Shown here: positions 1-64,000 of the stretch, piece by piece
Numbering within the stretch: position 1 is the first letter of the stretch
Layout: each line of letters starts with the position of its first letter
Assembly (NCBI GenBank): GCA_964363345.1
Contig: CAYIHY010000002.1
Location: forward strand, 761 to 64,760
Length of the DNA: 64,000 bases
Reading direction: 5' to 3'
Origin: Candidatus Woesearchaeota archaeon
Lineage (GTDB): Archaea > Nanobdellota > Nanobdellia > Pacearchaeales > GW2011-AR1
Position numbers and translations under genes: made by a program
Notes under the pieces: generated by a model
Told to the model about the DNA's origin: nothing
Databases searched by the model: none
What the model saw: the letters and a program-made list of their open reading frames with translations, nothing else

Positions 1-322
1 TAGAACCGATTACCTTCCCAATATCGTTTCTTACTGCTATTGCCATAGTTCTTTGACTAAACTGATTATTAAATCCAGATAAGTCTACTGAGCTAGGGAT
101 AGCAGATCCATAAAATTTTCCGGGATGAGTATGTAGATGTAAATAATTTCCCCCTCCTCTACTAATTGTTTCATTTATTTTTTCTAAATTAGACTTCGCC
201 CCAGTTAGAGTAGAATTTTTGGTATTGGGTATTAGTTCTTCTCTTGTGAATTTAGTATAACTATGTTCAACTTCAGGAGATTCAGATTCAATTATTTCTC
301 TATTTGATTTTCTTTTTTTCAT
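1..322 (-). CDS. JAB/MPN-like (JAMM-type) domain protein, N-terminal part only; the gene runs off the left edge of the window
   Basis: Absent from the ORF track because it is truncated. Minus-strand ATG at 322..320 overlaps the enolase stop (ATGA). Hand translation: MKKRKSNREIIESESPEVEHSYTKFTREELIPNTKNSTLTGAKSNLEKINETISRGGGNYLHLHTHPGKFYGSAIPSSVDLSGFNNQFSQRTMAIAVRNDIGKVIGS. The HLHTHP...PSSVD block resembles the H-x-H-P...P-S-x-x-D JAMM zinc site, with a longer spacer than canonical. Confidence 0.45.
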   Translation of the reverse strand, partial: MKKRKSNREIIESESPEVEHSYTKFTREELIPNTKNSTLTGAKSNLEKINETISRGGGNYLHLHTHPGKFYGSAIPSSVDLSGFNNQFSQRTMAIAVRNDIGKVIGS

Positions 323-1473
323 TTTGTCTTTTTTTCTATTTCTATTAATCTATTTATTTTCGAAATTCTTTCTTTTCCGGTTATTCCACATTTTAAAAAA
401 TCAGCCTGAAATCCAAAAGCCAAGTCAGCAAGAATTGATTCTTCTGTTTCTCCGCTTCTATGCGAGAAAACAATTTTAATATTATTTTTTTTCGCAAGTT
501 CGCAGACCGCTTTCACTTCAACAAGAGAACCGATTTGATTGGGTTTTACAATTATTGCATTTATACTTTTCATCTTGATTGCTTTCTCCAATCTTTTCAA
601 ATTTGTCGTGGTCAAATCATCTCCAACAATTAATCTGTCGGGAAATTTTTTCAGCAATCTGGCAAAACTCTCAAAATCATTTTCATCGAACGGGTCTTCA
701 ATGTAGTAAAGATTAAAATTTTTTATAAGATTGCTTAAATATTCAAACTGCTCTTCAACACTTCTCTTGAATTTTGGATTTTGATAATCATAACTTTTTC
801 TTTTGTAAAAACCTGAACTTGCAGCGTCAATTCCAACAGGAACTTTCATATTTTTTAAAATATCTAAAACTTCTTTGTCAGTCAAGGAAGTCATCCACGC
901 GTCCTCGTCATTTCTCTGCCCGTTAAATTTTCTGTCTTCTTTTTCCAAAATTATTTCAACTTCTTTTTTTATCTTTTTGCTAAGTTCAAAAGATTTTTCT
1001 ACAGTTTTTTCATTCGGGATTAATTCAAATTCCTGAAAATCTGGTTTCCTTTCTCCTGCAGAATGTTTTCCCCCGCCGATGCAGTTGCCGACAAGTCGCG
1101 GAAATTTTTTCCCGCTTGTATTGATTAGCTCCCAGACTTCTTTTTTGTTTTCGCTCGCCAGAGCTTTCAAAATTGCAGATTCCAATGCGAAGACAGAATT
1201 AGCGCCGATTTGCTTGTCAGCGATGTCTTCAATCTTTCTCAAATCATCAAATTTTTCAATAATCTCGTCGGAAAAATAGTCCGCAAGCTGTTTTATTGTC
1301 TTGATATCTCCTTCAAGATTTTTATTGTAAGATTTAGCTTCATATTTCCCTGTTGATTTCCCGTTCGGAGCAGAAGCAGAAAATTCCCCCGCATTTGTTT
1401 TGATTGAAACAAGAATTGTTTTTTCCTTTCGGGAATCTAAAATTGCTTTTGCAGAAACCTCTCTTATTTTCAT
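319..1473 (-). CDS. eno: Enolase (phosphopyruvate hydratase), short form
   Basis: 384-aa ORF with enolase signature blocks IVKPNQIGSL, SHRSGETEE and VGDDLTTTN, and N-terminal MKIREVSAKAILDSR. Shorter than typical ~430-aa enolases. Confidence 0.9.
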   Translation of the reverse strand: MKIREVSAKAILDSRKEKTILVSIKTNAGEFSASAPNGKSTGKYEAKSYNKNLEGDIKTIKQLADYFSDEIIEKFDDLRKIEDIADKQIGANSVFALESAILKALASENKKEVWELINTSGKKFPRLVGNCIGGGKHSAGERKPDFQEFELIPNEKTVEKSFELSKKIKKEVEIILEKEDRKFNGQRNDEDAWMTSLTDKEVLDILKNMKVPVGIDAASSGFYKRKSYDYQNPKFKRSVEEQFEYLSNLIKNFNLYYIEDPFDENDFESFARLLKKFPDRLIVGDDLTTTNLKRLEKAIKMKSINAIIVKPNQIGSLVEVKAVCELAKKNNIKIVFSHRSGETEESILADLAFGFQADFLKCGITGKERISKINRLIEIEKKTK

Positions 1474-1538
1474 TTTAATGAAAATCTCCCGTTTTCGTAA
1501 TTTTCATATATAAGAAAATGAATTAAGATTAATAAATG

Positions 1539-2027
1539 TTAAGAAAAGGAAATTATTAGATTGGAATTATTCCCCTTGTTATATTCCCCACAATTAAAAC
1601 AATATCCAATTGGGTCAGGATGTTTTATATCTAACCTAATAAATATTCCCTTATTTTCTTTTACTTGAGTATAATTTACATGATAAATATAAGCATTATT
1701 CCCCTGGCATACATCACAAATGCACTCATTACCTTTTTTGGGAGTAGTTAACCAAACTTCAGTTATAGAAGGGTCTTCCATAAACTTTTCAATAAGATTT
1801 TTTTTAACAAATTCAAATCTTTCTTGTATTCTCTTCTTCCTATCTTTTTCTGAGACAGAATTAGCTCTTTGTAATAATTCATATCTTCTTAATGAAACTT
1901 CGATTTTTTTTGGGTCTAAACCAAAATATCCACTTGCAACTAAGGATTTACAAGTTTCTCTAACATCTGCTTCTGTCTTTCCATCTTTCAGAATCTTGGT
2001 AACTAATTCTTCTTCTAGTGACATCAC
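1539..2027 (-). CDS. Hypothetical protein with a C-terminal cysteine cluster (putative zinc-binding)
   Basis: 162-aa ORF co-oriented with its neighbours. CICDVCQG ... CFNCGEY gives a CxCxxC...CxxC pattern. No family recognised. Confidence 0.5.
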   Translation of the reverse strand: MMSLEEELVTKILKDGKTEADVRETCKSLVASGYFGLDPKKIEVSLRRYELLQRANSVSEKDRKKRIQERFEFVKKNLIEKFMEDPSITEVWLTTPKKGNECICDVCQGNNAYIYHVNYTQVKENKGIFIRLDIKHPDPIGYCFNCGEYNKGNNSNLIISFS

Positions 2028-2083
2028 TTAATAGTTACAGCGTATTTTAAAAACGTTTCTATTAAGAAAAATAATAAATTGGG

Positions 2084-2230
2084 TTAGGTTTCACAAAGCT
2101 TGTTTAATTCTTGCAAACTCATTTTTCTTTTCCCATTCTTCTCAAAATGATTATCTGAAATAGAAATTATTTTTTTGATATAATCTGTTTCTCGTTTAAT
2201 TTTTGGCACATCAAGTAATTTACTACTCAT
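2084..2230 (-). CDS. Possible small protein (48 aa)
   Basis: Below the ORF-track cutoff. Hand translation: MSSKLLDVPKIKRETDYIKKIISISDNHFEKNGKRKMSLQELNKLCET. Its ATG lies 8 nt downstream of the rpoK stop, on the same strand. No motif recognised. Confidence 0.25.
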   Translation of the reverse strand: MSSKLLDVPKIKRETDYIKKIISISDNHFEKNGKRKMSLQELNKLCET

Positions 2231-2238
2231 TTTAAGAA

Positions 2239-2610
2239 TCACTCGCTTTCACTTTCGCTAACATCTTCTTCATTAGCTTCGTCATCAGGAGTTGCAAGTT
2301 CCATTATCTCTCCGCCCTCGGCGATTTCTGATTCTTCTGTTGCTTCTTTTTCCTGAACATTCTGATCAGAAATTTTTCTTTCAACAACTCTTTTCAATCT
2401 TTCATCTCTCTTTTCAGGGAAAGGTCTTTTTATTGAAATCGGAAGAATCTCAGAATTCAATTCAACTTCAGCGATTTTAAGAGCGTCATAATTTATTTTT
2501 TCCAAATCTTCTTTTTCTATTTTAATAAGCAAAGGAGCATTCATAGAAATCTGCAGAGCTCTTGCTCCAAGAATTCTTGCTCGTTCGTATTTTGTAAATT
2601 TATCTAACAT
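2239..2610 (-). CDS. rpoK: DNA-directed RNA polymerase subunit K (Rpo6/omega family) with an acidic C-terminal tail
   Basis: The N-terminal ~60 aa ([26 protein letters not shown]...ALKIAEVEL) match the Rpo6/RpoK core. The extra C-terminal part is acidic ([15 protein letters not shown]). Confidence 0.85.
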
Positions 2611-2645
2611 TTAATCCTCTTCATCTCCGTCGAATGTTGTTAATC

Positions 2646-3440
2646 TCATTTTATTTTCTCCAATTGTTTAGCGATTTCACTCTCTGTCTTCTCAACTAAG
2701 TCGAGAACTTTATTAAACTCTTCTATTGTCAGCTCTTTCGAATTTCCTTTCTGCATTGAATGAACTGTTCCATTTGAACTGCAGATTGTGACTCTTGTTT
2801 CGCTGATATCTTCTTCTTCTTTTGTCGGGTCGACTATTAAATTATTTCCTATTTTGTGAATAGTAAGAGAAACCGGAATTTCTTTTTCTAATGAAATCTT
2901 TTTATCAGTCCATTCGCCGAATTTTGTTTTTCCTGTCTCTTTATTGAACCCTGGAATTTTTGCATTTTTCAAAGCAGCAACTGCGCCGATTCCAGCAGCG
3001 TCCATTAGGTTTCCGTCGTCGTTTATAGTGTAAATGTCAATCATTACAGTCCAGACTTTTTTACCTTCCTCAATGCACAATTTTTTCAAATCAATATAAT
3101 GACTTTCTCTGATTCCTCTGTCAATAACTCTTGCCAATTCCAAAGAATCAAATGGCTGAGGCCCTAAATCTAATCTTGGAGAACTCATTGTCAAAAATTC
3201 TGCAGTAACCATTAAATTTCCTTGGTCTCTTGAATCTGCATAAGGTTCTGAAACATCCATCTTAATTCCAACGATAACTTCTGTTTTTCCCAATCTGACT
3301 CTCGCGCTCCCCTCAGCATTTTTTGAAACTCCTGTTTCGATTGTTAAATTTCTGAACTCATCAAGTTTTCTTCCGTCGAATCTTTTTCCTTGATTCATAT
3401 ATTCCTCAATTCTTTCTGCGGTTAAGTTTGGGGTTATCAT
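2646..3440 (-). CDS. rrp42: Exosome complex component Rrp42 (RNase PH-like, non-catalytic)
   Basis: 264 aa. Contains GKRFDGRKLDEFRNLTIETGVSKNAEGSARVRLGKTEVIVGIKMDV, typical of archaeal Rrp42. Sits in the Rrp4-Rrp41-Rrp42 gene order. Confidence 0.85.
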   Translation of the reverse strand: MITPNLTAERIEEYMNQGKRFDGRKLDEFRNLTIETGVSKNAEGSARVRLGKTEVIVGIKMDVSEPYADSRDQGNLMVTAEFLTMSSPRLDLGPQPFDSLELARVIDRGIRESHYIDLKKLCIEEGKKVWTVMIDIYTINDDGNLMDAAGIGAVAALKNAKIPGFNKETGKTKFGEWTDKKISLEKEIPVSLTIHKIGNNLIVDPTKEEEDISETRVTICSSNGTVHSMQKGNSKELTIEEFNKVLDLVEKTESEIAKQLEKIK

Positions 3441-3631
3441 TTTTTACTCCGTTCTAATTTTGTTTCTAATCCAAAAGTTTTAGTAGAACAATCTTCGCAT
3501 AATTGTCCAGCTCCTTCTACATAGTCATATCTTGCATCAATCGGAGTATTTATTGGATATCTTGTTTGTTTTCCACAACTAACACATAAATCATATCCAT
3601 TCTTGCTATTTGTTCCAGTTATCATTTCCAT
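3437..3631 (-). CDS. Small zinc-ribbon protein (64 aa) inserted between rrp41 and rrp42
   Basis: CVSCGKQ...(24 aa)...CEDC gives a CxxC...CxxC pattern. Its stop overlaps the rrp42 start (ATGA at 3437..3440). Its start lies 1 nt after the rrp41 stop. Confidence 0.55.
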   Translation of the reverse strand: MEMITGTNSKNGYDLCVSCGKQTRYPINTPIDARYDYVEGAGQLCEDCSTKTFGLETKLERSKK

Positions 3632-3632
3632 T

Positions 3633-4334
3633 TTATTTTTCTTCTCCTATTTCCTTTAAAGCTTTTTCTTGAGCATCATGAATTTCTTTGTAAGCTCCTT
3701 TTGCAAGTTCAATAGCTTCTCTTAGTTGTTTAGTTGAAATTTTTCCATCTAACTGAATATGGCTGATTTTTCCGTCGCCAGTTAATGTTATTGGAATGTC
3801 TGTTGGTCCTTCTCCTTCTTCCCAGTCTTCTTCTGCTTTAATCAAATCAGTCACTAATTGCTTGTCTAATTTTCCGATTGAAACGCTCGATACTAAACTC
3901 TTCATTGGAATTCCTGCCTGAGCCAAAGCCATTGCAGCAGCGTTGATTCCTGCGCATCTTGTCGACGCGTTTGCCTGAAGAACATTAATATGAACATCAA
4001 CAACTTGTCCTGCAAATTCATCAATCATTACGACAGGTTGCAAAGCCCATTCTGTTATTTTAGAAATTTCCTGACTTCTTCTCGACGGCCCAGGTCTAAT
4101 TCTTTCTGTAACTGAAAAGCTCATCATATTGTAAGTGCATCTCAATGTTCCTCTTTCTGGATTTTGTGAATGTTGTGGATGCATTTTTTTAGGTCCGTAA
4201 ACTGCAGCGATTGCAATTGTGTCTCCGAATCCAAACATCGCGCTTCCATCAGCATTTGGAACAACTCCGATTTTTGCAGTGATTTTTCTAAGTTCGTTTA
4301 CTTTTCTTCCGTCTGGTCTTTTGAATTCTGTCAT
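3633..4334 (-). CDS. rrp41: Exosome complex exonuclease Rrp41 (RNase PH-like, catalytic subunit)
   Basis: 233 aa. Contains RPDGRKVNELRKITAKIGVVPNADGSAMFGFGDTIAIAAVYGPKKMHPQH and RPGPSRRSQEISK, typical of Rrp41. Confidence 0.9.
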   Translation of the reverse strand: MTEFKRPDGRKVNELRKITAKIGVVPNADGSAMFGFGDTIAIAAVYGPKKMHPQHSQNPERGTLRCTYNMMSFSVTERIRPGPSRRSQEISKITEWALQPVVMIDEFAGQVVDVHINVLQANASTRCAGINAAAMALAQAGIPMKSLVSSVSIGKLDKQLVTDLIKAEEDWEEGEGPTDIPITLTGDGKISHIQLDGKISTKQLREAIELAKGAYKEIHDAQEKALKEIGEEK

Positions 4335-5005
4335 TTTTTATTCTCCTTGTTTTCTTCAAACCAAACTTTCATTTCGTCTGTTAATCCTGACATTGTCGAA
4401 TTTTCAGCGACGTGGAAAATTGCTTTTTTTGCAAATAATTCATCTTCAACTTTGCTTCCGCCAATCCAGATTAATCCGTTTTGTCCGACAGTGATTCTGC
4501 ATTTTGATTCGTCTTTTATCAGCGAAATCATGCTTCCTTCTTTGCCGATAACTCTCGGAACTTTGTTTGGATTTACATTTATAATTATTCCTTTTTCTAA
4601 TCTTCCTAATTCTTTCATTGCAATTGTCAAATCAATTCCTCTTCCGCCGATAGAATAAATTTTCGCAGCAACCATGTCGCCGATATCAAGCACAGATCTT
4701 AAATCATCTTTGTTGACATATCTTGGAACTTCCATAATTGATAAGAAAGCATTTTCAGCAGTGTTGATGTCAATGAGCCATCCATTTCCAAGAACATTAT
4801 CAACTTTCCCGATAACAACATTCCCTCTTCGTGGAAGATAAACTCCAGACAAAGGAATTACTTTAACAAGTTTTTTTGTTTCTTCTGCTAATCCATATCT
4901 CACCGCGACGATTTCATCTCCGTGTTTTTCTGTTCCTTCACCAGGCAAAAAATCTTCGCCTTTGAATATAACTTCTCCAGGTATTACAATTTGTCTTTCT
5001 GTCAT
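4331..5005 (-). CDS. rrp4: Exosome complex RNA-binding protein Rrp4 (S1 + KH domains)
   Basis: The ORF-track frame is 4331..5041. I prefer the internal Met (MTERQIVIPGE) at 5005, which removes the 35-nt overlap with the upstream ORF (stop at 5007). S1-like GDMVAAKIYS and KH-like VPRVIGKEGSMISLIK are present. Confidence 0.85.
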   Translation of the reverse strand: MTERQIVIPGEVIFKGEDFLPGEGTEKHGDEIVAVRYGLAEETKKLVKVIPLSGVYLPRRGNVVIGKVDNVLGNGWLIDINTAENAFLSIMEVPRYVNKDDLRSVLDIGDMVAAKIYSIGGRGIDLTIAMKELGRLEKGIIINVNPNKVPRVIGKEGSMISLIKDESKCRITVGQNGLIWIGGSKVEDELFAKKAIFHVAENSTMSGLTDEMKVWFEENKENKK

Positions 5006-5006
5006 T

Positions 5007-5312
5007 TTAACACATACCATCCTCTTCTGTTTTTCCCTCAAGCCCTTTTAATTTTTCTGAATTATCAAATAGTTCATTAATTTTTTTACAAAGCAATAGC
5101 ACATTAGAATATTTTGATTCTACATAATTATACATTCCCATTAATTCTGCATGAGATAAATAAAGTTTTATTTCAGGATGTTCTACAAAAAAAGAAAATG
5201 CTTCATCATATTTTTTTTCATTTATTAAAGGGCGAACTTCATCGTTGTAAACTCTTCTTAATTCGTGTTCTCTTAATGTTTCATTATCTCTTACTTGTGT
5301 ATCCATTTCCAT
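5007..5312 (-). CDS. Hypothetical protein (101 aa) between the SBDS gene and rrp4
   Basis: ORF only, helical-looking, no motif recognised. Co-oriented with and adjacent to the operon genes. Confidence 0.4.
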   Translation of the reverse strand: MEMDTQVRDNETLREHELRRVYNDEVRPLINEKKYDEAFSFFVEHPEIKLYLSHAELMGMYNYVESKYSNVLLLCKKINELFDNSEKLKGLEGKTEEDGMC

Positions 5313-5368
5313 TTTATTCCTTTAATTTAAAACTCCCGTTTTATATTCCATGAATGAAATTTCCTGTT

Positions 5369-6040
5369 TCATTCTTTTATCTCCTCGGTAACTGTAGCTC
5401 CGTGTGTTGCTGAATTAAGTTTGTCATAAAAGTCCATAATCATTCCTGCTGGAACGCTCACGACGACTTCCAAGCTCCCGTCATTCATCCAGTTCTCGGT
5501 CTCTTTATACAAATTTATCAGGTTATAAACTTTTCCAGTGTAAATTGCGGGTATTGTAACCTTGATTTTCTTGACTTCAACTCTTATAGGAAGTATCTTG
5601 CTAAGCTGTTCCATAATCTCTTTTATCTGGCTGTCTATCGGAGTATTCTTAATATTTACACGTGCTTCATTTAATGCAGATTCTATTCTCTGCGGAGTGT
5701 GGGGATTTCCTGTCTGCGGGTTAATTGTATTTCTAGACAAAAAATCAACAACTTGTTTTATCTTGTTTTCTCTTTCCTCATCTCTATAATCCTGCGTAAC
5801 CAAAACTTCGCCGTCCTTGACGATTTTTTTCGCAATTTCCCAAGGGTCAGAAGTTCCAAAAGCATCTTCCAAATCTCTTACAGAAGCAACGTCGCCTTTT
5901 TTTATGTCCTTGTAAACTCTCCCATCTTCCGATTCAATAGAAGCAATTTGCCCTTTCTTGAACTTTAAAGCGTCTTCCATTTCTACAAATATCTCGAACG
6001 GTTCGCCTTTTTGTTTTATTCTTGCAGTTGTGCGTGTCAT
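5369..6040 (-). CDS. sdo1: Ribosome maturation protein SBDS/Sdo1 homologue
   Basis: 223 aa. ARIKQKGEPFEIFVEMEDALKFKKG matches the N-terminal FYSH domain. Occupies the conserved position next to psmA in the archaeal exosome superoperon. Confidence 0.85.
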   Translation of the reverse strand: MTRTTARIKQKGEPFEIFVEMEDALKFKKGQIASIESEDGRVYKDIKKGDVASVRDLEDAFGTSDPWEIAKKIVKDGEVLVTQDYRDEERENKIKQVVDFLSRNTINPQTGNPHTPQRIESALNEARVNIKNTPIDSQIKEIMEQLSKILPIRVEVKKIKVTIPAIYTGKVYNLINLYKETENWMNDGSLEVVVSVPAGMIMDFYDKLNSATHGATVTEEIKE

Positions 6041-6041
6041 T

Positions 6042-6296
6042 TTAATTTAATTCTTTTCCATATTCGTAAATTCTACCAACAGAATTACTGGTTATCTCCC
6101 CCGAAGAATTTAATTCATAAACAATTTTTGGAAATTTTTTATTATCTTTATCTCTTGTTCTTTGAACATATAACTCTCTAAATAAAAGACTAACTTCTAG
6201 AACTTTTTCTTCTCTACAACAGGGAAATAATAAAACATCACCTTCAGAAAGCGCTTCCAATTTTTTCCCTTTTGCATCAATAAATATGTTTTTCAT
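6042..6296 (-). CDS. Hypothetical protein (84 aa) between psmA and the SBDS gene
   Basis: ORF only. Its start overlaps the psmA stop (6293..6296), and its stop lies 1 nt before the SBDS start. Confidence 0.4.
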   Translation of the reverse strand: MKNIFIDAKGKKLEALSEGDVLLFPCCREEKVLEVSLLFRELYVQRTRDKDNKKFPKIVYELNSSGEITSNSVGRIYEYGKELN

Positions 6297-7075
6297 TTTA
6301 TAAATTTAGATAATTCGTCGCCATATAATCTTTTTAATTCGCTGCCTTCGTTTTTAATATAAACGAGTTCAAATCTTCCGACATTAAATTTCTTGTCTTC
6401 AAGTTCTTTGAAAATATCAAGTGCAGCTTTGACCCCTTTTTTTATTGTAAAATCTTTTTTGTAATTCTCTCTTAGCTTTTCCTTGATTTTGTCGTCGTTT
6501 TCGCCGATTGCAGTTGCATAATATTCTGTATAATTCCCTGTAACATCGCTTGAATAAAGTTCTGGCTTTTTGTTGTTAATTCCGCCAATCATTAAAGAAA
6601 CTCCGAAAGGTCTTGCCCCGCCATATTGTGAGAACTGCTGTTTTAAGTTAGCCAATTCTTTTACAATTAATTCTGGTTCAATTGGAGAATCATAAGTAAC
6701 TCTGCTTTGCTGAGCTAAAACCTGCGCTCTTTCAATAAGAACTCTTGCGTCAGATAAAATTCCCGCAACGCTCGCGATTACGTGAGAATCAACTTCATAA
6801 ATTTTGTTTGCCGATTTTGGAACAACTAATTTATCCTCAATTCTTAAATCTGCAAGAATGAAAACTCCGTCGCTGCAAACCATTCCGATGCTCGCGCTCC
6901 CGCGTCTGACCGCCTTTTCCGCATAACCAACCTGAAGCAAAAGTCCCTCTGGCGAGAACATAGTAGCAGTTCTGTCATAACCCATTGCTTGATTTTGTAT
7001 ATCTAAAGGCATGTCCATCTTAAGTTTGGAGAAATTTATAATTTTAACTAATTGGTTTTCTCCCAGCATTTTCAC
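6293..7075 (-). CDS. psmA: Proteasome subunit alpha
   Basis: GYDRTATMFSPEGLLLQVGYAEKAVRRGSASIGMV is the canonical alpha-subunit N-terminus. The true start may be one of the internal Mets (MDMPLD...), because the first ~30 aa are extra. Confidence 0.9.
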   Translation of the reverse strand: MKMLGENQLVKIINFSKLKMDMPLDIQNQAMGYDRTATMFSPEGLLLQVGYAEKAVRRGSASIGMVCSDGVFILADLRIEDKLVVPKSANKIYEVDSHVIASVAGILSDARVLIERAQVLAQQSRVTYDSPIEPELIVKELANLKQQFSQYGGARPFGVSLMIGGINNKKPELYSSDVTGNYTEYYATAIGENDDKIKEKLRENYKKDFTIKKGVKAALDIFKELEDKKFNVGRFELVYIKNEGSELKRLYGDELSKFIK

Positions 7076-7288
7076 GGAGAAAATGATGTAGAAAATAATT
7101 TATTATTTTCTCTGTAATTTTTACAAGAAGTGTGCGTTTTTAAATTTTATCCCTCTGTTAAGTGCATAATCAAACTTAACATCTTAACACTTTTTTTTAC
7201 CTTGACGATTTTTGGACAATTACTGCCTTTAGCCCTTAAAATACTCAGATTTGGAAACCTATACCTGTTTTCCAAATGTAAATTCATG

Positions 7289-7582
7289 TTAAGTTACAGG
7301 TTTACTTAACACCCTCAATCCTTTCAAAGTTCCTGACACCATTTTAACTTCCATTTTCTCAGGAAAAACACAAAGCGAAGCCCTTACAGAATCAACCATT
7401 TCCCTATTTACAGAAATAACTGCAGAATTTCTGTCTGATTTTATAAATTCAAGTCCAACTCTAGAAAATCCCAAGACCCCAATAAAATCCAAGATTGCTT
7501 TTTCAATATTTTTTCTCAAATCCCCACCTTCAACTAATAAATATCTTTTATTTTCCCGCATTGAAGGTTTAAGTGATTTCAT
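7289..7582 (-). CDS. rnp2: RNase P protein component 2 (Pop5 family)
   Basis: 97 aa. LKPSMRENKRYLLVEG...AILDFIGVLG...VNREMVDSVRASL resembles archaeal Pop5/Rnp2. Sits upstream of psmA, as in the conserved superoperon. Confidence 0.7.
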   Translation of the reverse strand: MKSLKPSMRENKRYLLVEGGDLRKNIEKAILDFIGVLGFSRVGLEFIKSDRNSAVISVNREMVDSVRASLCVFPEKMEVKMVSGTLKGLRVLSKPVT

Positions 7583-7660
7583 AATAATATCAATCCGATT
7601 TAGTATTTATAATATTCGGAGAAGAAAATTTATATACGAGATTAAAGTTCTATAATAATC
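7583..7660. promoter_or_regulatory. Divergent promoter region with two TATA-like boxes
   Basis: Minus-strand TTATAAATA (7612..7604) is centred ~26 nt upstream of the Pop5 ATG (7582). Plus-strand ATTTATATA (7628..7636) is centred ~29 nt upstream of the ATG at 7661. Both spacings fit archaeal TATA-to-start distances for leaderless or short-leader mRNAs. Confidence 0.3.
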
Positions 7661-8125
7661 ATGAACAAAAAAATAATTTTTCTTTTTCAATCCGTATTAT
7701 TGACTGGGATATTAATCTTAAGTACTATTTCTTCAAATCTTCAGAATGATAAATCTGAACTATTAATGAATGAAATAAAGAGAACTCAAGATTATAATAC
7801 AAATTTAGTAACTATTAATCACTTCTTTGCTAATGCCAATGTTTTTTATAATATTGAAAATCTCTCCAATTATAGCGATTGTGACCTTCCCAAATTTCAA
7901 AATTATAGCACTTGTATAGCTTTAAAATCCGTAGATATTATTGATAAAACTCAAAATATTACCAATGAGTTAAGATACTTTTATTTTAACAACAGTATTG
8001 TCCAAGAAATAACTATAAAATCTACAACTATTTTTTTGCTAAACATAGTTCAATATATTTTACTTGCAATCACAATAATCGGTCAAATTTATCTTTTTTT
8101 ATTTGTTTCAAATGAAAAGGACTAA
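7661..8125 (+). CDS. Hypothetical membrane protein (N- and C-terminal hydrophobic segments)
   Basis: 154 aa. Hydrophobic N-terminus IIFLFQSVLLTGILILSTI and C-terminus IFLLNIVQYILLAITIIGQIYLFLFV, with an Asn-rich middle. Confidence 0.5.
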   Translation: MNKKIIFLFQSVLLTGILILSTISSNLQNDKSELLMNEIKRTQDYNTNLVTINHFFANANVFYNIENLSNYSDCDLPKFQNYSTCIALKSVDIIDKTQNITNELRYFYFNNSIVQEITIKSTTIFLLNIVQYILLAITIIGQIYLFLFVSNEKD

Positions 8126-8254
8126 GCCTCCTTTTCTTTCTTAAAAGAATTTTTAAACTATTCTTCTTTATATAATTCATAAAAGAATGATAATCAGGCT
8201 TGACTACAAATTTAGTGGGAAATTGATGCACAAGAAACCGGAGGTGTCTTAGCG

Positions 8255-9601
8255 ATGGTTGAAATTTTTACTGTTGGTGGATTTGATGAAGTTGGAAGAA
8301 ATATGTCTGTTGTAAAAACAGGGGAAGATGTTTTTATTTTTGATTTGGGAGTTTTCCTTCCTGCAATAGTTGAACTTCAGGAGCAGGAAACAGAAAAAAA
8401 AGAATATTCTGAAAGAAAATTAAGAAGCATCGGCGCTGTTCCAGATGATTTAATTCTTGACAAATTAGGATTAAGAGAAAAAGTCCGCGCGATTTTTTTA
8501 GGACACGCACATCTCGACCACGTCGGTGCAGTTCCATATCTTGCTTATCGCTACAATGCACCAGTCATCGGAACTCCGTTCACAATCGAAGTCCTGAAAA
8601 AAATTATGGAAGATGACAATATAAGAATCCCAAATCCGCTTAAAACTGTAAATCCAAATTCATCTTTTTTTGTAAAAGGAAAAAGTGCAAACTACCAGGT
8701 TGATTTCATAAATATAACTCACTCAACTTTGCAGACTTCAATGATTGCTCTTCATACTCCCGAAGGAGTTATTCTTTATGCAAACGATTTCAAACTCGAC
8801 AATACCCCGATTCTCGGACTTCCCCCAAATTATGATTTGCTCAAAAAAATTGCAAAAGAAGGAATTAAAGCGATAATCGTCGATTCATTATATTCTGGCG
8901 TTGAAAGAAAAACTCCAAGTGAAAAAATCGCAAGAGCATTAGTTGAAGAAGTTTTGCTGACGATTAAAAATGAAAATTCCGCAATCTTCGTAACGACTTT
9001 CTCGTCGCACATTGCAAGATTAAAAAGCATTGTTGATTTCGGAAAAAAATTAGATAGAAAAATCTATTTTATGGGGAGGAGCATGAAAAAATATGTTTCT
9101 GCTTCAATCAATGTTAAAATGTGCCCGTTCCAAAAAGATATTCAATTAGTAAGTTACAAAAATCAGTTAGATTCTACTTTGAAAAAAATTGAGAGAGACA
9201 GAGAAAATGCTTTGGTTGTTTGCACAGGACACCAGGGCGAGCCGGGAAGCATTATGGATAAATTATCACGAGGAAATCTTCCCTTTAATTTTCATGCAGG
9301 AGACAATGTTGTTTTTTCTTCAAAGACAATTCCGTCGCCGATAAATGTGGAAAATCGCGCCCAGCTTGACAAGAGATTAAAAAAATCAGGAGTAAGAATT
9401 TTTGACAACATTCATGTTTCAGGACATCCGGGCAGAGAAGATTTGCGTGATTTGATTACAATGATTCATCCTCAGAATATAATTCCCGCTCATGGTTCAT
9501 TGATGCACACTCTTCCGATGATGGAACTCGCGCAGGAAATGGGATACAAAGCAGGAAAAGATTGTCATTCAATGAAAAACGGACAAAGATTAAAATTATA
9601 A
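8255..9601 (+). CDS. rnj: Archaeal RNase J-like metallo-beta-lactamase/beta-CASP ribonuclease
   Basis: 448 aa. N-terminus VGGFDEVGRNMSVV, MBL motif GHAHLDHVGAVPYL, C-terminal HVSGHPGREDL. Size and lack of KH domains fit aRNase J rather than aCPSF1. Confidence 0.8.
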   Translation: MVEIFTVGGFDEVGRNMSVVKTGEDVFIFDLGVFLPAIVELQEQETEKKEYSERKLRSIGAVPDDLILDKLGLREKVRAIFLGHAHLDHVGAVPYLAYRYNAPVIGTPFTIEVLKKIMEDDNIRIPNPLKTVNPNSSFFVKGKSANYQVDFINITHSTLQTSMIALHTPEGVILYANDFKLDNTPILGLPPNYDLLKKIAKEGIKAIIVDSLYSGVERKTPSEKIARALVEEVLLTIKNENSAIFVTTFSSHIARLKSIVDFGKKLDRKIYFMGRSMKKYVSASINVKMCPFQKDIQLVSYKNQLDSTLKKIERDRENALVVCTGHQGEPGSIMDKLSRGNLPFNFHAGDNVVFSSKTIPSPINVENRAQLDKRLKKSGVRIFDNIHVSGHPGREDLRDLITMIHPQNIIPAHGSLMHTLPMMELAQEMGYKAGKDCHSMKNGQRLKL

Positions 9602-9651
9602 TTTATTTTTCTTTTGATTACGTTTTTAAATAATACATTCTTTATTCTATA

Positions 9652-10212
9652 ATGCCAAACGAAGAAATTGTTGGGGGATTAATGTCTGCAATTGAGAGAG
9701 GCGAATCTCTGAAAAAAGCAATGATGACTTTTTACAACGCAGGATATAAAAAAGAACAAATTGAAGAAGCTGCGCAATTTTTGAACCAAAACCCAACTGC
9801 GTCGCCAATTCAGATTTTACAATCTTCTGTTTTAGCAGAAAAACCAAAACAAAAAATGTTTGGAAAAATTTTTCAGCAAAAAAATCCGGAAACAAAACCA
9901 ACTCTTCCTCTTCAGGTTCCAACAAATAAAATTACTTCTCCAATTCCTCAGGCAGTAATTCCCGATATTTCAAAAGCTCCAAAACAAGTTTCACAACCTG
10001 CACAAATAATTTCTAATTATGGAGAAACACAAATCTCTCCAGTTCAACCAGCGACCATTCAGAAAGTTTCAAATTATGGGAATGAAGATATAAAAGACAG
10101 AGTTGCAATAATTATTCTTGTAGTTGTATTGGTGTTCTTAGTAGGAATTTTGGCCTCGGTTTTTTTATTCAAACAGGAGATTACAAATTTTTTAAGCGGT
10201 TTGTTTAGTTAA
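9652..10212 (+). CDS. Hypothetical tail-anchored membrane protein with an N-terminal AGY-x3-EQI helical module
   Basis: 186 aa. N-terminus ERGESLKKAMMTFYNAGYKKEQIEEAA, a P/Q-rich linker, and a single C-terminal TM (VAIIILVVVLVFLVGILASVFLF). Confidence 0.5.
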   Translation: MPNEEIVGGLMSAIERGESLKKAMMTFYNAGYKKEQIEEAAQFLNQNPTASPIQILQSSVLAEKPKQKMFGKIFQQKNPETKPTLPLQVPTNKITSPIPQAVIPDISKAPKQVSQPAQIISNYGETQISPVQPATIQKVSNYGNEDIKDRVAIIILVVVLVFLVGILASVFLFKQEITNFLSGLFS

Positions 10213-10213
10213 A

Positions 10214-10759
10214 ATGATTTATCAGCCTGCAGAAGATTCTTATTTGATGTCAAGAATTTTGAAAGAGCAAATTCCAAATTTGCTGAAAGAGAATCCCGAT
10301 TTATCTTTTCTTGAAATCGGCGCAGGAAGTGGAATTCATTTGGAAACCGCAAAAAGTTTGGGGATTAAAAAAGAAAACATTTTTTCTTCAGATATAGATA
10401 AAAAATCAGTTTCTCACTGCAATCTTTTGGAATTTAATTGCATTCATTCTGATTTGTTTGAAAATATTTCTGGAAAATATGATTTAATTATTTTTAATCC
10501 CCCTTATCTTCCTGAAGATGCCCGCGAGCCGAAAAGTTCAAAATTAGAAACGACTGGCGGAAAAAAGGGAAATGAAATAATATTAAGATTTTTGAAAGAC
10601 GCAAAAAATTATTTGAAAATTGGCGGAAAAATATTTCTCATAACTTCTTCTCTTGCCGAAGACATAAGTTTTAAAAAATTAGGCTACGAATCAAAAGAAA
10701 TTGGATGCGAAAAATTATTCTTCGAAAGATTGTGCATTTGGGAATTAATTATCTCTTAA
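10214..10759 (+). CDS. HemK/Mtq2-like SAM-dependent (glutamine/N6-adenine type) methyltransferase
   Basis: 181 aa. SAM motif I LEIGAGSG and catalytic motif IV NPPY (IIFNPPYLP). Size fits the archaeal Mtq2-like release-factor methylase family. Confidence 0.75.
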   Translation: MIYQPAEDSYLMSRILKEQIPNLLKENPDLSFLEIGAGSGIHLETAKSLGIKKENIFSSDIDKKSVSHCNLLEFNCIHSDLFENISGKYDLIIFNPPYLPEDAREPKSSKLETTGGKKGNEIILRFLKDAKNYLKIGGKIFLITSSLAEDISFKKLGYESKEIGCEKLFFERLCIWELIIS

Positions 10760-11585
10760 TATCTTTCCAGCCGATTTTCTTTTTCTTTAATCCTACAAGT
10801 TGCAGGAATTGATCTTCAAAAACAGGCTTTTCTTTTTGATAAAAAATTCCTAAAGGAATTTTTTTAACAATATTATAATCAAACTCATCAGCTTTTTTCC
10901 ATGCAGAATTAAAATTAGTCTTATCATGCCCCTCTTTCTGAAGTAAATAAAATTTACCCATATAATTTTTATCTTTGTGAAAAATTATTGACGGTTGAAT
11001 AATCTCTATAAACGCAAATCCTTTGTGTTTCAATGCTTCTTTGAAAACGGATTCAAGCTGTTCCTTCTCAGAAAAAACTCTTGCAACAAAACTCGCTCCA
11101 CTCGCAAGCATTATTTTTATCGGATTTATCGGATACAATTTCACCCCAAGAGGAGTTGTTTTATCTTTGAATCCAATTTCTGTAGTTGGTGTAGGCTGTC
11201 CTCCAGTCAACGCAAAAACCTGATTATTATGAATAAAATATTTGAAGTCAGAATTATATCTTGCAGCATGAATTAAATGTTCCATTCCTTCTGCATATGC
11301 ATCTCCATCTCCAGAAAATCCGATTACACTTAGATTTGGATTTCCAACTTTCATCCCAAGGCAAGTCGGTAAAACTCTCCCGTGGAGTGTGTTTATCCCG
11401 TTTAAATTTATATAATCAAAAATTTTTCCGTGGCATCCAATCCCCGCAACAATCGCAAAATTTTCTTTTTTCTTTCCTCTCTTAATCTCTTCTGCAATTA
11501 CTTTTTTCACACTTGCAAGTATTTGGAAATTAAAACATCCAGGACACCATGTCGGAATTACTGGGGTGTTAAGATTTTCTGTCAT
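10749..11585 (-). CDS. 2-oxoacid:ferredoxin oxidoreductase beta subunit (TPP-binding), copy A
   Basis: 278 aa. Contains WCPGCFNFQ, GIGCHGK and the TPP motif GFSGDGDAYAEGMEH. By eye, about three quarters identical to the 13677..14516 product. Confidence 0.85.
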   Translation of the reverse strand: MTENLNTPVIPTWCPGCFNFQILASVKKVIAEEIKRGKKKENFAIVAGIGCHGKIFDYINLNGINTLHGRVLPTCLGMKVGNPNLSVIGFSGDGDAYAEGMEHLIHAARYNSDFKYFIHNNQVFALTGGQPTPTTEIGFKDKTTPLGVKLYPINPIKIMLASGASFVARVFSEKEQLESVFKEALKHKGFAFIEIIQPSIIFHKDKNYMGKFYLLQKEGHDKTNFNSAWKKADEFDYNIVKKIPLGIFYQKEKPVFEDQFLQLVGLKKKKIGWKDIKR

Positions 11586-11586
11586 T

Positions 11587-12105
11587 TTATAACATCCTCC
11601 CTACAAGGTAAGTATCAACATATCTTCCATCGTCTGTTAAAAGTGCTTTTTTCTTTTCCCCTTCAATTTTAAAACCATTCTTTAATGCCAATTTCCATGA
11701 ACCCTTGTTTTCTATTGCCATTTCTGCCTCTGCTCTTTTGAAACCTTTTTTCTTAGCATATCTTAAAGATTCTTTAAGCAATTTTGTACCAATTCCTTTT
11801 CCTTGGTAATCTGGATGAATTCCCCACCCCATCCCGATTCTGTGCCTTAATCTCCCATTTTTTTTAAATGAAGACATCATTGAACCGACTATCTTTTTAT
11901 TTTTTTTATCTATTGCTATAAATGAAAAAGTATCTGGATTTTTATCTGCAAAATCCTTTCTCATTTTTTCTATCTTCTCCTTATCGGGAGCAAGATTGCT
12001 TCCAGTATATACCCAATTTTTAGTTTCAACACCTACCTTAGTCATCTCGGCAATTCCTTTTTCATCTCCAGATTTTGCTTTTCTAATTATTATTTCATTT
12101 GTCAT
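11587..12105 (-). CDS. GNAT family N-acetyltransferase
   Basis: 172 aa. Acetyl-CoA motif A YQGKGIGTKLLKESLRYAKKKGF. Inserted exactly at the alpha/beta junction of OFOR copy A. Confidence 0.8.
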   Translation of the reverse strand: MTNEIIIRKAKSGDEKGIAEMTKVGVETKNWVYTGSNLAPDKEKIEKMRKDFADKNPDTFSFIAIDKKNKKIVGSMMSSFKKNGRLRHRIGMGWGIHPDYQGKGIGTKLLKESLRYAKKKGFKRAEAEMAIENKGSWKLALKNGFKIEGEKKKALLTDDGRYVDTYLVGRML

Positions 12106-13603
12106 TTGATTCTTTTTTCAATCTCTCCTTAATTTCTAACCTTAATTCATCATTCAAAAATGGTCTGCCATCATATTTCAAAATTTTATTTTTATCTTCA
12201 ATAAAAATTCCAGTTTTTTCTGCAATTAAATTCCCTAATTGCCCTGTTGCATTATTCTCAATTAAAATAATATTTTTTCCTTCAATTTCTTTTTTTATTT
12301 TTTTTGGAAAAGGTTCAAGGTATAAAATCTGCAAAAATTTCGCGTTAATATTTTCCATCGCATCCATCACTGCGCCTTTAGTGCTCCCCCAAAACAAAAC
12401 CACATTCTTTGAATTCTTCCCGTAAGTTTTAAACTGATCAAATTTCTCCGCCTCTTTTTCAATTTCTTTCCTTTTTTTCATTCTTTCATCAACATTCTTT
12501 TTTATTAATTCAGCATCTTCTGTTGCACAGCCGAATTTATCTTTTTCATAACTATTGTATCTGGTTAATTTTGTTGTTTTTCTCGAATGAGTTATAATCG
12601 GATTTTTTTCAAGAGTGTAAGTGCTTTCTGCAAGGTGCTTGTCGCTTAAAACAATAACAGGAATTCCAAATTTTTGTGAAAAATAAAACGCTTGGCTTGT
12701 AAGTTCCTGCGCTTCATTTGGGTCTCCGGGAGCAATAATTAATCTTGGGAATTCCCCATGCCCTGCATGTCTTGCAAGTTCTAAATCTCCCTGAGCAGTA
12801 TAAGTCGCAACTCCCGTGCTTGGCCCCGGACGAGAAGCTAAATAAATCACAAGAGGGACTTCTGCAATCCCTGCTAAACTAAGCGCTTCAGTCATCAAAT
12901 CAAATCCTCCCCCAGAAGTCCCAACCATTGCCTTTGCTCCGGTTATCGCACTTCCGATAGCAGCATTAATCACAGAAATTTCACTTTCCATTTCAACAAC
13001 AAGAATATTTTTTTCGATTTGTTTTTCAGCAAGTTCACTCATAACATTTGTTGCAGGTGTCATCGGATATGCATAGTAAACATCAATCCCGGATTTTATC
13101 GCGCCCTCAGAAATTCCCTGATTCCCATTAATAAAAGTTAATAATTTTTTATTAAGAATAACTTTGCAAACAATTCTTTTCTCATCATTATACCCTTTTT
13201 TTGCTTCCTCTAAATTTTCTTCAAATCTTTCCCCGAGTTCTTTAAGTTCTCTCTCAAGAATTTTAAAATCAAGGCACAAACTTTTGAATAATCTCCCTGC
13301 AAAATACATATTTCCTTCACCTTCTTTTTGAATAATCTCCCCGCCTTTTTTCATTTCTTTCTTATGGATTTTAATTGTATTTTCATCTTGGGCAATAATT
13401 AAATTAATTTGTGAATCATTGCTGTAAACAGGCTTATCAGAAAAAGTAAGAACATTGAAATTGTGTCCTCCGCGAATCAGTGATTGATAATCCCTTGAGA
13501 TAAAAACATAATGTCCCTCTTTTGCGAGCGCCTTTCCCAAAATGCTTGATAGAATATTAACCCCTTGTCCGGCTTTTCCTCCGAATAGTATTGTAAACTT
13601 CAT
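12095..13603 (-). CDS. 2-oxoacid:ferredoxin oxidoreductase alpha subunit (gamma-alpha fusion), copy A
   Basis: 502 aa. N-terminal gamma-type domain (FGGKAGQGVNILS...GGHNFNVL) fused to the alpha domain (YYAYPMTPATNV, GTSGGGFDLMTEA). Confidence 0.85.
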   Translation of the reverse strand: MKFTILFGGKAGQGVNILSSILGKALAKEGHYVFISRDYQSLIRGGHNFNVLTFSDKPVYSNDSQINLIIAQDENTIKIHKKEMKKGGEIIQKEGEGNMYFAGRLFKSLCLDFKILERELKELGERFEENLEEAKKGYNDEKRIVCKVILNKKLLTFINGNQGISEGAIKSGIDVYYAYPMTPATNVMSELAEKQIEKNILVVEMESEISVINAAIGSAITGAKAMVGTSGGGFDLMTEALSLAGIAEVPLVIYLASRPGPSTGVATYTAQGDLELARHAGHGEFPRLIIAPGDPNEAQELTSQAFYFSQKFGIPVIVLSDKHLAESTYTLEKNPIITHSRKTTKLTRYNSYEKDKFGCATEDAELIKKNVDERMKKRKEIEKEAEKFDQFKTYGKNSKNVVLFWGSTKGAVMDAMENINAKFLQILYLEPFPKKIKKEIEGKNIILIENNATGQLGNLIAEKTGIFIEDKNKILKYDGRPFLNDELRLEIKERLKKESNDK

Positions 13604-13676
13604 TTATCCCTCAATTTTATATATAATTTTATTCACTTAACATTATAAACTTTTTTGAATGGTTCATTAAATAGGA

Positions 13677-14516
13677 TTATCGCTTAATATCTTTCCAACT
13701 CATTCCCTTTTTTTTCAATTCAATAATCTGAGGGAACTGCTCCTCAAAAATAAGATTTTCTTTTTGATAAAAAATTCCCAACGGAATTTTTTCCGCAGTA
13801 TTATAATCAAATTCTCCGGCTTTTTTCCAGGCTTCATCAAAATTAGTTTTATCATGTCCCTGTTCTTCTAAAAGATAAAATTTATCTTTGTAATTTTTAT
13901 CGTCATGGAATATCACACACGGCTGCAAAATTTCTATGAATGCAAATCCTTTATGATTCATTGCTTCTTTCAAAACATATTCAATCTGTTTTATGTCTGC
14001 ATTAACTCTCGCAACAAAACTTGCCCCTGATGCGAGCATCAACCTTATTGGATTTAATGGCGGAAGTTTAACATTCAGAGAAGTTGTTTTATCTTTGTAT
14101 CCGATTTCTGTAGTCGGTGTAGATTGTCCTACTGTCAACGCAAAAACCTGATTGTTGCTTACAAAAAATTTGAAATCAGAATTATACCTCGCAGCGTGAA
14201 TCAAATGTTCCATCCCTTCAGCATATGCATCCCCATCTCCAGAAAATCCGATTACATTTAAATTAGGGTCCCCCATTTTTAATCCCAAGCAAGTTGGGAG
14301 AACTCTTCCGTGAACTCCACTGAGTCCGTTAAGATATAAATAATCAAAAATTTTTGCATGGCATCCGATTCCAGAAACAATTGCAAAATCTTCTTTTGTT
14401 TTTCCTGATTTTATTTCTTCTGCGATTACATTTTTTACTGCGACAAGAGTTTGAAAATTAAAACATCCCGGGCACCATGTCGGAATCATCGGAGTTTTTA
14501 ATATTGGGTCAGTCAT
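13677..14516 (-). CDS. 2-oxoacid:ferredoxin oxidoreductase beta subunit, copy B
   Basis: 279 aa. Same motifs as copy A (WCPGCFNFQ, GFSGDGDAYAEGMEH). Its start overlaps the alpha stop (ATGA). Confidence 0.85.
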   Translation of the reverse strand: MTDPILKTPMIPTWCPGCFNFQTLVAVKNVIAEEIKSGKTKEDFAIVSGIGCHAKIFDYLYLNGLSGVHGRVLPTCLGLKMGDPNLNVIGFSGDGDAYAEGMEHLIHAARYNSDFKFFVSNNQVFALTVGQSTPTTEIGYKDKTTSLNVKLPPLNPIRLMLASGASFVARVNADIKQIEYVLKEAMNHKGFAFIEILQPCVIFHDDKNYKDKFYLLEEQGHDKTNFDEAWKKAGEFDYNTAEKIPLGIFYQKENLIFEEQFPQIIELKKKGMSWKDIKR

Positions 14517-16060
14517 TTCAATCTCTCCTTAATTTCTAATCTTAATTTATCTGAAAAAAATGGCCTGCCATCATATTTCAAAATCTTATTTTTATCTTCA
14601 ATAAAAATTCCAGTTTTCTCAGCAATAACTTTTCCAAGTTGTCCTGTTGCATTATTCTCAATTAAAATAATATTTTTTCCTTCAATTTCTTTTTTTATTT
14701 TTGCGAAAGGCTCCAAGTATAAAACCTGCAAAAACTTTGCATCTAAATCTTTAATTCCGTCGATAATTGCTCCTTCCGATGATTTTTTTAAATCGTCGCA
14801 GGAAGATTCTCCGATTGCATCGAGAATCGCTCCTTTCGTGCTCCCCCACGAAACAATAACATTCTCGGAAGTTTCATTTCCATAAATATTAAACTGCGTA
14901 AATTTCTCCGCCCCTTTTTCAATTTCCTGTTCTTTTTTCATTCTTCTATCAACATTTTTTACAATCAATTCAGCATCATCATTTGTGCTGCCAAATTCAT
15001 CGGCTTCATGACTTTGGTATCTCCTTAATGAAGTTGATTTTTCTGAAGAAACTATAACCGGATTTTTATTTAAAGTGTAAGAACTTTCTGCAAGGTGTTT
15101 GTCGCTTAAAACAATAACAGGAATTCTAAATTTTTGTGAGAAATAAAATGCTTGATTTGTAAGTTCTTGTGCTTCTTTAGGGTCCCCAGGAGCCAATATC
15201 ATTCTGAAAAACTCTCCATGCCCCGCGAATCTCATCATTTCTAAATCTCCCTGTGCAGTATAAGTTGCAGCTCCTGTCGACGGACCTGGACGGGAAGCTA
15301 GATAAATAACTAACGGAATTTCTGCGATTCCCAATAAACTAAAAGATTCAGTCATCAAATCAAATCCTCCTCCGCTTGTTCCAATCATTGTTTTCGCTCC
15401 TGTCATCGCGCTTCCAATTGCAGCATTAATAACCGCAGTTTCATTTTCCAATTCAACAACTACAATATTTTTTTCAATTTGTTTCTTGGAAAGTTCAGTC
15501 ATCACATTTGTTGCAGGCGTCATCGGATAAGCATAATACAAATCCAGTCCTGATTTTATCGCACCCTCAGAAACTCCCCGATTCCCATTCATAAAAATTA
15601 ATTTTTCTTTATTAAGAATAACTTTGCAGATTTCTTTTTTCTCTTCTTCATATCCTTTTTTTGCTTCCTTTAAATTTTCTTCAAATTTTTCAAGATTCTT
15701 TAACTCGTCTTCAAGAATTCTAAAATCGACGCATAAAATTTTGAACATTCTTCCAGCAAAATACATATTCTCCCCGCCGTCTTTTTGGATAATCTCCCCT
15801 GTTTTTTTTAATTCCTTCTGATGAATATTAACTGTATTCTGGTCCAAAGCAACTATCAAATCAAATTGCGAATCATTGCTGTTCACAGGCGAATCTGAAA
15901 AAGTCAAAATGTTAAAATTATGCCCCCCTCTTATCATCGACTGATATTCCCTTGACATGAACACGTAGTATCCAATTTTAGTAAGGGCCTGCCCCAGAAG
16001 ATTAGAGAGAATATTTGTTCCCTGCCCAGCTTTTCCACCGAATAAGATATTTACTTTCAT
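14513..16060 (-). CDS. 2-oxoacid:ferredoxin oxidoreductase alpha subunit (gamma-alpha fusion), copy B
   Basis: 515 aa, collinear with copy A. Carries an extra segment (GESSCDDLKKSSEGAIIDGIKDL) near the C-terminus. Confidence 0.85.
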   Translation of the reverse strand: MKVNILFGGKAGQGTNILSNLLGQALTKIGYYVFMSREYQSMIRGGHNFNILTFSDSPVNSNDSQFDLIVALDQNTVNIHQKELKKTGEIIQKDGGENMYFAGRMFKILCVDFRILEDELKNLEKFEENLKEAKKGYEEEKKEICKVILNKEKLIFMNGNRGVSEGAIKSGLDLYYAYPMTPATNVMTELSKKQIEKNIVVVELENETAVINAAIGSAMTGAKTMIGTSGGGFDLMTESFSLLGIAEIPLVIYLASRPGPSTGAATYTAQGDLEMMRFAGHGEFFRMILAPGDPKEAQELTNQAFYFSQKFRIPVIVLSDKHLAESSYTLNKNPVIVSSEKSTSLRRYQSHEADEFGSTNDDAELIVKNVDRRMKKEQEIEKGAEKFTQFNIYGNETSENVIVSWGSTKGAILDAIGESSCDDLKKSSEGAIIDGIKDLDAKFLQVLYLEPFAKIKKEIEGKNIILIENNATGQLGKVIAEKTGIFIEDKNKILKYDGRPFFSDKLRLEIKERLK

Positions 16061-16136
16061 TTTATCACAATCAATTTTATATATCAGCCTATTTTTTCAA
16101 TATTATAAACTTTTTTGAGGAGGACTATATAAAAAA

Positions 16137-17297
16137 ATGGTTAGATTTGCGCATATCTCTGATGTTCATTTAGGAGGATGGAAACAGCAGCAGCTTCAGG
16201 ATTTGAATTTCCAATCATTTAGAAAAGCAATTGACGTCTGCATAGAAAGAAAATTAGACTTCGTCTTGATTGCAGGAGATTTGTTTGATTCCGCTTATCC
16301 CCCCATAGAAATTTTAAAAGAAACTTTTTCAGAATTTAAAAGACTAAAGGAAGCAAAACTTCCCTGTTTCATAATCGCAGGAAGTCATGATTATTCAATC
16401 TCCGGAAAAACTTTTTTAGACGTTTTGGAAAAAGCTGGCTTCTGCAAAAATGTTGTCAACATTGAAGAGAACAAAGAAAAAATAATTCTCAATCCCGTGA
16501 TTCATAATGGAATCGCAATTTATGGTTATCCTGGAAAAAAATCAGGACTTGAAATTCCAGAACTCAGAAAAATAAAATTAAATGACTGCCCAGGAATGTT
16601 CAAAATATTTATGCTTCACACAACAATAGATAAAGCGAAAGGAACTTTGCCCACAGATGCAATTGAAACTGATTTGCTTCCTTATGCAGATTATTACGCT
16701 CTTGGACATTTGCATATGGATTTTCAATACCAAAATTTTGTCTATCCTGGCCCAATATTCCCAAATAATTTTCAGGAGTTGGAAGATTTGAGAAATGGGA
16801 GTTTTTATATTGTTGATAGTGAAAAAACAAATTCACTAGAGAAAATAGAACTTAAAATAAAAGAAACAATCCTTATTGAAATTGAAATAAAAAATTCTCT
16901 TGTTGCAACAGAGCAGATAATTTCTGAAATAGAAAAGAAAGATGTCGAAGACAAAATAATCCTTTTAAGATTAAGCGGGGAATTGGAAACGGGAAATAAT
17001 TCGGATATAAAATTTCCGCAGATTGAAGAAGCAGTAGCAAGAAAAAAAGCTTACTTCCTTTTGAAAAATACTCACGAGCTGAAAACAAAAGAGGTTGAAA
17101 TGAACTTTGAAATAAAAAATATAGATAATATCGAGGAAGAAGCAATAGATGTTTATTCTCAGCAAAATCCAGTTGATTTTAACCGATTCATTCCTCAGCT
17201 GATAAATTCGCTTTCAATAGAAAAACAAGAGGGGGAAAAAATAGAAAGTTTCACTAATCGCATTCTCGACGAAACTAAAAAAATTTTAAAATTTTAA
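16137..17297 (+). CDS. mre11: DNA double-strand break repair nuclease Mre11
   Basis: 386 aa. Calcineurin-like phosphoesterase motifs HISDVHLG, AGDLFD, AGSHD and GHLH. Confidence 0.8.
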   Translation: MVRFAHISDVHLGGWKQQQLQDLNFQSFRKAIDVCIERKLDFVLIAGDLFDSAYPPIEILKETFSEFKRLKEAKLPCFIIAGSHDYSISGKTFLDVLEKAGFCKNVVNIEENKEKIILNPVIHNGIAIYGYPGKKSGLEIPELRKIKLNDCPGMFKIFMLHTTIDKAKGTLPTDAIETDLLPYADYYALGHLHMDFQYQNFVYPGPIFPNNFQELEDLRNGSFYIVDSEKTNSLEKIELKIKETILIEIEIKNSLVATEQIISEIEKKDVEDKIILLRLSGELETGNNSDIKFPQIEEAVARKKAYFLLKNTHELKTKEVEMNFEIKNIDNIEEEAIDVYSQQNPVDFNRFIPQLINSLSIEKQEGEKIESFTNRILDETKKILKF

Positions 17298-17298
17298 C

Positions 17299-17913
17299 AT
17301 GATATCTATCGGAGTTCTGGGGTCTACAAAAGGAAGTTATTTACCGAACATAGTCGAAAGCATCAATAAAGGAGAATTGAAAGGATTAGCAAAAATAGTA
17401 GCAGTAATCTCTGACAAAGAAGATTCAGGAATTTTATCCAGAGCAAAAAAATATGAAATTGAAAATTATTATCTTAATCCAAGCGGGATTGAAAGAGTAG
17501 ATTATGATAAGAAAATCGCAGAAATATTTGATAGCAAAGGAGTTCAGTTAATAACCCTCGTTGGTTATATGAAATTACTAAGTAAAGATTTTGTTGAGAA
17601 ATACAGAAATAGAATAATGAATATTCATCCGTCTCTTCTGCCCTCTTTTCCAGGAATTGATTTGGAAGTGCATAAGCAAGTACTGGATTCGGGATGCAAG
17701 GTTTCTGGATGCACTTTATTTTTTGTTGATGAAAGAAAAGATAATGGTCCAATAATAATGCAAAAAGCGGTCCCAGTTTATTGCGATGATGATGCCGAAT
17801 CATTAAAAACAAGAGTTCAGAGTGCAGAACAGAAAATTTATCCCCGTGCCATAAAATTGTATGCTTTAGGAAAATTAAAAGTTGAAGGAAAAAAGGTAAT
17901 TATTTTAAAATGA
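17299..17913 (+). CDS. purN: Phosphoribosylglycinamide formyltransferase-like protein (PurN family)
   Basis: 204 aa. NIHPSLLPSFPG, DERKDNGPIIMQKAV and KIYPRAIKL match the PurN catalytic core (Asn/His/Asp). Starts 1 nt after the mre11 stop and overlaps the rad50 start. Confidence 0.8.
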   Translation: MISIGVLGSTKGSYLPNIVESINKGELKGLAKIVAVISDKEDSGILSRAKKYEIENYYLNPSGIERVDYDKKIAEIFDSKGVQLITLVGYMKLLSKDFVEKYRNRIMNIHPSLLPSFPGIDLEVHKQVLDSGCKVSGCTLFFVDERKDNGPIIMQKAVPVYCDDDAESLKTRVQSAEQKIYPRAIKLYALGKLKVEGKKVIILK

Positions 17914-19979
17914 AAATAAAGCAAATAACCTTAGAGAATATAAGAAGTTATGAATTTCAGGAAATAAATTTTGCAGAAGGTTCAACTTTGCTTTCTGGAG
18001 ATATTGGTTCAGGAAAAACTTCTGTCTTGCTTGCGATAGAATTTGCTTTATTCGGATTGCAGCCAGGTCAGAGAGGTTCTGCTTTATTGCGAAACGGAAA
18101 AAATGAGGGGAAAGTAAAAATCGTTTTTGACGTCGATGGAGAGGAAATAATTATTGAAAGAACTTTGAAAAAAGGAAAAACAATTTCGCAGGATTATTGC
18201 TCAATAGTTATTAACGGAGAGAAAAAAGAATTAGCAGTTACAGAATTGAAGGGAAAAATTTTAGAAATTCTTAGTTATCCTCAGGAATTTGCGAAAAAGC
18301 AAAATGTCCTTTATACATTTACAGTTTATACTCCTCAGGAAGAAATGAAGCAGATAATCCTTGAAGATGCAGAAACAAGAATCAATACTTTAAGACACGT
18401 TTTCGGAATAGACAAATATAAAACAATTCTGGAAAATGTTTCAATTCTCACAACAAAAATGCGTGAAGAAAAAAGAATGAAAGAAGGAATGACTGCGAAT
18501 CTGGAGCAGAATAAATTTAATTTAATAAGCAAAGAAAATGAACTGGAGGAAAAACAGCTGAATTTATTTTCAATCGAGAAAGAATTGTTTGAGAGAACAG
18601 AAATAAGAAAAAAAATCAAGCAGGAAAAAGACGAAGTTGCAGTAAAAATTGAGGAGAGGAATAAATTCCTGCAGGAAATTGAGAAAACAAAAATAATGAT
18701 TGCAAATAAAAATGAAACCATTTTTTCAAACAACCGAACAATTCTTCAGATAAAAAATCAGATTGCTGAACTTCAGAATATGCAATTTGATGAATCAATG
18801 ATAAAGGGAATTGAGGAAAAAATATCCTTAAATAAAATAGAAGAAAGCAAATTGAATAAAACAAATTTGGATATTAACTCCAAAATAAATTCTTTTTTAT
18901 TAAAATCTGAAGAAAGCAAAAGAATAGAAAAGAAAATTTCAAGTTTGGAAATCTGCCCGACTTGTTTGCAGAATGTCGACGCAGTTTACAAAGCAAATGT
19001 TCTTAATAAAATTCACACTGATGATGTTGAAGCAACTAAAGAAATACAATCTCTTGAAATTGAAAAAAATAAGGTTGATGAACAGCTGAAAAAAATTAGG
19101 TCAGAGATATTTTCTTCAGAAAGACAGCTCACAGATTTGAAAATTCTTCGAATGAAACTTCAGGATATAAGAGAAAAACAAAATCAGATTATGGAAATTG
19201 AAAAATCAAATATTCTTCTTGACAAGGATATTGAAATGTTAAAACAACATGTGGATTTGCTTGCAGATTCTGCTCTTAACCTCGCTAAATTTGTTAACTC
19301 ACTGGAAATAAAACAGAAAGAACTTGATGATGCATTGAGACAGGAGAGAATTGCAGATATAAAAGTTGCTGAGCTGAAAAAAGAAATTGAAGTTTTTTCA
19401 AGGCAGATATCAGAATTGAAAACCGAAATAGAAAGATCAGAAAAAATAAAACTTGAATTAAATTACATAAACGAACTGGAAAATTGGCTGTCAAAGCAAT
19501 TTTCTTCCCTTATTTCTCTTATTGAAAAAAATGTTATGATAAAACTTAAAACAGAATTTTCAAAACTTTTTGCGGAGTGGTTTTATACTTTAGTTTCCGA
19601 CACTTTCAGAGTTCGCTTGAGTGATGATTTCACTCCAATAGTTGAACAGCAGGATTATGAAATAGATTATGCATATCTTTCTGGAGGAGAGAGAACTGCA
19701 ATTGCATTAGCTTATCGTTTGGCTTTAAATCAGGTTATAAATTCCCTGCTTAGCAAAATTAAAACTCGCGATTTGGTAATCCTCGACGAGCCGACTGATG
19801 GATTCAGTGACCAGCAGCTTGACAAAATGCGCGATGTTCTCCAGCAATTGAATATAAAACAGCTGATAATCGTGAGTCACGAGCAGAAAATTGAAGGCTT
19901 CGTTGAAAACGTAATCAAATTCAAAAAAGAAAACGGGATAACAAAAGTATCTTCTGCCGCAGAAAATAATCTATTATAA
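17910..19979 (+). CDS. rad50: DNA double-strand break repair ATPase Rad50 (short coiled coil)
   Basis: 689 aa. Walker A GDIGSGKTS, central CPTC zinc hook, signature LSGGERTAIALA, Walker B LVILDEPTDG, and a long K/E-rich coiled coil. Confidence 0.85.
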   Translation: MKIKQITLENIRSYEFQEINFAEGSTLLSGDIGSGKTSVLLAIEFALFGLQPGQRGSALLRNGKNEGKVKIVFDVDGEEIIIERTLKKGKTISQDYCSIVINGEKKELAVTELKGKILEILSYPQEFAKKQNVLYTFTVYTPQEEMKQIILEDAETRINTLRHVFGIDKYKTILENVSILTTKMREEKRMKEGMTANLEQNKFNLISKENELEEKQLNLFSIEKELFERTEIRKKIKQEKDEVAVKIEERNKFLQEIEKTKIMIANKNETIFSNNRTILQIKNQIAELQNMQFDESMIKGIEEKISLNKIEESKLNKTNLDINSKINSFLLKSEESKRIEKKISSLEICPTCLQNVDAVYKANVLNKIHTDDVEATKEIQSLEIEKNKVDEQLKKIRSEIFSSERQLTDLKILRMKLQDIREKQNQIMEIEKSNILLDKDIEMLKQHVDLLADSALNLAKFVNSLEIKQKELDDALRQERIADIKVAELKKEIEVFSRQISELKTEIERSEKIKLELNYINELENWLSKQFSSLISLIEKNVMIKLKTEFSKLFAEWFYTLVSDTFRVRLSDDFTPIVEQQDYEIDYAYLSGGERTAIALAYRLALNQVINSLLSKIKTRDLVILDEPTDGFSDQQLDKMRDVLQQLNIKQLIIVSHEQKIEGFVENVIKFKKENGITKVSSAAENNLL

Positions 19980-20026
19980 GATAAAAGAAAGCCGATTTAA
20001 TTCTTACCCTTAATTACCGCTTATCT

Positions 20027-20084
20027 TAGTGTAAATAATACATATACTTCAATCCCATAATCTTTATATAGTGTAGATTATACA
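20027..20084 (+). promoter_or_regulatory. Two copies of a 16-bp imperfect palindrome (candidate operator) plus a TATA-like box upstream of the NAD operon
   Basis: TAGTGTAAATAATACA (20027..20042) and TAGTGTAGATTATACA (20069..20084), each containing TGTA-N5-TACA, start 42 bp apart. The second abuts and overlaps TTTATATA (20063..20070), ~48 nt upstream of the pncB ATG. Confidence 0.3.
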
Positions 20085-20114
20085 ATAAGTTATAGTAAGT
20101 TAAACACAAACAAA

Positions 20115-21473
20115 ATGAAAACACAAACCAAAGAAATTGAGAACAGAACGATGTTAACTGACCTTTATCAATTAACTATGAACGCAGGTTATTTTGCTAG
20201 AGATAAAAATGATAACGCTACATTTGACTTGTTTATAAGAAAGCTTCCTCAGGACTGGGGATTTTTTATAGCAAATGGTATAGAAGATGCAATAGACTAC
20301 GCTACAAATATTGGATTTAGCGAAGATGATTTAGAGTATCTTAGAGAGCAAGGACTTTTTGAAGAAGATTATTTAACTAAGTTAAAAGATTTTAAATTTA
20401 CTGGAGAAATTTATGCAGTTAAAGAGGGAACTCCTATTGCTCCAAACACCCCCATGTTAAGAATCACTGGGCCAAGAATGGAGGCTCAATTATTAGAAAC
20501 AATGCTTCTCAATACAATAAATTTTCAAACAATGGTTGCAACAAAAGCAAATCGGGTTGTTCAATCTGCAGGAGATGCAAACGTTGTTGATTTTGGGTTA
20601 AGAAGAGGACAAGAAAAAGATGCAGCCTTAAAGGGAGCAAGAGCAGCATTTATTGGGGGAGCAGTTGCAACAAGCAATGTCTTAGCAGGGAAAGAGTATA
20701 ATATTCCAATAACTGGAACACAAGCCCATAGTTTTGTGATGAGTTTTCTAAATGAATTAGAAGCGTTTAGGACGTATTCCCAAGTTTTCCCAAATAACTC
20801 AACTCTTTTGATTGACACTTATGATACAATACAAGGAGCGAAAAATGCCGCGATAATAGGAAAAGAATTAGAGGTACAAGGAAAAAAATTAAAAGCAGTA
20901 AGACTCGATTCTGGAGACCTTGCAGAATTATCAAAACAAGTTAGAGAAATTTTAGATCAAGCAAATTTACATTATGTTAAGATTTTAGCAAGTAATGATT
21001 TGAATGAATATAAGATTACAGAATTAAGAAAAAATGGAGCAAAGATAGATGGCTATGGTGTTGGAACAGAGTTAATTACCGCTAAACCCGTTTCTGCGAT
21101 CTCCGGAGTTTACAAACTTGTAGAAGATGAAAACGGAGCAAAAATAAAATTATCTTCAGGAAAACAAACCTATCCTGGAAAAAAACAAGTTTACAGAATT
21201 CTCGAAGAAGATGGGACCTATGAAAAAGATATCTTAGCATTAGAAAGCGAAAATGTTCCTGGAATTCCTCTGCTTGAACAAGTAGTTGAAAATGGGAAGA
21301 GAGTTACCCCAAGAAGAGAACTTAAGGAAATAAGAAAATATTGTTTAGAACAGATGACAAAAATGCCAGAACATGCTAAACGATTAGTTGCTAATCCTTA
21401 TGAAATGTGCATCAGCGATGGACTAACAAATTTAGTTAACAGACTAATTAAAAACTATGGAGGAACACAATGA
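20115..21473 (+). CDS. pncB: Nicotinate phosphoribosyltransferase
   Basis: 452 aa. N-terminus LTDLYQLTMNAGYF, followed by DFGLRRGQ and GTQAHSFVMSF, typical of the ~450-490-aa PncB family. Confidence 0.85.
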   Translation: MKTQTKEIENRTMLTDLYQLTMNAGYFARDKNDNATFDLFIRKLPQDWGFFIANGIEDAIDYATNIGFSEDDLEYLREQGLFEEDYLTKLKDFKFTGEIYAVKEGTPIAPNTPMLRITGPRMEAQLLETMLLNTINFQTMVATKANRVVQSAGDANVVDFGLRRGQEKDAALKGARAAFIGGAVATSNVLAGKEYNIPITGTQAHSFVMSFLNELEAFRTYSQVFPNNSTLLIDTYDTIQGAKNAAIIGKELEVQGKKLKAVRLDSGDLAELSKQVREILDQANLHYVKILASNDLNEYKITELRKNGAKIDGYGVGTELITAKPVSAISGVYKLVEDENGAKIKLSSGKQTYPGKKQVYRILEEDGTYEKDILALESENVPGIPLLEQVVENGKRVTPRRELKEIRKYCLEQMTKMPEHAKRLVANPYEMCISDGLTNLVNRLIKNYGGTQ

Positions 21474-22042
21474 GAATATTTTATGATGTAGACACTCAAA
21501 ATGATTTTATGAACAAAACTGGAGCATTATATGTTCCAAATGCAGAATTAATAAAACCAAATCTTAAGTTATTGACCGATTTTGCCAGAAAAAATAAAAT
21601 TTTAATAATTGGAAGTGTAGACAGACATTTTGGAACAGAAGAGTACAAAGAAAGAGAAGGAGAATTAGCTAAATGGGGAGGACCTTTTCCTGACCATTGT
21701 ATGAATGGAACTTTTGGGCAAGAAAAAATATTAGAAACAAACCAGGAAAATTATCAAAACTTATTTTTTGAAAAACAAAGTTATGATGTTTTTACAAATC
21801 CCACGATAAGTGCTTTCTTGAAAGAATCAAAAATAAAAGAATCAATTGTTTACGGAGTTGCAACAGATTATTGTGTGAAGGCAGCAGTTTTAGGAATGCA
21901 ACAAAAAGGAATTCAATGTTATGTTATAGAAGATGCAATCAAGGGAGTTTTTCCCCAATCAACTAAATCCGCACTTGAAGAAATGATAAGTTCTGGAGCA
22001 AGACTTGTTACAACTAAAGAAATAATAGAGGGAAAAATATGA
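21470..22042 (+). CDS. pncA: Nicotinamidase (isochorismatase-fold hydrolase)
   Basis: 190 aa. Contains DTQNDF (catalytic Asp region) and GVATDYCVKAAV (catalytic Cys). Overlaps both neighbours by ATGA. Confidence 0.75.
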   Translation: MRIFYDVDTQNDFMNKTGALYVPNAELIKPNLKLLTDFARKNKILIIGSVDRHFGTEEYKEREGELAKWGGPFPDHCMNGTFGQEKILETNQENYQNLFFEKQSYDVFTNPTISAFLKESKIKESIVYGVATDYCVKAAVLGMQQKGIQCYVIEDAIKGVFPQSTKSALEEMISSGARLVTTKEIIEGKI

Positions 22043-22911
22043 AAATACAAACTTTCAATATAATCGCAGGAAATACAAATTGTAATGCTTCTTGTCCTTT
22101 CTGTATATCTAAAATGACTCCAAAAGAAAATATGAATTCAAAACTTCATGAAACTAATTGGATTAATTTTAGGAAAGCATGTCAACTTGCAAAAGATAAT
22201 CATGTTAGTACTGTTTTAATAACTGGAAAAGGAGAGCCATTACTTTATCCAAACCAAATAACAAGTTTCTTAGATAATTTAGAACAATATCAATTTCCAA
22301 TTATCGAATTACAAACCAATGCACTTGTAATTGGAAGGAACTTTAATAAATACAAAAAAATTTTGAAGCTTTGGAAAGAAAAAGGATTAAACACTTTTGT
22401 TATTTCAATAGTTCATTATGAAGATAATAAGAATAAAGAAATCTATTCCCAAAATAAAGATTATTTTAAATTAGCAGAACTAATAAAAAAATTGCATATT
22501 TTAGGATTTTCCATAAGACTTAATTGTATTCTTGTAAAAAATTATATTGATTCGTTGGAAAAAGTTAAGCAATTGGTGGACTTTTGTTTAAAAAATGATG
22601 TTGAACAGCTAACTCTGAAACCAGTAGAATTTGTGAAAAATGCCAAAGATAAAAGTATCCTTGATTGGGCAAGAAAAAGATTAATCTCTAAAAAGAATCA
22701 AAAAAATATTCAAAATTTTATGGAGAAGAATGGGGTAAGATTAAGGACCCTTGATTTTGGGGGAGTTGTTTATGATTATAATGGACAAAATGTTTGTATA
22801 ACCGATTGTTTGTCAAACAAACCATTTTCAGAAGATTTAAGACAGCTTATTTTTTTTCCCGACGGACATTTAAGATATGATTGGAGATATAAGGGGGCAA
22901 TTTTAGTATGA
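22039..22911 (+). CDS. Radical SAM domain protein of unknown function
   Basis: 290 aa. CNASCPFC (CX3CX2C) lies near the N-terminus, followed by ITGKGEPLL (a GGEP-like SAM-binding motif). No SPASM-type C-terminal Cys cluster. Confidence 0.75.
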   Translation: MKIQTFNIIAGNTNCNASCPFCISKMTPKENMNSKLHETNWINFRKACQLAKDNHVSTVLITGKGEPLLYPNQITSFLDNLEQYQFPIIELQTNALVIGRNFNKYKKILKLWKEKGLNTFVISIVHYEDNKNKEIYSQNKDYFKLAELIKKLHILGFSIRLNCILVKNYIDSLEKVKQLVDFCLKNDVEQLTLKPVEFVKNAKDKSILDWARKRLISKKNQKNIQNFMEKNGVRLRTLDFGGVVYDYNGQNVCITDCLSNKPFSEDLRQLIFFPDGHLRYDWRYKGAILV

Positions 22912-23821
22912 AATCAATAAGACTTGCACGAATGAGCCCCGAACAGGTATCCCAAGAAATTGGAGATTTTATTATAAAAGAAATAATTGATGAAGGAATA
23001 ACAGGCGGAGTTGTCGGCTTGTCCGGGGAGTTGATTCTACTGTTGTTGCCGCTTTAACAAAAAGAGCATTTGATAAATATAACTTAACAAACGAAAAAAA
23101 ATTAGAAGTTGTAGGATATCTCCTTCCATCCAAGTTAAATCCTTTGGAGGATAGTTTAGATGGAGAGAAAGTCGCAAAGAGATTGGGAATAAGATATGAA
23201 ATTGTTAACATCGAAAAATTAGTTCAGGCATCTCGGACAACAAATCCGGAAGTTTTCGAAAATGGAAATGAATATGACAAAGGAAATATGATATCTAGAA
23301 TAAGAGCTGTAGTTTTGAATACCAAAGCCTCGAGCGAGAATAAAATAGTAATCGGAACAGGAAATAGAGATGAAGACTTCGCACTTGGATTTTACACTTT
23401 ATTTGGGGATGGAGCAGTAAGAGTTTCCCCCTTAGGAATGATTCCAAAAAGATTAGTAAGAGAACTGGCTCGCTATTTAAATTTCGAGGATTTAGCAGAA
23501 AGAATTTCAAGCCCGGGCCTTGAGCCAGGACAAACTTCTTTCGGAACTTTAGGATATAATTTTGAAACTGCAGAGATAATAGTTGAAGGTCTAAAAAATA
23601 ATTTATCTATCTCCCAATTATGCAAATATCCTCAGATTAAAACTGCGGTACAGGTAGATATCGCAGATTATAAAAAATTATTCAAAGATAATAAATTCTG
23701 CACAATTGAAGAAGTTATCAAAGATATTATAAAGAGAAAAAATATCGCAGAAGGCAAAAGCAGAATAGTTCATCCGCCGGCAGCAGAAATAACATTAAAT
23801 TATTCTTTGGAGAAAAAATGA
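22908..23821 (+). pseudogene. nadE: NH3-dependent NAD+ synthetase, reading frame broken by a 1-nt frameshift in a G4 run
   Basis: The frame starting at 22908 gives MKSIRLARMSPEQVSQEIGDFIIKEIIDEGITGGVVGLSGELILLLLPL* (stop at 23055..23057). Shifting one base back at GGGG (23025..23028) gives ...GLSGGVDSTVVAALTKRAF..., restoring the SGGxDS PP-loop, and continues into the track ORF 23144..23821 (GTGNRDEDFALGFYTLFGDG). Confidence 0.75.
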
Positions 23822-24384
23822 AAATCGCATTATTTGGGGGAAGTTTTAATCCGATTCATAATGGGCATATAAATATTGCAGATGAGTTGATAAACCAAAA
23901 GATAGTTGATGAAGTCTGGTTTATTCCCTGCGGAAATCATGCCTTTAATAAAGAACTATCTGACGGAGAAACTAGAATTAATCTTATTAATTTAGCCATT
24001 GAAAATAATCCGAAGTTTAAAATTATTGATTTGGAATTAATGTCTAAAGAAAAAAGTTATACTTCCGAGACTATTAAAATATTGAAAAATTTTTTTCCAT
24101 CTCATAAATTTTATTTTATAATCGGGGCAGATAATTTGGAAAATCTTGGAAAATGGCACAATATTGAATACTTAGAGAAAAATATTGAATTTATTCTTAT
24201 AAATCGGCCGGGTTTTGGATTGTTAAAAAATTCAAAAATAAAAATAAAATACAGATTAGATTTAAAACATAAGACTTCTTCAAGCCTGATTAGAGAAAAT
24301 TTGAAAAAAGGAATCTCCATTAAAAAACTTCTTCCAGAAAAAGTTGAACATTACATAAAACAGGAGAGATTATATTGTGGCTAA
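23818..24384 (+). CDS. nadD: Nicotinate-nucleotide adenylyltransferase, bacterial NadD type
   Basis: 188 aa. Contains GGSFNPIHNGH (HxGH motif) and the C-terminal KTSSSLIRE (ISSTxxR-like). This is NadD architecture rather than archaeal NadM. Confidence 0.85.
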   Translation: MKIALFGGSFNPIHNGHINIADELINQKIVDEVWFIPCGNHAFNKELSDGETRINLINLAIENNPKFKIIDLELMSKEKSYTSETIKILKNFFPSHKFYFIIGADNLENLGKWHNIEYLEKNIEFILINRPGFGLLKNSKIKIKYRLDLKHKTSSSLIRENLKKGISIKKLLPEKVEHYIKQERLYCG

Positions 24385-24784
24385 ATATTTGAATCCTGCA
24401 AGCACAGTTGATTTAATTGTTCGTTGCGAAAAAGGAATTGTTCTAATTAAAAGAAAAAAAGAACCGTTCAAAAACTATTGGGCTTTGCCTGGCGGATTTT
24501 TAGAAAATGGGAAAGAAACCTTAGAAGAAGCCGCATCCAGAGAATTATTTGAAGAAACAAATTTAATAGTTAAGTCAGATGAGTTAAAATTAGTTGGAGT
24601 TTATTCTGATCCAAAAAGAGATCCCCGAGGCCATGTTATTTCTCACGTCTATGAAGCAAGAAATTATTCTGGAGAATTAAAAGCAAAAGATGATGCTCAA
24701 GATATAAAAATATTCAGAGTGCTTCCAAAAAACCTTGCATTTGATCATAGAAAAATATTAGAGGATCATTTTACTAAAAAATAA
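24377..24784 (+). CDS. Nudix hydrolase (ADP-ribose pyrophosphatase-like)
   Basis: 135 aa. Intact Nudix box GGFLENGKETLEEAASRELFEETNL. Confidence 0.8.
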   Translation: MAKYLNPASTVDLIVRCEKGIVLIKRKKEPFKNYWALPGGFLENGKETLEEAASRELFEETNLIVKSDELKLVGVYSDPKRDPRGHVISHVYEARNYSGELKAKDDAQDIKIFRVLPKNLAFDHRKILEDHFTKK

Positions 24785-24785
24785 A

Positions 24786-25556
24786 ATGTTTAAAAAAATA
24801 GCAATTTTATTTAAGAAAAATTTACAAGTTGAAGAAAGAATTATCGATAAAATCAAAGAAATATTTAATGACTCTGAAATAAAAATTATTTTATTTGACG
24901 AATTTGAAAAAAATCATGCAAAAAATCATGATCTTTTAATTACTCTTGGGGGAGATGGAACATTTGTGAAGGCAGCAAATTTAACAGACTCTTTAATTTT
25001 AGGAATAAATTCAAATCCAGAAAACAGCGAAGGGGCTCTAACTTCAATAACAGTTAACGAAATTAATAAGCTTGAAAGATTAAAAGAAAAAAATTTTGAA
25101 ATAATAGAACGTCAAAGAATAGAAGTTAAACTAAATGGTAACATTTTAGATGAAAAGGCAATAAATGAAGTGTATGTTGGAACATTATCTCAATTCCATA
25201 TTTCAAGATACAAAATAAAATTCAAAGAGAAAGAAGAGGAACAAAGAAGTTCAGGAATAATAATTTCGACTGGAACTGGTTCTAATGCCTGGTTTTTATC
25301 CGCAGGAGGCAAACCATTTGGTTACTCCGAGAAAAAAATTTGTTTTATTATACGAGAACCATATTTTGGGAAAAGAATTTTTATCCCTAAACTGTTAAAT
25401 GGGGAAATTTTTGAAGACGAGGCATTAGAAATTGAATCTGTCCGAGATTTTGGCGGAATAATTGCAGTCAATGAAGTGATTTATAATTTTAATAAGGGGG
25501 ACAGGGTAGAGATTAAACTTTCTAAAAAGCCGTTAAAAGTAATAAGACTCAATTAA
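24786..25556 (+). CDS. nadK: NAD kinase
   Basis: 256 aa. GGDGT motif (LITLGGDGTFVKA) and IISTGTGSNAW (equivalent to the STPTGSTAY block). Confidence 0.75.
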   Translation: MFKKIAILFKKNLQVEERIIDKIKEIFNDSEIKIILFDEFEKNHAKNHDLLITLGGDGTFVKAANLTDSLILGINSNPENSEGALTSITVNEINKLERLKEKNFEIIERQRIEVKLNGNILDEKAINEVYVGTLSQFHISRYKIKFKEKEEEQRSSGIIISTGTGSNAWFLSAGGKPFGYSEKKICFIIREPYFGKRIFIPKLLNGEIFEDEALEIESVRDFGGIIAVNEVIYNFNKGDRVEIKLSKKPLKVIRLN

Positions 25557-25593
25557 AATAAACTTTTAAATATCTTATTGTTTTACTAACACT

Positions 25594-26268
25594 ATGAAAG
25601 AAGAGAATATACATAATTTTTCTAAACCATCTGTTACTGTAGATATGGTTATCTATACAATTCAAGAGAATGATTTAAAGATATTATTAGTTAAAAGAGG
25701 TATTGAACCATTTAAAGATAAATGGGCTTTGCCTGGCGGATTTGTTAGGATAAATGAATCATTAGAAGATGCTGCGAAAAGAGAACTTCAAGAAGAAACA
25801 GGAGTTAAGGATGTTTATTTAGAGCAACTTTATAGTTTTGGAGAGCCGGGAAGAGACCCTCGGGGGAGAGTTATCACAATTGCTTATATTGCTCTTGTCA
25901 ACTCGGAAAATGTGGTATTAAAATCAACAACAGACGTTTCTGAAGCTCAGTGGTTTTCAATTAAAAAAATTCCTTTGCTTGCATTTGATCACAAAAAAAT
26001 TTTAGATTATTCATTAAAAAGATTAAAGTGGAAATTTGAATATACAACAGTTGCATTTTCTATGCTCCCAAAAAAATTTGCAATAAGTCAAATGCAAAAA
26101 ATTTATGAAATAGTCTTCAGCAAAAAATTTGACAAAAGGAATTTTGCCAAAAAGATACTGTCCTTGGATATCTTAAAAGAAGAGGGAATTAAGAAAGATG
26201 TTTCTTATCGCCCCCCAATGTTGTACTCTTTAAAAAAGAATATTGGAGAGATTATAGAAATTTTATAA
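25594..26268 (+). CDS. nrtR: NrtR-like Nudix-related transcriptional regulator (Nudix domain + C-terminal winged helix)
   Basis: 224 aa. N-terminus VTVDMVIYT...KWALPGGFVRINESLEDAAKRELQEETGV (complete Nudix box). The C-terminus AFDHKKILDYSLKRLKWKFEYTTVAFSMLPKKFAISQMQKIYEIVFSKKFDKRNFAKKILSL matches the NrtR DNA-binding domain pattern as I recall it. Confidence 0.7.
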   Translation: MKEENIHNFSKPSVTVDMVIYTIQENDLKILLVKRGIEPFKDKWALPGGFVRINESLEDAAKRELQEETGVKDVYLEQLYSFGEPGRDPRGRVITIAYIALVNSENVVLKSTTDVSEAQWFSIKKIPLLAFDHKKILDYSLKRLKWKFEYTTVAFSMLPKKFAISQMQKIYEIVFSKKFDKRNFAKKILSLDILKEEGIKKDVSYRPPMLYSLKKNIGEIIEIL

Positions 26269-26339
26269 ACTTCATAATTTTCTATTACACATAAAATTTA
26301 TAAACCTCGCTTTCCCCTATATTTTACGGAAATTATTCT

Positions 26340-26984
26340 ATGAATATTAAGATGGATGACGAATTAAAAAGTTCAATAATGAAGACAGGAACAACAATCC
26401 TAGGAATCGTTTGCAAAGACGGAGTTATAATGGCTGCTGATCGAAGAGGGACTGCAGGCGGAATAGTTATGGGCAAAAATATGGAAAAAGTTTTGCCGAT
26501 AAATGATTATATTCTCATGGCTGGATGCGGTATTGCAATGGAAATTCAAAAAATCCCAAAAATTCTCGCAGCTGAATTAAAACTTAAAGAGCTTCGTTCT
26601 AAAACTCGTCCTTCGATTAAGCAGGCAGTTAATTTATTATCTAACTTAAGAGTTTCAGGTCAATCTGCTTTTTTACTCGGCGGATTTGACGAAGACGGAA
26701 CAGTAGAACTTTATTCAACTGACCCCGTAGGACACATAACCAAAGTTGAAGATTATGACGCAAATTTCGGTTCAGGCATGCCTTATGTTCTTGGTTTATT
26801 AGAAAGACAATACAAAAAAGGAATCTCTGTAGACGAAGGAATTAAACTTGCAATAGAATCATTAAAGTCTTCAACGCAAAGAGATACTGCTTCTGGAAAT
26901 GGAATTGATGTTTTCACAATAACTAAAAGCGGAATCAAAAAAGTGGTGTCGCAGGAAATTCAAGCTAATTACAAAGAGGATTAA
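26340..26984 (+). CDS. psmB: Proteasome subunit beta (with propeptide)
   Basis: 214 aa. Propeptide then the catalytic Thr: ...MKTG/TTILGIVCKDGVIMAADRR. Confidence 0.9.
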   Translation: MNIKMDDELKSSIMKTGTTILGIVCKDGVIMAADRRGTAGGIVMGKNMEKVLPINDYILMAGCGIAMEIQKIPKILAAELKLKELRSKTRPSIKQAVNLLSNLRVSGQSAFLLGGFDEDGTVELYSTDPVGHITKVEDYDANFGSGMPYVLGLLERQYKKGISVDEGIKLAIESLKSSTQRDTASGNGIDVFTITKSGIKKVVSQEIQANYKED

Positions 26985-27014
26985 TTTTATTTTATAAATA
27001 ATTTACGGATTTAG

Positions 27015-28898
27015 ATGGACATATTAAAAAATATTACTGAGCAGTTGCACGGCAATGTAACTGAGGCAACTTTTGAAGGAGCAAACATAGTTGTTTACAC
27101 CGACAACGCGAAATTTTTCAAAGAAGGAGAATCCCAAATAAAAGAAATTGTCGGGCAGATTAAAAAAAGAATTGAACTAAGAGCAGATGAAAAAATCTTG
27201 ATGGATTCTGAAAAAACAGAAGCAGAAATAAAAAGAATAATTCCGCAGGAAGCAGAGATTACTGGATTAATTTTTGATGTTCAGCGAAGTATCGTCGTAA
27301 TTGAAGCCAAACGCCCCGGAATGGTCATCGGAAAACAGGGAAGTATATTGGGTGAAATAAGAAACACAACATTATGGACCCCTCAAGTCCAGCGTTCTGC
27401 TGCAATAAAAAGTAAAATCACAGAAAATATTCGTGCTGTTCTTTATGACAATAATAATTACAGGAGAAAATTTTTGAATTCTATCGGGCAGAAAATTTAC
27501 AAGGAATGGAATCCGGAAAAAGTTGATGAATGGGTCAGATTAACTGTTCTGGGTGGCGGAAGGCAGGTTGGAAGAAGTTGTTTTCTTTTGCAGACTCCAA
27601 ATTCAAAAATTCTTCTAGACTGTGGATTAGATGTTGCGTCGCAGGGCAATGATAAATTTCCTTATCTTGATGTTCCCGAATTTAACTTAAGCAACTTGGA
27701 CGCAATAATAATTTCTCACGCTCACTTAGACCACGTCGGTTTGCTCCCTTATTTATACAAAATGGGTTATAGGGGTCCTGTTTACATGACTGCCCCGACG
27801 AGAGATATCGCTGCGCTTCTTGCTTTGGATTTTATCGGAGTCGCATACAAACAGGCAACAAAACCATTATTCGATTCCCCGGATATTAAAGAAATGGTAA
27901 AACACAGCATATGTTTAGATTACAACGAGGTTACTGACATAACTCCCGACGTGAGATTGACATTCTACAATTCAGGACATGTATTAGGTGGAGCAATAAC
28001 TCATCTGAACATCGGAAACGGATTGCATAACTTAGTCTATATGGGAGATTTCAAATACGGACGCTCAAGATTGTTAGAACCTGCAATAGCTTCTTTCCCG
28101 AGAGTAGAATCAATAATTACAGAATCAACTTATGGTTCTAAGAATGATGTGTTCCCCCCAAGAAAAGAAGTTGAAGATAAATTCATTGATATTATAAATA
28201 AAACAATTGAAAGAGACGGGAAAGTTTTAATCCCCGAATTAGGATTAGGACGTGCCCAAGAGACAATGCTTATTCTCGAAGATGCAATGGCTACAGGAAG
28301 ATTAAAGCAAGTTCCTATTTATATCGATGGAATGATTTGGGATATTAATGCAATTCACACGGCATATCCTGATTTTTTAAATAATAAAGTTAAAGCGGAT
28401 ATTTTTCAGGAAGACAATCCTTTTGTTTCAGAATTTTTTAACAGAGTAGCTTCTCCTCAGGAAAGAAAAAATGTAATTGAAGGCGGACCCTGCATAGTTC
28501 TTGCAACTTCAGGAATGTTAGTCGGCGGAGCATCTGTCGAATATTTCAGAGAATTTGCAATTAATCCAAATAACTGCATATGCTTTGTTTGTTATCAGGG
28601 AGTTGGTTCTTTAGGAAGAGCAGTTCAGGATGGAGCCAAAGAGACAAGAATGATCAGCGAAGGAAAAGAAGAAGTTATCAAAATAGAAATGGAAGTTGAA
28701 ACAATAACTGGTTTCAGTGCGCACGCGGGAAGAAATGAATTAATTTCTTTTTTCAATGACCTGCATCCAAAATCAAAAAGAATAATTATCAATCACGGGG
28801 AAGTTTCAAAATCTTTGGATTTAGCTTCTGCACTTTACAAGTTAAATAGAGTAGAGACAAATGTTCCAAGAACTTTAGAAACTCTAAGACTTAGATAA
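27015..28898 (+). CDS. fttA: aCPSF1/FttA-type KH + metallo-beta-lactamase/beta-CASP ribonuclease (transcription termination factor)
   Basis: 627 aa. N-terminal KH domains (VIGKQGSILGEI), MBL motif SHAHLDHVGLLPYL, C-terminal GFSAHAGRNEL. Confidence 0.9.
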   Translation: MDILKNITEQLHGNVTEATFEGANIVVYTDNAKFFKEGESQIKEIVGQIKKRIELRADEKILMDSEKTEAEIKRIIPQEAEITGLIFDVQRSIVVIEAKRPGMVIGKQGSILGEIRNTTLWTPQVQRSAAIKSKITENIRAVLYDNNNYRRKFLNSIGQKIYKEWNPEKVDEWVRLTVLGGGRQVGRSCFLLQTPNSKILLDCGLDVASQGNDKFPYLDVPEFNLSNLDAIIISHAHLDHVGLLPYLYKMGYRGPVYMTAPTRDIAALLALDFIGVAYKQATKPLFDSPDIKEMVKHSICLDYNEVTDITPDVRLTFYNSGHVLGGAITHLNIGNGLHNLVYMGDFKYGRSRLLEPAIASFPRVESIITESTYGSKNDVFPPRKEVEDKFIDIINKTIERDGKVLIPELGLGRAQETMLILEDAMATGRLKQVPIYIDGMIWDINAIHTAYPDFLNNKVKADIFQEDNPFVSEFFNRVASPQERKNVIEGGPCIVLATSGMLVGGASVEYFREFAINPNNCICFVCYQGVGSLGRAVQDGAKETRMISEGKEEVIKIEMEVETITGFSAHAGRNELISFFNDLHPKSKRIIINHGEVSKSLDLASALYKLNRVETNVPRTLETLRLR

Positions 28899-29171
28899 TT
28901 TCTTCCAGTATTTGTATAATATTTTATTTTTATCTTTTAATTCAGATTTTAACCAAGGGTATTTTTTAGAAGCCAATTCATAATCTCGCTTTAATTTTTC
29001 AAATCTTTGTTTTGGTTTTTTGTTTGGAAAAAATTTATTAAAATAACTCAAAGAAGAAGATTTTGGAACTTCAAATAATATCACTTCTGGTTTAAATTTT
29101 AAAATTGCTTTTGCTTGATTGTCCGTAACCTTTTGGTTGTGTTCTGGTTCATTGACATGAATTAATTTCAT
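28884..29171 (-). CDS. Hypothetical protein (95 aa, Lys-rich)
   Basis: ORF only. Converges on and overlaps the aCPSF1 3' end by 15 nt. Confidence 0.35.
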   Translation of the reverse strand: MKLIHVNEPEHNQKVTDNQAKAILKFKPEVILFEVPKSSSLSYFNKFFPNKKPKQRFEKLKRDYELASKKYPWLKSELKDKNKILYKYWKKLSKS

Positions 29172-29359
29172 ATTAACTAATAGTTTTGTATAATTTATAT
29201 AATTTTATTATAAAAGATTTTTTTCTCATTAATTTATTTCCCTAACTGAGAAACTTGGCGGAGCCAGTTTTGAGCCATTAATTTGCGAAGCAAGAATTCT
29301 TCTCAAGATTTAAAAACTTCTTTTGATTTTATCAATTATGAAAATGAGGGGTCTTAGCA

Positions 29360-30331
29360 ATGAAGCATAATCTAAAAATTACTTTAATTCTTATTTCGAT
29401 GTTTGTAATTACTCAATTTATCGGACTGTATGTTATAAATGCAGATGTTTTTCATCAGACTGCGCAGGTTAACGGAGCAACAGAAATTTTAACAAATCCG
29501 ATTTTGTCAGTTCTTCAGCCGCCAGAGCCGCAGACGCAAAATGATTTCAGTATGTATTTTGGCTCAATGATTTTTGCATTTATAATCGCAGTAGTTATTC
29601 TTTTTCTTTTGACGAGATTTAAGATAGATTTGATTTTGAAAATATGGTTTTTTTCCGTTGTGGTTATAGCTTTGTTCGTAACGTTTAATGCTTTATTCCC
29701 GAAATATATAAACTCAATTTATTTTGTAATTCTCGCTTTATTGTTTGCTTTATTTTTGGGATTCATAAAAATATTCAAGAGAAATTTCCTTATTCATAAT
29801 TTAACCGAGCTTTTAATTTATCCCGGAATTGCAACATTTTTTGTTCCGATATTAAATTTTTGGTCTGTGATTATCCTTCTTATTCTAATTTCAGTTTATG
29901 ATATGTGGGCAGTTTGGCATTCTGGAATTATGCAAAAAATGGCAAAATATCAGATAAATAATTTGAAAATATTCTCAGGATTTTTTGTTCCCTATATTTC
30001 AAAAAAACTAAAAATTAAATTAAGAAAAATGAAAAAAACAAAAGCTAAAAATAAAAAAATAAAGATAAGTCTTGCAATCCTCGGCGGAGGAGATGTTATC
30101 TTCCCGATAATAACTTCAGGAGTTGTTTTAACTACCAAAGTTGTAAATCTGCCTTTTGGTTTGTCTCCATTTATCGGAGGATTTTGGCCTGCTGTTTTTG
30201 TTATTGCGGGAGCAACTTTGGGGTTATCATTATTGTTTATGTTCTCAGAAAAAAAGAAATTTTACCCTGCAATGCCTTTTATTTCAGCGGGAATTTTTGC
30301 AGGGATAATTCTAGGTTATATCCTTTTCTAA
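29360..30331 (+). CDS. Presenilin/signal-peptide-peptidase-like GxGD intramembrane aspartyl protease (A22 family)
   Basis: 323 aa, polytopic. Contains a YD motif (ISVYDMWAV), a GxGD motif (LAILGGGDVIFP) and a C-terminal PAL-like YPAMPF. Confidence 0.7.
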   Translation: MKHNLKITLILISMFVITQFIGLYVINADVFHQTAQVNGATEILTNPILSVLQPPEPQTQNDFSMYFGSMIFAFIIAVVILFLLTRFKIDLILKIWFFSVVVIALFVTFNALFPKYINSIYFVILALLFALFLGFIKIFKRNFLIHNLTELLIYPGIATFFVPILNFWSVIILLILISVYDMWAVWHSGIMQKMAKYQINNLKIFSGFFVPYISKKLKIKLRKMKKTKAKNKKIKISLAILGGGDVIFPIITSGVVLTTKVVNLPFGLSPFIGGFWPAVFVIAGATLGLSLLFMFSEKKKFYPAMPFISAGIFAGIILGYILF

Positions 30332-30394
30332 AATTGCTACTATCAAAAGGTAACATATCATAAGATTTATAAATAGTGTTTTCTATGGGGATTT

Positions 30395-30649
30395 ATGGAA
30401 ATGCAAACAAGATTTAATCCCAGCGAGGAATTTGAAAGATATGCAATAATCGCAGATTACTTTTTAGAAGACCCGGAGGCTTTAAATGAAAGAAATAGAC
30501 AATACTTAAAAAATATTTTTTATAGAATCTCCCGTGAAACAAGAAGTGCGGATTTACCAGAGAGAACAAGGAGATTACGTACGGGGTTGCTTAGATTTTT
30601 TGGAATAACCAGCGAAGCAATCAATCAAACTAAGGGGGCAATAATATGA
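30395..30649 (+). CDS. Hypothetical small protein (84 aa)
   Basis: ORF only. Its stop overlaps the start of the next ORF (ATGA). Confidence 0.4.
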   Translation: MEMQTRFNPSEEFERYAIIADYFLEDPEALNERNRQYLKNIFYRISRETRSADLPERTRRLRTGLLRFFGITSEAINQTKGAII

Positions 30650-30870
30650 ATAATCCAAACTATGATAAGCAGGTAAGAGAATATGCTGACGAAGTTAGCA
30701 AATATCCCGAAGAAAGTTATCCAAGTGATAGTATAGCTGGCGACGAATTACAAAAGATACTTTTTGCTTTAATAGACATAAAAAATAGACACTTATCTCC
30801 CACAGTTAGGGAACAGAAAAAGGAACTTGAACAATTACTTCTTAGTAAAAAAATAAGGAAGTTAGCTTAA
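30646..30870 (+). CDS. Hypothetical small protein (74 aa)
   Basis: ORF only. Coupled to the upstream ORF and ends 1 nt before the TrmB-family gene. Confidence 0.4.
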   Translation: MNNPNYDKQVREYADEVSKYPEESYPSDSIAGDELQKILFALIDIKNRHLSPTVREQKKELEQLLLSKKIRKLA

Positions 30871-30871
30871 A

Positions 30872-31654
30872 ATGATACTTGCACAGGAATTAATTGGAAG
30901 AATCAAAGACCATTTTGATTTGAATCTTTACGAAACAAAAGTTTGGTTAGCTTTGCTTAGTAAAGGAGTTGCTTCTGTTGGTGAAATTGCTGCTCTATCA
31001 AGAGTTCCTAGAAGCAGAACTTATGATGTTCTTGAAAGCTTGGAGAAAAAAGGATTTGCAATAATAAGAATGGGCAAACCCGTAAAATATTTGGGTGTAA
31101 AACCTCAAATAATTCTTGAAAGAATAAAACAGGACATAAGAAAAGGTGCTGAAGAAAAAGTAAATATCCTTACAAAATTAAAAGATACAGATGAATTTGT
31201 CAAACTCAACGAATTGTATACTCAGGGAATAAATCCGGTAAAGAAAGAAGAAATTTCAACTTCATTGAGAGGAAAATCAAATATCACAAATTTCTTGAGA
31301 GAAATAATTGAAAGTGCAAAAAAAGAAGTTGTTATCTGCACAAATGCAGGCGAGATAAAATCAAAAGCAAAAATTTTCGCTCAGACTATTGCAATTCTTA
31401 AAAGAGCAAACATAAAAATAAAAATGGCTCTTTCAGGGGATGAAAAAACAATAAAGGAGCTTGAAGAAAAACTTGGCTTAAAAATAAAAAGAACAGAAAT
31501 TGATTCAAAATTCTTTATAGTTGATAGAAGAGAAGTTTTATTTTATATTTCAAAAAGCGGAAGCGACAGCGAAGATATTGCAGTATGGCTTAATTCAGAA
31601 TTTTTTGTAGAATCTTTTGCATCTCTATTTGAAAAAGCAATTGGAGAGAAATAG
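30872..31654 (+). CDS. TrmB family transcriptional regulator
   Basis: 260 aa. N-terminal wHTH LYETKVWLALLSKGVASVGEIAALSRVPRSRTYDVLESLEKKGF, plus a C-terminal sensor-like domain. Confidence 0.8.
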   Translation: MILAQELIGRIKDHFDLNLYETKVWLALLSKGVASVGEIAALSRVPRSRTYDVLESLEKKGFAIIRMGKPVKYLGVKPQIILERIKQDIRKGAEEKVNILTKLKDTDEFVKLNELYTQGINPVKKEEISTSLRGKSNITNFLREIIESAKKEVVICTNAGEIKSKAKIFAQTIAILKRANIKIKMALSGDEKTIKELEEKLGLKIKRTEIDSKFFIVDRREVLFYISKSGSDSEDIAVWLNSEFFVESFASLFEKAIGEK

Positions 31655-31657
31655 GAT

Positions 31658-32938
31658 TTAATTAACAATTTCTAAATTTATTATTCCCATCTCATTGATT
31701 TTTTCTTTATTTTTCAATTTCCATTCTTCAACGAAATCTGAAATTTTTTCTTCAACTTTCTCACGAGCAAAAACTCTTCCCGCTTTGACAAAAGTGTTTT
31801 TATGCTTATTTTCAAATAAGGCAACATTTTTTTCATCTTTTGCATTTGGTCCGTTCAGAACAATTTCCCCTCTGCTTTTAACAATAAAAAAATATTCTGC
31901 TCCTTTCTTGTCATTATACTCAAAATATTTATTTTTAACTTCATAATATTTTTTTATTTCTTCATTTAAATGTCGGTAAAACTTGACAAGTTTGCTTCCA
32001 GCAATATCTCCTTCCTGCTTATCAGTTTCTGCTTTGATAAAAACAAATTGTACTTTTCTTTTTTGTGCACCTTCTTTTAATTTTTCAAAGTTTATTTTTT
32101 CCTCTTCAAAATTTTCCAGTTTTGGATTTTTCAAAAATTTTCTGCAAGCTTCCTGAAATCGCTTAAAAGTTTCATTTGAAAGCGCAGCAAGTGCATTTCT
32201 TTCCTTGTAAGTCGGGTCAATCAAAACCATAGGCGAACTCATTTTTGAGCCGTTCATATTCATTTCTATTTCTCTTTTATTTTTGTATAATTTTTCAATG
32301 TCGATTATTTCTTTATTTTTCATCTTAGTCCCCGCTTTAACAAAATTCAAGAAACTTTTATAATAATAAACTAATAATTCAAGTGCATACCCTGAAAATC
32401 CATTAATATAACTCTCCGCGCCGTAGCATTTGTTTGCGTGGCAGAAAGCTTTTGCTAATCTAACCTCTTCAAGCATTTTTTCTGTTTTCAGTCTTTTTTT
32501 GATATATCCTACGTGAAAATAAGACAAGTCAGTTATATTCTCCGCATCTTTTGGATTTTTTACTCTCATCACAGGAACTATTTCAATAAAGAAATTCTTG
32601 TCACCCGAAATTTGAAAATAATCTCTTGAACCATGAATTCTTGAAATTTTCCCAATTTTTATTTCACGAAGTATTTTTTCAGTTAAATCAGAAATTTTAC
32701 TTCCTTTATTTTTTTGCTCAAATCTTACAAAGACGTCAATATCATACAATCTTTTTTTAATCAGAGTTTTTTTTTCAAAACTTCCGCCGACAAAAACCTG
32801 CGCATCTATTTTTTTCTCTTTTAATTTTTTTTCAAATAAACTTATAAAATTCTTTAGAAAATTTTCAATATGTTTTATTTCCTCTTTTGAAGGATTTATC
32901 TTATTCAAAACTTCTTTTAAAATTTGACTAATATTCAT
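31658..32938 (-). CDS. cca: CCA-adding enzyme (archaeal class I tRNA nucleotidyltransferase)
   Basis: 426 aa. N-terminal NTase motif VGGSFEKKT...DIDVFV, YFHVGYIKKR and GAESYINGFSGYALELL, typical of archaeal Cca. Confidence 0.8.
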   Translation of the reverse strand: MNISQILKEVLNKINPSKEEIKHIENFLKNFISLFEKKLKEKKIDAQVFVGGSFEKKTLIKKRLYDIDVFVRFEQKNKGSKISDLTEKILREIKIGKISRIHGSRDYFQISGDKNFFIEIVPVMRVKNPKDAENITDLSYFHVGYIKKRLKTEKMLEEVRLAKAFCHANKCYGAESYINGFSGYALELLVYYYKSFLNFVKAGTKMKNKEIIDIEKLYKNKREIEMNMNGSKMSSPMVLIDPTYKERNALAALSNETFKRFQEACRKFLKNPKLENFEEEKINFEKLKEGAQKRKVQFVFIKAETDKQEGDIAGSKLVKFYRHLNEEIKKYYEVKNKYFEYNDKKGAEYFFIVKSRGEIVLNGPNAKDEKNVALFENKHKNTFVKAGRVFAREKVEEKISDFVEEWKLKNKEKINEMGIINLEIVN

Positions 32939-32955
32939 AAATGAATAACGCAGAA

Positions 32956-33657
32956 TTAACTTATAAGTTTAATGGAAGCAATTCTCTCTTCTAATTCAAG
33001 TTTGATTACTCGGACAACTTCTTCTTTTGGAGGACGTTTAGTCATATTTATGACTGTACATCCCAGAACTTCTAACATCTCAAAAAAAGGATCTTTTGGG
33101 GGAGTCCTTTTATAAATAGTATCTACATTTGATAAGATAAATTGTAAATAATCTAAAACCTGATTTCTATACCCTTTTTGCACTGCGAATTTATCTACTT
33201 CAGTATGAGCTAAATCGTGAGGACCCATTCTATAATGATATCCTCCCTTTCTATCTGTTATTATTACTTCTGATAATTCATGGGCTAAAAGTCCAGTCAG
33301 TTGAGATTCATTAATTGTTTCAAAAGCATCTTTCAATCCAGGAGAAGGGTCAATTGAAATTAAATATGCTAAATGTTCCTTTCCAAGATTTGTTGTTTCT
33401 GTTATTTCGGGATAAATAAAAATTTCCCTTTCTTTGCTTGGAGAATATTCTTCTACAAGCCCCCCCATTGTAACTGCAGAAGGAGTGAACCATTCTACTT
33501 TGTCATTAGTTTTTATTCCTTTTATTGCGATAACCGTTCCATTTGATGCCGCGAAATGCAACCATGAAATGTTTCCAACCGCAGCTTTATCTTCAAGTTT
33601 AAACGCGGCTCTAACAGGAAGGAATGTTTCTGGAAGCAATTTTATCCAATTATTCAT
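32956..33657 (-). CDS. Hypothetical protein (233 aa)
   Basis: ORF only. Contains LLAHELSEV, which is not a true HExxH motif. Confidence 0.45.
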   Translation of the reverse strand: MNNWIKLLPETFLPVRAAFKLEDKAAVGNISWLHFAASNGTVIAIKGIKTNDKVEWFTPSAVTMGGLVEEYSPSKEREIFIYPEITETTNLGKEHLAYLISIDPSPGLKDAFETINESQLTGLLAHELSEVIITDRKGGYHYRMGPHDLAHTEVDKFAVQKGYRNQVLDYLQFILSNVDTIYKRTPPKDPFFEMLEVLGCTVINMTKRPPKEEVVRVIKLELEERIASIKLIS

Positions 33658-33731
33658 GCCCTGATGATTAAAAATGAATTTATAAAAGTAACTATAATAA
33701 AACTTATAAATGGTTAATAATAAAGAGAACT

Positions 33732-34064
33732 ATGATGATACATGCCCATTACTTAATAAGGAACCAAGAGGAACTTTCCGAATTAAAAAGTAAAATTGAA
33801 AAATTAGAACGAGTAGTAGCATTTTCCTGTCCCCCAGTTCCAAATCCAAATAATACGAGTCCAGATTATATAATTGTAAAAAAAGGAACAGCTGGAGATT
33901 ATGATTCATGTGACATCTGTCCATTTCCAGGTTGTGAACTTAGTCTTATTGATTTACAAAGAGAAAATATTTCAAAACCGGAAGTTAATGTTGCAAGTCA
34001 GGAAAGAATTCAGTTGATATATGATTCAAATATTTACACAATTTATTTTAAAAATAATTTTTAA
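33732..34064 (+). CDS. Hypothetical protein (110 aa)
   Basis: ORF only. Contains a CDICPFPGC cysteine pair. Confidence 0.4.
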   Translation: MMIHAHYLIRNQEELSELKSKIEKLERVVAFSCPPVPNPNNTSPDYIIVKKGTAGDYDSCDICPFPGCELSLIDLQRENISKPEVNVASQERIQLIYDSNIYTIYFKNNF

Positions 34065-34066
34065 TA

Positions 34067-34492
34067 TTAATCCTCGTCAGGATTTCTTATTTCCTTGATG
34101 TCTTTTGCGTTCTGTTTTAATGTAGAAGATAAATCAATTATATATTTTCCCTCTTCCACTTTGTATATTAATGGGCGTTTTTTATTGAATAAATTAACTA
34201 AATCAATTTCAAATTTTCCTGCTCCTGTAACTCTCACAGATTCTATATCTAAAATAACTGGAGTATCTTCTTCAATAATCCCTGCAAGTTCTCTTATTTC
34301 TTTTTCAACTTGCTTCTTATCTTCCATTGGAATCTCAATTGGATTTTCTTTTATCCTCGCTAATTGGCTGTCTTTTATATAGAAGAAAAAGTGCGCTCCG
34401 CACTCACTGCACCCTTCAAGTAATTCTTTGCTCCCCGCAGGATAAATTGTTCCGCAGTGTACGCATTGGTGTGGCATAGATATGAAAAACAA
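34067..34492 (-). CDS. Zn-ribbon-containing protein of the archaeal GTPase-associated triad
   Basis: 141 aa. N-terminal CVHCGTIY...CSECGAHFFF. Last gene of the three-gene GTPase operon. Confidence 0.6.
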   Translation of the reverse strand: MFFISMPHQCVHCGTIYPAGSKELLEGCSECGAHFFFYIKDSQLARIKENPIEIPMEDKKQVEKEIRELAGIIEEDTPVILDIESVRVTGAGKFEIDLVNLFNKKRPLIYKVEEGKYIIDLSSTLKQNAKDIKEIRNPDED

Positions 34493-34527
34493 TTAGACAT
34501 TAAAAAGATTGCGGAGAAAAAATATAT

Positions 34528-34956
34528 TTACTGATTTAATAATAATTCAATTTTCTTGGGATTGCGTTTCATTTCTTTTACAATTGTTGCGGGTCCGATA
34601 ATTGTAATAGCACTGAAATCTCCGCCGGCAATTGCATTCGCAATTCCTTTTGTCATTTTTCCCAAAATGCTATCTTGATTATTTCCTGCAATTACTGCAA
34701 GCTCTATACCTCTGAAATTTTTTATATGCCCTATCATCGCCATCGTATCCCCAATCAATCTGGCCTCTTCACTCGATGACAATTTTCCCTGAAGTATTAA
34801 AATATTATTGTTAAGAATTATACTCAATATTTTTTTTATTCTTTCGTCGCTATTAAGTTCTCTTATTTCAGAATATGGAAGAAACTGGATGGAAAATCCC
34901 TTTATCTTTCCCAAATCTCTCCCTCTTTTTTTATCTGCCATTTTAATAATAACCAA
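34528..34956 (-). CDS. Conserved archaeal protein of the GTPase-associated triad (function unknown)
   Basis: 142 aa. Occupies the middle position between the GTPase and the Zn-ribbon gene. No catalytic motif recognised. Confidence 0.5.
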   Translation of the reverse strand: MVIIKMADKKRGRDLGKIKGFSIQFLPYSEIRELNSDERIKKILSIILNNNILILQGKLSSSEEARLIGDTMAMIGHIKNFRGIELAVIAGNNQDSILGKMTKGIANAIAGGDFSAITIIGPATIVKEMKRNPKKIELLLNQ

Positions 34957-34978
34957 ATATGCTTTTTAATCTTTTTTG

Positions 34979-35620
34979 CTAAACCTTTTTTGATAGTTTA
35001 AAAATTGATTCATAAAATTCTTCTAAATTGTCTCCGAATTTTGCGCTTATTCCGACGACGTCGTACTCAGGGAAAGCAGCTTCAATTTTTTTTATGTCTG
35101 CTTTTTTCAGATCAATTTTATTTGCTACAATCAGAACAGGGATTTTTCTGGCTACAAGATTTCCTATAATAGTAATATTCACCTGATTGTACGGATTTTC
35201 CGCAACATCAAGAACAACAACAACAATGTCCATGTCATCAAGCCACTTGATGCTTTCAATAACTCCTTGTGTTGCTTCTTTTGCTCTTTCTTTAGAATCT
35301 TTTTTTGACATTTTGAATTTCAGAAAATCTTCATAATCTATTTTTGTCGCAATTCCCGGCGTGTCAATCATTTTGAAAACCATTTTCTTTCCTTTGTAGC
35401 TTATTTCAACTTTTTCCTTGAATTGAACTTTTCTTGTTTCATGCGGAATCTTGCTTACTGTTCCAATTTCTTCCCCCGTAAAATCTTTGCAGATTCTATT
35501 TGCTAAACTTGTCTTTCCTGCGTTAGGCGGCCCGTAAAATCCTAATTTAATTTCCCTTTTACTGCTAAACAAATTTGTGAACATCCTCTTAAAAAAATTC
35601 TTAAAAATCTTTATCGCCAT
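34979..35620 (-). CDS. Small GTP-binding protein (Era/Obg-like P-loop GTPase)
   Basis: 213 aa. G1 GPPNAGKTS, G3 DTPG, G4 NKID. Confidence 0.8.
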   Translation of the reverse strand: MAIKIFKNFFKRMFTNLFSSKREIKLGFYGPPNAGKTSLANRICKDFTGEEIGTVSKIPHETRKVQFKEKVEISYKGKKMVFKMIDTPGIATKIDYEDFLKFKMSKKDSKERAKEATQGVIESIKWLDDMDIVVVVLDVAENPYNQVNITIIGNLVARKIPVLIVANKIDLKKADIKKIEAAFPEYDVVGISAKFGDNLEEFYESIFKLSKKV

Positions 35621-35681
35621 AGTATAAATTTGTCGTGTTAGTTTATAAATATTTCAGTAATAAAACATAATATTCTTAGGG

Positions 35682-38225
35682 TTAAACTATTTTCTTCCCT
35701 GAATATTTCTTTAAAGCATAACCTACTTGCTCATAATTCCATCCTGCTTTCCTGAGTTTCGACGCAATTTCTCTCTCTTTAAGTCCTTTCTTTTTTTCAC
35801 CGTCGATATAATTAAGAAGATTGTAAAGATTATTTCTGTTCTTGAATAAATAATTTTCATATTTTCTTTTGTACCATAATTTTATCAGCACCCATACAAT
35901 TAACCACACAATAATGATAATTAATGCAATAATTACAAATATAATCCATTTATTCAATCCTTTTTGGAATGAGGGAACATTCCCATTTAATGACAAATCA
36001 CTTATCTTTGGAGAGATAAATAAAGGAAGAGTGATAAAATCAACATCGTCTGTTGTTGAAAAAATAATATGAGTTCCCTGGTCGCTTAACCGAGTATATT
36101 TATATCCATCTTCCTGAGTCAATGAGTAATCTTGATCAAGAAGCAAATTATTCATATCTTTAACTATAAGGTAAGGACTATTGCTGTCTTTTTTTGTAAT
36201 TGTCATATCAAATATTTTTAATAACGGAGTTTCATAATCTTCGTAGATTGCAGAAGTTTCTGAATAAGTTACCTTGGTGTCAAGATTTTCGTCACCCCAC
36301 ACAAGTATCGCATTCCTATACGCATCTTCGTTAGCAGTATCATAATTTTCTTGTGTAATCTGTGTTAACGAATTCAAATCAATATTCTCTTTTTGAGGAT
36401 AATAAATTAAATCGCTGCTTGATGCAGTTTTTATAAGTAATTTTGGAATGCTTACATTTAATATTTCGCCCAGCATAATTTCATAATCTGATTCGGTAGT
36501 TGTGTCAGAAATACTATCCTGCAAATCCAAAACCATTTTTTTGGAGTCGTCAAGTTTTAATAAATCATTGATGCTTTTTTGTTCAAAAGCAGAAAAGCCA
36601 AGAATCTGAATTTTTAAGTTATCAATATTGTCATTCATATCCTGCAAAAGGACAGGAACAATTTCAGAAGCAGGAGAAACTTTTACAATAAATGTTTTTG
36701 AAGAACTTCTATTCTGAGCATCAACTGCGCTTACAGTCAATTCATAATCTCCGATGGTGCGGTAAGCATAAACAACTTGTTTTGTTGTGGTTGTTGCATT
36801 ATTTCCATCGCCAAAACTCCAGTGATATAAACTTATATTTTTGGTTGAATTAATTCCAATAACAAATTTAGTCGGATAAGTAATCGCAGTTTTTAAGGGA
36901 GTTAAATATTGAATTATCGGTGCAGATTCAATTCTTATTCTTTCTGAAAATAATTTAATATCATCTAAGCTTAAAGAGTAAGTGTAATTTCCTAAACTAT
37001 TTGGAACTGAAAATCCCGCTTCATTTAAATTTAATTTTTGAAATGGAGAATTTATTTTTGCAGGCATTTCTGTAAAACCATAAAGATTTGTTTCTGTAGC
37101 CGATATTTCTGCAGTATAAGAAAATGACGGCTCAGTTAAATCTATTTTTTGATTCGCAATTCCCGAAATAAATTTTATTGGGATTACGCATCCCTTCGTG
37201 CAGTCATTTCCATATCTTACCGAGAGATAATCCTTTATTTCTTTAAGGATAATTGCATCATTAAAAGTGATTACTCCTATAGGGGCATATTTTTTTGTCT
37301 TTGCGAAAATATTAAAATCTTCACTATAACTTCCAGGATAAATTCCAGAAAACCCGCACGGATTATTTTGTTCATAAGCTATTTTATATTTTCTTGCATC
37401 TACAGCAGGATTTGTGGGTTTTATGCACACAAAATAATCTCCACCATTAACATAGAAGTTAGGAGGAACGCATCCAATTTCCCCTTCTCCAGAAGCCAGC
37501 ACAGAACATGTTTTCTTTAATACTCCGCTTGTATCTTCAATGCTCATTGTAAAGGGAATATCTGTTGCAGTTCCAATAACCTTCGCACGGATATTTACCG
37601 CAGGGGCTTCAGAAAGAGTTATTTTTTCGCAATAAGGTATAGATGCAAGATCTGCCAAAGAATTTGAATCCGAATCGAAATAACATCCATATTGAACATC
37701 ATTGAAATTTTCTGAGGGAATATTTGATTTCCATTCTATATTTCCATCGCTTAAAAAATCAACAGTCAAAGGAAGAGTGGATGTCTCAGCGTTATCGCCT
37801 GTTAATTTAAGAGAAAAAGAGTCTACACTTACTACTGATTTTGTAGAAGTTATTTTAAATCCAAAAATTGATGATTCCCCCGCATTTAAAACTACACTCT
37901 TTGATAGTTCTCCTGTTCCAATCGCCGAATAATCTGAACTGCAATCAAGAGGACTGCAAGTGTAACTGAATTCTGAATTTGAATTTTTGCTTATCAAATC
38001 AATTAAACTTATTTTTTTCTCTAAACTTTCAACAGAACTTTTAAAAATTGCATTTGTCGGCTCATTATTCAAGCTTATATTCACCCATCCCGTTATCACT
38101 CCACTTGGCGCATATATTTTATCAATTGAATGATTTAAGTTCCCATTTGTAAAACTAGCAGAAATAAAATTCAAGAAAAAAATTATCGCAATTAAACAAA
38201 TAATTTTTTTAAATACATTCACCAT
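35682..38225 (-). CDS. Large surface protein with a PKD domain, a C-terminal TM and a cytoplasmic AGW-x3-EQV tail
   Basis: 847 aa. N-terminal signal/anchor IICLIAIIFFLNFISA, PKD-like WSFGDGNNATTTTKQVVYAYRTIGDYELTVSAVDAQNRS, TM WIIFVIIALIIIIVWLIVWVLI, and tail KKGLKEREIASKLRKAGWNYEQVGYALKK. Confidence 0.7.
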   Translation of the reverse strand: MVNVFKKIICLIAIIFFLNFISASFTNGNLNHSIDKIYAPSGVITGWVNISLNNEPTNAIFKSSVESLEKKISLIDLISKNSNSEFSYTCSPLDCSSDYSAIGTGELSKSVVLNAGESSIFGFKITSTKSVVSVDSFSLKLTGDNAETSTLPLTVDFLSDGNIEWKSNIPSENFNDVQYGCYFDSDSNSLADLASIPYCEKITLSEAPAVNIRAKVIGTATDIPFTMSIEDTSGVLKKTCSVLASGEGEIGCVPPNFYVNGGDYFVCIKPTNPAVDARKYKIAYEQNNPCGFSGIYPGSYSEDFNIFAKTKKYAPIGVITFNDAIILKEIKDYLSVRYGNDCTKGCVIPIKFISGIANQKIDLTEPSFSYTAEISATETNLYGFTEMPAKINSPFQKLNLNEAGFSVPNSLGNYTYSLSLDDIKLFSERIRIESAPIIQYLTPLKTAITYPTKFVIGINSTKNISLYHWSFGDGNNATTTTKQVVYAYRTIGDYELTVSAVDAQNRSSSKTFIVKVSPASEIVPVLLQDMNDNIDNLKIQILGFSAFEQKSINDLLKLDDSKKMVLDLQDSISDTTTESDYEIMLGEILNVSIPKLLIKTASSSDLIYYPQKENIDLNSLTQITQENYDTANEDAYRNAILVWGDENLDTKVTYSETSAIYEDYETPLLKIFDMTITKKDSNSPYLIVKDMNNLLLDQDYSLTQEDGYKYTRLSDQGTHIIFSTTDDVDFITLPLFISPKISDLSLNGNVPSFQKGLNKWIIFVIIALIIIIVWLIVWVLIKLWYKRKYENYLFKNRNNLYNLLNYIDGEKKKGLKEREIASKLRKAGWNYEQVGYALKKYSGKKIV

Positions 38226-38282
38226 CTTTCTTATCTCTATAACTCAAAAAGTATTTATAAATATTATCCAGATGAGATTTTA

Positions 38283-38382
38283 TTTTTTGCTTACGATATT
38301 TGATGTAAAAAGAGTTAGAAAAATATTTTCTGTTTTTTGCTTACGATATTTTATCTAAAAGGAGTTAGAAAAAAATTTCCTA
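38283..38382. repeat. Tandem direct repeat, 2 x 50 bp, between the two large surface-protein genes
   Basis: Unit 1 (38283..38332) is ttttttgcttacgatatttgatgtaaaaagagttagaaaaatattttctg. Unit 2 (38333..38382) is ttttttgcttacgatattttatctaaaaggagttagaaaaaaatttccta. The first 19 nt are identical and a handful of mismatches follow. Confidence 0.85.
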
Positions 38383-41007
38383 TTTTTTTCTTAATATCTT
38401 TTTTTTGAAAATTAATCCGACGTAAATTAATGCAATTATAACAACTGAACCAATCATCCCAAGATAATCAAAGAAAGGAAGCTGAACTTGTGCAGGGCAT
38501 AAAGCAGTTATTGGTTTATCTGCTAAATGAATACACCAATCATATATTTTTCCTTTTTTTGTCGAGTCTGCCCCAGTCCATGTTCCAGTTGCAACTATTG
38601 TTTGATATCCTACTGGCTCAACATCACAATTTTTTGTAATTGATTGACTAATTTTGCATAAACCGAAAGTTAGAGGTCCTACGGAATTATAACATTTTTC
38701 GGAACGGCAAAATAAATTTCTTGAACAAGAATCTAAATCTCCGTCTTTGCAATCTGCAGATGAACATCCCTCCCCTAAATCACATTTTCCGTCATTATTT
38801 GATAGCGATTCGTCTCCAGTTGGACAAACATTTCCAAAATAACAGTAATTTCTTGAAGGCGAAGAACCTGCCTTGTGACATAATGTATAACCATAACTAC
38901 AGGTTGGGTCTACTATCGGAAGAATTGAAGAATAGCAAGTTCCAGCAGAACAAAGAAGTCCGCTCGTGCAAGTATCTTGTTTGCCTTCACAATCTGCGCA
39001 GGTACATCCCTCTTCACCAAATTCACAAACTCCATCATTGTTGCAATGAGATGATGTTCCACAATCTTTTGTTCCAACAACTGCTCCACAAACTTCTCCT
39101 GCACTATTATAAGTTAAATCTGTTGTGCCACTGCAAATAGACGATGCGGGAGGTAATGTTGGACAAACTGCGGTACATGTTTTTGTTCCAAGAACAGTTC
39201 TGCAAACCACTCCCGTACTAGTATCTAAAATATTAAATTGATCTGTACCACTGCAAACTTCATCATTTGTGGGATGAGTTGGACATCCTCCAGTTCCACA
39301 ATCTTTTGTTCCAACAACTGCTCCACAAACTTCTCCTGCACTATTATAAGTTAAATCTGTTGTGCCACTGCAAATAGACGATGCGGGAGGTAATGTTGGA
39401 CAAACTGCGGTACATGTTTTTGTTCCAAGAACAGTTCTGCAGACTACTCCGGTACTAGTATCTAAAATATCAAATTGAGCCGTACCGCTGCAAACTTCAT
39501 CATTTGTGGGATGAGTTGGACATCCTCCAGCCCCTGGACAAGTATTTCCGGGATAACAATAACTTGCTCCGCTTGTATCAAAACATAAAGTATAACCATT
39601 TCCACATCCATTAGTTGAACCGGTACATTGTGTTGTATCAAATGAACAACGTGAGTCACAACTTAATGTTCCGCCTGTAAAGACGCTATTAACATCATGG
39701 CATGTTTTTCCGCTAAGGGCTGTTCCATCACAAACTTCTCCAGTATTTATAGTTCCATCTCCGCAACTTCCGGTTGTTCCTCCTGTGCAGGCAAAAGTAT
39801 CCCATTTGCATGGATTTGAAGAAGTAGGAGAGCCACAATTTAAAGTTCCTCCTGTAAAACTATCAAAGTTACTGCAAGTTTTTCCGTCTAATCCCAAAGT
39901 AGGTTCACAATCTTCTCCGGCACTTACGATTTCATCACTGCAGGTAGGAGTAAAAGGATTAATCGGTCCAGAAGTAAATCCGCATGTGCTAGTAGTTGTA
40001 TCCCAAGCACATGCACAATTAGTATCTGAAGCAGTGCAATCAACTCCGACGCTAGTTCCCTGCTCTACAAGATTAACCGAACAAGGAGTATTTGTATTAC
40101 ATTGATTTGCATCTTTATACTTGTCACAAGTTACTATTCCCGCACAATCTGCATCTGAAGGTTTTTTAACTAATAATAAAGGATTTTCACTTGTTTTTGT
40201 TTTAGTTGTGTCAGAAACTAATGTTGCAGTAAAAGAATATGATGGATCAGCAGTTCCAAAAATTCCAGTTCCCTGCCATTCAGTTGTCCATTCCCCTTTC
40301 GCAGTGTCATCACTAAATGGAACATTTACCGGATTTGTCGTCGCAGATGGAGAAGTTGTAAATGAAACACTTTTTCCTCCGCATTCCGAACCACTTCCTT
40401 TAACTACAAGAAATGCTTTTTGTCCAGTTAATGCGCTGTCAGAAGAGCTAACAGGATTAATCCCATCTAAACTCCAAAATGCTCTATCAAGAGTACACGG
40501 ATAAGTTAATGTTCCAGAACAGCATATTTTTGTTGAGTAATCCGCGAATGCTCCAATGTGCGCGTTTGTAGTAGCAGATAGGGAAAGAACTCCGATGTTA
40601 TTTGTTGGGCAAGTGGTAGTAGAATAAGCACAACTTAAATCTCCATAACAAACATTATTTGTTGCAGAATAAATATTAGACAAAGGTTCTTCAGCATGGG
40701 CATTTATCGAAGATGAAAGTCCAATAATTTTATTTGCTCCATTACAATCAGTAACTCCATCTCCAAAACCACAGCATAAAACAGAATCATATACTGGAGT
40801 TTGTTTATTTAATTGTCCATGAGCGTTTGTCGGTGCAGAAAGCCCCATTATTACATATCCGTTTGTTATATCATTAGTGCAGTCTGCCCTTGTAGAGATG
40901 ATACATGTTCCTGCTGAAGGCACCGCAGCAAAAATTCCAGAAATTAAAAAAGAAAATATAATTAGCGCAAAAAATAATTTACCTATCACTTCTTTTTTCA
41001 TCTTCAT
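38380..41007 (-). CDS. Very large Cys/Thr/Gly-rich surface protein with a C-terminal TM anchor
   Basis: 875 aa. N-terminal signal LFFALIIFSFLISGIFAA, cysteines spread along the whole length, three LS-x-x-(T/I)-NAH modules, an internal 79-aa exact-type duplication, and a C-terminal TM plus KKKILRKK. Confidence 0.7.
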   Translation of the reverse strand: MKMKKEVIGKLFFALIIFSFLISGIFAAVPSAGTCIISTRADCTNDITNGYVIMGLSAPTNAHGQLNKQTPVYDSVLCCGFGDGVTDCNGANKIIGLSSSINAHAEEPLSNIYSATNNVCYGDLSCAYSTTTCPTNNIGVLSLSATTNAHIGAFADYSTKICCSGTLTYPCTLDRAFWSLDGINPVSSSDSALTGQKAFLVVKGSGSECGGKSVSFTTSPSATTNPVNVPFSDDTAKGEWTTEWQGTGIFGTADPSYSFTATLVSDTTKTKTSENPLLLVKKPSDADCAGIVTCDKYKDANQCNTNTPCSVNLVEQGTSVGVDCTASDTNCACAWDTTTSTCGFTSGPINPFTPTCSDEIVSAGEDCEPTLGLDGKTCSNFDSFTGGTLNCGSPTSSNPCKWDTFACTGGTTGSCGDGTINTGEVCDGTALSGKTCHDVNSVFTGGTLSCDSRCSFDTTQCTGSTNGCGNGYTLCFDTSGASYCYPGNTCPGAGGCPTHPTNDEVCSGTAQFDILDTSTGVVCRTVLGTKTCTAVCPTLPPASSICSGTTDLTYNSAGEVCGAVVGTKDCGTGGCPTHPTNDEVCSGTDQFNILDTSTGVVCRTVLGTKTCTAVCPTLPPASSICSGTTDLTYNSAGEVCGAVVGTKDCGTSSHCNNDGVCEFGEEGCTCADCEGKQDTCTSGLLCSAGTCYSSILPIVDPTCSYGYTLCHKAGSSPSRNYCYFGNVCPTGDESLSNNDGKCDLGEGCSSADCKDGDLDSCSRNLFCRSEKCYNSVGPLTFGLCKISQSITKNCDVEPVGYQTIVATGTWTGADSTKKGKIYDWCIHLADKPITALCPAQVQLPFFDYLGMIGSVVIIALIYVGLIFKKKILRKK
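39057..39530. repeat. Near-perfect in-frame tandem duplication, 2 x 237 bp, inside the Cys-rich surface protein gene
   Basis: Unit 1 (39057..39293) and unit 2 (39294..39530) differ at only about seven positions by eye. Each encodes GGCPTHPTNDEVCSGT(A/D)QF(D/N)ILDTSTGVVCRTVLGTKTCTAVCPTLPPASSICSGTTDLTYNSAGEVCGAVVGTKDCGT. Confidence 0.9.
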
Positions 41008-41140
41008 CTTAATGAAATGCGTTTTATAAATATTCTTATTTTTTTTGAATTTTATTGATTGTCACTTAGAAGAGAAAAAAATTAGTCTAAAAAATTTAAG
41101 GAAGACTGTTCAACTTATAATATTATCATAATAAATAAAA

Positions 41141-41560
41141 TTATTTTTTGATATGCCTAAGAACTAAGTCAGAGAATTCTTTAATTATCTTTATCTCTTT
41201 TATTATTTTAAAAATATCTTCTGTTTTGATTGCTCCATATCTGTGGGCAAGTTTATTTCGGGAAATAATCAAATCTTTTAATTTTGTTTCCATTGCTTTA
41301 TTTATTATTTTTTTGTTCAATAGCAGGACAAATATTTCTTTTATCTCTGTTGGATATCCCAAATGCTCCTCTTTTACAACCTCGTCGCCCAAATCAATGA
41401 TTCTATTTATAGCGGAAAAAATAAGCATAGAACTCGCATAAAAATTAAGGTCATTTTTCAAATCTTCTTGAGACTTTATTTTCATATTTTCCAATTTTTT
41501 AAGATACATTTCTATATCTTCAATAATAATCATTATTTTCTCCTTGTCATGCATTTTCAA
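41141..41560 (-). CDS. HEPN domain toxin (DUF86-like) of an MNT-HEPN pair
   Basis: 139 aa. Rx4H motif RNKLAHRYG near the C-terminus. Its start overlaps the upstream NTase gene by 14 nt. Confidence 0.75.
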   Translation of the reverse strand: MKMHDKEKIMIIIEDIEMYLKKLENMKIKSQEDLKNDLNFYASSMLIFSAINRIIDLGDEVVKEEHLGYPTEIKEIFVLLLNKKIINKAMETKLKDLIISRNKLAHRYGAIKTEDIFKIIKEIKIIKEFSDLVLRHIKK

Positions 41561-41924
41561 ATTTCTCCGTCATTCTATTTTTCATAAAAAACATAAATTC
41601 TCGGTATTCTTTTAGCGTATTTGATTTAATCTCTTCTATTTTATTTTTATTCCTAACAAACAATTCTTTTCCATCTTTGAAAACCCGGACTTTGATAAAA
41701 ATAGGCAATTCTTCAAAAAAAGAGATATCAAATTTTTCAGGACTATCCCTTAAGATTTTCTTTTTTTCATTTTCATTCAATTTTCCAATAATGCAGATAT
41801 CTATATCAGAAAGATTTCCAAAATTTTTTAGATAACTCCCAAATAAAAAAATTGAATAAACTTTTTTGTTTTTTGATAAATCTTTAACAATCTTTTTTAT
41901 CGGTTGTTCATATTTACGATCCAT
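41547..41924 (-). CDS. Minimal nucleotidyltransferase (MNT) antitoxin of an MNT-HEPN pair
   Basis: 125 aa. Pol-beta-type motif LFGSYLKNFGNLSDIDICII. Confidence 0.75.
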   Translation of the reverse strand: MDRKYEQPIKKIVKDLSKNKKVYSIFLFGSYLKNFGNLSDIDICIIGKLNENEKKKILRDSPEKFDISFFEELPIFIKVRVFKDGKELFVRNKNKIEEIKSNTLKEYREFMFFMKNRMTEKFENA

Positions 41925-42064
41925 TTTATTATAAATCTTGTTAGATTATTAAATTTATTCTTTTTTAACAAAGCCATTTAATCTCTTCAGGGAATTTATT
42001 TTCTTCCTTTTCCGCAAAAAACATTTTAAAAAATAAAAAAGGCTCTTTTAAATAGCCAATAAAA

Positions 42065-42400
42065 TTAATTTTCTGACTTTTGTTTATAAACATCTCTAAA
42101 CCATTCTTTGGGTGGATTTTTTTCTTCTAATATCAAAGAATTAAGTATATCTTGAGAAAATTCTTTTGACGATTTTGGCAAATGGCTTATTTCGATAGGG
42201 ATATCCCATCCAATATCTTCCAAAAAATTAATTGCTATTTGCATATTTTCCGAGATAAATTTGTCAGAGCTACCATAGTCTTCAAATACTTTTCTCGCCT
42301 CTGTCTTTACATCTTCCCCCTCAAGTATACGTTCATAAAGATCAATAAGATATTCTCTTAATTCTTGGATATCTAATCTAATTCCCATTTTCCTCTTCAT
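42065..42400 (-). CDS. Hypothetical acidic protein (111 aa), third gene of the unassigned cassette
   Basis: ORF only. Overlaps the upstream ORF by 23 nt (11 nt if Met5 is used). Confidence 0.45.
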   Translation of the reverse strand: MKRKMGIRLDIQELREYLIDLYERILEGEDVKTEARKVFEDYGSSDKFISENMQIAINFLEDIGWDIPIEISHLPKSSKEFSQDILNSLILEEKNPPKEWFRDVYKQKSEN

Positions 42401-42788
42401 CTGATTTATGATTTAGAATATTATTTAACATTCTTTTCCTAGCAGTCTCAAGCAAGTCCATTGCATCATACGCGGATTTTCCTCCATCTGCCATTGCAGC
42501 ATCATAACTTGAAATAAGAATTTTTCTCCTTGAATAATCCATTAAACTACTTGGTTTTGTAGTTTCTCCTTCATGTATATGTAGCTGAAAACCAGAAGCG
42601 GGAAAATCTCTTATCGTCAAATCTGTAGAAGGCTGGATTTTTATTTCGGGGATTAATCCATAACTATCTCGACCAATTAAACTCTTAAAATCTTCTTCTA
42701 ATGGTCTACTTCCAAAGCTATACATAACACTTGCGCTAAGATTTTCTAAATCTCCAGAACTAAAATAAATTTGTTCTTCTAATCTCAT
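42378..42788 (-). CDS. Hypothetical protein (136 aa), second gene of the unassigned cassette
   Basis: ORF only. Starts 1 nt after the stop of the 379-aa ORF. Confidence 0.45.
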   Translation of the reverse strand: MRLEEQIYFSSGDLENLSASVMYSFGSRPLEEDFKSLIGRDSYGLIPEIKIQPSTDLTIRDFPASGFQLHIHEGETTKPSSLMDYSRRKILISSYDAAMADGGKSAYDAMDLLETARKRMLNNILNHKSDEEENGN

Positions 42789-42789
42789 T

Positions 42790-43929
42790 CTATTCTAAAC
42801 CCCCTTTCATTTTTATACTTCCACTTTGTGAATATAATAATTCTTCTTTGGAGAGCAGTCTTTTATTTTGTTTTAAAGCGATAGCATTTTTCAAATAAGT
42901 TAAAGAATAAATTAATCCGTGAATATTCCTTCTTGAATTTTCTTCAAATTGCATAGCCCGCCTCTTTTGCTCTTCTGATTTTTCAATATTGTATCTGACT
43001 GCTTCTTCAGTAATTCTTTGAGTTTGTAATTGTTCTTTAATCCTCTCAAAATAATTTTTATCTCCTAATATAAATTCTGAATTAGTCACTAATCCAGTTA
43101 TAGAAACATCAAACATCTTAATCATTTTTTCAAAATAATCTTCTCTTTCAACTCTTACATCCAGCCATGAACAATCGGTTTCAGGTAGATTATCCGAAAC
43201 AACAAACATATCAATATCTGAAAATTCTTTTCGTGAACCATAAAGAATAACTAATTTTGCTTCTTTTAATCTTTCACCATAAATGTCATTTAACAATCTC
43301 TTTGCTCTTTCCAGAGCGGTTCTTCTTGCTAATCCAAAATTATAAAATGTTGCTAAATCTCCATAGGTTTTATTAAATGAAATAAGTTCATCAATTGAAT
43401 TTTTCCTTTCTTGATTCACAGAATCATATTTTTTTTCAAATAAATTCTTCAAATTAAATTCTTTAGAAAGAAAATATTCTGTCCAAACAGCAAATCCTTC
43501 ATATAATCCGAGATTTTCTTTTTGTAACTCCCTTAATCTTAAAAAGACTTCATTTCCTTCTCTAAATTCGTTAATTTCTTCGGAAATAAATTGTTTATCT
43601 TTGAAATATTCTTTTTCTTTTTCCAATAAACTTTTTTCTAAACCAACCAATTCTCTTCCAGCTAAATTGTGTTCACAATAAAGTCCATGTCCAAAATACT
43701 CATGAAATAGGCTTAATCTGTTTCCTGCAGGAATAATTGCAGTTTGATTTCGAGGTAAATAAATTCCAGAAGAATTTTTATCAAAATCAAATCCTTTGCA
43801 AAAAGAAGTCCATTGTTTTGGATTTAATTGTTTTAATTCCGTTTTTTCCGTAGAATAACCCAATAATTCCTTATAACTTTTATTAGCTTGAATAACTAAT
43901 TCTTGAATACCAGAAGGTTCTTCGTCCAT
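42790..43929 (-). CDS. Fusion protein: N-terminal zincin-like domain (HEYFGH ... YEGFAVW) plus a C-terminal minimal-nucleotidyltransferase-like domain
   Basis: 379 aa. LFHEYFGHGLY (HExxxH spacing) and, ~65 aa downstream, LGLYEGFAVWTEYF resemble the gluzincin His/His/Glu arrangement. VILYGSRKEFSDIDMFVVSD resembles the GS...DxD NTase motif. A helical C-terminus follows. Confidence 0.5.
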   Translation of the reverse strand: MDEEPSGIQELVIQANKSYKELLGYSTEKTELKQLNPKQWTSFCKGFDFDKNSSGIYLPRNQTAIIPAGNRLSLFHEYFGHGLYCEHNLAGRELVGLEKSLLEKEKEYFKDKQFISEEINEFREGNEVFLRLRELQKENLGLYEGFAVWTEYFLSKEFNLKNLFEKKYDSVNQERKNSIDELISFNKTYGDLATFYNFGLARRTALERAKRLLNDIYGERLKEAKLVILYGSRKEFSDIDMFVVSDNLPETDCSWLDVRVEREDYFEKMIKMFDVSITGLVTNSEFILGDKNYFERIKEQLQTQRITEEAVRYNIEKSEEQKRRAMQFEENSRRNIHGLIYSLTYLKNAIALKQNKRLLSKEELLYSQSGSIKMKGGLE

Positions 43930-43984
43930 ATAAATTTTATTCGAGTAAACTATTTAAACTTTATGTTTTGTTACTATTGTATAA

Positions 43985-45667
43985 TTAATTCATCCAATTC
44001 ATTCCTAAAATATCATCTAATTTTTCTCTCGGCAAATATGTATTTTCATAAATAATTTTACCTGCTTTTTCATCAGCAACTCCTGGATTTACAATATCCC
44101 ATGCGGGAATCATAATTGTTTTATCTGTTGATAAAGTTGCTAATATTTTTGCTTCTCCATTAGGTGCAATAAATACATGTCCAAATTCATGAGGCCCCAC
44201 GGGATCATTATAAACCGCATGTTCTGGTCGTATTTCAATAATGCTTCGATTAATAATCCCACTTGCAGAAGTTCCATTTAAATAAAAATTTGTTGTTTTA
44301 CCCGCGATGGCATTTCCGTACATGTCCTTAACATTTGAATTTGGAACTTCAATTACCCATCCTTCATCAGGAATAATAAATCCGTTAGCAATAGTATAAT
44401 GTTTTACTAAAGAATCATCTATGACATTTTGAAATGCTTCTCCCCCGATAAATTTCCTTATGCCTGTGGGAGAAGTAAATTCATCTATCAAATAACCTAT
44501 TTTAGCATTATCAAAAGAATCTGCTGAATTATTTGTTAATGGATTTTGTTTTAAAATCTGAACGTTTTTAGTAATTGACTTTTTTAATCCATCTTTATTA
44601 GGGAAATATCCCTGTCCGAAATTTATTTCCCCCATAGAATTTTTAAAATCTGTTGCATCAAAAAAAGAACCATCAGAATATCCATATCTACTAACTCTAA
44701 TTTTATTTGTTAAATCCTGATCTTTTGTTCCGTCGAGAGTTAATGTTCTTATGTAACTTGTTTCTGCTCCGCCAACTTTGTTAAATCGAGCTTGCAATTT
44801 TACTTGTGCAACTGGAGAACTCGCATGAAAACTAAAATTTCCGTCACTTGAATTTATGTCTGATAAAAGAGTTGTTCCATCGTAAATTCTAACTTCTCCT
44901 GCTGAATTTGTCAAGGTTTCAACATCTTGTAAATTTCCAGTTATATCTAATAAATTTTTTTCTGTTAAGGTATAATTTTGTTTTGTTGTATTTGTTCCAT
45001 CAGAGACATCTATTCCAACATCCTCATTTGTGTCTGCACTTATTGCGGGAGGTGACCCAGAAACTAACCAAGTTGAAGAATTTATTTGGTTTGCAGATAA
45101 CCAGGAAGGTTTTACTAAACATGTTAAATTGTCTCCTTCTGGATAATTAACTGTTACTTGATAATTATAAGAATTTCCTTCCTCAACTGTTAATATCGGA
45201 GACGAAGTTATTACCGGAGCATAATTTACTGGCGGATTTATAACGTCATCCAAAGCAACAATTTCTAATCTCGCTGTTCCTTTTAAACTCAAATCCAAAT
45301 TATCTGTGCCTTGTGCGATGAAGCTATATGTTCCAGCTTTAGTTGGAGTCCAAGAGTAATTTTTTATAGGAGAATCTTGTTTTATTAGTTCTAAATCTCC
45401 TGCATCAATTATCCCATTGCTATTATTATCTAATGCAATTAAGTGATTTGCAATTCCATTTTCGTCTGTTCCGTCTGCATTTAGGTAAATCGAGGTTCCA
45501 ACTTTAGTTGAAGATTGAGAAGAGCTGATGCTCTCTTTTGGAGCATAATTTGTTGTAGTAATAATCGGCTCGCAACCAAAAAAAACAAGGGAGGCTAAAG
45601 CTAATATTCCCGCCTTTACTCTTTTTATCTTGCTTTTTAATATATTATTTTCTAGTGTTTTAACCAT
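43985..45667 (-). CDS. Secreted, probably lipid-anchored protein with cadherin/Ig-like repeats and a C-terminal HExxH zinc-protease motif
   Basis: 560 aa. Lipobox-like signal ALASLVFFGC, Ig-like YAPVITSSPILTVEEGNSYNYQVTV, and C-terminal VGPHEFGHVF. Confidence 0.6.
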   Translation of the reverse strand: MVKTLENNILKSKIKRVKAGILALASLVFFGCEPIITTTNYAPKESISSSQSSTKVGTSIYLNADGTDENGIANHLIALDNNSNGIIDAGDLELIKQDSPIKNYSWTPTKAGTYSFIAQGTDNLDLSLKGTARLEIVALDDVINPPVNYAPVITSSPILTVEEGNSYNYQVTVNYPEGDNLTCLVKPSWLSANQINSSTWLVSGSPPAISADTNEDVGIDVSDGTNTTKQNYTLTEKNLLDITGNLQDVETLTNSAGEVRIYDGTTLLSDINSSDGNFSFHASSPVAQVKLQARFNKVGGAETSYIRTLTLDGTKDQDLTNKIRVSRYGYSDGSFFDATDFKNSMGEINFGQGYFPNKDGLKKSITKNVQILKQNPLTNNSADSFDNAKIGYLIDEFTSPTGIRKFIGGEAFQNVIDDSLVKHYTIANGFIIPDEGWVIEVPNSNVKDMYGNAIAGKTTNFYLNGTSASGIINRSIIEIRPEHAVYNDPVGPHEFGHVFIAPNGEAKILATLSTDKTIMIPAWDIVNPGVADEKAGKIIYENTYLPREKLDDILGMNWMN

Positions 45668-45727
45668 GATGAATTAATAACTTTAAACTATTTAAATCTT
45701 ATTATTGTCACCACTTAATAGGGAATA

Positions 45728-45991
45728 TTAATTTTTATAGACCTCATCATGATGCTTATACTTTTCAATTATTATCGTTTTTGTATTTTCATTTATAGAA
45801 TAAACCAGAACATAATTCCCTATGTGAACCCTCCAAAAATTTTGGAGAGGTTTTTTTAAAGGTTTAAAATGATACGGGTTTTCTCTTATCTCGGCTATTT
45901 TTTTTGAAATATAATCAAAAGAAATCTTATCTTTTTTGGATAATCTGCGGAATATCCTGTCCACACCTTCTTTTATTTCAAGATTATACAT
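45728..45991 (-). CDS. RelE/ParE superfamily toxin
   Basis: 87 aa. The pattern ...ENPYHFKPLKKPLQNFWRVHIGNYVLVYSINENTKTIIIEKYKHHDEVY is typical of RelE/YafQ-like toxins. Confidence 0.7.
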   Translation of the reverse strand: MYNLEIKEGVDRIFRRLSKKDKISFDYISKKIAEIRENPYHFKPLKKPLQNFWRVHIGNYVLVYSINENTKTIIIEKYKHHDEVYKN

Positions 45992-45998
45992 ATTTCCC

Positions 45999-46226
45999 CT
46001 ATTTATAATGTTCAGAAAAATTTTTGATTTTTATTGTTTTCTCTTTTTGAGATTCTAAAAGTTCTTTGATAAAATCCGGCTTTAATTCTGGCTCAAGCAT
46101 TTCTTTGCCAAAAATATTCAGAATCAAGTTAAGTGCGTCGCTTTTATCATTTAAATTTTCTTTAGCTTTGACAATATTCAAGATCCGATTCGCATTATCC
46201 TCAATATCTACAATTGCTTTAACCAT
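45999..46226 (-). CDS. Putative antitoxin partner of the RelE-like toxin
   Basis: 75 aa. Lies 7 nt upstream of the toxin gene on the same strand. Assigned by position only. Confidence 0.5.
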   Translation of the reverse strand: MVKAIVDIEDNANRILNIVKAKENLNDKSDALNLILNIFGKEMLEPELKPDFIKELLESQKEKTIKIKNFSEHYK

Positions 46227-46272
46227 GTTAATGTCGTATTAATATAATATTAATACTAGCTTATAAATCTTT

Positions 46273-47652
46273 TCATCCCTTCACAACAGCCAGAGGTTTT
46301 AATCTTGCAACCTTTTTGCTTATTCCCAAATCATCAACAACTTTCACAACCTCGTCGATATCCTTGTAAGCTTCAGGCGCTTCTTCAGCCAGGGACTTCC
46401 AGCTTCCTGCTTTGACTTCAATACCTTCTTTATTCATTTCTTTTTTAGTTTCCTCTCCCTTTAGATTTCTCAGAGCTAAACTTCTTGAAGAAATTCTCCC
46501 TGCTCCGTGGACTGTTGAACCGAATGTCAGCTCCTCTGCCTTTTTTGTCCCAATTAGCAAATACGACGCTGTTCCCATGCTTCCAGGAATAATTACGGGT
46601 TGTTTATTAAAAGCCCTCGTCGCGCCTTTTCTGTGGACGCACACAATTTTATTTTTCCCGCCTATTTTATGTTCTTCAAATTTCGCAATATTGTGACAAA
46701 CATCATAGACAACATCTATTTTCACTTTTGGAAAAAGTTTCCCCATTTCTTCCCTAATCCAGTGAGTAATTATTTGTTTATTTGCAAATGCAAAATTTGC
46801 AGCAGCGCACATTGCAGAATAATAATCTTTTCCTAGTTTGCTTTTTATCGGTGCATTGATTAATTCTCTATCTGGTAAATTTTTGAAACCATATTCTTTT
46901 TCCATCAACTGAATATAATCACTTGCAACCTGATGTCCGAGCCCCCTGCTTCCGCAGTGAATCATTATTGTTACCTGTCCTTTTTTTATTCCAAGTTTTT
47001 TTGCAATTTTATCGTCGAAGATTTCATCAACATACTGAACTTCTAAAAAATGATTTCCCGCACCGATTGTCCCAAGTTGCCCAATTCCCCTGTTAACTGC
47101 TCTTTCAGAAACTTTGTCTGAATCAGCGTCTTTCATATTTCCTTCTTCTTCGGTGTGTAGATAATCTTCTTTAACTCCCATTTTTAAATTATCCACCACA
47201 TATTTTGCCCCGCCCTCAAGTAATTTATTCAATTCTTTTCTTGTAATTTGAAATTTGCTTCCTCTACCGACTCCAGATGGAATTTTTTCGTACAATTTTT
47301 CAACAACTTCTTTTTGTTTTTTTAAAATATCTTCTTTTTTCAAATTTGTTTTCAGCAGTCTTACAGAACAATTAATATCATAGCCGACTCCGCCTGGAGA
47401 AATTACTCCCCGGTCTAAATCAAAAGCCGCAACTCCGCCGATAGAAAATCCGTAACCTTGGTGCGCATCAGGAAGCGCGATTGAATATTTTAAAATTCCG
47501 GGAAGATGCGCAACATTTTTTACTTGTTCCAGCGTTTTATCTTTTTCTATATTTTTAAGAATGCTTTCGCTGGCAAAAATCCGTGCAGGAACTTTCATTC
47601 CGTTTTCGGCAGGAATTTCATAAACATCTTTTGAAACCTTTTTTAATTCCAT
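46273..47652 (-). CDS. rtcB: RNA-splicing ligase RtcB
   Basis: 459 aa. Contains GGVGYDINCSVRLL, GAGNHFLEVQ, HCGSRGLGHQV and HGAGR. Confidence 0.9.
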   Translation of the reverse strand: MELKKVSKDVYEIPAENGMKVPARIFASESILKNIEKDKTLEQVKNVAHLPGILKYSIALPDAHQGYGFSIGGVAAFDLDRGVISPGGVGYDINCSVRLLKTNLKKEDILKKQKEVVEKLYEKIPSGVGRGSKFQITRKELNKLLEGGAKYVVDNLKMGVKEDYLHTEEEGNMKDADSDKVSERAVNRGIGQLGTIGAGNHFLEVQYVDEIFDDKIAKKLGIKKGQVTIMIHCGSRGLGHQVASDYIQLMEKEYGFKNLPDRELINAPIKSKLGKDYYSAMCAAANFAFANKQIITHWIREEMGKLFPKVKIDVVYDVCHNIAKFEEHKIGGKNKIVCVHRKGATRAFNKQPVIIPGSMGTASYLLIGTKKAEELTFGSTVHGAGRISSRSLALRNLKGEETKKEMNKEGIEVKAGSWKSLAEEAPEAYKDIDEVVKVVDDLGISKKVARLKPLAVVKG

Positions 47653-47685
47653 AAAATTATATGCTTCTCAATATTTTAAAGATAA

Positions 47686-48198
47686 CTATGCACGAAGTTC
47701 TTGCAAAATTCCATACGCTTTGTCCTCCATTAATCTAACAAATGCAATTTTTTCTCTATTATTCATTTGGGGATATTCCTCAGTGTTATCCTCTATAATA
47801 TTTATTACTTCTTTTGCTTTCTTACCTAAACTTGGAAATTCATCTCCTAAATAAAAATCAATCATAGAACTTGCAGACCACAAACCTCCAAGGCTTAGAT
47901 TTTTTCTAAGTTTATTTCTCCATAAAAATGCTCCTGCCTCTTCACCATATCTGCTCTTCAGTTCTCTTTTCCATTTTTTTCTTAACAAACCTTGATTGGG
48001 AATTAAATCAAAATCATCTTCAATTAATGGAATTAGAATATAATCCTTAATCCAATTGATCACCATATCTAAATGAGAGTCCCTGCCTAAAAATATGGAA
48101 TTTATTTCTCCGGAAAAATTATATTTTGGCTGACGCTTTGACATAATGTGCCAACTATAAAGAGGATCGTTCACCAATATTTCTTCAATTTTTTCCAT
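47686..48198 (-). CDS. Hypothetical protein (170 aa)
   Basis: ORF only, no motif recognised. Confidence 0.45.
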   Translation of the reverse strand: MEKIEEILVNDPLYSWHIMSKRQPKYNFSGEINSIFLGRDSHLDMVINWIKDYILIPLIEDDFDLIPNQGLLRKKWKRELKSRYGEEAGAFLWRNKLRKNLSLGGLWSASSMIDFYLGDEFPSLGKKAKEVINIIEDNTEEYPQMNNREKIAFVRLMEDKAYGILQELRA

Positions 48199-48241
48199 AA
48201 ATATGTGCGTAAGAATACCTTTAAAAACGTTTAGCCACGAA

Positions 48242-48454
48242 TTATTTTTTCTTTTCTACAATTTTCTCACTAATCTTGGTAATATCTTCTTTTTTCTTTT
48301 TGAATAATTCATACAATGCAAAGAATGTCAAAATCGCCCCGGCAAAAGTTGAAAAAAGAACAACATTATTTTTTATAATATTAATCAACGGAAGTTTTCC
48401 TGCATTATCCAGTCTGTTTTTCTGAGCAAGATATTCTTCACCCGCAAGATTCAA
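48242..48454 (-). CDS. Small membrane protein (70 aa)
   Basis: Single TM (VVLFSTFAGAILTFFALYELF). Its start overlaps the upstream ORF stop by 4 nt. Confidence 0.4.
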   Translation of the reverse strand: MNLAGEEYLAQKNRLDNAGKLPLINIIKNNVVLFSTFAGAILTFFALYELFKKKKEDITKISEKIVEKKK

Positions 48455-49113
48455 ATTAACTTTGGCATCCCAACATTTCCCGTTAAAATATCTTCTTGAA
48501 TATTATGAATGTAATTATCAAGCAGGTTAAGATTTACTAAGGACATGTCATAATTATTTGACGATTTTTTGCTAAATTCATCCTGAAGGATTGTAAAATT
48601 TTGTTTTAATACTCCGAGCTGGTCAGAAATATTTTTTATTTCCTGTTCTTTTTCCTGAGCTTTTTTAAGATCGTCTAATTTTTGCTGGTCGCTTTCTATA
48701 TTTTGATTTATAACAGTTATATTCTGGTAAAATGTTTCATCATTAATTTTTATTATTAAAGTAATATTTCCTGCCTGCTTAAGATTGCCGTAAACAAAAA
48801 TATAATCTTTCTGACCAGAAGCAAGAGAGTTTATTGGGACAATATTATAAGTTGAAAATCCATTCCCCGTGACGAAAGCAAAAGTGTTGCTGATTGTTTC
48901 ATTTTTATTATTCTGAATCTGTATATTAAATTGGGCATCTCCCAACTGCACTTCTTTGGGCATGAAATTTGTCAAAATTATATTTGAAATTGTTGCAGTA
49001 GAATTATCAATTGCAGTTTGATTTAATGTTTCATTTCCAACTGCGCAAACTCCGGCAGATAAAAATATCAACGCAAAAAATAAAATAAATAATATCCTCT
49101 TTCCCATAGTCAT
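48451..49113 (-). CDS. Secreted or anchored hypothetical protein
   Basis: The track ORF extends to 49227 and overlaps archease by 86 nt. I prefer the internal start MTMGKRILFILFFALIFLSAGVCA (49113), which gives a normal signal peptide and no overlap. Confidence 0.5.
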   Translation of the reverse strand: MTMGKRILFILFFALIFLSAGVCAVGNETLNQTAIDNSTATISNIILTNFMPKEVQLGDAQFNIQIQNNKNETISNTFAFVTGNGFSTYNIVPINSLASGQKDYIFVYGNLKQAGNITLIIKINDETFYQNITVINQNIESDQQKLDDLKKAQEKEQEIKNISDQLGVLKQNFTILQDEFSKKSSNNYDMSLVNLNLLDNYIHNIQEDILTGNVGMPKLI

Positions 49114-49141
49114 TCCAGAAAGATGGTAATTATAAATATTT

Positions 49142-49549
49142 CTAAACGTCAAGGACAACTTGAGATACCCACTTTTTTCCTTTTTTCTCAACGAACATGT
49201 CATTGTACGTAATCGCTTTGACTTCATTTGTAAAATTATAATTTGATGCTTTATCTCCGGAAATTTTTGCGCTTAATCTAAAATCCTTTATTTTTATTTC
49301 TTTTATTTTTGAAATCAAAAAATTTTCAGCATCAAGAAGATAAATTATTTCTTCAAGAAAACTATAAAGCAGCGACTCAAAATCTTTTCCCTTAACTTTT
49401 ATAAGTTTATTTTTTTTTTCTTTTATTTTTATTTTTCCAGAAATTGATTCTTTCAAAGCTAAAGCAGAATTTTCAAAAACTTCTTCAGAATTTTTTCCGA
49501 ATGCCCGAAATTTTACGTCCGCAGTATGTTCAAGAAATTTATACTTCAT
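49142..49549 (-). CDS. Archease (RtcB activator)
   Basis: 135 aa. N-terminus MKYKFLEHTADVKFRAFG and C-terminus VKAITYNDM, typical of archease. Confidence 0.85.
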   Translation of the reverse strand: MKYKFLEHTADVKFRAFGKNSEEVFENSALALKESISGKIKIKEKKNKLIKVKGKDFESLLYSFLEEIIYLLDAENFLISKIKEIKIKDFRLSAKISGDKASNYNFTNEVKAITYNDMFVEKKGKKWVSQVVLDV

Positions 49550-49555
49550 AATTAA

Positions 49556-50212
49556 TTATTTTGTCCAGCAGAATAATTTTAATTGTCTGTAAGCATTGCT
49601 TATTGTTGCATCAGCGCCGTTGGTATAGCCTGTTCCTCCAGAAGTAATTGCAACCCCTGTAACTACTCCATTCACCTCAGTAATTGTTCCTGTTGCTCCC
49701 GAACCTCCGCTGATTATCACCATTGCACCATTAATATAATTTGTTCCTCCACTGGTAATTGTAATTCCCGTAACTTCTCCGTTAGTAACCGCAATAGTTC
49801 CTGTCGCTCCGCTCCCTTGCTGTAAGGTAGTGGTTATAACAACTGCTTGTGCATAAACATCTTTTTCAATCACAGAAGATAAAACACATTTGTCGGATAA
49901 AAAACAGATTTGCCCCTGACAAATTAAATAATTCGGAGTTCTGAGATTTATTCTGTCCTGAATATCTGTAGGAACTTTTGCAGGCAGAATTGGGACCGCT
50001 AAAATTTCTGACCTGAACGCATCATTGGTTTCTATTTCTCTGAGAATTGAAAGTTGTGAAGTATAAACTTGTTCAGATATATCTGTCTTCCCAAATGTCC
50101 CTTTATTTATCACGACTAAAAGAACTCCCGCGACGAGCAAAACGGCAACAAATGCTTCGACAATTTCTATCCACGCTCTTTTATCTCTTTTTTTAATCAT
50201 CTTAATTACCAT
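49556..50212 (-). CDS. Pilin-like protein with a class III-type signal and two G/T-rich 37-aa repeats
   Basis: 218 aa. KRDKRA/WIEIVEAFVAVLLVAGVLLVVI, then GSGATGTIAVTNGEVTGITITSGGTNYINGAMVIIS followed by GGSGATGTITEVNGVVTGVAITSGGTGYTNGADATIS. Confidence 0.55.
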   Translation of the reverse strand: MVIKMIKKRDKRAWIEIVEAFVAVLLVAGVLLVVINKGTFGKTDISEQVYTSQLSILREIETNDAFRSEILAVPILPAKVPTDIQDRINLRTPNYLICQGQICFLSDKCVLSSVIEKDVYAQAVVITTTLQQGSGATGTIAVTNGEVTGITITSGGTNYINGAMVIISGGSGATGTITEVNGVVTGVAITSGGTGYTNGADATISNAYRQLKLFCWTK

Positions 50213-50982
50213 ACTTTCAGATTTATAAAACCTGATAAAATATTCGCATTCGCATCAACATATTGAATCGGAATTTCATCTGCATAAACACTTGCTTTTT
50301 CGGGGGCAGTTCCAACTTCGGTTTTTGTCCCGTCACTTTTTATAAACCCAAATCCAAAATCATTTCCTGGAGGAATTTTCAAGTAAATTTTTAGTTGGTC
50401 ATAATTGGAATTGTAATAACTTTCTAAATAATTTATCTTGCTTTCAAAAGCATATTTTGTTATTGTCACAGACCCAATCGCATAATCCCCCGTGTTAGAA
50501 TTTATATCATAGATTAATAGTGGGCAGCTCGAAACATCTTTTGTTGTTAATCCAGTGAAATTAGTGGAATAATATATATTAAAAAAAGAATCATAAACAC
50601 TATTTTTTTTATCTCTATTGTCTATTTTTAATCCCCCAAATTCTGTTCCAACAGAACCCTCATACGCTTCTTGAACATTTTCTAAATCATTTTTTACTAT
50701 CAAAGGATAAGGGGGCTGGATTTCCAAGGCAGTAAGCAGATTTGCAAAAACAACGCAATTTTTATTTGGATTATTGCTTATTTGAACAGTAGTGCTTGTA
50801 AGATTGGAAGAAACATTTTTTATCACTTGCGTTTCAAGAGAGCTTAAAATTGATTTCTTGTCTGTTCCTGTATTTATCGCAGGTTTAACGACACTGTATA
50901 AAAAAACTATGAATGTAATAAAAATAACAAATGATAAAATCATTCCCACATGGGATCCTCTCTTGCTTTTCATAAACATCAT
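50206..50982 (-). CDS. Pilin-like protein (class III-type signal)
   Basis: 258 aa. MKSKRG/SHVGMILSFVIFITFIVFLYSVV. Overlaps its neighbour by 7 nt. Confidence 0.5.
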   Translation of the reverse strand: MMFMKSKRGSHVGMILSFVIFITFIVFLYSVVKPAINTGTDKKSILSSLETQVIKNVSSNLTSTTVQISNNPNKNCVVFANLLTALEIQPPYPLIVKNDLENVQEAYEGSVGTEFGGLKIDNRDKKNSVYDSFFNIYYSTNFTGLTTKDVSSCPLLIYDINSNTGDYAIGSVTITKYAFESKINYLESYYNSNYDQLKIYLKIPPGNDFGFGFIKSDGTKTEVGTAPEKASVYADEIPIQYVDANANILSGFINLKVW

Positions 50983-51012
50983 TGCCTCTTTAGATTTATA
51001 TTTCTTGCTTAT

Positions 51013-51861
51013 TTATTTTCCAAAAAGAATATTTGCGATTGTCGCAATTCCTAAAGAAAGGATAACTAAAGCGAAAGAATGTTTCAATCCGGCTTTTATA
51101 CTACCTTCAGATAATTTTCCTATGACCAGCCCGCTGAAAAGTCCCTGAATTAATAATAAATACATAAACGCTTGCGATACTTCTGCTGCTGAAATTCCTG
51201 CCCCACTTGAACTGCTTATTGCTCCTGAACTTCCTAAACTTCCGACATTTGCAATCCCCGAAATCATAGGGATAATGTAGAATTGCATAACTAAAACAAT
51301 TATAATAAAAACAAAAAATATGATATAACCCTGAACTGCAAGCGTTGAAATCGTCGCCTTTCTTTCTTTTTTTAACTTGTCGGTCATGTTAACTGCTTTA
51401 GCAACTGCTTCCAAAATATCTGCAATATTCCCCCCTGCTCTTTCTGCCTGCCCGATTAAAGTAATTGTTCTTGATACTGTTTTATTATTAATATCGTCGG
51501 CAAATATTTGCAGGGCAGTTTTCAGCGGTATTCCCAGAGCAATTTGGTTGGCAAGTTTCTCAACGTGCTTGCTTAAACTTCCAAATGGTTTCTTTTTCAA
51601 GTTTACTAAACTCTTGCTTATTGGGGTTCCTGTTTTTACACTTTCTACAAGATTTCTAGCGAATTCCAAGAACATTTCTTCTTTTTCCTGAGATTCTTTT
51701 GTTTTTTGCATAGTTGTCAAAACAAAGGGGGTTGCTATTGCTAAAAATCCAAATGAAATTATGAAAAAGAAAAATCTTGTATTGTAAAATAAAATTGAAC
51801 TTAAAATTATTGCAATCCCCGCTATTATTCCGACCCAATGAACTTTTTTTAATTCTATCAT
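51013..51861 (-). CDS. Type II secretion system F-domain membrane protein (TadC/FlaJ-like platform, C-terminal half)
   Basis: 282 aa, polytopic. T2SSF-like core LANQIALGIPLKTALQIFADDINNKTVSRTITLIGQAERAGGNIADIL. Confidence 0.7.
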   Translation of the reverse strand: MIELKKVHWVGIIAGIAIILSSILFYNTRFFFFIISFGFLAIATPFVLTTMQKTKESQEKEEMFLEFARNLVESVKTGTPISKSLVNLKKKPFGSLSKHVEKLANQIALGIPLKTALQIFADDINNKTVSRTITLIGQAERAGGNIADILEAVAKAVNMTDKLKKERKATISTLAVQGYIIFFVFIIIVLVMQFYIIPMISGIANVGSLGSSGAISSSSGAGISAAEVSQAFMYLLLIQGLFSGLVIGKLSEGSIKAGLKHSFALVILSLGIATIANILFGK

Positions 51862-53162
51862 GCTGTTGAAGTCTGTTTTAATTGAAGGAATATAAGGAAG
51901 AAAACATTTATCAACGAAACCCCTCCAGCGACGAGAATAGTAATCATTGTCGTGCTCAGCGAGATTCCGAGCCCGCTTATCTTCATCATCATCAAAAGGA
52001 GCATAAAAATCATCGGCGCTGCAATTACGACGCTGATATAAATATCCATAAAACTTTCAGAACTTTTTGTATTTTTTTCCTTTTCAAGTCGGTATTCAAA
52101 TAAAAGACTCTGCGATCTTTTTTCAAAAAAATCATACAAGCTTCCTCCTGAAGTTATTGTTGTGGCAAGTCCATTTAAAAGTTCAGAAAGTCTTTGGCTT
52201 GGACTATTAAGCGCAGAATCTTTCAGTGCGGTAACAAGGTCATATCCGTAAACATTTATTTCATTAAGCAGTTTGTTAAATTCTTTTTCCAGATTGGGAT
52301 ATTCTTTTGTCGAAGAGATTATGCTGAAAATTTTTGTCGGGTCTATCATCGAGCCAGAAATTGCAGCCATATGTATAGCCGCGAAAGGCAATTCTCCGTC
52401 GATTTTTCCTCCAAGTGATTTTTTTTCAAGAGAGGGGTAAGTATTCATAAATAAAAAAGTTCCAGCCGGAAAAACAAAAATAATCCAAAATACCATCAAA
52501 AATCGTGCACCGAAAGTTTCAGTTACTTTCGTTATTATTGGAAGCATTGGGCTGAGGTTAAAGAAAAGCAGGAAGATAAATAAAATAAACGAAATCGCAA
52601 AAGTCACTGTAGTATTGAAAAGCATAAGAGAAATATATGAAACCAAAGAATATCCCAGATTGGCTTTCACTAAATCTCTTCCGACGGTTTTAAATTTTTT
52701 TTGTCTAATCAAAGTCATAGCATAATTCGAAAAAAGACGAGTTGCAAGTTGTGTGTAATCACTTGTTTTTTTCTCAACTTTCTCAACTTTTTTCTTCTGC
52801 ATTTCTTTTTCCTTTTTCAATCTTTTTAGGATATCTTTGTCAAGTTCAGAAATTTTTTCGCTGAGCTTTTTAATCGGTTCCCTCTTCTCAACTTTTTTTG
52901 GGATTTCTTTTTCTGGCTCTTTTACTCTCGCACTTTCTGCAAGAGGAGTTGTAATATTCGCTTCCTCGAGATTTGCCCGCAATTCTTCATTTGTTTTTTT
53001 TAAAAAATCTTTTAATTTTTCGTGCTGAACTTCCATCATCTTTTTTTCCTGCTGATTTCTGGAGTTTTCTGCAGAATCAAGAAGAGAATTCATCTCAAGA
53101 ATTATATTTTTTTCCTTGAAAACCAGCTCTTTTATTTTTTCAATATTATCTTCAATCGTCAT
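51858..53162 (-). CDS. Type II secretion system F-domain membrane protein (TadB/FlaJ-like platform) with an N-terminal coiled coil
   Basis: 434 aa. K/E-rich N-terminal ~130 aa, then TM segments and a T2SSF-like core YGYDLVTALKDSALNSPSQRLSELLNGLATTITSGGSL. Confidence 0.7.
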   Translation of the reverse strand: MTIEDNIEKIKELVFKEKNIILEMNSLLDSAENSRNQQEKKMMEVQHEKLKDFLKKTNEELRANLEEANITTPLAESARVKEPEKEIPKKVEKREPIKKLSEKISELDKDILKRLKKEKEMQKKKVEKVEKKTSDYTQLATRLFSNYAMTLIRQKKFKTVGRDLVKANLGYSLVSYISLMLFNTTVTFAISFILFIFLLFFNLSPMLPIITKVTETFGARFLMVFWIIFVFPAGTFLFMNTYPSLEKKSLGGKIDGELPFAAIHMAAISGSMIDPTKIFSIISSTKEYPNLEKEFNKLLNEINVYGYDLVTALKDSALNSPSQRLSELLNGLATTITSGGSLYDFFEKRSQSLLFEYRLEKEKNTKSSESFMDIYISVVIAAPMIFMLLLMMMKISGLGISLSTTMITILVAGGVSLINVFFLIFLQLKQTSTA

Positions 53163-53323
53163 TTTATAATCTCAGAAATTTCCTCCTGCATTCGGAGCAT
53201 TATCTTTTTTGACTGATTAAAATTCTCGTATTCTTTTCTTTTGTATGATATTTCAAGCCTTTTTTCAGCATCTTCCAATGATTTTATCAGCTGGTTTAGA
53301 AATAAAATTTCATCCCTTTTCAT
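53159..53323 (-). CDS. Small coiled-coil protein (54 aa) translationally coupled to the platform gene
   Basis: Below the ORF-track cutoff. Hand translation: MKRDEILFLNQLIKSLEDAEKRLEISYKRKEYENFNQSKKIMLRMQEEISEIIK. Its TGA overlaps the ATG of the 434-aa ORF (ATGA at 53162..53159). Confidence 0.4.
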   Translation of the reverse strand: MKRDEILFLNQLIKSLEDAEKRLEISYKRKEYENFNQSKKIMLRMQEEISEIIK

Positions 53324-53438
53324 TTTATTTATAAAATGAATCCGCAGAATTTGTCTGAGGACTCACCAAAAATTTTATTTTTGAGTGTTTCATATGCAGG
53401 AAAAGACTTTTGTGTTATTAAATATTTTGATATCTAAA

Positions 53439-54980
53439 TTATTGCATACCGAGTTCATGCAAAACTTCGTCGGGGCGTTTGTAATATTTGATGATTAATT
53501 CCTGAACTTGTTCAAATTTGTTTATTTTTCTTTTATACAATTGATAAATAATCTGTGCCCTTTTTCTAAATTCTGATTCCAGCTCTTCCATGCTTATTCC
53601 ATATCTCTTTGAAATTTTTTCAAATACTTTGCTTCCGATTTTTGAATAGAATTTGTCTTCAGAAGCATTCCAGCTGAAAGGAGTATTTATCACCGCAATC
53701 CCGTTGTGGTCAACGTTGACTATCTCAACAATTTCTCTTAATTTTCTTGTTTCTTCTTTGTTTACAACAGCATGAGTCATAATGCAAACACAGTCAAGAA
53801 CATTAAGCAGCGTCGGAGAAAGTTCTATTGGCGGGGTTTCCAGTCTTTTTATCAGGGTATCGACTGAGTCCGAGTGCATTGTGCTTATTGATGAGTGCCC
53901 CGACGCCATTCCCTGAAATAATACTGATGCCTCTTTTCCTCTAACTTCACCGACGATAACATAATCCGGGCTTTGTCTGAATGAACTTCTCAAAAGAGTG
54001 AAAAGACTTATTTCATTTTCTCCCTTGCTTCCTGTTGAACCTCTTGTAACACTCGGAAGCCAGTTTTCCCTCGGGAGATTTAATTCTCTCGTGTCTTCAA
54101 TGCTTACAACTCTTGCTTCAGGCGGAATAAAAAAAGCAACAGCGTTAAGTAAAGTAGTTTTTCCCGAGGCTGTTCCACCAGTAATTAAAATATTCATTTT
54201 ATATTGCACAAGCATCCACAAATATGCAAGCATCTCTGGGCTTAAGGTTCTGAATGAAATTAATTCTGTGGGAGTCCATGGTGTCGCAGTAAATTTTCTT
54301 ATCGTGAACGTCGGTCCTTTTGTGGAAATATCTGCAGTATATGTTGCATTAACTCTGCTTCCGTCAGGCAAGGTTCCGTCGAGAATCGGATCAGCATAAG
54401 AAATGTGTTTTCCGCACCTCTGCGCAAGTTTTTCTACGAGGCTCTCAAGTTCATCATTGGTTTTGAAAACTACACTCGTTTTGATATTTCTAAAAATTCT
54501 ATGAATAACATAAATCGGGCTGTTTGAACCATTGCACTCCGCATCTTCAACGAAATAATCTCTCATTATTGGTTCAATTTCATTAAGTCCAAGGAAATCT
54601 CTGCATAAATAATAATATATTTTTTTGTAAGATTCATATGGGATATCAATTCCAAGTTCTCCTGCAAGGAGTTTTAGTCTCTTGTCAATATAATCTAAAA
54701 GTGCTTCCTCATTTCTTTCAACAATTTCTTCAAAATTTATCAGGTCCCTTATTGCTGTAGTAAATTCATCTCTATAAGCTTTTTCAGCTTCGCTTAAAAT
54801 TGGTTCTTCAATATTGTAAACTAATTCAAAATTTTTTTCATCCCAGTAAATATGAATAAATGCAAAAGGAGAAATGACACAATACCTGACATCTATTTTT
54901 GTTTTGTCTGTTACTTTTTCAAGAGGCGGAACTTTGGGATGAAAGTCTATTTTAACTTTTTCATAATCAAAGATATTCAT
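53439..54980 (-). CDS. Type II/IV secretion family ATPase (archaeal type IV pilus/archaellum FlaI-PilB-like)
   Basis: 513 aa. Walker A ITGGTASGKTTLLNA, Asp box/Walker B VVSIEDTRELNL, IVGEVRGKEA, and a His box GHSSISTMH. Confidence 0.85.
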   Translation of the reverse strand: MNIFDYEKVKIDFHPKVPPLEKVTDKTKIDVRYCVISPFAFIHIYWDEKNFELVYNIEEPILSEAEKAYRDEFTTAIRDLINFEEIVERNEEALLDYIDKRLKLLAGELGIDIPYESYKKIYYYLCRDFLGLNEIEPIMRDYFVEDAECNGSNSPIYVIHRIFRNIKTSVVFKTNDELESLVEKLAQRCGKHISYADPILDGTLPDGSRVNATYTADISTKGPTFTIRKFTATPWTPTELISFRTLSPEMLAYLWMLVQYKMNILITGGTASGKTTLLNAVAFFIPPEARVVSIEDTRELNLPRENWLPSVTRGSTGSKGENEISLFTLLRSSFRQSPDYVIVGEVRGKEASVLFQGMASGHSSISTMHSDSVDTLIKRLETPPIELSPTLLNVLDCVCIMTHAVVNKEETRKLREIVEIVNVDHNGIAVINTPFSWNASEDKFYSKIGSKVFEKISKRYGISMEELESEFRKRAQIIYQLYKRKINKFEQVQELIIKYYKRPDEVLHELGMQ

Positions 54981-55031
54981 TGATCAAAACCTCCAGTTTT
55001 AATTTTGTGGTAAATTTCTTGTTTGCTCATT

Positions 55032-55658
55032 TTAAATTAAAGATAAATCCAAAACAGTTTTTGTAGCTGTTCCGACAGTTCCTTCCCCCTTATTTATTAT
55101 TGATAATTTATATGTGTTTGAAGCTTTGCTAATTGTTTTAAGTATATCCTGTCCGCTGAATTTCATGTCATAATTTGCACTGTAGTCAATTGTCAGCGTG
55201 ACTAAATTATATCCGCTCTTTTTTTGCGTTAAAATTACAACACTCCCGTCGCTGATTTTTTTATCTGGTTCGCTGTAAACCCCTTTGCTTTCAAGTTCAA
55301 AAATAATTTTATCATTGGCCCCATCAATTTTCAAATCTCCCGCTTTTATTCCTATCTCAAGTATTCTCTGATTTCCAACTGCACCTAAATTTAATATTGT
55401 TGAATCTATTTGTTTCATCATTTCAGTTGATTGCTGGACAATTGCCTGATCCTGAAGCTCTTGAATTTTAGGACGAGCATAAGATAAAAGAAGTCCAATC
55501 ATCACAAATGCAATCAGTGTATAAATAACAGTTTCTATCCAAACCTGTCCTTTCTTGCGATTTTTTTTTAAAAAAATAGTTTGCTCTATATTCCTCTTTG
55601 CGATTTTTTTTAAAAAAATTGCATTGAGAAAAGTTCCTGTTTTCATCTCTTTATCCAT
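55032..55658 (-). CDS. Pilin-like protein (class III signal with Glu at +5)
   Basis: 208 aa. NRKKG/QVWIETVIYTLIAFVMIGLLL. The processing-site pattern resembles the bacterial type IV pilin G/xxxxE. Confidence 0.55.
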   Translation of the reverse strand: MDKEMKTGTFLNAIFLKKIAKRNIEQTIFLKKNRKKGQVWIETVIYTLIAFVMIGLLLSYARPKIQELQDQAIVQQSTEMMKQIDSTILNLGAVGNQRILEIGIKAGDLKIDGANDKIIFELESKGVYSEPDKKISDGSVVILTQKKSGYNLVTLTIDYSANYDMKFSGQDILKTISKASNTYKLSIINKGEGTVGTATKTVLDLSLI

Positions 55659-55715
55659 TACATTATAAACAAATTTTAATTTAAATAATTAATGTAATTC
55701 GTTTAGCGAGAATTA

Positions 55716-56297
55716 TCATGCCAATATAACGCAATCTTCAATTTGAGTTAGAGTATCAGAAACATCGCACTGAGTTCCGTCGATTACTGCAGCAATTTTT
55801 ATTGAATCTATTTTTGAAGTGAACCCTGTCGCCTTATAAGTTAGTCCTGCATTTTTTACCGGAAGAATCACCGAATTCGAAGTTCCCATAGGATAAGGTG
55901 CAAGTCCAACAATATTTTGAGCAGTATTCGTTATTGCATAGCTGTTTGATGTTCCTGCTGAAGATACAGAAATAATTACTTTGTCCACTTTAACATCTCC
56001 CATATAAAGTGAAAATCTTAAATCATAATTTGTTCCGCTTATTTCATAGCAGGTGTATTGTCCGTCAAGTTTTATCTTGTCATAATTCCCGAAACATGAT
56101 TGGCTGCTGCTTATTTGTTTGTTTATTATATTGCTGATAAATCCCCAAACAATGCCGACGGCAACTAAAGACAGCACAATTAATATTAAAGTTACAACGA
56201 TTGTGGATAATGCCCGTTTATCTTTTTTATATTGTAAGTTCTTTGCCATATTGTCCCTCACATACATAGGTCTTTTTTCCTGCGCCTGATGTTCCAA
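55716..56297 (-). CDS. Archaeal-type pilin (class III signal peptide)
   Basis: 193 aa. KDKRA/LSTIVVTLILIVLSLVAVGIVW. The true start is probably an internal Met (56267 or 56249), which reduces the 71-nt overlap with the upstream gene. Confidence 0.65.
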   Translation of the reverse strand: MEHQAQEKRPMYVRDNMAKNLQYKKDKRALSTIVVTLILIVLSLVAVGIVWGFISNIINKQISSSQSCFGNYDKIKLDGQYTCYEISGTNYDLRFSLYMGDVKVDKVIISVSSAGTSNSYAITNTAQNIVGLAPYPMGTSNSVILPVKNAGLTYKATGFTSKIDSIKIAAVIDGTQCDVSDTLTQIEDCVILA

Positions 56298-56760
56298 TTA
56301 GAATTGGGAATACTATTATTTTAGTTGCACTTCCGACGTCAGATTGGATATTTCCAGTAAAAGTTCCGCCCTGATTTAATCCATTGGTTGGCCAAGTTGC
56401 CCCCGCACCCAAATCTTTTATGCTCTTTGTTTGAGAAACTCCTGCAGTTGAAGTTTTTATATTAACTCTGTATATGGGGGTATTTCCATTATTTACAATA
56501 TTTAATATTCCAGAAGAATACTGTGCTTCAAAATCAACATCGTCGCATACAAGCTGAATATTTTTTCCGAATTTTAAAACTCCTTCTTCAACCATCCCTC
56601 TAAACCATAAGAAAAGCACCGCAATAACGACGATAACAAGTATAATAAGCAAAACTGTTGTTACAACAGGAGATAACCCCGAGCGATTTCGCGGAAGTAA
56701 GGTCATTGTCATGCAAGCGGGGTCGCGAGTTGATTTGTTTTTTAAATTTTTATTTCTCAT
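56227..56760 (-). CDS. Archaeal-type pilin (class III signal peptide)
   Basis: 177 aa. PRNRSG/LSPVVTTVLLIILVIVVIAVLFLW. An internal start MTMTLLPRNRSG (56712) would give a typical short leader. Confidence 0.65.
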   Translation of the reverse strand: MRNKNLKNKSTRDPACMTMTLLPRNRSGLSPVVTTVLLIILVIVVIAVLFLWFRGMVEEGVLKFGKNIQLVCDDVDFEAQYSSGILNIVNNGNTPIYRVNIKTSTAGVSQTKSIKDLGAGATWPTNGLNQGGTFTGNIQSDVGSATKIIVFPILIGTSGAGKKTYVCEGQYGKELTI

Positions 56761-56811
56761 CTTCCTCTCTTATTTTATTTTTAAGTGTACCATATTTTTA
56801 AATTCTTTTAT

Positions 56812-57438
56812 TTAAGCGCATTTTAATTGTTCTTCTACTTTAGATTCACCGCAGCTGACAAATCTTTTTTTATTGCTGATAACATCCAGTCTTGTTGGGA
56901 TTATTTCTAATTTGTAAAGAGTATTATAACTCGAAACATCAAATGAAGATACTCCAACATTATGCAAATCTTCAGGGCTCAGCGAATTTTCAATTAAATC
57001 AGAAAATCTTATAGAATTTCCATAAATTAATCCTCCATTTGTAAGTTTTCCGGAAATATCTATTGTTGCAAGTTCTTCATTTTGCTTGTCAGAAACATGA
57101 ATAAAATATCCATCTATTCCAAATTTTCCATTATTTTGCAGAGTAAGAGTTAGGGTTTTTCCGACGCAGTCATAAGTGACGCTTTTTATAAAAAATGAAG
57201 TTCCATCAGGACATTTTACAGAATCTGTTGGCACATATGTTTTCATCCACTGAAAAACTACAACGCTCATCGCAATTGAAACAGCGATTAAAAGGACATA
57301 TCCAATTACAATACTTATCCCTCTGCGATTTTCTGGGAAAAGCGCAACTAAAAAAGTTCCTCTTCCAAAACTTCTTGTTTTGTCTGTGCAGTTTGCACTT
57401 TTTTTCTTTTTATTTTTTAAGTAATTTATTTTTTTCAT
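56812..57438 (-). CDS. Archaeal-type pilin (class III signal peptide) with a long basic leader
   Basis: 208 aa. ENRRG/ISIVIGYVLLIAVSIAMSVVVFQW. Confidence 0.65.
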   Translation of the reverse strand: MKKINYLKNKKKKSANCTDKTRSFGRGTFLVALFPENRRGISIVIGYVLLIAVSIAMSVVVFQWMKTYVPTDSVKCPDGTSFFIKSVTYDCVGKTLTLTLQNNGKFGIDGYFIHVSDKQNEELATIDISGKLTNGGLIYGNSIRFSDLIENSLSPEDLHNVGVSSFDVSSYNTLYKLEIIPTRLDVISNKKRFVSCGESKVEEQLKCA

Positions 57439-57439
57439 T

Positions 57440-58030
57440 TTATGTCTCGCTTGTAACGAAATGCCTTTCTCCGCCTATTTTCTGCCAGATAATAAAATAG
57501 AAATTTTCCCCGGTCTTTAATCCAAATTCATATTGAGTTTCCGAAACAACTATCGCAACTTGATTTATTTTTACCCCTAATGAATATGTTTGAGTTGTTC
57601 CGATAAGGTTATAATTTTTACATTCAGTTCCTTGCGCAATTTTTTGAGTTTCGCTTAATTTTATGCAGACATCTTCCTCAGCTATATCTTGATAACCTAA
57701 AACGTTAACCGCATCTTTATTTCCAAATAAAAAATAAATGTTTTTGTCCTGTTCCTGATAATTATGATAACTAACTATAAACTGTTCCATCATGGTTTTG
57801 ATTTCATCAGGATTTTTTGCATTGTAGGTTCCATAATCCAAAACATTCTGGCTTTCAATACCTAACTCTTTTCCTAAATCATAAAGTTTTGCAGTATCTT
57901 TTTTCTGGGTATAGTTTGAAATTGTTACAACACTCACAATAACAACAATTATCACAACTGCTGCAATTAGAAAAAATTGTCCGTGCTTATTTCCTGCACA
58001 AAACTCTTTTTTCGCACCTTCTTTATCCAT
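57440..58030 (-). CDS. Pilin-like protein, first gene of the pilus locus
   Basis: 196 aa. GNKHG/QFFLIAAVVIIVVIVSVVTI. Confidence 0.5.
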   Translation of the reverse strand: MDKEGAKKEFCAGNKHGQFFLIAAVVIIVVIVSVVTISNYTQKKDTAKLYDLGKELGIESQNVLDYGTYNAKNPDEIKTMMEQFIVSYHNYQEQDKNIYFLFGNKDAVNVLGYQDIAEEDVCIKLSETQKIAQGTECKNYNLIGTTQTYSLGVKINQVAIVVSETQYEFGLKTGENFYFIIWQKIGGERHFVTSET

Positions 58031-58055
58031 TATTAAAAAAGTTAAATCGACTTTA

Positions 58056-60683
58056 TTAAGTTTTTGAAACTTTTTTCTTCCTGATTAATTTTTCTATCTC
58101 AAGGAATACAAATCCTAAAGAAGAAAGTCCCACAGCTAAAATTAATTCATTAAAAGAAATTGCAGTTAATCCTAATATCTGCGACAGCGGGGTGTAAATT
58201 GCAGCTAACTGCAATCCTGCAGCGATTAAAATAGAGATTAAAAGAAATTTATTGCTGAATAATCCAATTTCCCAAATGTTTCTTTTTTCTGAACGGCATG
58301 CAAGAGCGATAAAAAATTCACTGAATATAAAATAAGTAAGAGTTATTGTCCTTGCTTTTCCTAAATCCTGATAAAAAGACGAGAACAAAATAAGAGATAT
58401 AACTGCCGATAAAACTCCCGCGAAGATTATGAATTTGTAAATTCCTTTTAATATATCTTCATTTGAATTTATTGATCTTCTTTTCATAATATCTTTCTCT
58501 TCTTTTTCTACGCTAAGCGCAAGACTCGGAAGTGCGTCAGTAACTAAATTCATCCACAAAATCGCGAGAGGAAGCATAGGCAAAGGAAGCGAAATCAGGA
58601 GTGCCGTAAGAACAAGAAGCAGTTCGCCGAAATTTGCAGAGAGATGAAACTTGATTGACTTTTTCATGTTGTCATAAACTTTTCTTCCTTCTCTTATTGC
58701 ATTTACAATTGTTCCAAAATTATCATCAAGCAAAATAATATCTGCAGATTCTCTCGTAACATCTGTTCCTCTTATTCCCATTGCAATTCCGATATGCGCC
58801 TCTTTTAGAGCAAGAACGTCATTAATTCCGTCGCCCGTTACTGCAATTATTTCTTTTTGTTTTTTTAATGACTGGATAATTTTTAGTTTAAGTTCTGGGG
58901 TTATCCTCGCAAAAATAGTTTTCTCTCTGACTGCCAGGTCAAATTCATGCGGGGAAAGTTTTTCAAGTTCAACCCCGTTAATTGATTCTTCGTTGATATC
59001 AATCATTTTTGCAATTGCCTTTGCAGTTAATTCAGAATCTCCTGTAATCATTTTTATTTCTATTCCTGCAGTTTTGCATTCTCTGATTGCAGTCCTGACT
59101 TCTTTTCTTGGAATGTCCAGCATCCCCTGAAACCCTAAAAAAATCAGCTCGCTTTCAGCATTTTCCTGGCTGAATTTTTCTTTAATCTCTTTGAATGCAA
59201 ATGCCAGAATTCTAAGTGATTTAGAAGCCATCTTGTCGTATTCTCTTAAAATTTCTTTTTTCCTTTTTTCATTTAAATTTATAACTTTGCCGTTGACAAG
59301 TTCTCTCGAACATTTTTTGAGGATTACATCTGGAGCTCCTTTTGAATAATTTACAAAGTCGCCGTTTTTTCTTCTTATTATCGACATCATCTTCCTGCTC
59401 GAAGAAAAAGAATATTCTCTTATTCTGGTTTCTTTTTCAAGTTCGGCCTTTTTTACAAATCCAGCATTGTAAGCAGAAACAATGAGCGCTTTTTCCGTTG
59501 GGTCTCCTAAAACCTCCACTTTTTTATTTTTTATTTCAAGATGCGCATTGTTGCACATTACCCCTGTTTTTAAAACCTGCATCAGGCCAGGATTTTTTTC
59601 TGGAGAAATTTTTTTGCCGTTAAGAAAAAAAGAATTATCTTTCATTTCAAAATGATTATTATCACAGTAGATTTTTGTCACAGACATTTTTTCTTCAGTT
59701 AGTGTTCCTGTTTTGTCTGTGCAGATTACTGTAACTCTTCCTAAAGTTTCTGCAGCAGGGAGTTTTCTGACTAAGGCATTGTATGTTTGCATTCTTTTTA
59801 TTGCGAAAGCAAGAGTGATTGAAATTACTGCAGGCAGCCCTTCAGGAATAACACTGACCGCGAGGGAAATTCCTGCAAGAATCATGCTGAACATTTCTTC
59901 TCCGTTGTTTACCCCGAGGATAATTGTGATTATAGTTAAAATTAAAACTCCCGCAGCAACTTTTTTTGAAAATGAATCCAGTTTTTCTTCGAGAGGAGTT
60001 TTTTTCATTTTTATTTTCTGGACAAGTCCGGCAATTCTTCCGAATTCAGTTTCCATTCCTGTCGCAACAACAACTGCCATAGCATTTCCTCTAACAATGG
60101 TTGTTCCCGCATAAAGTATATTTTCTCTGTCAGCAAGTGCAGCTCCGAAAATTATTTTTTCAGAAGATTTATCCTGAGGAAAACTTTCTCCTGTAAGAAC
60201 CGCTTCATTCGCCTGCAATTCATTAACTTGCAATAATCTGCAGTCTGCAGTTATCTTGTCCCCCTCAGAAACCATTATTATATCTCCGACGACAACACCA
60301 GATGATTGAATTTCAGAAATTTTTCCTTCTCTGATAACTTTAACTTTTGGAACAATAAGTTCCCTCATTTCAATAATTATTTTTTCTGCTTTATACTGCT
60401 GGAAAAATCCGATAAATGAATTAATCACCACTACTACCATTATGACCCCAAAATCAACATAATGTTTTATAAAAAAAGAAAAAATCGCCGCTGCAAATAA
60501 AATTAATACAAAAACTGATTTGAATTGTTCAAGAAAAATAGCAAACGGGCGCATTTTTGAAGTCTGTTTGATTTCGTTTTTCCCGTATTTTTTTAATCTT
60601 GCAGAAGCCTCTTTCTCACTAAGCCCATTCTCACTTGTCTTTAACTTTTGCAAAACCTCTTTTTTATCTAATGCATGCCACAT
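58056..60683 (-). CDS. P-type cation-transporting ATPase (P2, Ca2+-ATPase-like)
   Basis: 875 aa. N-terminal cation-ATPase domain (LSEKEASARLKKYGKNEI), TGES (LTGESFP), phosphorylation site CTDKTGTLT, and hinge TGDGINDVLALK. Confidence 0.9.
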   Translation of the reverse strand: MWHALDKKEVLQKLKTSENGLSEKEASARLKKYGKNEIKQTSKMRPFAIFLEQFKSVFVLILFAAAIFSFFIKHYVDFGVIMVVVVINSFIGFFQQYKAEKIIIEMRELIVPKVKVIREGKISEIQSSGVVVGDIIMVSEGDKITADCRLLQVNELQANEAVLTGESFPQDKSSEKIIFGAALADRENILYAGTTIVRGNAMAVVVATGMETEFGRIAGLVQKIKMKKTPLEEKLDSFSKKVAAGVLILTIITIILGVNNGEEMFSMILAGISLAVSVIPEGLPAVISITLAFAIKRMQTYNALVRKLPAAETLGRVTVICTDKTGTLTEEKMSVTKIYCDNNHFEMKDNSFFLNGKKISPEKNPGLMQVLKTGVMCNNAHLEIKNKKVEVLGDPTEKALIVSAYNAGFVKKAELEKETRIREYSFSSSRKMMSIIRRKNGDFVNYSKGAPDVILKKCSRELVNGKVINLNEKRKKEILREYDKMASKSLRILAFAFKEIKEKFSQENAESELIFLGFQGMLDIPRKEVRTAIRECKTAGIEIKMITGDSELTAKAIAKMIDINEESINGVELEKLSPHEFDLAVREKTIFARITPELKLKIIQSLKKQKEIIAVTGDGINDVLALKEAHIGIAMGIRGTDVTRESADIILLDDNFGTIVNAIREGRKVYDNMKKSIKFHLSANFGELLLVLTALLISLPLPMLPLAILWMNLVTDALPSLALSVEKEEKDIMKRRSINSNEDILKGIYKFIIFAGVLSAVISLILFSSFYQDLGKARTITLTYFIFSEFFIALACRSEKRNIWEIGLFSNKFLLISILIAAGLQLAAIYTPLSQILGLTAISFNELILAVGLSSLGFVFLEIEKLIRKKKVSKT

Positions 60684-60871
60684 CTTTTATAATTATTAAA
60701 AGAAAAAATTACTTAATAAAATTATTGATAAAACAAATTATAGACCGAGCGATTTCACAAGTTCAAGAATTTTCTCCGCAGAAACTTTTAAAAAAAGTTT
60801 AGAGGACAATAACAAACCTGAGAATTATTTAATCAGCCTTGAGCAGTATCTTAAAGGGAAAATCATGTTCA

Positions 60872-60958
60872 GAAAACCAAATTGTAGACTCGAAGGTTTG
60901 CTCTGCGCGAATGAAATGAGTGCATTGAAAACCAAATTGTAGACTCGAAGGTTTGCTC
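60872..60958. repeat. Direct repeat, 2 x 32 nt (identical), separated by 23 nt
   Basis: gaaaaccaaattgtagactcgaaggtttgctc occurs at 60872..60903 and again at 60927..60958. The spacer is tgcgcgaatgaaatgagtgcatt. Confidence 0.9.
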
Positions 60959-61197
60959 ATAAAAACCAAAAAGCTTCCTCTATTCTTTCTCGGCTCTGTT
61001 TTCTGTTAAGCATCTCAACAAATGTTTAGGGCTGCTTCGATCAGGATCTGACCCGTTTCGCATCTGCAAGATCAAAACAGGCAAAGCGTCAACGTCCGAA
61101 TAAAGACTCCTCGACATTTAATCACTTGCCTTCTTGCAGTCTGCATAAAGCTCACTTGCAAATAGCGGAGAGCTACCCCGCTGACCTAGTCTACAAA
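60927..61197 (-). ncRNA. Candidate structured non-coding RNA, possibly SRP (7S) RNA
   Basis: No ORF >=60 aa on either strand across 60684..61278. Hand-counted G+C is ~44% over 60961..61200 versus ~27% in the next 60 nt. The 5' UUGUAGACU (61196..61188) is perfectly complementary to the 3' AGUCUACAA (60945..60937), which is followed by a U-rich tract. Internal GGGUCAGAUCCUGAUCGAAGCAGCCC (61054..61029) resembles the conserved SRP helix 8 sequence. Further long-range complements are CUGCAAG/CUUGCAG and GGCAAG/CUUUGCC. Confidence 0.4.
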
Positions 61198-61213
61198 TAT
61201 ATCACAAAATTAG

Positions 61214-61223
61214 AATATTTAAG
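61214..61223 (-). promoter_or_regulatory. TATA-like box upstream of the candidate ncRNA
   Basis: Minus-strand CTTAAATATT is preceded by a purine-rich CGAAAC (BRE-like). It is centred ~25 nt upstream of the proposed 5' end near 61196. Confidence 0.3.
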
Positions 61224-61278
61224 GGTTTCGATTAAATTCCGAGTTAGTCGAATGTAAAATTTCCTATTTTACTTTTGA

Positions 61279-61653
61279 TTAGCGTTTTAAAAATTTTCTT
61301 GTGACAAACAGGCTTTCAAGGAAAAGAGTATCCTCTTTAACTTCATCCAATGTCCGATGGAGTTCATTTAATTGTTCTATAACATAACCCGAATTCCAAA
61401 CCAATCTTTCCACGACGTCAAAATCTCTTTCACTAATATCTCCGCTTTTTGCATATTCGCTAATAACCCCTAATGCATCTTCAAAATAAGCATAAGAATC
61501 TTCTGGATAAAACCGATTCATTTTTTCATAAAGATCTTTTGTTTTAAGGATTAATGAACATAATCCCTCTTTTTTCTTCAAAGGTAAACTAGAATCTAAT
61601 ATTTTTTTCTGCTGCACTTCAATAAAAGAATAAAATTCGTTGCGGGATTCCAT
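61279..61653 (-). CDS. Hypothetical helical protein (124 aa)
   Basis: ORF only. Starts 1 nt after the upstream ORF stop. Confidence 0.45.
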   Translation of the reverse strand: MESRNEFYSFIEVQQKKILDSSLPLKKKEGLCSLILKTKDLYEKMNRFYPEDSYAYFEDALGVISEYAKSGDISERDFDVVERLVWNSGYVIEQLNELHRTLDEVKEDTLFLESLFVTRKFLKR

Positions 61654-61654
61654 T

Positions 61655-62170
61655 TTATTTTTTTTGATGTCTCATATTTCTGATAATTTGCCCAACTGTC
61701 AGATTGATATCATTAGCTTTATTTTGAACTTTATCAATGTCCCTTCCATCGGCATTTTTTTCTTCTAATATAAACCTAAGATTTTTTTCAGTTTCTTTTA
61801 AATTTTCTCCAATTGCACGTTCTTTTTTGAGAATTTCATCTAATGTTCCCCCTGCATATTTCATATTGCAAACAGTAATTTGCATATTTACAACTGTGTC
61901 TCGTAAAAGAGGCAAACTTTTTTCAACAGTTAAAAAAAGTCTAGCAAGACCTTTATACATTTCTTGAAAAGCAATTCCAAGATGTTCAGCACTCCCTTTT
62001 AAATCAATTTGTTTTTGTTCTTCATATCTCTGTATTGTTTCATCAACGATATGATACAATCTATCTTTTTCAGATTCAGAGATTTCAAAAGATTTTATCT
62101 CTTCTCTTTTTAATTTTATTAATTTATAGAACGTTTCATCTGACTCAAGGCTAGAATAATATCCATCCAT
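61655..62170 (-). CDS. Hypothetical helical protein (171 aa)
   Basis: ORF only, K/E-rich and coiled-coil-like. Confidence 0.45.
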   Translation of the reverse strand: MDGYYSSLESDETFYKLIKLKREEIKSFEISESEKDRLYHIVDETIQRYEEQKQIDLKGSAEHLGIAFQEMYKGLARLFLTVEKSLPLLRDTVVNMQITVCNMKYAGGTLDEILKKERAIGENLKETEKNLRFILEEKNADGRDIDKVQNKANDINLTVGQIIRNMRHQKK

Positions 62171-62243
62171 CTTTTTTTTATTAGTTTGAACTTTATAAGA
62201 ATTATTGTCCTTTGTTAATATTGTTAATTAATTTGAAAATTTC

Positions 62244-63782
62244 TTATTTTCCTCTTCTTCTAACTACTACCAAAACTATTGTTCCAGCAATAACAATCAT
62301 TAAAAATAAAATTGCAGGAACTCCTGCTCCTGAATTTATAAGTCCAGTAACTGCTCCAGTAAGGAAACTAAAAAAACCTTTATTATTTGGGGTTTCAGTT
62401 GTTGTCGGAGTTTCACTGCTCAATGGAGTTACTTCATTGTTTATCTTAACATTGTTAACACTTTGAAGGGAATTATTTTGCACAATTCCATCTCCTCCAG
62501 AACTTCTTGAGAAAGCCGTTGATTCTCCAATCATAAATATTGAAAAGTGAGGTGTTGTTGCGGTATAAGTATACTCAGTTGCAGTTTCACCATCGTAATG
62601 TGTTGTAAGTTTTGTCCAACTTGTTCCTTCCCACACATATAAGTTTATCCTATCTTTATTAACCCCCTCTTTATTAATTGAAAAAGAAATTTGTGCTGCT
62701 CCTGAAGTTGGTTGATTTCCGTTTGTATCTATAACTAAGTATTTTAATCCTTGAGTGTGACTTAAAGTATTTACATCTGCAGGCTTAACATCAGAAACTT
62801 GAATTTCAACAAGAGTTCCTGTTGGAAGCCCAACAATAGAATTGATTATTTGTTTAACTCCAAAATCAGATGGAACATAAGTATTGCTCGTTGTTGTTTC
62901 TCCAGCTTCATTAACTATTCCGCTTAAAACAAGAGTAATTGTTTTTGTTATTGGAGTTGTATCTCCAGTTAAGGGAGTAATTGTTACGGGTATTTGATAA
63001 GTTCCGTCTTGGAATGCTAAATTATTAAGGTTTACACTTACATCGTAATCTGTGTTTTCTAATACTGCATTAGTAAATTCTATTTCACTAACACTATAAC
63101 CTAATTCTTGCAACACAGGAAGGTAATCTGAAAGTGAAATTGATGGAAGAAGATTCTGCTCTATAACATTTTGAACATTCATAGAATTAACCCCTCTTGT
63201 TATTGCTTCGCCTATTTGATTTTTATAATAACCTTGAACATTTCCAAATCCGCCATCATATCCGAATGTGTAAGTAATTCCATTTTTAACGAAATAAGAA
63301 TTTCCCTGTACCGGAACCGGAAGAGGAGTTTGTAAAGCTAAGTTTGTAAGCACTTGACTATCTTGGGTAACTTCCCCAGTAAAGGTAGATGTAGAAATTT
63401 GATTTAATAATAAATTTAATAGTGCTTTCTCAGAACTAAGGACTTCTGGAAAAATTTCTAATGAAGGAGTACTAGAAATACTAACTTGTGAAAATACTGG
63501 AAAAGTTGAACCATCGCTTAAATCCATTCTTAAATTAATTCCATTTAATATTCCAGAAATAGGAACATTTATTGTAGAATATCCATTGAAAGGAATAGGT
63601 AATTGAATAACTTGATTATCAAAGCTTAATCCAGCAGTATTCATAGAAAAAACGCCAGTAGTAGAATCTTGAGTCATAGTTATAGTCAAATCACTGCTTG
63701 ACATAAATTCTTGCAATGGTGTTGCACTTACAAATCCGATTAATAAAATTGCTGAAACTAAAAATAAAAATGTTTTGTTCAT
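62244..63782 (-). CDS. Surface protein with a PGF-pre-PGF-like domain, a Thr/Pro linker, a C-terminal TM and a basic tail
   Basis: 512 aa. Signal FLFLVSAILLIGFVSA. YVWEGTSWTKLTTHYDGETATEYTYTATTPHFSIFMIG resembles the archaeal PGF-pre-PGF domain. C-terminus is SSETPTTTETPNNKGFFSF...VPAILFLMIVIAGTIVLVVVRRRGK. Confidence 0.6.
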   Translation of the reverse strand: MNKTFLFLVSAILLIGFVSATPLQEFMSSSDLTITMTQDSTTGVFSMNTAGLSFDNQVIQLPIPFNGYSTINVPISGILNGINLRMDLSDGSTFPVFSQVSISSTPSLEIFPEVLSSEKALLNLLLNQISTSTFTGEVTQDSQVLTNLALQTPLPVPVQGNSYFVKNGITYTFGYDGGFGNVQGYYKNQIGEAITRGVNSMNVQNVIEQNLLPSISLSDYLPVLQELGYSVSEIEFTNAVLENTDYDVSVNLNNLAFQDGTYQIPVTITPLTGDTTPITKTITLVLSGIVNEAGETTTSNTYVPSDFGVKQIINSIVGLPTGTLVEIQVSDVKPADVNTLSHTQGLKYLVIDTNGNQPTSGAAQISFSINKEGVNKDRINLYVWEGTSWTKLTTHYDGETATEYTYTATTPHFSIFMIGESTAFSRSSGGDGIVQNNSLQSVNNVKINNEVTPLSSETPTTTETPNNKGFFSFLTGAVTGLINSGAGVPAILFLMIVIAGTIVLVVVRRRGK

Positions 63783-63869
63783 TTTCTTATATTGTGTATT
63801 TTTGAGGGTATTTAAATTTATTTGTTGACTGAGCTGTAAAGTAAGAGGGTGTTGTTTTGCTCAAAAAAA

Positions 63870-64000
63870 TTAACTTTTCTTGATTGTCAGTTTTTTATCT
63901 TTAATTTCTGTTTCTAAATCTTGCCCTTCTTTCCATTCTAGTTCTTTAATTGTTTCAGGAGGGATAACAATAACCCACTTAGCATATTCTGTATTTCCTA
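63870..64000 (-). CDS. C-terminal fragment of an AbrB/SpoVT-like (swapped-hairpin) domain protein; the gene starts beyond the window
   Basis: Absent from the ORF track because it is truncated. Hand translation: ...GNTEYAKWVIVIPPETIKELEWKEGQDLETEIKDKKLTIKKS*. The pattern V-IP-x-x-I-x-x-L-x-W-x-x-G-x-x-L is typical of AbrB/MazE-type domains. Confidence 0.35.
   Translation of the reverse strand, partial: GNTEYAKWVIVIPPETIKELEWKEGQDLETEIKDKKLTIKKS

Follow-up and report, generated by a model that had tools for sequence, protein, structure and literature searches.

The three genes designated A, B and C, located together on the minus strand of the window (the whole 64,000-nucleotide stretch of DNA analysed), were judged, with slightly better than even confidence, to belong to a polymorphic cassette system that is spread across DPANN lineages, the window's triad being a single locus of it; the system comprises a constant enzyme (A), a leader-tagged effector (B) and the cognate partner of that effector (C). 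On the evidence of comparative sequence data drawn throughout from metagenome-assembled genomes, the anatomy of the locus appears closer to that of polymorphic toxin-immunity loci than to the toxin-antitoxin or abortive-infection module suggested in a preliminary description of the region. No account was found in the literature of this arrangement, in which a conserved two-domain enzyme is accompanied by leader-tagged, swappable tail and partner cassettes. As read from sequence, the leader and the dedicated enzyme are the novel elements, the architecture itself being that of polymorphic toxin-immunity loci.

The open reading frame list of the 64-kb window gave the gene order A-B-C, and recovered the three co-directional frames (379, 136 and 111 aa), the 1-nt gap between A and B, and the 23-nt overlap of B and C as originally recorded, that overlap applying to the longest C reading frame. 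Because all 25 C homologues start at Met5 (MGTRLD...) and inspection of the sequence revealed GAGGA just 5′ of the corresponding ATG, the shorter version of gene C entered in Table 1 is most likely the true one, the overlap then being 11 nt. The numbers of homologues recorded for A (238 at E ≤ 1e-3), B (28) and C (26) indicated that these reading frames were not the product of chance, comparison of gene neighbourhoods bore out the proposal that the triad is a conserved unit, and the three were confirmed as real, conserved genes. No further gene was conserved around A, the next-best cluster being present at 11 of 62 loci. Both small partners, rather than only one of them as first thought, proved to be acidic (B, pI 4.8; C, pI 4.5–4.8).

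Searches of A, B and C against Pfam, NCBIfam and PADLOC yielded nothing beyond a sub-threshold match to Polbeta and, in PADLOC, a weak one to PDC-S09, both located on A; the architecture, which the preliminary description had not recognised, fits no curated family in these three collections. PDB sequence and profile searches conducted with A, its N-terminal domain (two profiles), B and C were likewise devoid of any meaningful result, matches to mitofusin, PGL-1, SRP54 and UPF2 being set aside as chance.

Table 1. Features of the A-B-C locus and its immediate surroundings (positions are those of the window).
Feature	Position	Strand	Remarks
TATA-box-like TTTAAATA	43951..43958	-	ends 22 nt 5′ of gene A ATG; read from the sequence
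Gene A	42790..43929	-	379 aa; invariant component of the system
A N-terminal domain	43321..43929	-	aa 1-203; orphan alpha/beta, zincin-like by motif
HEYFGHG	43684..43704	-	A aa 76-82
YEGFAVW	43483..43503	-	A aa 143-149
A C-terminal half	42793..43320	-	aa 204-379; predicted Pol-beta-fold nucleotidyltransferase plus helical bundle
Gene B	42378..42788	-	136 aa
Gene B leader	42720..42788	-	aa 1-23, MRLEEQIYFSSGDLENLSASVMY; common to all second-slot proteins
Gene B variable part	42378..42719	-	linker, tail domain and C-terminal helix
Gene B linker		-	aa 24-56; low complexity
'HIHE' tail domain	42486..42620	-	aa 57-101, LTIRDFPASGFQLHIHEG...ISSYDAAMAD
Gene C	42065..42388	-	107 aa from Met5; longest ORF starts 42400, 111 aa
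T runs 3′ of gene C	42016..42040	-	read from the sequence
MntA	41547..41924	-	Pfam Polbeta 9.7e-12; NCBIfam MntA 43 bits, cut-off 60
HepT	41141..41560	-	Pfam HepT-like 3.9e-16; NCBIfam HepT 64.2 bits, cut-off 60

The AlphaFold2 model of A (pLDDT 90.7, pTM 0.84) predicted with high confidence a two-domain protein, which, since hydropathy analysis detected no transmembrane segment, would be a cytoplasmic enzyme. The best 120 of the 238 homologues were 46–69% identical to A, mostly over its full length, with sizes of about 370–400 aa, and the gene was usually present as a single copy per assembly. This strong conservation and single-copy status, together with local synteny to RtcB among close relatives, are more reminiscent of a housekeeping gene than of a typical defence gene. 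The fusion initially recognised, of an HExxxH...E domain with a Pol-beta/MNT-type nucleotidyltransferase (NTase) and a helical C-terminus, was upheld, and each of the motifs then quoted was present in A (LFHEYFGHGLY at aa 74–84, LYEGFAVWTEYF at aa 142–153 and VILYGSRKEFSDIDMFVVSD at aa 227–246), the putative catalytic residues of both halves being invariant across the family rather than lost in homologues.

Within the N-terminal domain the signature HExxGHG...YEGFAxW was invariant, as were W40, H76, E77, G80, H81, G82, G91, E144, F146, A147 and W149, even in relatives only 24–40% identical, which included stand-alone proteins of about 205 aa. Gluzincins of the M1 family carry HExxH-x18-E with an xNEGFA motif, and M49 dipeptidyl peptidase III carries HExxGH. 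The domain combines a motif like that of M49 (H-E-x-x-G-H, the His residues having the HExxxH spacing of HEYFGH and not that of HExxH) with an EGFA glutamate motif on a helix further along the chain, an arrangement found in M1 and in further MA(E) families; unlike the gluzincins, however, it has 62 residues between the His motif and E144, with two helices inserted between these elements of the putative metal site, and matches no peptidase family profile. An HMMER search with the N-domain profile retrieved 229 clusters from 1.84e9 proteins, all belonging to its own small family, the distant members of which contained no Pfam domain other than a weak Polbeta, and Pfam, NCBIfam and PDB sequence searches provided no match to any peptidase family. 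The order of secondary structure in the model (beta-sheet, then the HE..H helix, then the E helix) fits a zincin core, although the best Foldseek matches, M9 collagenases, were of low probability (E 0.16, prob 0.3). The earlier term 'zincin-like' stands at the level of motifs and finds no counterpart in peptidase profiles or sequence matches; the assignment is a putative one, and the domain may bind a metal or a peptide without cleaving it.

The key residues of the C-terminal half (G231-S232, D238, D240 and D257) reproduce the signature hG[GS]...[DE]h[DE]h followed by a third carboxylate on an NTase fold, S232, D238 and D257 being invariant in the family alignment, and G231 and D240 retained in at least 90% of sequences. 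Pfam Polbeta matched 44 of 65 family members, in every case below the gathering score. Foldseek searches returned HalB of the Hailong system (9dbj/9dbh; E 5e-5, prob 1.0, target-normalised TM-score 0.48; 156 aligned columns at 14–15% sequence identity), and also, with prob 1.0, both 3c18 and viral NTases (E 6.5e-5 for the latter), so that on the modelled structure HalB appears the closest fold. Like HalB, which is a protein-priming enzyme, the C-terminal half of A couples an NTase to a helical domain; unlike HalB, A possesses an N-terminal domain, and no membrane protein equivalent to the Hailong effector HalA, a membrane channel, was linked to A. PADLOC Hailong models gave no match at the locus. 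Interpretation of the helical C-terminus as a HEPN domain was rejected, there being no HepT match, no conserved Rx4-6H motif and, in the family alignment, no conserved Arg or His in these helices.

Gene B proved to be composite. All the genes occupying the second slot open with a leader of 25–40 aa and consensus M.LEQ...DLExLSASALY, which ends in LSxxxLY(S/T)G and matches no Pfam family; such genes adjoined A at some 90 loci, the hosts being Pacearchaeota, Woesearchaeota and Nanoarchaeota, and 45 of 65 A loci contained between them 56 leader-bearing proteins adjoining A. An alignment of 98 of these proteins confined the conserved columns to the leader (L3, E4, L14, E15, L17, S18, A19, L22 and Y23, all invariant or nearly so). 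When the motif DLE[SNG]LSASA was scanned over 241M metagenome records, 48 loci were recovered; 42 of them extended far enough upstream to be informative, and each of these 42 had A as the immediately preceding gene in the same orientation. The link between A and leader was retained despite a B-C-A gene order in clades in which A is only 27–43% identical to that of the window. At two loci (L123 and L124), stand-alone N-domain genes that have lost the NTase module reside beside recognisable tail and partner types; a 399-aa protein next to the L124 gene was considered as the missing NTase half and dismissed, the hhalign result (E 0.026, prob 2%) not being significant.

Beyond the leader, B proteins have flexible Gly/Ser/Pro linkers followed by variable cores of 55–180 residues that look like folded domains, some with conserved His/Asp/Glu motifs such as HIHE or DHLNYE...N.HI. 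The tails were clustered by their last 60 residues, as clustering at a permissive threshold chains unrelated tails via the Gly-rich linkers. The tail of the window's B belonged to cluster T0 (37 members), in which P63 is invariant and T58, S65, H70, I71, H72, E73, S94, A97 and A98 are nearly so. The AlphaFold2 model of B comprised four short strands and a long helix (pLDDT 60 overall, 73–90 in the C-terminal third), and neither Pfam, a PDB sequence search with the HIHE tail profile nor a Foldseek search with this low-confidence model provided a match. The leader HMM matched gene B alone in the window, which contains neither a second leader copy nor an orphan cassette.

Pooling with the metagenome loci gave 106 proteins, among which 13 clusters of unrelated tail types and 11 partner clusters were paired on a near one-to-one basis (T0-P0, 34/34; T2-P3, 10/10; T3-P2, 8/8); for the first 53 pairs, the adjusted mutual information (AMI) of tail versus partner was 0.73 compared with a null maximum of 0.19 (permutation p ≤ 2e-4). 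The window's C falls in cluster P0, its 25 homologues being 57–87% identical, and is a probably helical, acidic protein that would be the cognate partner of the HIHE tail; the immunity-like role initially guessed for a small partner is consistent with this pairing. C matched no family in Pfam, NCBIfam or PADLOC and nothing in the PDB. Partners in general were small, mostly acidic and soluble, two types being winged-helix proteins (Pfam HTH_45, 2e-9). Neither A nor any tail or partner had a signal peptide or transmembrane segment, with the exception of one partner lying marginally above the usual hydropathy threshold.

A single A gene was often followed by an array of two to three cassettes, each extra cassette retaining a full leader. 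Within arrays, the leaders were 65–100% identical (88–100% in 10 of 15 pairs), whereas the tails were 23–37% identical in 11 of 15 pairs, rising to as much as 62% where linker sequence or tail type was shared. The window and the syntenic locus L072 were 81% identical at the nucleotide level between 44245 and 42714, a segment encompassing gene A and 25 codons of B, then no homology until 41044, where it resumed at 85% identity. L069 broke at the same point, DNA homology to both loci ending at 42714–42717, the end of the leader, and the second leader copy in L069 included about 30 nt of the 3′ end of A. The nearest neighbour of A had the same tail type in only 6 of 41 cases (expected fraction 0.19), and leader identity was correlated with A identity (rho 0.37, p 1e-27), unlike tail identity (rho 0.05): tail type does not depend on the phylogeny of A. 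Taken as a whole, these sequence comparisons showed the leader to travel with A, and the tail plus partner to behave as a swappable cassette that recombines at the point where the leader ends, B being one allele of a polymorphic gene as opposed to a fixed small partner.

Classical polymorphic toxin systems have been reported to be rare in archaea (Zhang, de Souza, Anantharaman, Iyer & Aravind 2012, PMC3482391). In common with the CDI, Rhs and LXG toxins (PMC3482391), the present loci join a constant N-terminal part to many unrelated C-terminal domains, place directly 3′ of each a cognate small gene that co-varies with the C-terminal domain, assemble alternative cassettes in tandem arrays, have their recombination break at a conserved junction, which in this case is the motif LSASALY, and distribute their tail types without regard to the phylogeny of the constant part. 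They differ in that the constant part is just 25–40 residues with no known trafficking domain, that they have neither a secretion system nor a signal peptide, a repeat filament or an autoproteolytic domain, that tails and partners belong to no known Tox or Imm family, that the conserved anchor is a separate dedicated zincin-like/NTase enzyme, that they occur in DPANN archaea, and that the extra cassettes, unlike classical orphan cassettes, have full leaders.

A mechanism compatible with this anatomy can be proposed. A would dock on the leader of B, whereupon its metallopeptidase-like domain would cut the junction of leader and linker, and/or its NTase would place one or more nucleotides on the Tyr or Ser that is invariant in LSAxxLY, such cleavage or nucleotidylation governing the timing of effector activity or release; C would bind its cognate effector, either to neutralise it as an immunity protein or antitoxin, or to chaperone it. 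Nucleotidylation of Tyr is proposed because this is the residue modified by MntA and HalB, the NTases closest to that of A. MntA adenylylates a Tyr of HepT. According to the summary in PMC13434031 of the work of Tan et al. 2025, HalB primes oligo-dA synthesis on a Tyr hydroxyl. The system would most likely act in conflict between cells or between host and symbiont, or in abortive defence. A bolder proposal, advanced tentatively and regarded as appreciably less probable than the cassette system as such, is that the loci represent an unrecognised archaeal conflict or host-interaction class in which a bifunctional metallopeptidase and protein-nucleotidylating NTase licenses exchangeable leader-tagged effectors by nucleotidylation and/or cleavage of the leader, all effector and partner folds being new and no known secretion system being needed: in effect, an independently evolved DPANN counterpart of bacterial polymorphic toxins.

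Several observations run counter to the favoured reading of a polymorphic cassette system. Pfam searches with 10 representative tails, 10 representative partners and all 98 leader proteins gave no relevant match to a toxin or immunity family, so the effectors are putative toxins; no secretion, transport or membrane gene was linked to the A loci; the N-domain has no significant peptidase match; and the model of B is poor.

DPANN archaea, many of which live attached to other cells, account for a large share of archaeal diversity; most of what their genomes encode is 'dark matter'. To our knowledge, almost nothing has been established about their conflicts with competitors, hosts and viruses. The locus offers a concrete, widespread and experimentally tractable candidate, in which a single conserved enzyme and a short portable tag are combined with no fewer than 13 putative effector families, each having a partner to match. 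Should the proposed scheme be correct, leader-directed nucleotidylation and proteolysis would join the known controls of polymorphic effectors, a collection of small proteins with new folds, probably toxic or neutralising, would become available, and A plus the LSASALY leader would serve as a genomic marker for such cassettes in metagenomes.

An intracellular, self-contained module of the toxin-antitoxin or abortive-infection kind put forward in the preliminary description is considered unlikely; in it B would be the toxin, A a type VII-like nucleotidylating antitoxin or infection-sensing protease, and C a second antitoxin, the whole perhaps acting with MntA/HepT. It accords with the tight gene coupling, the lack of any sign of export, the proximity in the window of MntA/HepT and of another toxin-antitoxin pair, ParE/DUF2683, and the alignment by hhalign of the GS..DxD segment of A (36 columns) with the window's MntA, PADLOC PDC-S09 matching A weakly as it does MntA. 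The type VII HepT/MntA systems, with which A shares a Pol-beta NTase bearing the GS...DxD...D signature, are also the source of the idea that a small partner may be controlled by Tyr nucleotidylation. Unlike MntA, however, A is three times larger, with extra N-terminal metal-site-like and helical C-terminal domains, and reaches no MntA model (NCBIfam); the partner genes are polymorphic, and neither a HEPN toxin nor an Rx4-6H motif was found in B, C or the C-terminus of A. The two genes next to the triad do form a true MntA/HepT module, but a functional tie with them was not supported: the syntenic loci L007, L069 and L072 have no MntA/HepT, and the pair occupies a roughly 1-kb lineage-specific insertion that separates gene C from the following conserved gene. 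Judged by this synteny, the pair that first drew attention to the region is an incidental and unrelated insertion. A itself has stable local synteny, unlike typical mobile modules, and a mobile-element or viral origin was rejected in that no match was found in IMG/VR or in phage and plasmid collections; nor are arrays of alternative toxin tails behind a shared leader normal in toxin-antitoxin systems.

Maturation in the manner of bacteriocins or RiPPs, whereby B proteins would be exported antimicrobial or signalling precursors, A both their leader peptidase and their modifying enzyme, and C the producer's immunity protein, was judged quite improbable. One ProcM serves many prochlorosin precursors, and a dedicated peptidase cuts double-glycine leaders. 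The loci resemble these prochlorosin and double-glycine-leader bacteriocin systems in having one enzyme gene followed by several precursor-like genes with a short, near-identical leader and divergent C-terminal parts, the leader closing with a small-residue motif, LSxxxLY(S/T)G, ahead of the variable core; the small, soluble, mostly acidic partners are equally compatible, and the peptidase-like domain by itself suffices to maintain the link to the cassettes. The cores, on the other hand, are domain-sized rather than short Cys/Ser/Thr-rich peptides, and each has its own dedicated partner, a feature absent from arrays of RiPP precursors; some partners are of the winged-helix type, commoner in antitoxins and regulators; and no LanM, YcaO or C39-ABC machinery, nor any ABC transporter, C39 peptidase or other exporter, was conserved near A. 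We know of no RiPP pathway that deploys an enzyme of the combined zincin-like and Pol-beta NTase type.

Least probable by a clear distance is a housekeeping role, in which A would process or modify RNA, tRNA or protein (perhaps in relation to the RtcB ligase) with B and C as exchangeable specificity or regulatory subunits docking by the leader: for all the sequence conservation and usual single occurrence of A, the RtcB gene within a few kb of it in the window, L001, L005, L069 and L072, and the 'house-keeping context' in which Makarova et al. 2019 placed the DPANN-specific MNT-HEPN fusion cls.004259 (PMC6393860), RtcB is found at just 6 of 62 loci and so reflects the synteny of one lineage, each tail needs a partner of its own, and the swapping of unrelated tail folds among close relatives regardless of A phylogeny is the signature of conflict-driven diversification and not what a stable holoenzyme would show.

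With regard to expression of the proposed cassette locus, TTTAAATA is a candidate archaeal promoter from which a leaderless or short-leader A-B-C transcript could originate, and the T runs 3′ of gene C likely mark an archaeal-type end of that transcription unit. The MntA/HepT pair lies after this T-rich stop region, and has an AT-rich upstream region of its own.

Extraction of the genes following A at 62 genomic loci encoding A relatives established that a gene opening with a conserved leader adjoins A in 45/65 loci, and that the leader (consensus M(Q)LEQ...(V/T)Y.VVGDLE(S/N)LSASALY(S/T)G, present in the window in a short form, MRLEEQIYFSSGDLENLSASVMY) is followed by a Gly/Ser/Pro-rich linker and then by unrelated C-terminal domains. 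In an alignment of 98 such proteins, the overall column identity of which was 14%, invariance or near-invariance was confined to leader residues L3, E4, L14, E15, L17, S18, A19, L22 and Y23. When 241 million metagenome records were scanned with the leader pattern alone, 48 loci were confirmed, and A directly preceded the leader gene, on the same strand, in each of the 42 with enough upstream sequence, the remaining six having at most ~400 nt of it. Linkage was also retained in clades with the order B-C-A, where A is 27-43% identical to that of the window (both B and C being detected upstream at L048, L063 and L066, and a B-like gene alone at L058 and L064), and at two loci (L123 and L124) where the N-terminal domain of A is encoded as a stand-alone gene without the nucleotidyltransferase (NTase), a result which points to this domain as the part of A that works with the leader. 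The L124 stand-alone gene is also followed by a 399-aa protein, the hhalign comparison of which with the NTase half of A was not significant; the presence of an unfoldase-like gene in the same locus, adjacent to the protease-like domain, could point to ATP-dependent processing. No other gene family was conserved around A, the next-best being present in 11/62 loci, and RtcB plus the He_PIG surface protein lie beside A only in close relatives of the window.

Leader proteins (n = 106), clustered on their last 60 residues, fell into 13 tail types, and the genes downstream of them into 11 partner types, the exact counts shifting with the thresholds used. Pairing between the two was almost one-to-one: the 'HIHE' tail of the window (T0) was accompanied by the partner family of gene C (P0) in 34/34 cases, T2 by P3 in 10/10, T3 by P2 in 8/8, and T4 plus T5 by P1 in 14/14, while the adjusted mutual information for the first 53 pairs was 0.73 against a maximum of 0.19 in 5000 shuffles. 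The three genes singled out in the preliminary description are conserved as a unit.

When Pfam was searched with all 98 leader proteins and with 10 representatives each of the tails and the partners, the only matches were for two partner types, both winged-helix proteins that, by analogy with many antitoxins, could double as DNA-binding regulators. Tails and partners were all soluble, no transmembrane segment being found, with the sole exception of a partner whose hydropathy just exceeded the usual cut-off, and the tails were on average the more basic (median pI 7.9, as against 5.8 for partners). In the window tail, P63 is invariant, H70, H72 and E73 are nearly so, and a (S/N)SYDAAMAD helix start is conserved; the AlphaFold2 model, of moderate confidence only, comprised four short strands and a long helix, and a fold search with the model of B returned no match. 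Since Pfam matched none of the tails and the fold search matched nothing to the B of the window, it is architecture rather than homology that makes the tails candidate toxins.

Evidence for exchange came from arrays of two or three tandem cassettes behind one A, recorded at many loci including L010, L023, L029, L039, L050, L067, L069, L086 and L088. Leader identity within arrays was 65-100% (88-100% in 10/15 pairs), whereas tail identity was 23-37% in 11/15 pairs, approximately the 28% average between loci; higher values (up to 62%, at L050) corresponded to cassettes with common linker sequence or tail type. Alignment of the window with its close relative L072 gave 81% DNA identity from 44245 to 42714, a span taking in gene A and B as far as codon 25, after which homology disappeared until 41044 and then returned at 85% in the next conserved gene. 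The break with L069 fell at the same place (42717), and the second cassette of L069 repeats the leader together with ~30 nt of the 3' end of A at 90% identity, a repeat of the kind that would support recombination. In L007, a more distant locus whose A is 52% identical, tail and partner are of the type seen in the window: no alignment was obtained for 42718..42626, but homology resumes within the linker and runs through the core of B and C. The first tail type was matched by the nearest neighbour in A identity in 6/41 loci (15%, chance being 19%), and leader identity correlated with A identity (rho 0.37, p 1e-27) while tail identity did not (rho 0.05). Together, the data demonstrate that tail and partner form exchangeable cassettes with a recombination break at the leader end, that the leader is a constant element co-evolving with A, and that A is the constant enzyme gene of the system.

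Homologues of A (n = 238) all derive from Pacearchaeota, Woesearchaeota or Nanoarchaeota MAGs, on which basis the organism is assigned to DPANN; the best 120 of the 238 were 46-69% identical, mostly full length and ~370-400 aa. All sequences compared were metagenome assemblies. Four contigs with the system (L029, L042, L052, L062) bear the labels Candidatus Paceibacteria, Gammaproteobacteria, Patescibacteria or 'bacterium', and are probably binning contamination or mislabelled DPANN contigs. A was absent from IMG/VR and from the phage and plasmid collections. Several assemblies have two A loci (L031/L067, L039/L054, L053/L060), and L037 has a disrupted second A with its own B and C cassette, an intact A being present on the same contig.

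The AlphaFold2 model of A was confident (pLDDT 90.7, pTM 0.84) and comprised two domains. The N-terminal domain (203 residues) is an orphan, without a match in Pfam, NCBIfam or PDB sequences even when profiles were used; when 1.84 billion representative proteins were searched exhaustively with its profile, only 229 clusters were recovered, nearly all with the architecture of A or ~205-aa stand-alone proteins. Residues invariant among relatives of 24-40% identity (W40, H76, E77, G80, H81, G82, G91, E144, F146, A147, W149) make up HExxGHG and YEGFAxW motifs, which locally resemble HExxGH of M49 and xNEGFA of M1, likenesses that fit a zincin core, and the modelled order of elements (sheet, HE..H helix, later helix with E) is compatible with such a core. 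The fold search, however, returned only low-probability M9 collagenase matches (E 0.16), and membership of any peptidase family was not demonstrable; the zincin-like domain put forward earlier is therefore a putative metallopeptidase at the level of motifs. In one A relative (P0266) the motif reads HCYFGHG, the catalytic Glu being replaced; in another (P0307, 566 aa) a long Cys-rich C-terminal region takes the place of the NTase.

Residues ~204-379 are a Pol-beta-fold NTase followed by a helical bundle. The top PDB fold matches were HalB, the NTase of Hailong (E 5e-5, prob 1.0), and 3c18, which is NTase-like and uncharacterised, and the top viral matches were ~220-aa NTases; across a 65-sequence alignment, G231, S232, D238, D240 and D257 were invariant or at least 90% conserved, as were H76, E77, G80, H81, G82, E86, E144 and E151 of the N-terminal part. 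The Pol-beta/MNT assignment with a helical C-terminus was thereby borne out. Alignment with the MntA of the window was limited to the GS..DxD segment. A HEPN RNase identity for the helical part was ruled out, the C-terminal half giving no alignment with HepT and A having no conserved Rx4-6H motif.

It is proposed that A would bind the leader, and that its metal-site domain may cleave close to the LSAxxLY|(S/T)G junction and/or its NTase may nucleotidylate the invariant Tyr (or Ser) of the leader, C then presumably neutralising or chaperoning the cognate tail. Modification of Tyr by Pol-beta NTases provides the precedent: MntA modifies a Tyr of HepT, and GlnE and DrrA, which were among the weak fold matches of A, adenylylate Tyr. 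HalB modifies its own Tyr (PMC13434031). The effector could act either inside the producer, as in toxin-antitoxin or abortive infection systems, or on another cell; no export route was visible around A or in the tails and partners.

Identification of A-B-C as a MntA/HepT system was rejected, as was identification as Hailong. The system shares three defining features with polymorphic toxin-immunity systems (PMC3482391): diverse C-termini are joined to a constant N-terminus, the partner gene downstream varies with them, and cassettes recombine and form arrays. It differs from such systems in having no recognisable trafficking or secretion domain, and no toxin domain was recognised in the tails by Pfam search. 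It is classed here as a variant of polymorphic effector/partner cassettes with a new leader and a new dedicated enzyme, its effector and partner families all being classed as new. No description of the A family or architecture was found in the searchable literature; NEQ050, listed by Makarova et al. 2019 (PMC6393860) as a cluster specific to DPANN, of housekeeping context and with 'MNT fused to HEPN', may or may not be related to A.

Features of the window (~32% G+C) and of related loci, genes in the latter having been called as our own ORF chains
Feature	Position	Strand	Description
Gene A	43929..42790	-	379 aa, ORF
Gene B	42788..42378	-	136 aa, ORF
Gene C, longest ORF	42400..42065	-	111 aa
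TATA-like TTTAAATA	end 22 nt upstream of the ATG of A	-	read from sequence
MntA/HepT pair	41141..41924	-	MNT-HEPN
Surface protein, predicted	38380..41007	-	875 aa, Cys-rich; translation
Large surface protein	35682..38225		847 aa, C-terminal transmembrane anchor; next gene after the 875-aa one
560-aa protein	43985..45667	-	just upstream of A; N-terminal hydrophobic segment, C-terminal HEFGH motif
Second toxin-antitoxin pair	45728..46226	-	ParE-family toxin (Pfam 2.4e-9), DUF2683 protein (7.4e-9)
RtcB	46273..47652		459 aa
Stand-alone N-domain	L123, 4001..5463		208-aa protein, then T2-type tail and P3-type partner
Stand-alone N-domain	L124, 2011..6010		T4/T5-like tail upstream of 209-aa protein; ClpX-like AAA+ gene downstream (Pfam AAA, AAA_2)
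Winged helix-turn-helix partners P5, P9	e.g. L025, 1840..2124; L039, 1762..1956		Pfam TFIIE_alpha 3e-5, HTH_45 2e-9
Disrupted second A	L037, 9952..11652		ORFs of 96 and 280 aa
RtcB orthologue	L001, 1..308		966 aa

The three co-directional ORFs and the 1-nt gap between A and B were confirmed, but the 23-nt B/C overlap described previously is likely to be 11 nt: the probable start of gene C is its fifth codon (ATG at 42388), since 25/25 homologues open with MGTRLD there and GAGGA lies just before that ATG. Given the TATA-like element before A and the T runs 3' of C, A-B-C looks like a single archaeal transcription unit. The adjacent MNT-HEPN pair was verified as a canonical MntA/HepT module (Pfam and NCBIfam), whereas its implied link to the triad did not hold: it occupies a ~1-kb segment missing from the syntenic loci L007 and L072, the next conserved gene in L007 being within ~50 nt of C, and is a toxin-antitoxin insertion specific to the lineage, lying between the cassette and the gene for the large secreted protein. 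The 875-aa product of the predicted surface-protein gene has a long internal duplication, a ~80-aa block (GGCPTHPTNDEVCSGT.QF.ILDTSTGVVCRTVLGTKTCTAVCPTLPPASSICSGTTDLTYNSAGEVCGAVVGTKDCGT) being present twice. Orthologues of the 560-aa protein in L069, L072 and L001 carry He_PIG domains, and it adjoins A in close relatives only (6/62 loci). The ParE/DUF2683 pair, between RtcB and this He_PIG-like gene, likewise looks like an insertion, because in L069 the He_PIG gene directly follows RtcB. The RtcB orthologue of L001, from the Pacearchaeote RBG_19FT_COMBO_34_9, contains an intein (Pfam Intein_splicing); the RtcB of the window is without one.

Follow-up and report, generated by a model that had tools for sequence, protein, structure and literature searches.

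In a 64,000-nt stretch of archaeal DNA (referred to as the window), the gap between a gene for a P-type ATPase (58056..60683, minus strand) and a 124-aa ORF (61279..61653, minus strand) includes a G+C-rich island, which raises the question of what the island encodes. No ORF of at least 60 aa is present between the two genes, the longest one being 45–46 aa. The G+C content is 44.9% at 60939..61194, as compared with 32.6% for the whole window and 23.8% and 26.1% in the flanks at 61195..61278 and 60684..60871, respectively. A previous interpretation of the letters without database searches (the sequence-only reading) had pointed to the lack of ORFs and to the G+C enrichment, both of which are confirmed, and had proposed that the minus strand encodes a structured RNA, either the SRP RNA or a different one.

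The host is an archaeon and not a bacterium, as indicated by gene content, a TATA/BRE promoter and taxonomic labels. Archaeal genes in the window encode FttA/aCPSF1, RtcB, an archaeal CCA-adding enzyme, exosome and proteasome subunits, and FlaI/ArlJ-like proteins. One neighbouring protein has the NCBI label 'Nanoarchaeota archaeon', and relatives of FttA carry the labels Pacearchaeota or Nanoarchaeota. A homologue search with a 171-aa neighbouring ORF gave no match besides its own sequence.

The Infernal/Rfam search suggested by the sequence-only reading revealed a match to RF01854 (Bacteria_large_SRP) at 61193..60940, with 55.4 bits over model positions 1–256, i.e. the full model (E = 1.8e-7 locally and 1.4e-5 over the whole 64-kb window). 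This was the sole Rfam match in the window at E ≤ 0.1; overlapping matches from the same clan are suppressed in the Rfam listing, hence the score for Archaea_SRP is not displayed. At gathering thresholds nothing was matched in the whole window, the gathering score of RF01854 being 60. The orthologue in a relative, L141, gives 63.2 bits to RF01854 and is therefore above that score. The S domain alone (61083..61003) matched the full RF00169 model with 27.3 bits (gathering threshold 40), and the 5' Alu piece alone gave no match to Rfam. The absence of helix 6, and hence a Bacillus-type appearance of the RNA, explains why it is missed at standard annotation thresholds.

The limits of the RF01854 match and of conservation place the gene at 60939..61194 on the minus strand, with a product of 256 nt extending from GUAGAC to GUCUAC. 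The whole-model match, the restriction of conservation to the RNA and the TATA box, and covariation (see below) bear out the SRP alternative of the two originally proposed, and the island is almost certainly the SRP RNA gene of a tiny groundwater archaeon of Nanoarchaeota/Pacearchaeota-like DPANN affiliation, DPANN archaea having small cells and reduced genomes. An RNA of ~270 nt and of the ~300-nt archaeal type had been expected; a discrete RNA gene is indeed present, though its size is 256 nt and its architecture is of the Bacillus type.

Relatives of the RNA were found in other metagenomes (23 sequences, 84–96.5% identity across the RNA). In an alignment of 18 sequences with flanks, 17 of which are full-length relatives, similarity ends exactly at GUAGAC and GUCUAC. 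Pairwise identity is 90% in the RNA versus 26% downstream of it, and the spacer between the RNA and the ATPase gene is unalignable among relatives. On the upstream side, the promoter block shows 88% pairwise identity versus 38% farther upstream. The promoter (61215..61230, minus strand) consists of a BRE-like CGAAACC at 61230..61224 and a TATA box, CTTAAATAT, at 61223..61215. The distance from the centre of the TATA box to the 5' end of the RNA is ~25 nt, and the sequence of the box is identical in 18/18 aligned sequences. Conservation is confined to the RNA and the TATA box. A separate BRE/TATA promoter on the minus strand, as anticipated, thus belongs to the gene, and the proposed comparison with homologous regions revealed both a conserved RNA and compensatory changes within it.

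The secondary structure and covariation were assessed in an alignment of 16 sequences. In the 86-pair structure, 99.3% of cells are paired, and pairing drops to just 36–48% in a control in which the 3' partners were slid by 1–3 columns. Two-sided changes affect 12 pairs (27 cells), a number reached in 0 of 500 shuffles; because the relatives are close (at least 84% identity), many pairs are invariant and this covariation derives from few independent events. The rod formed by helix 5 and helix 8 was predicted independently by RNAalifold. The SRP fold is thus borne out by covariation; it is made up of helix 1, an Alu domain with a pseudoknot between two of its loops, the long helix 5, and helix 8.

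Helix 1 is formed by the 5' strand GUAGACU (61188..61194) and the 3' strand AGUCUAC (60939..60945) on the minus strand. Its 7 pairs are all 100% paired, and L152 has G-C in place of A-U at pair 9:257. U11 and A255 are jointly missing in four relatives, and U11 alone is missing in two others. The paired ends that had suggested a closing helix, UUGUAGACU (61196..61188) and AGUCUACAA (60945..60937), are exactly complementary, and the helix stands with one pair changing two-sidedly; in the relatives, only GUAGAC/GUCUAC and one U-A pair of it are kept.

The Alu (small) domain (61138..61186, minus strand) includes helix 2 (61183–61186 with 61138–61141), helix 3 (61164–61182) and helix 4 (61142–61160), each 100% paired in the 16 sequences. 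Infernal aligned helices 2–4 to the Alu helices of RF01854, and the Alu pair 17:35 occurs as A-U, G-U and G-C. An AGCGG/CCGCU hairpin recognised in the sequence-only reading corresponds to helix 3, where one pair changes two-sidedly. The loop of helix 3, AGCUC (61170..61174), and the loop of helix 4, GAGCU (61149..61153), both read on the minus strand, pair with each other in a tertiary contact of 5 bp. Each of these 5 pairs is 100% paired, and two relatives have C-G instead of U-A at pair 28:47. Infernal extends helix 3 to 8 bp with a 3-nt loop; the inner pairs of that helix are lost in relatives (G23 → U), and a larger helix 3 loop paired to the helix 4 loop fits better. The Alu motifs had previously been considered not placeable with confidence, whereas the domain is in fact present, with helices 2–4 and the loop-loop pairing.

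Helix 5 was drawn from covariation and RNAalifold, with its 5' strand at 61061..61133 and its 3' strand at 60947..61024 (minus strand). Two-sided changes occur in 9/55 of its pairs (helices 6–11 of the alignment), and the segments are 97.6–100% paired. An internal loop of helix 5 includes the motif ACGUUGA (61089..61095, minus strand), which is invariant in the 16 sequences, opposite GCCGAG (60989..60994, minus strand) on the 3' side. The two motifs align with the conserved cGUuGAc and gAgCcA of RF01854, and we take this loop, from work on bacterial 4.5S RNA, to be a candidate distal docking site for the GTPase domains of SRP54 and FtsY. Two further long-range complements put forward earlier, CUGCAAG/CUUGCAG and GGCAAG/CUUUGCC, were rejected as helices: they are broken in the most divergent relatives, show zero compensatory change and compete with the covariation-supported helix 5.

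Helix 8 (61025..61060, minus strand) aligns to helix 8 of both RF01854 and RF00169 and is the predicted binding site of the SRP54 M domain. It is composed of an asymmetric loop (CGAAAC opposite UAAA), a GGGU/GCCC stem, a symmetric loop (CAGA opposite AGCA) and an apical UC/GA stem. At this SRP54/Ffh site, SRP RNAs typically have a symmetric loop with a CAGG-like 5' side and AGCA on the 3' side, along with an asymmetric loop rich in A. The helix is invariant in the 16 sequences except for G/A in CAG(A/G) and C/U in the asymmetric loop; within it, GGGUCAGAUCCUGAUCGAAGCAGCCC at 61054..61029 is unchanged in relatives except at one G/A position. Recognition of a helix 8-like motif from the letters was therefore correct.

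The caveat that the apical loop is not of the GNAR type also proved real. The apex, CUGAUC (61039..61044, minus strand), has a UGAU tetraloop with a C.C closing mismatch; it is invariant in the 16 sequences and is neither GNRA nor GRRA. The same apical sequence, UCCUGAUCGA, occurs in an Acholeplasmatales (GTDB) genome, L036, and in a group of metagenome contigs with flanks matching those in L036 (L140, L146, L153 and L158), of which L140 is above the Bacteria_small_SRP threshold with 45.4 bits. Among the matches listed for a generic helix 8 pattern in the genome collection, a UCC-UGAC-GGA apex is common in bacteria, as are UGAC/URRY apices in general. Given the presence of UCCUGAUCGA in threshold-passing bacterial SRP RNAs, the GNRA (GRRA) cap is a usual and not an absolute feature of SRP RNA.

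Could the conservation of the element have a cause other than an SRP RNA? Instead of or besides the RNA, the element might encode a 45-aa protein (ORF 60980..61117, minus strand): this reading frame is uninterrupted in each of the 16 relatives, begins with ATG or GTG, and ends at a constant place with TAG, TAA or TGA. However, the variable sites are distributed 8:10:15 over codon positions 1:2:3, many replacements are radical, and conservation continues beyond the ORF, for ~77 nt on its upstream side and 41 nt on its downstream side, up to the RNA ends. The variable positions of the stop codon are G/A opposite U in supported pairs, and compensatory pair changes together with the SRP model match account for the conservation. 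Thus, a coding function was rejected on the codon-position pattern, the conservation limits and the compensatory pairs, and is highly improbable. It is equally improbable that the island acts in cis on the ATPase gene that follows it, as a 5' leader or another regulatory RNA, or that it is a structured RNA of a different kind. The ATPase gene is on the same strand and starts 255 nt downstream of the RNA gene, an adjacency retained in at least five loci (the window, L128, L138, L141 and L149). However, conservation stops sharply at the 3' strand of helix 1 and does not continue into the spacer, unrelated genes separate the RNA from the ATPase gene in L149, and in L135 there is a toxin cassette behind the RNA gene. 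No other Rfam family was matched, and the fold is the SRP fold.

The SRP RNA so identified shares with bacterial large SRP RNA (RF01854; Bacillus subtilis scRNA / 6S type) helix 1, Alu helices 2–4, a long helix 5, helix 8 with its loops, the GUUGA/GCCGAG internal loop and the lack of helix 6, and its 256 nt compare with a model of 256 positions and a usual length of ~260–270 nt for this type. Its non-GNRA apex is of a kind that some bacteria have as well. It differs in its archaeal host and promoter, in the C.C closure of the tetraloop, and in a score to RF01854 of 55–63 bits, as compared with ~200 bits for genuine bacterial members. With archaeal SRP RNA (RF01857; 7S, e.g. that of Methanocaldococcus and Archaeoglobus) it shares an archaeal host, helix 1, an Alu domain with a contact between the loops of helices 3 and 4, helix 5, and the SRP54-binding loops of helix 8. 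Unlike RF01857 members, it is shorter by ~45–50 nt, its helix 8 loop is UGAU and not GRRA, and AUUUG takes the place of the UGUNR linker; the SRP19 site and the adenosine clamp between helices 6 and 8 are missing owing to the lack of helix 6. Bacterial small SRP RNA (4.5S, RF00169) has the same symmetric and asymmetric loops in the S-domain part and is devoid of the Alu domain and helix 1, both of which are present here.

The absence of helix 6 follows from the structure model. In RF01857, this hairpin, which has a GNAR loop and is the site of SRP19, is placed between the 5' strand of helix 5 and helix 8. Only 6 unpaired nt (CGAAAC) connect the 5' strand of helix 5 to helix 8, and the longest unpaired stretch in the whole model is also 6 nt; hence the model leaves no space for helix 6. 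In a 2010 review, 81 archaeal SRP RNAs were uniform, ~300 nt long, and all had helix 6 and GRRA loops; SRP19 was found together with helix 6 in archaea and in every group (PMC2905702). In the literature searched, no earlier description of an archaeal SRP RNA lacking helix 6 was found. Marker-gene surveys report PF01922 (SRP19, the partner of helix 6) to be missing from 152 Woesearchaeota genomes (PMC8421398) and from Parvarchaeales and Jingweiarchaeales (PMC10134863). The reported absence of SRP19 from these neighbouring lineages agrees with the absence of helix 6 here, and by extension from those papers this genome would also lack SRP19. None of the 38 ORFs of the window (64 kb of the genome) scanned against Pfam encodes SRP19, SRP54 or FtsY. 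Given the lack of helix 6 and an apex of UGAU with C.C in place of GRRA, the most likely form of the particle is a bacterial-style SRP of two components, SRP54 and the RNA, without SRP19.

The bacterial-like features might alternatively mean that the ancestor of the clade acquired a bacterial-type SRP RNA, which replaced the archaeal gene, and that no helix 6 was lost from an archaeal RNA. The best family of the SRP clan (Rfam CL00003) is bacterial for the whole RNA (RF01854) as well as for the S domain (RF00169, 27.3 bits). Both the apical UCCUGAUCGA and its flanks, GUCAG...AGCAGC, resemble bacterial ones, the apex being shared with the Acholeplasmatales genome and the flank-matching contigs, and, among the matches listed, Bacillota, Sphingomonadales and Planctomycetes frequently have UGAC loops. 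Archaea, according to the 2010 review, have GRRA loops only (PMC2905702). However, the scores to RF01854 are far from those of genuine bacterial large SRP RNAs, and BLAST matched bacterial loci over only 34 nt of helix 8; hence a transfer, if there was one, must have been ancient. The promoter is archaeal, the gene occupies a stable place beside the P-type ATPase gene in at least the five loci named above, and an archaeal RNA that had lost helix 6 would likewise score best to a model without this helix. Acquisition from bacteria is unlikely.

The 3' end of the gene is duplicated. A 32-nt exact direct repeat occupies 60927–60958 and 60872–60903, and none of 100 shuffles had one. On the minus strand, copy 1 (60927..60958) comprises the 3'-terminal 20 nt of the RNA gene and 12 nt downstream (AAUUUGGUUUUC), and copy 2 (60872..60903), 55 nt downstream of copy 1, represents a displaced or duplicated 3' end of the SRP RNA. 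Both the 3' arm and the UUUGGUUUU stretch considered an oligo-U terminator in the sequence-only reading belong to this repeat, which had been overlooked. The terminator assignment is not upheld, as the stretch sits within the duplicated segment and is not kept in relatives.

Homologous extra copies of the 3' end are present in L128, L135, L142 and L149. In total, 3'-end repeats occur in 5 of ~23 loci, and relatives bear repeat-flanked insertions at the same site; L135, for instance, has a PemK toxin gene and a small ORF between 36-nt repeats. In L149, the RNA gene is separated from the ATPase gene by inserted Fic/DOC and DUF2283 genes. A CRISPR interpretation of the downstream repeats was discarded, the match to CRISPR-DR21 being 18 bits (E = 3.5). 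The spacers of different genomes are homologous to each other, and those of L142 are all the same; the arrangement is therefore a tandem duplication and not a CRISPR array.

The role of target site for mobile DNA is usually credited to tRNA and tmRNA genes. As in integration at their 3' ends, a small RNA gene has its 3' end copied in direct repeats here, slight copy-to-copy differences expected of attL/attR-type sites (the junctions on either side of a site-specifically integrated element) are seen, and accessory toxin-antitoxin cargo lies between the repeats in L135. Unlike in tRNA/tmRNA integration, the target is an SRP RNA gene, and most of the repeats are tandem units of 55–58 nt without cargo. 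Site-specific integration at such a gene would be expected to leave 3'-end repeats around foreign DNA with an integrase gene; no integrase was seen at the repeat loci, and a search of viral contigs for the repeat core as attP, the copy of the site carried by a mobile element, gave no match. The repeat-flanked insertions are an indication that mobile DNA can use an SRP RNA gene as its target site.

The working of the RNA may be envisaged as follows. A transcript of ~256 nt would be produced from the TATA/BRE promoter. In its fold, the ends pair as helix 1, the loop-loop pairing locks the Alu domain (helices 2–4), and helix 5 runs straight into helix 8. By analogy with SRP biology, the universal symmetric and asymmetric loops of helix 8 would bind the SRP54 M domain, the RNA would scaffold SRP54 on the ribosome and accelerate its interaction with the receptor FtsY, and the Alu domain would reach the elongation-factor site of the ribosome.

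The RNA is of a known kind, an SRP RNA; new with respect to published archaeal SRP RNAs are the lack of helix 6 and the non-GRRA apex. A wider proposal is that it represents the first class of archaeal SRP RNA with neither helix 6 nor a GNRA apex, found in a Nanoarchaeota/Pacearchaeota-like DPANN clade and forming the RNA counterpart of the surveyed SRP19 loss, that it acts in a two-component, bacterial-style SRP, and that small mobile cassettes, e.g. toxin-antitoxin pairs, use the 3' end of its gene for attachment. Taken as a whole, this proposal is tentative, with slightly less than an even chance of being right in all its parts.

With a score just below the Rfam threshold (55.4 versus 60 bits), an essential housekeeping gene would be left unannotated by pipelines that apply this threshold, and the 16-sequence alignment could seed a covariance model for archaeal SRP RNA without helix 6. 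The bacterial-type apex poses the question of loss versus ancient transfer. An RNA free of helix 6, in a lineage next to others for which absence of SRP19 is reported, would mean that the archaeal SRP is reducible to the bacterial two-component design, and would allow the contributions of helix 6 and SRP19 to be judged from a naturally occurring case.

The gap between the P-type ATPase gene (58056..60683, minus strand; Pfam E1-E2_ATPase and related domains) and a 124-aa ORF (61279..61653, minus strand) contains no ORF longer than 46 aa. The G+C content over 60939..61194 is 44.9%, whereas the two flanking spacers have 23.8% and 26.1%, and the window as a whole has 32.6%. The sequence-only reading had described an ORF-free, GC-enriched island here, with a 9-nt complement between its ends, a TATA-like box and a string resembling helix 8 of SRP RNA, and each of these features was found where it had been placed.

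When metagenomes were scanned with the helix 8 string, 32 loci were obtained, of which 23 are AT-rich contigs in which the RNA recurs with 84–96.5% identity. In an alignment of 18 sequences with flanks, similarity starts at GUAGAC and stops right after GUCUAC, and mean pairwise identity is 90% in the RNA, 88% in the TATA/BRE block, 38% further upstream and 26% downstream of the RNA. The TATA box, CTTAAATAT, shows no variation in this alignment, and its centre lies ~25 nt upstream of G61194, a spacing that matches archaeal promoter geometry. The sharp limits of conservation and the promoter geometry therefore indicate a discrete RNA gene of 256 nt at 61194..60939 on the minus strand. The P-type ATPase gene is downstream of the RNA in the window and in the related loci L128, L138, L141 and L149, and so these loci are orthologous. 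In the 2-kb contig L021 (CAZRHO010000135.1, labelled as a Methanosarcinales MAG), the helix 8 string is of a bacterial, Clostridia-like type, GUCAGAUCCUGACGGAAGCAGCAUUAAGG, and the contig is probably mis-binned bacterial DNA.

Comparison of the whole window with Rfam gave no family at gathering thresholds, and ARAGORN detected no tRNA gene over the whole 64 kb. At E-value thresholds, one significant Rfam match was obtained, in which minus-strand positions 61193..60940 align to model positions 1–256 of Bacteria_large_SRP (RF01854). It scores 55.4 bits, where the gathering score is 60, and has E = 1.8e-7 for an 801-nt region or 1.4e-5 for the whole window. Only the best of overlapping matches from one Rfam clan was taken, a lower-scoring match from the same clan also being present. 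Helices 1–5 and helix 8 are all covered by the alignment, including the conserved GUUGA/GCCGAG internal loop of helix 5 and the CAGN/AGCA symmetric loop of helix 8. Taken by itself, the S domain scores 27.3 bits against Bacteria_small_SRP.

RNAalifold analysis of 16 distinct sequences gave a long rod with helix 8 at its end. The model tested combined this rod with an Alu domain consisting of helices 1, 2, 3 and 4 and a 5-bp loop-loop pairing of AGCUC in the helix 3 loop with GAGCU in the helix 4 loop. It includes 86 pairs, and 99.3% of cells are paired across the 16 sequences. The compensatory substitutions that the sequence-only reading had proposed to seek in relatives were present, with changes on both sides at 12 pairs (27 cells), a level reached by none of 500 shuffles; sliding the 3' partners by 1–3 columns reduced pairing to 36–48%, with no more than 3 double-change pairs. 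Helix 5 has such changes in several segments, as in the replacement of GAAGG/CCUUC by GAGUG/CACUC; others are in helices 1 and 3 and in the loop-loop pairing, where U-A becomes C-G. As the relatives are close, many pairs never vary and independent covariation events are few. Two long-range complements suggested earlier, CUGCAAG/CUUGCAG and GGCAAG/CUUUGCC, were not retained; both lack compensatory changes, are broken in the sequences that diverge most and compete with helix 5.

Although a 45-codon ORF inside the RNA is open in every relative, a protein-coding role is rejected, given that codon positions 1, 2 and 3 contain 8, 10 and 15 of its variable sites, that radical replacements occur and that conservation reaches well past both of its limits. 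The RNA is also unlikely to be a leader of the P-type ATPase gene, as conservation stops sharply at the RNA 3' end and, in relatives, unrelated genes are inserted between the two. The full-model match to RF01854, conservation extending to the RNA ends and the compensatory changes support the sequence-only reading of a candidate SRP RNA, and the gene is a genuine SRP RNA gene, the sole RNA gene detected in the 64-kb window. Two U5 runs occur within it, in the 3' strand of helix 5 (60961-60972, minus strand, GCUUUUUGGUUUUUAUG), the first varying and the second mostly kept in relatives. Since archaeal transcription usually terminates at oligo-T, internal termination would need to be avoided or tolerated.

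In the model, the 5' strand of helix 5 ends six nt (CGAAAC) before helix 8 begins, counted from pair to pair, and the longest unpaired stretch anywhere is at most 6 nt. The SRP RNA thus lacks helix 6, and is ~45–50 nt shorter than typical archaeal SRP RNA (~300 nt). A review of 81 archaeal SRP RNAs (PMC2905702) reported uniform size, a GRRA loop on helix 8 and, in every archaeal group, the co-occurrence of helix 6 and SRP19, and a standard archaeal SRP RNA is reported for Nanohaloarchaeota (PMC10266531). An archaeal SRP RNA without helix 6 was not described in the literature searched. The RNA is of a known kind, and its structural variant is new for archaea.

The helix 8 apex, UCC-UGAU-CGA, has a UGAU loop with C.C closure and does not vary across the aligned relatives. 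An apex of UCC-UGAC-GGA is frequent in bacterial SRP RNAs among the matches listed. The exact UCCUGAUCGA is also found in an Acholeplasmatales genome (GTDB, L036) and in metagenome contigs with matching flanks (L140, L146, L153 and L158), and one contig bearing it passes the Bacteria_small_SRP threshold. Planctomycetes (L024, L048 and L049) have UCC-UAAC-CGA, in which the tetraloop is likewise C.C-closed. Thus, a non-GNRA, mismatch-closed apex recurs in unrelated lineages.

Genuine bacterial large SRP RNAs score ~200 bits against RF01854, compared with 55–63 bits in the present clade, and a 34-nt helix 8 core is the only part that BLAST found in common between the clade RNA and bacterial loci. 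These comparisons argue against a recent transfer from bacteria. The RNA may have originated by an ancient transfer from bacteria, or by loss of helix 6 followed by drift.

The 3' arm of the RNA, as the sequence-only reading did not mention, belongs to a 32-nt exact direct repeat (60927-60958 and 60872-60903), and no such repeat arose in 100 shuffles. Five loci have extra downstream copies of the last 19–36 nt of the gene, with 19–32 nt reproduced in tandem units of 55–58 nt: two copies 55 nt apart in the window (60872-60958), three copies of a 57-nt unit in L142 (169-301), two copies 58 nt apart that differ at 1 or 2 positions in both L149 (10266-10342) and L128 (169-245), and 36-nt exact repeats around a ~555-nt cassette in L135 (411-1036). 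The cassette holds a PemK/MazF toxin gene (Pfam E = 4.6e-11) together with an ORF of 70 aa. An integrase was not found, and a viral-contig scan for the repeat core gave no match. The repeat pattern resembles integration scars at tRNA genes, and the 3' end of the SRP RNA gene would be an insertion or duplication hot spot in the clade. At 7628-10219 in L149, a Fic/DOC-family gene (396 aa) and a gene for a DUF2283 protein (123 aa) are inserted, separating the repeat from the conserved P-type ATPase gene, and the RNA has a nucleotidyltransferase-type (MNT-like) gene on its upstream side. There seems to be a concentration of accessory, toxin-antitoxin-like genes near this locus.

Genes for FttA/aCPSF1 with a KH domain, Mre11/Rad50-like proteins, RtcB, an archaeal CCA-adding enzyme, exosome RNase PH subunits, proteasome alpha, FlaI/ArlJ-like proteins and a PGF-pre-PGF protein in the window identify the host as an archaeon. 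FttA homologues (80–98% identity) are labelled Pacearchaeota, Nanoarchaeota or Nanoarchaeia, a neighbouring protein is labelled 'Nanoarchaeota archaeon' at NCBI, and the contig derives from a Hainich groundwater metagenome (01um). In the relative L136, a tRNA match spanning 144 nt (9822-9965) suggests an intron-containing tRNA, consistent with an archaeal host of the relatives. The window includes two tandem pyruvate/2-oxoacid:ferredoxin oxidoreductase gene sets (10749-16060, minus strand), each with a fused gamma-alpha-like subunit (502 or 515 aa) and a beta subunit (278 or 279 aa). According to a 2026 preprint, PFOR is rare in Pacearchaeales and common in the sister order SCGC-AAA011-G17 (a GTDB placeholder; median G+C 31%; proposed name Maxwellarchaeales), to which the organism may belong. 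Among the large ORFs of the regions 38380-41007, 42790-45667 and 62244-63782 (all minus strand), those of 875, 379 and 560 aa had no Pfam match, PGF-pre-PGF was the only domain found in an upstream 512-aa ORF, and a 171-aa ORF (61655-62170) had only itself as a homologue among 5.8 billion proteins.

Marker-gene surveys in the literature report that PF01922 (SRP19), one of the CheckM archaeal markers, is missing throughout 152 Woesearchaeota genomes (PMC8421398) and is likewise missing from Parvarchaeales and Jingweiarchaeales (PMC10134863). An RNA without helix 6 would be expected in a lineage that lacks SRP19, and we infer that the present organism lacks SRP19. Without helix 6 there would be no adenosine clamp between helices 6 and 8, which may explain a relaxed GRRA constraint on the apex. 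By analogy with known SRP biology and given the motifs seen here, the helix 8 loops would bind the SRP54 M domain, the apex would assist docking of the SRP54 and FtsY GTPase domains, and the Alu domain would touch the ribosome. The conserved GUUGA/GCCGAG loop of helix 5 is a candidate distal docking site, as in bacterial 4.5S RNA. The value of the finding is mainly that it closes an annotation gap and points to a minimal archaeal SRP.
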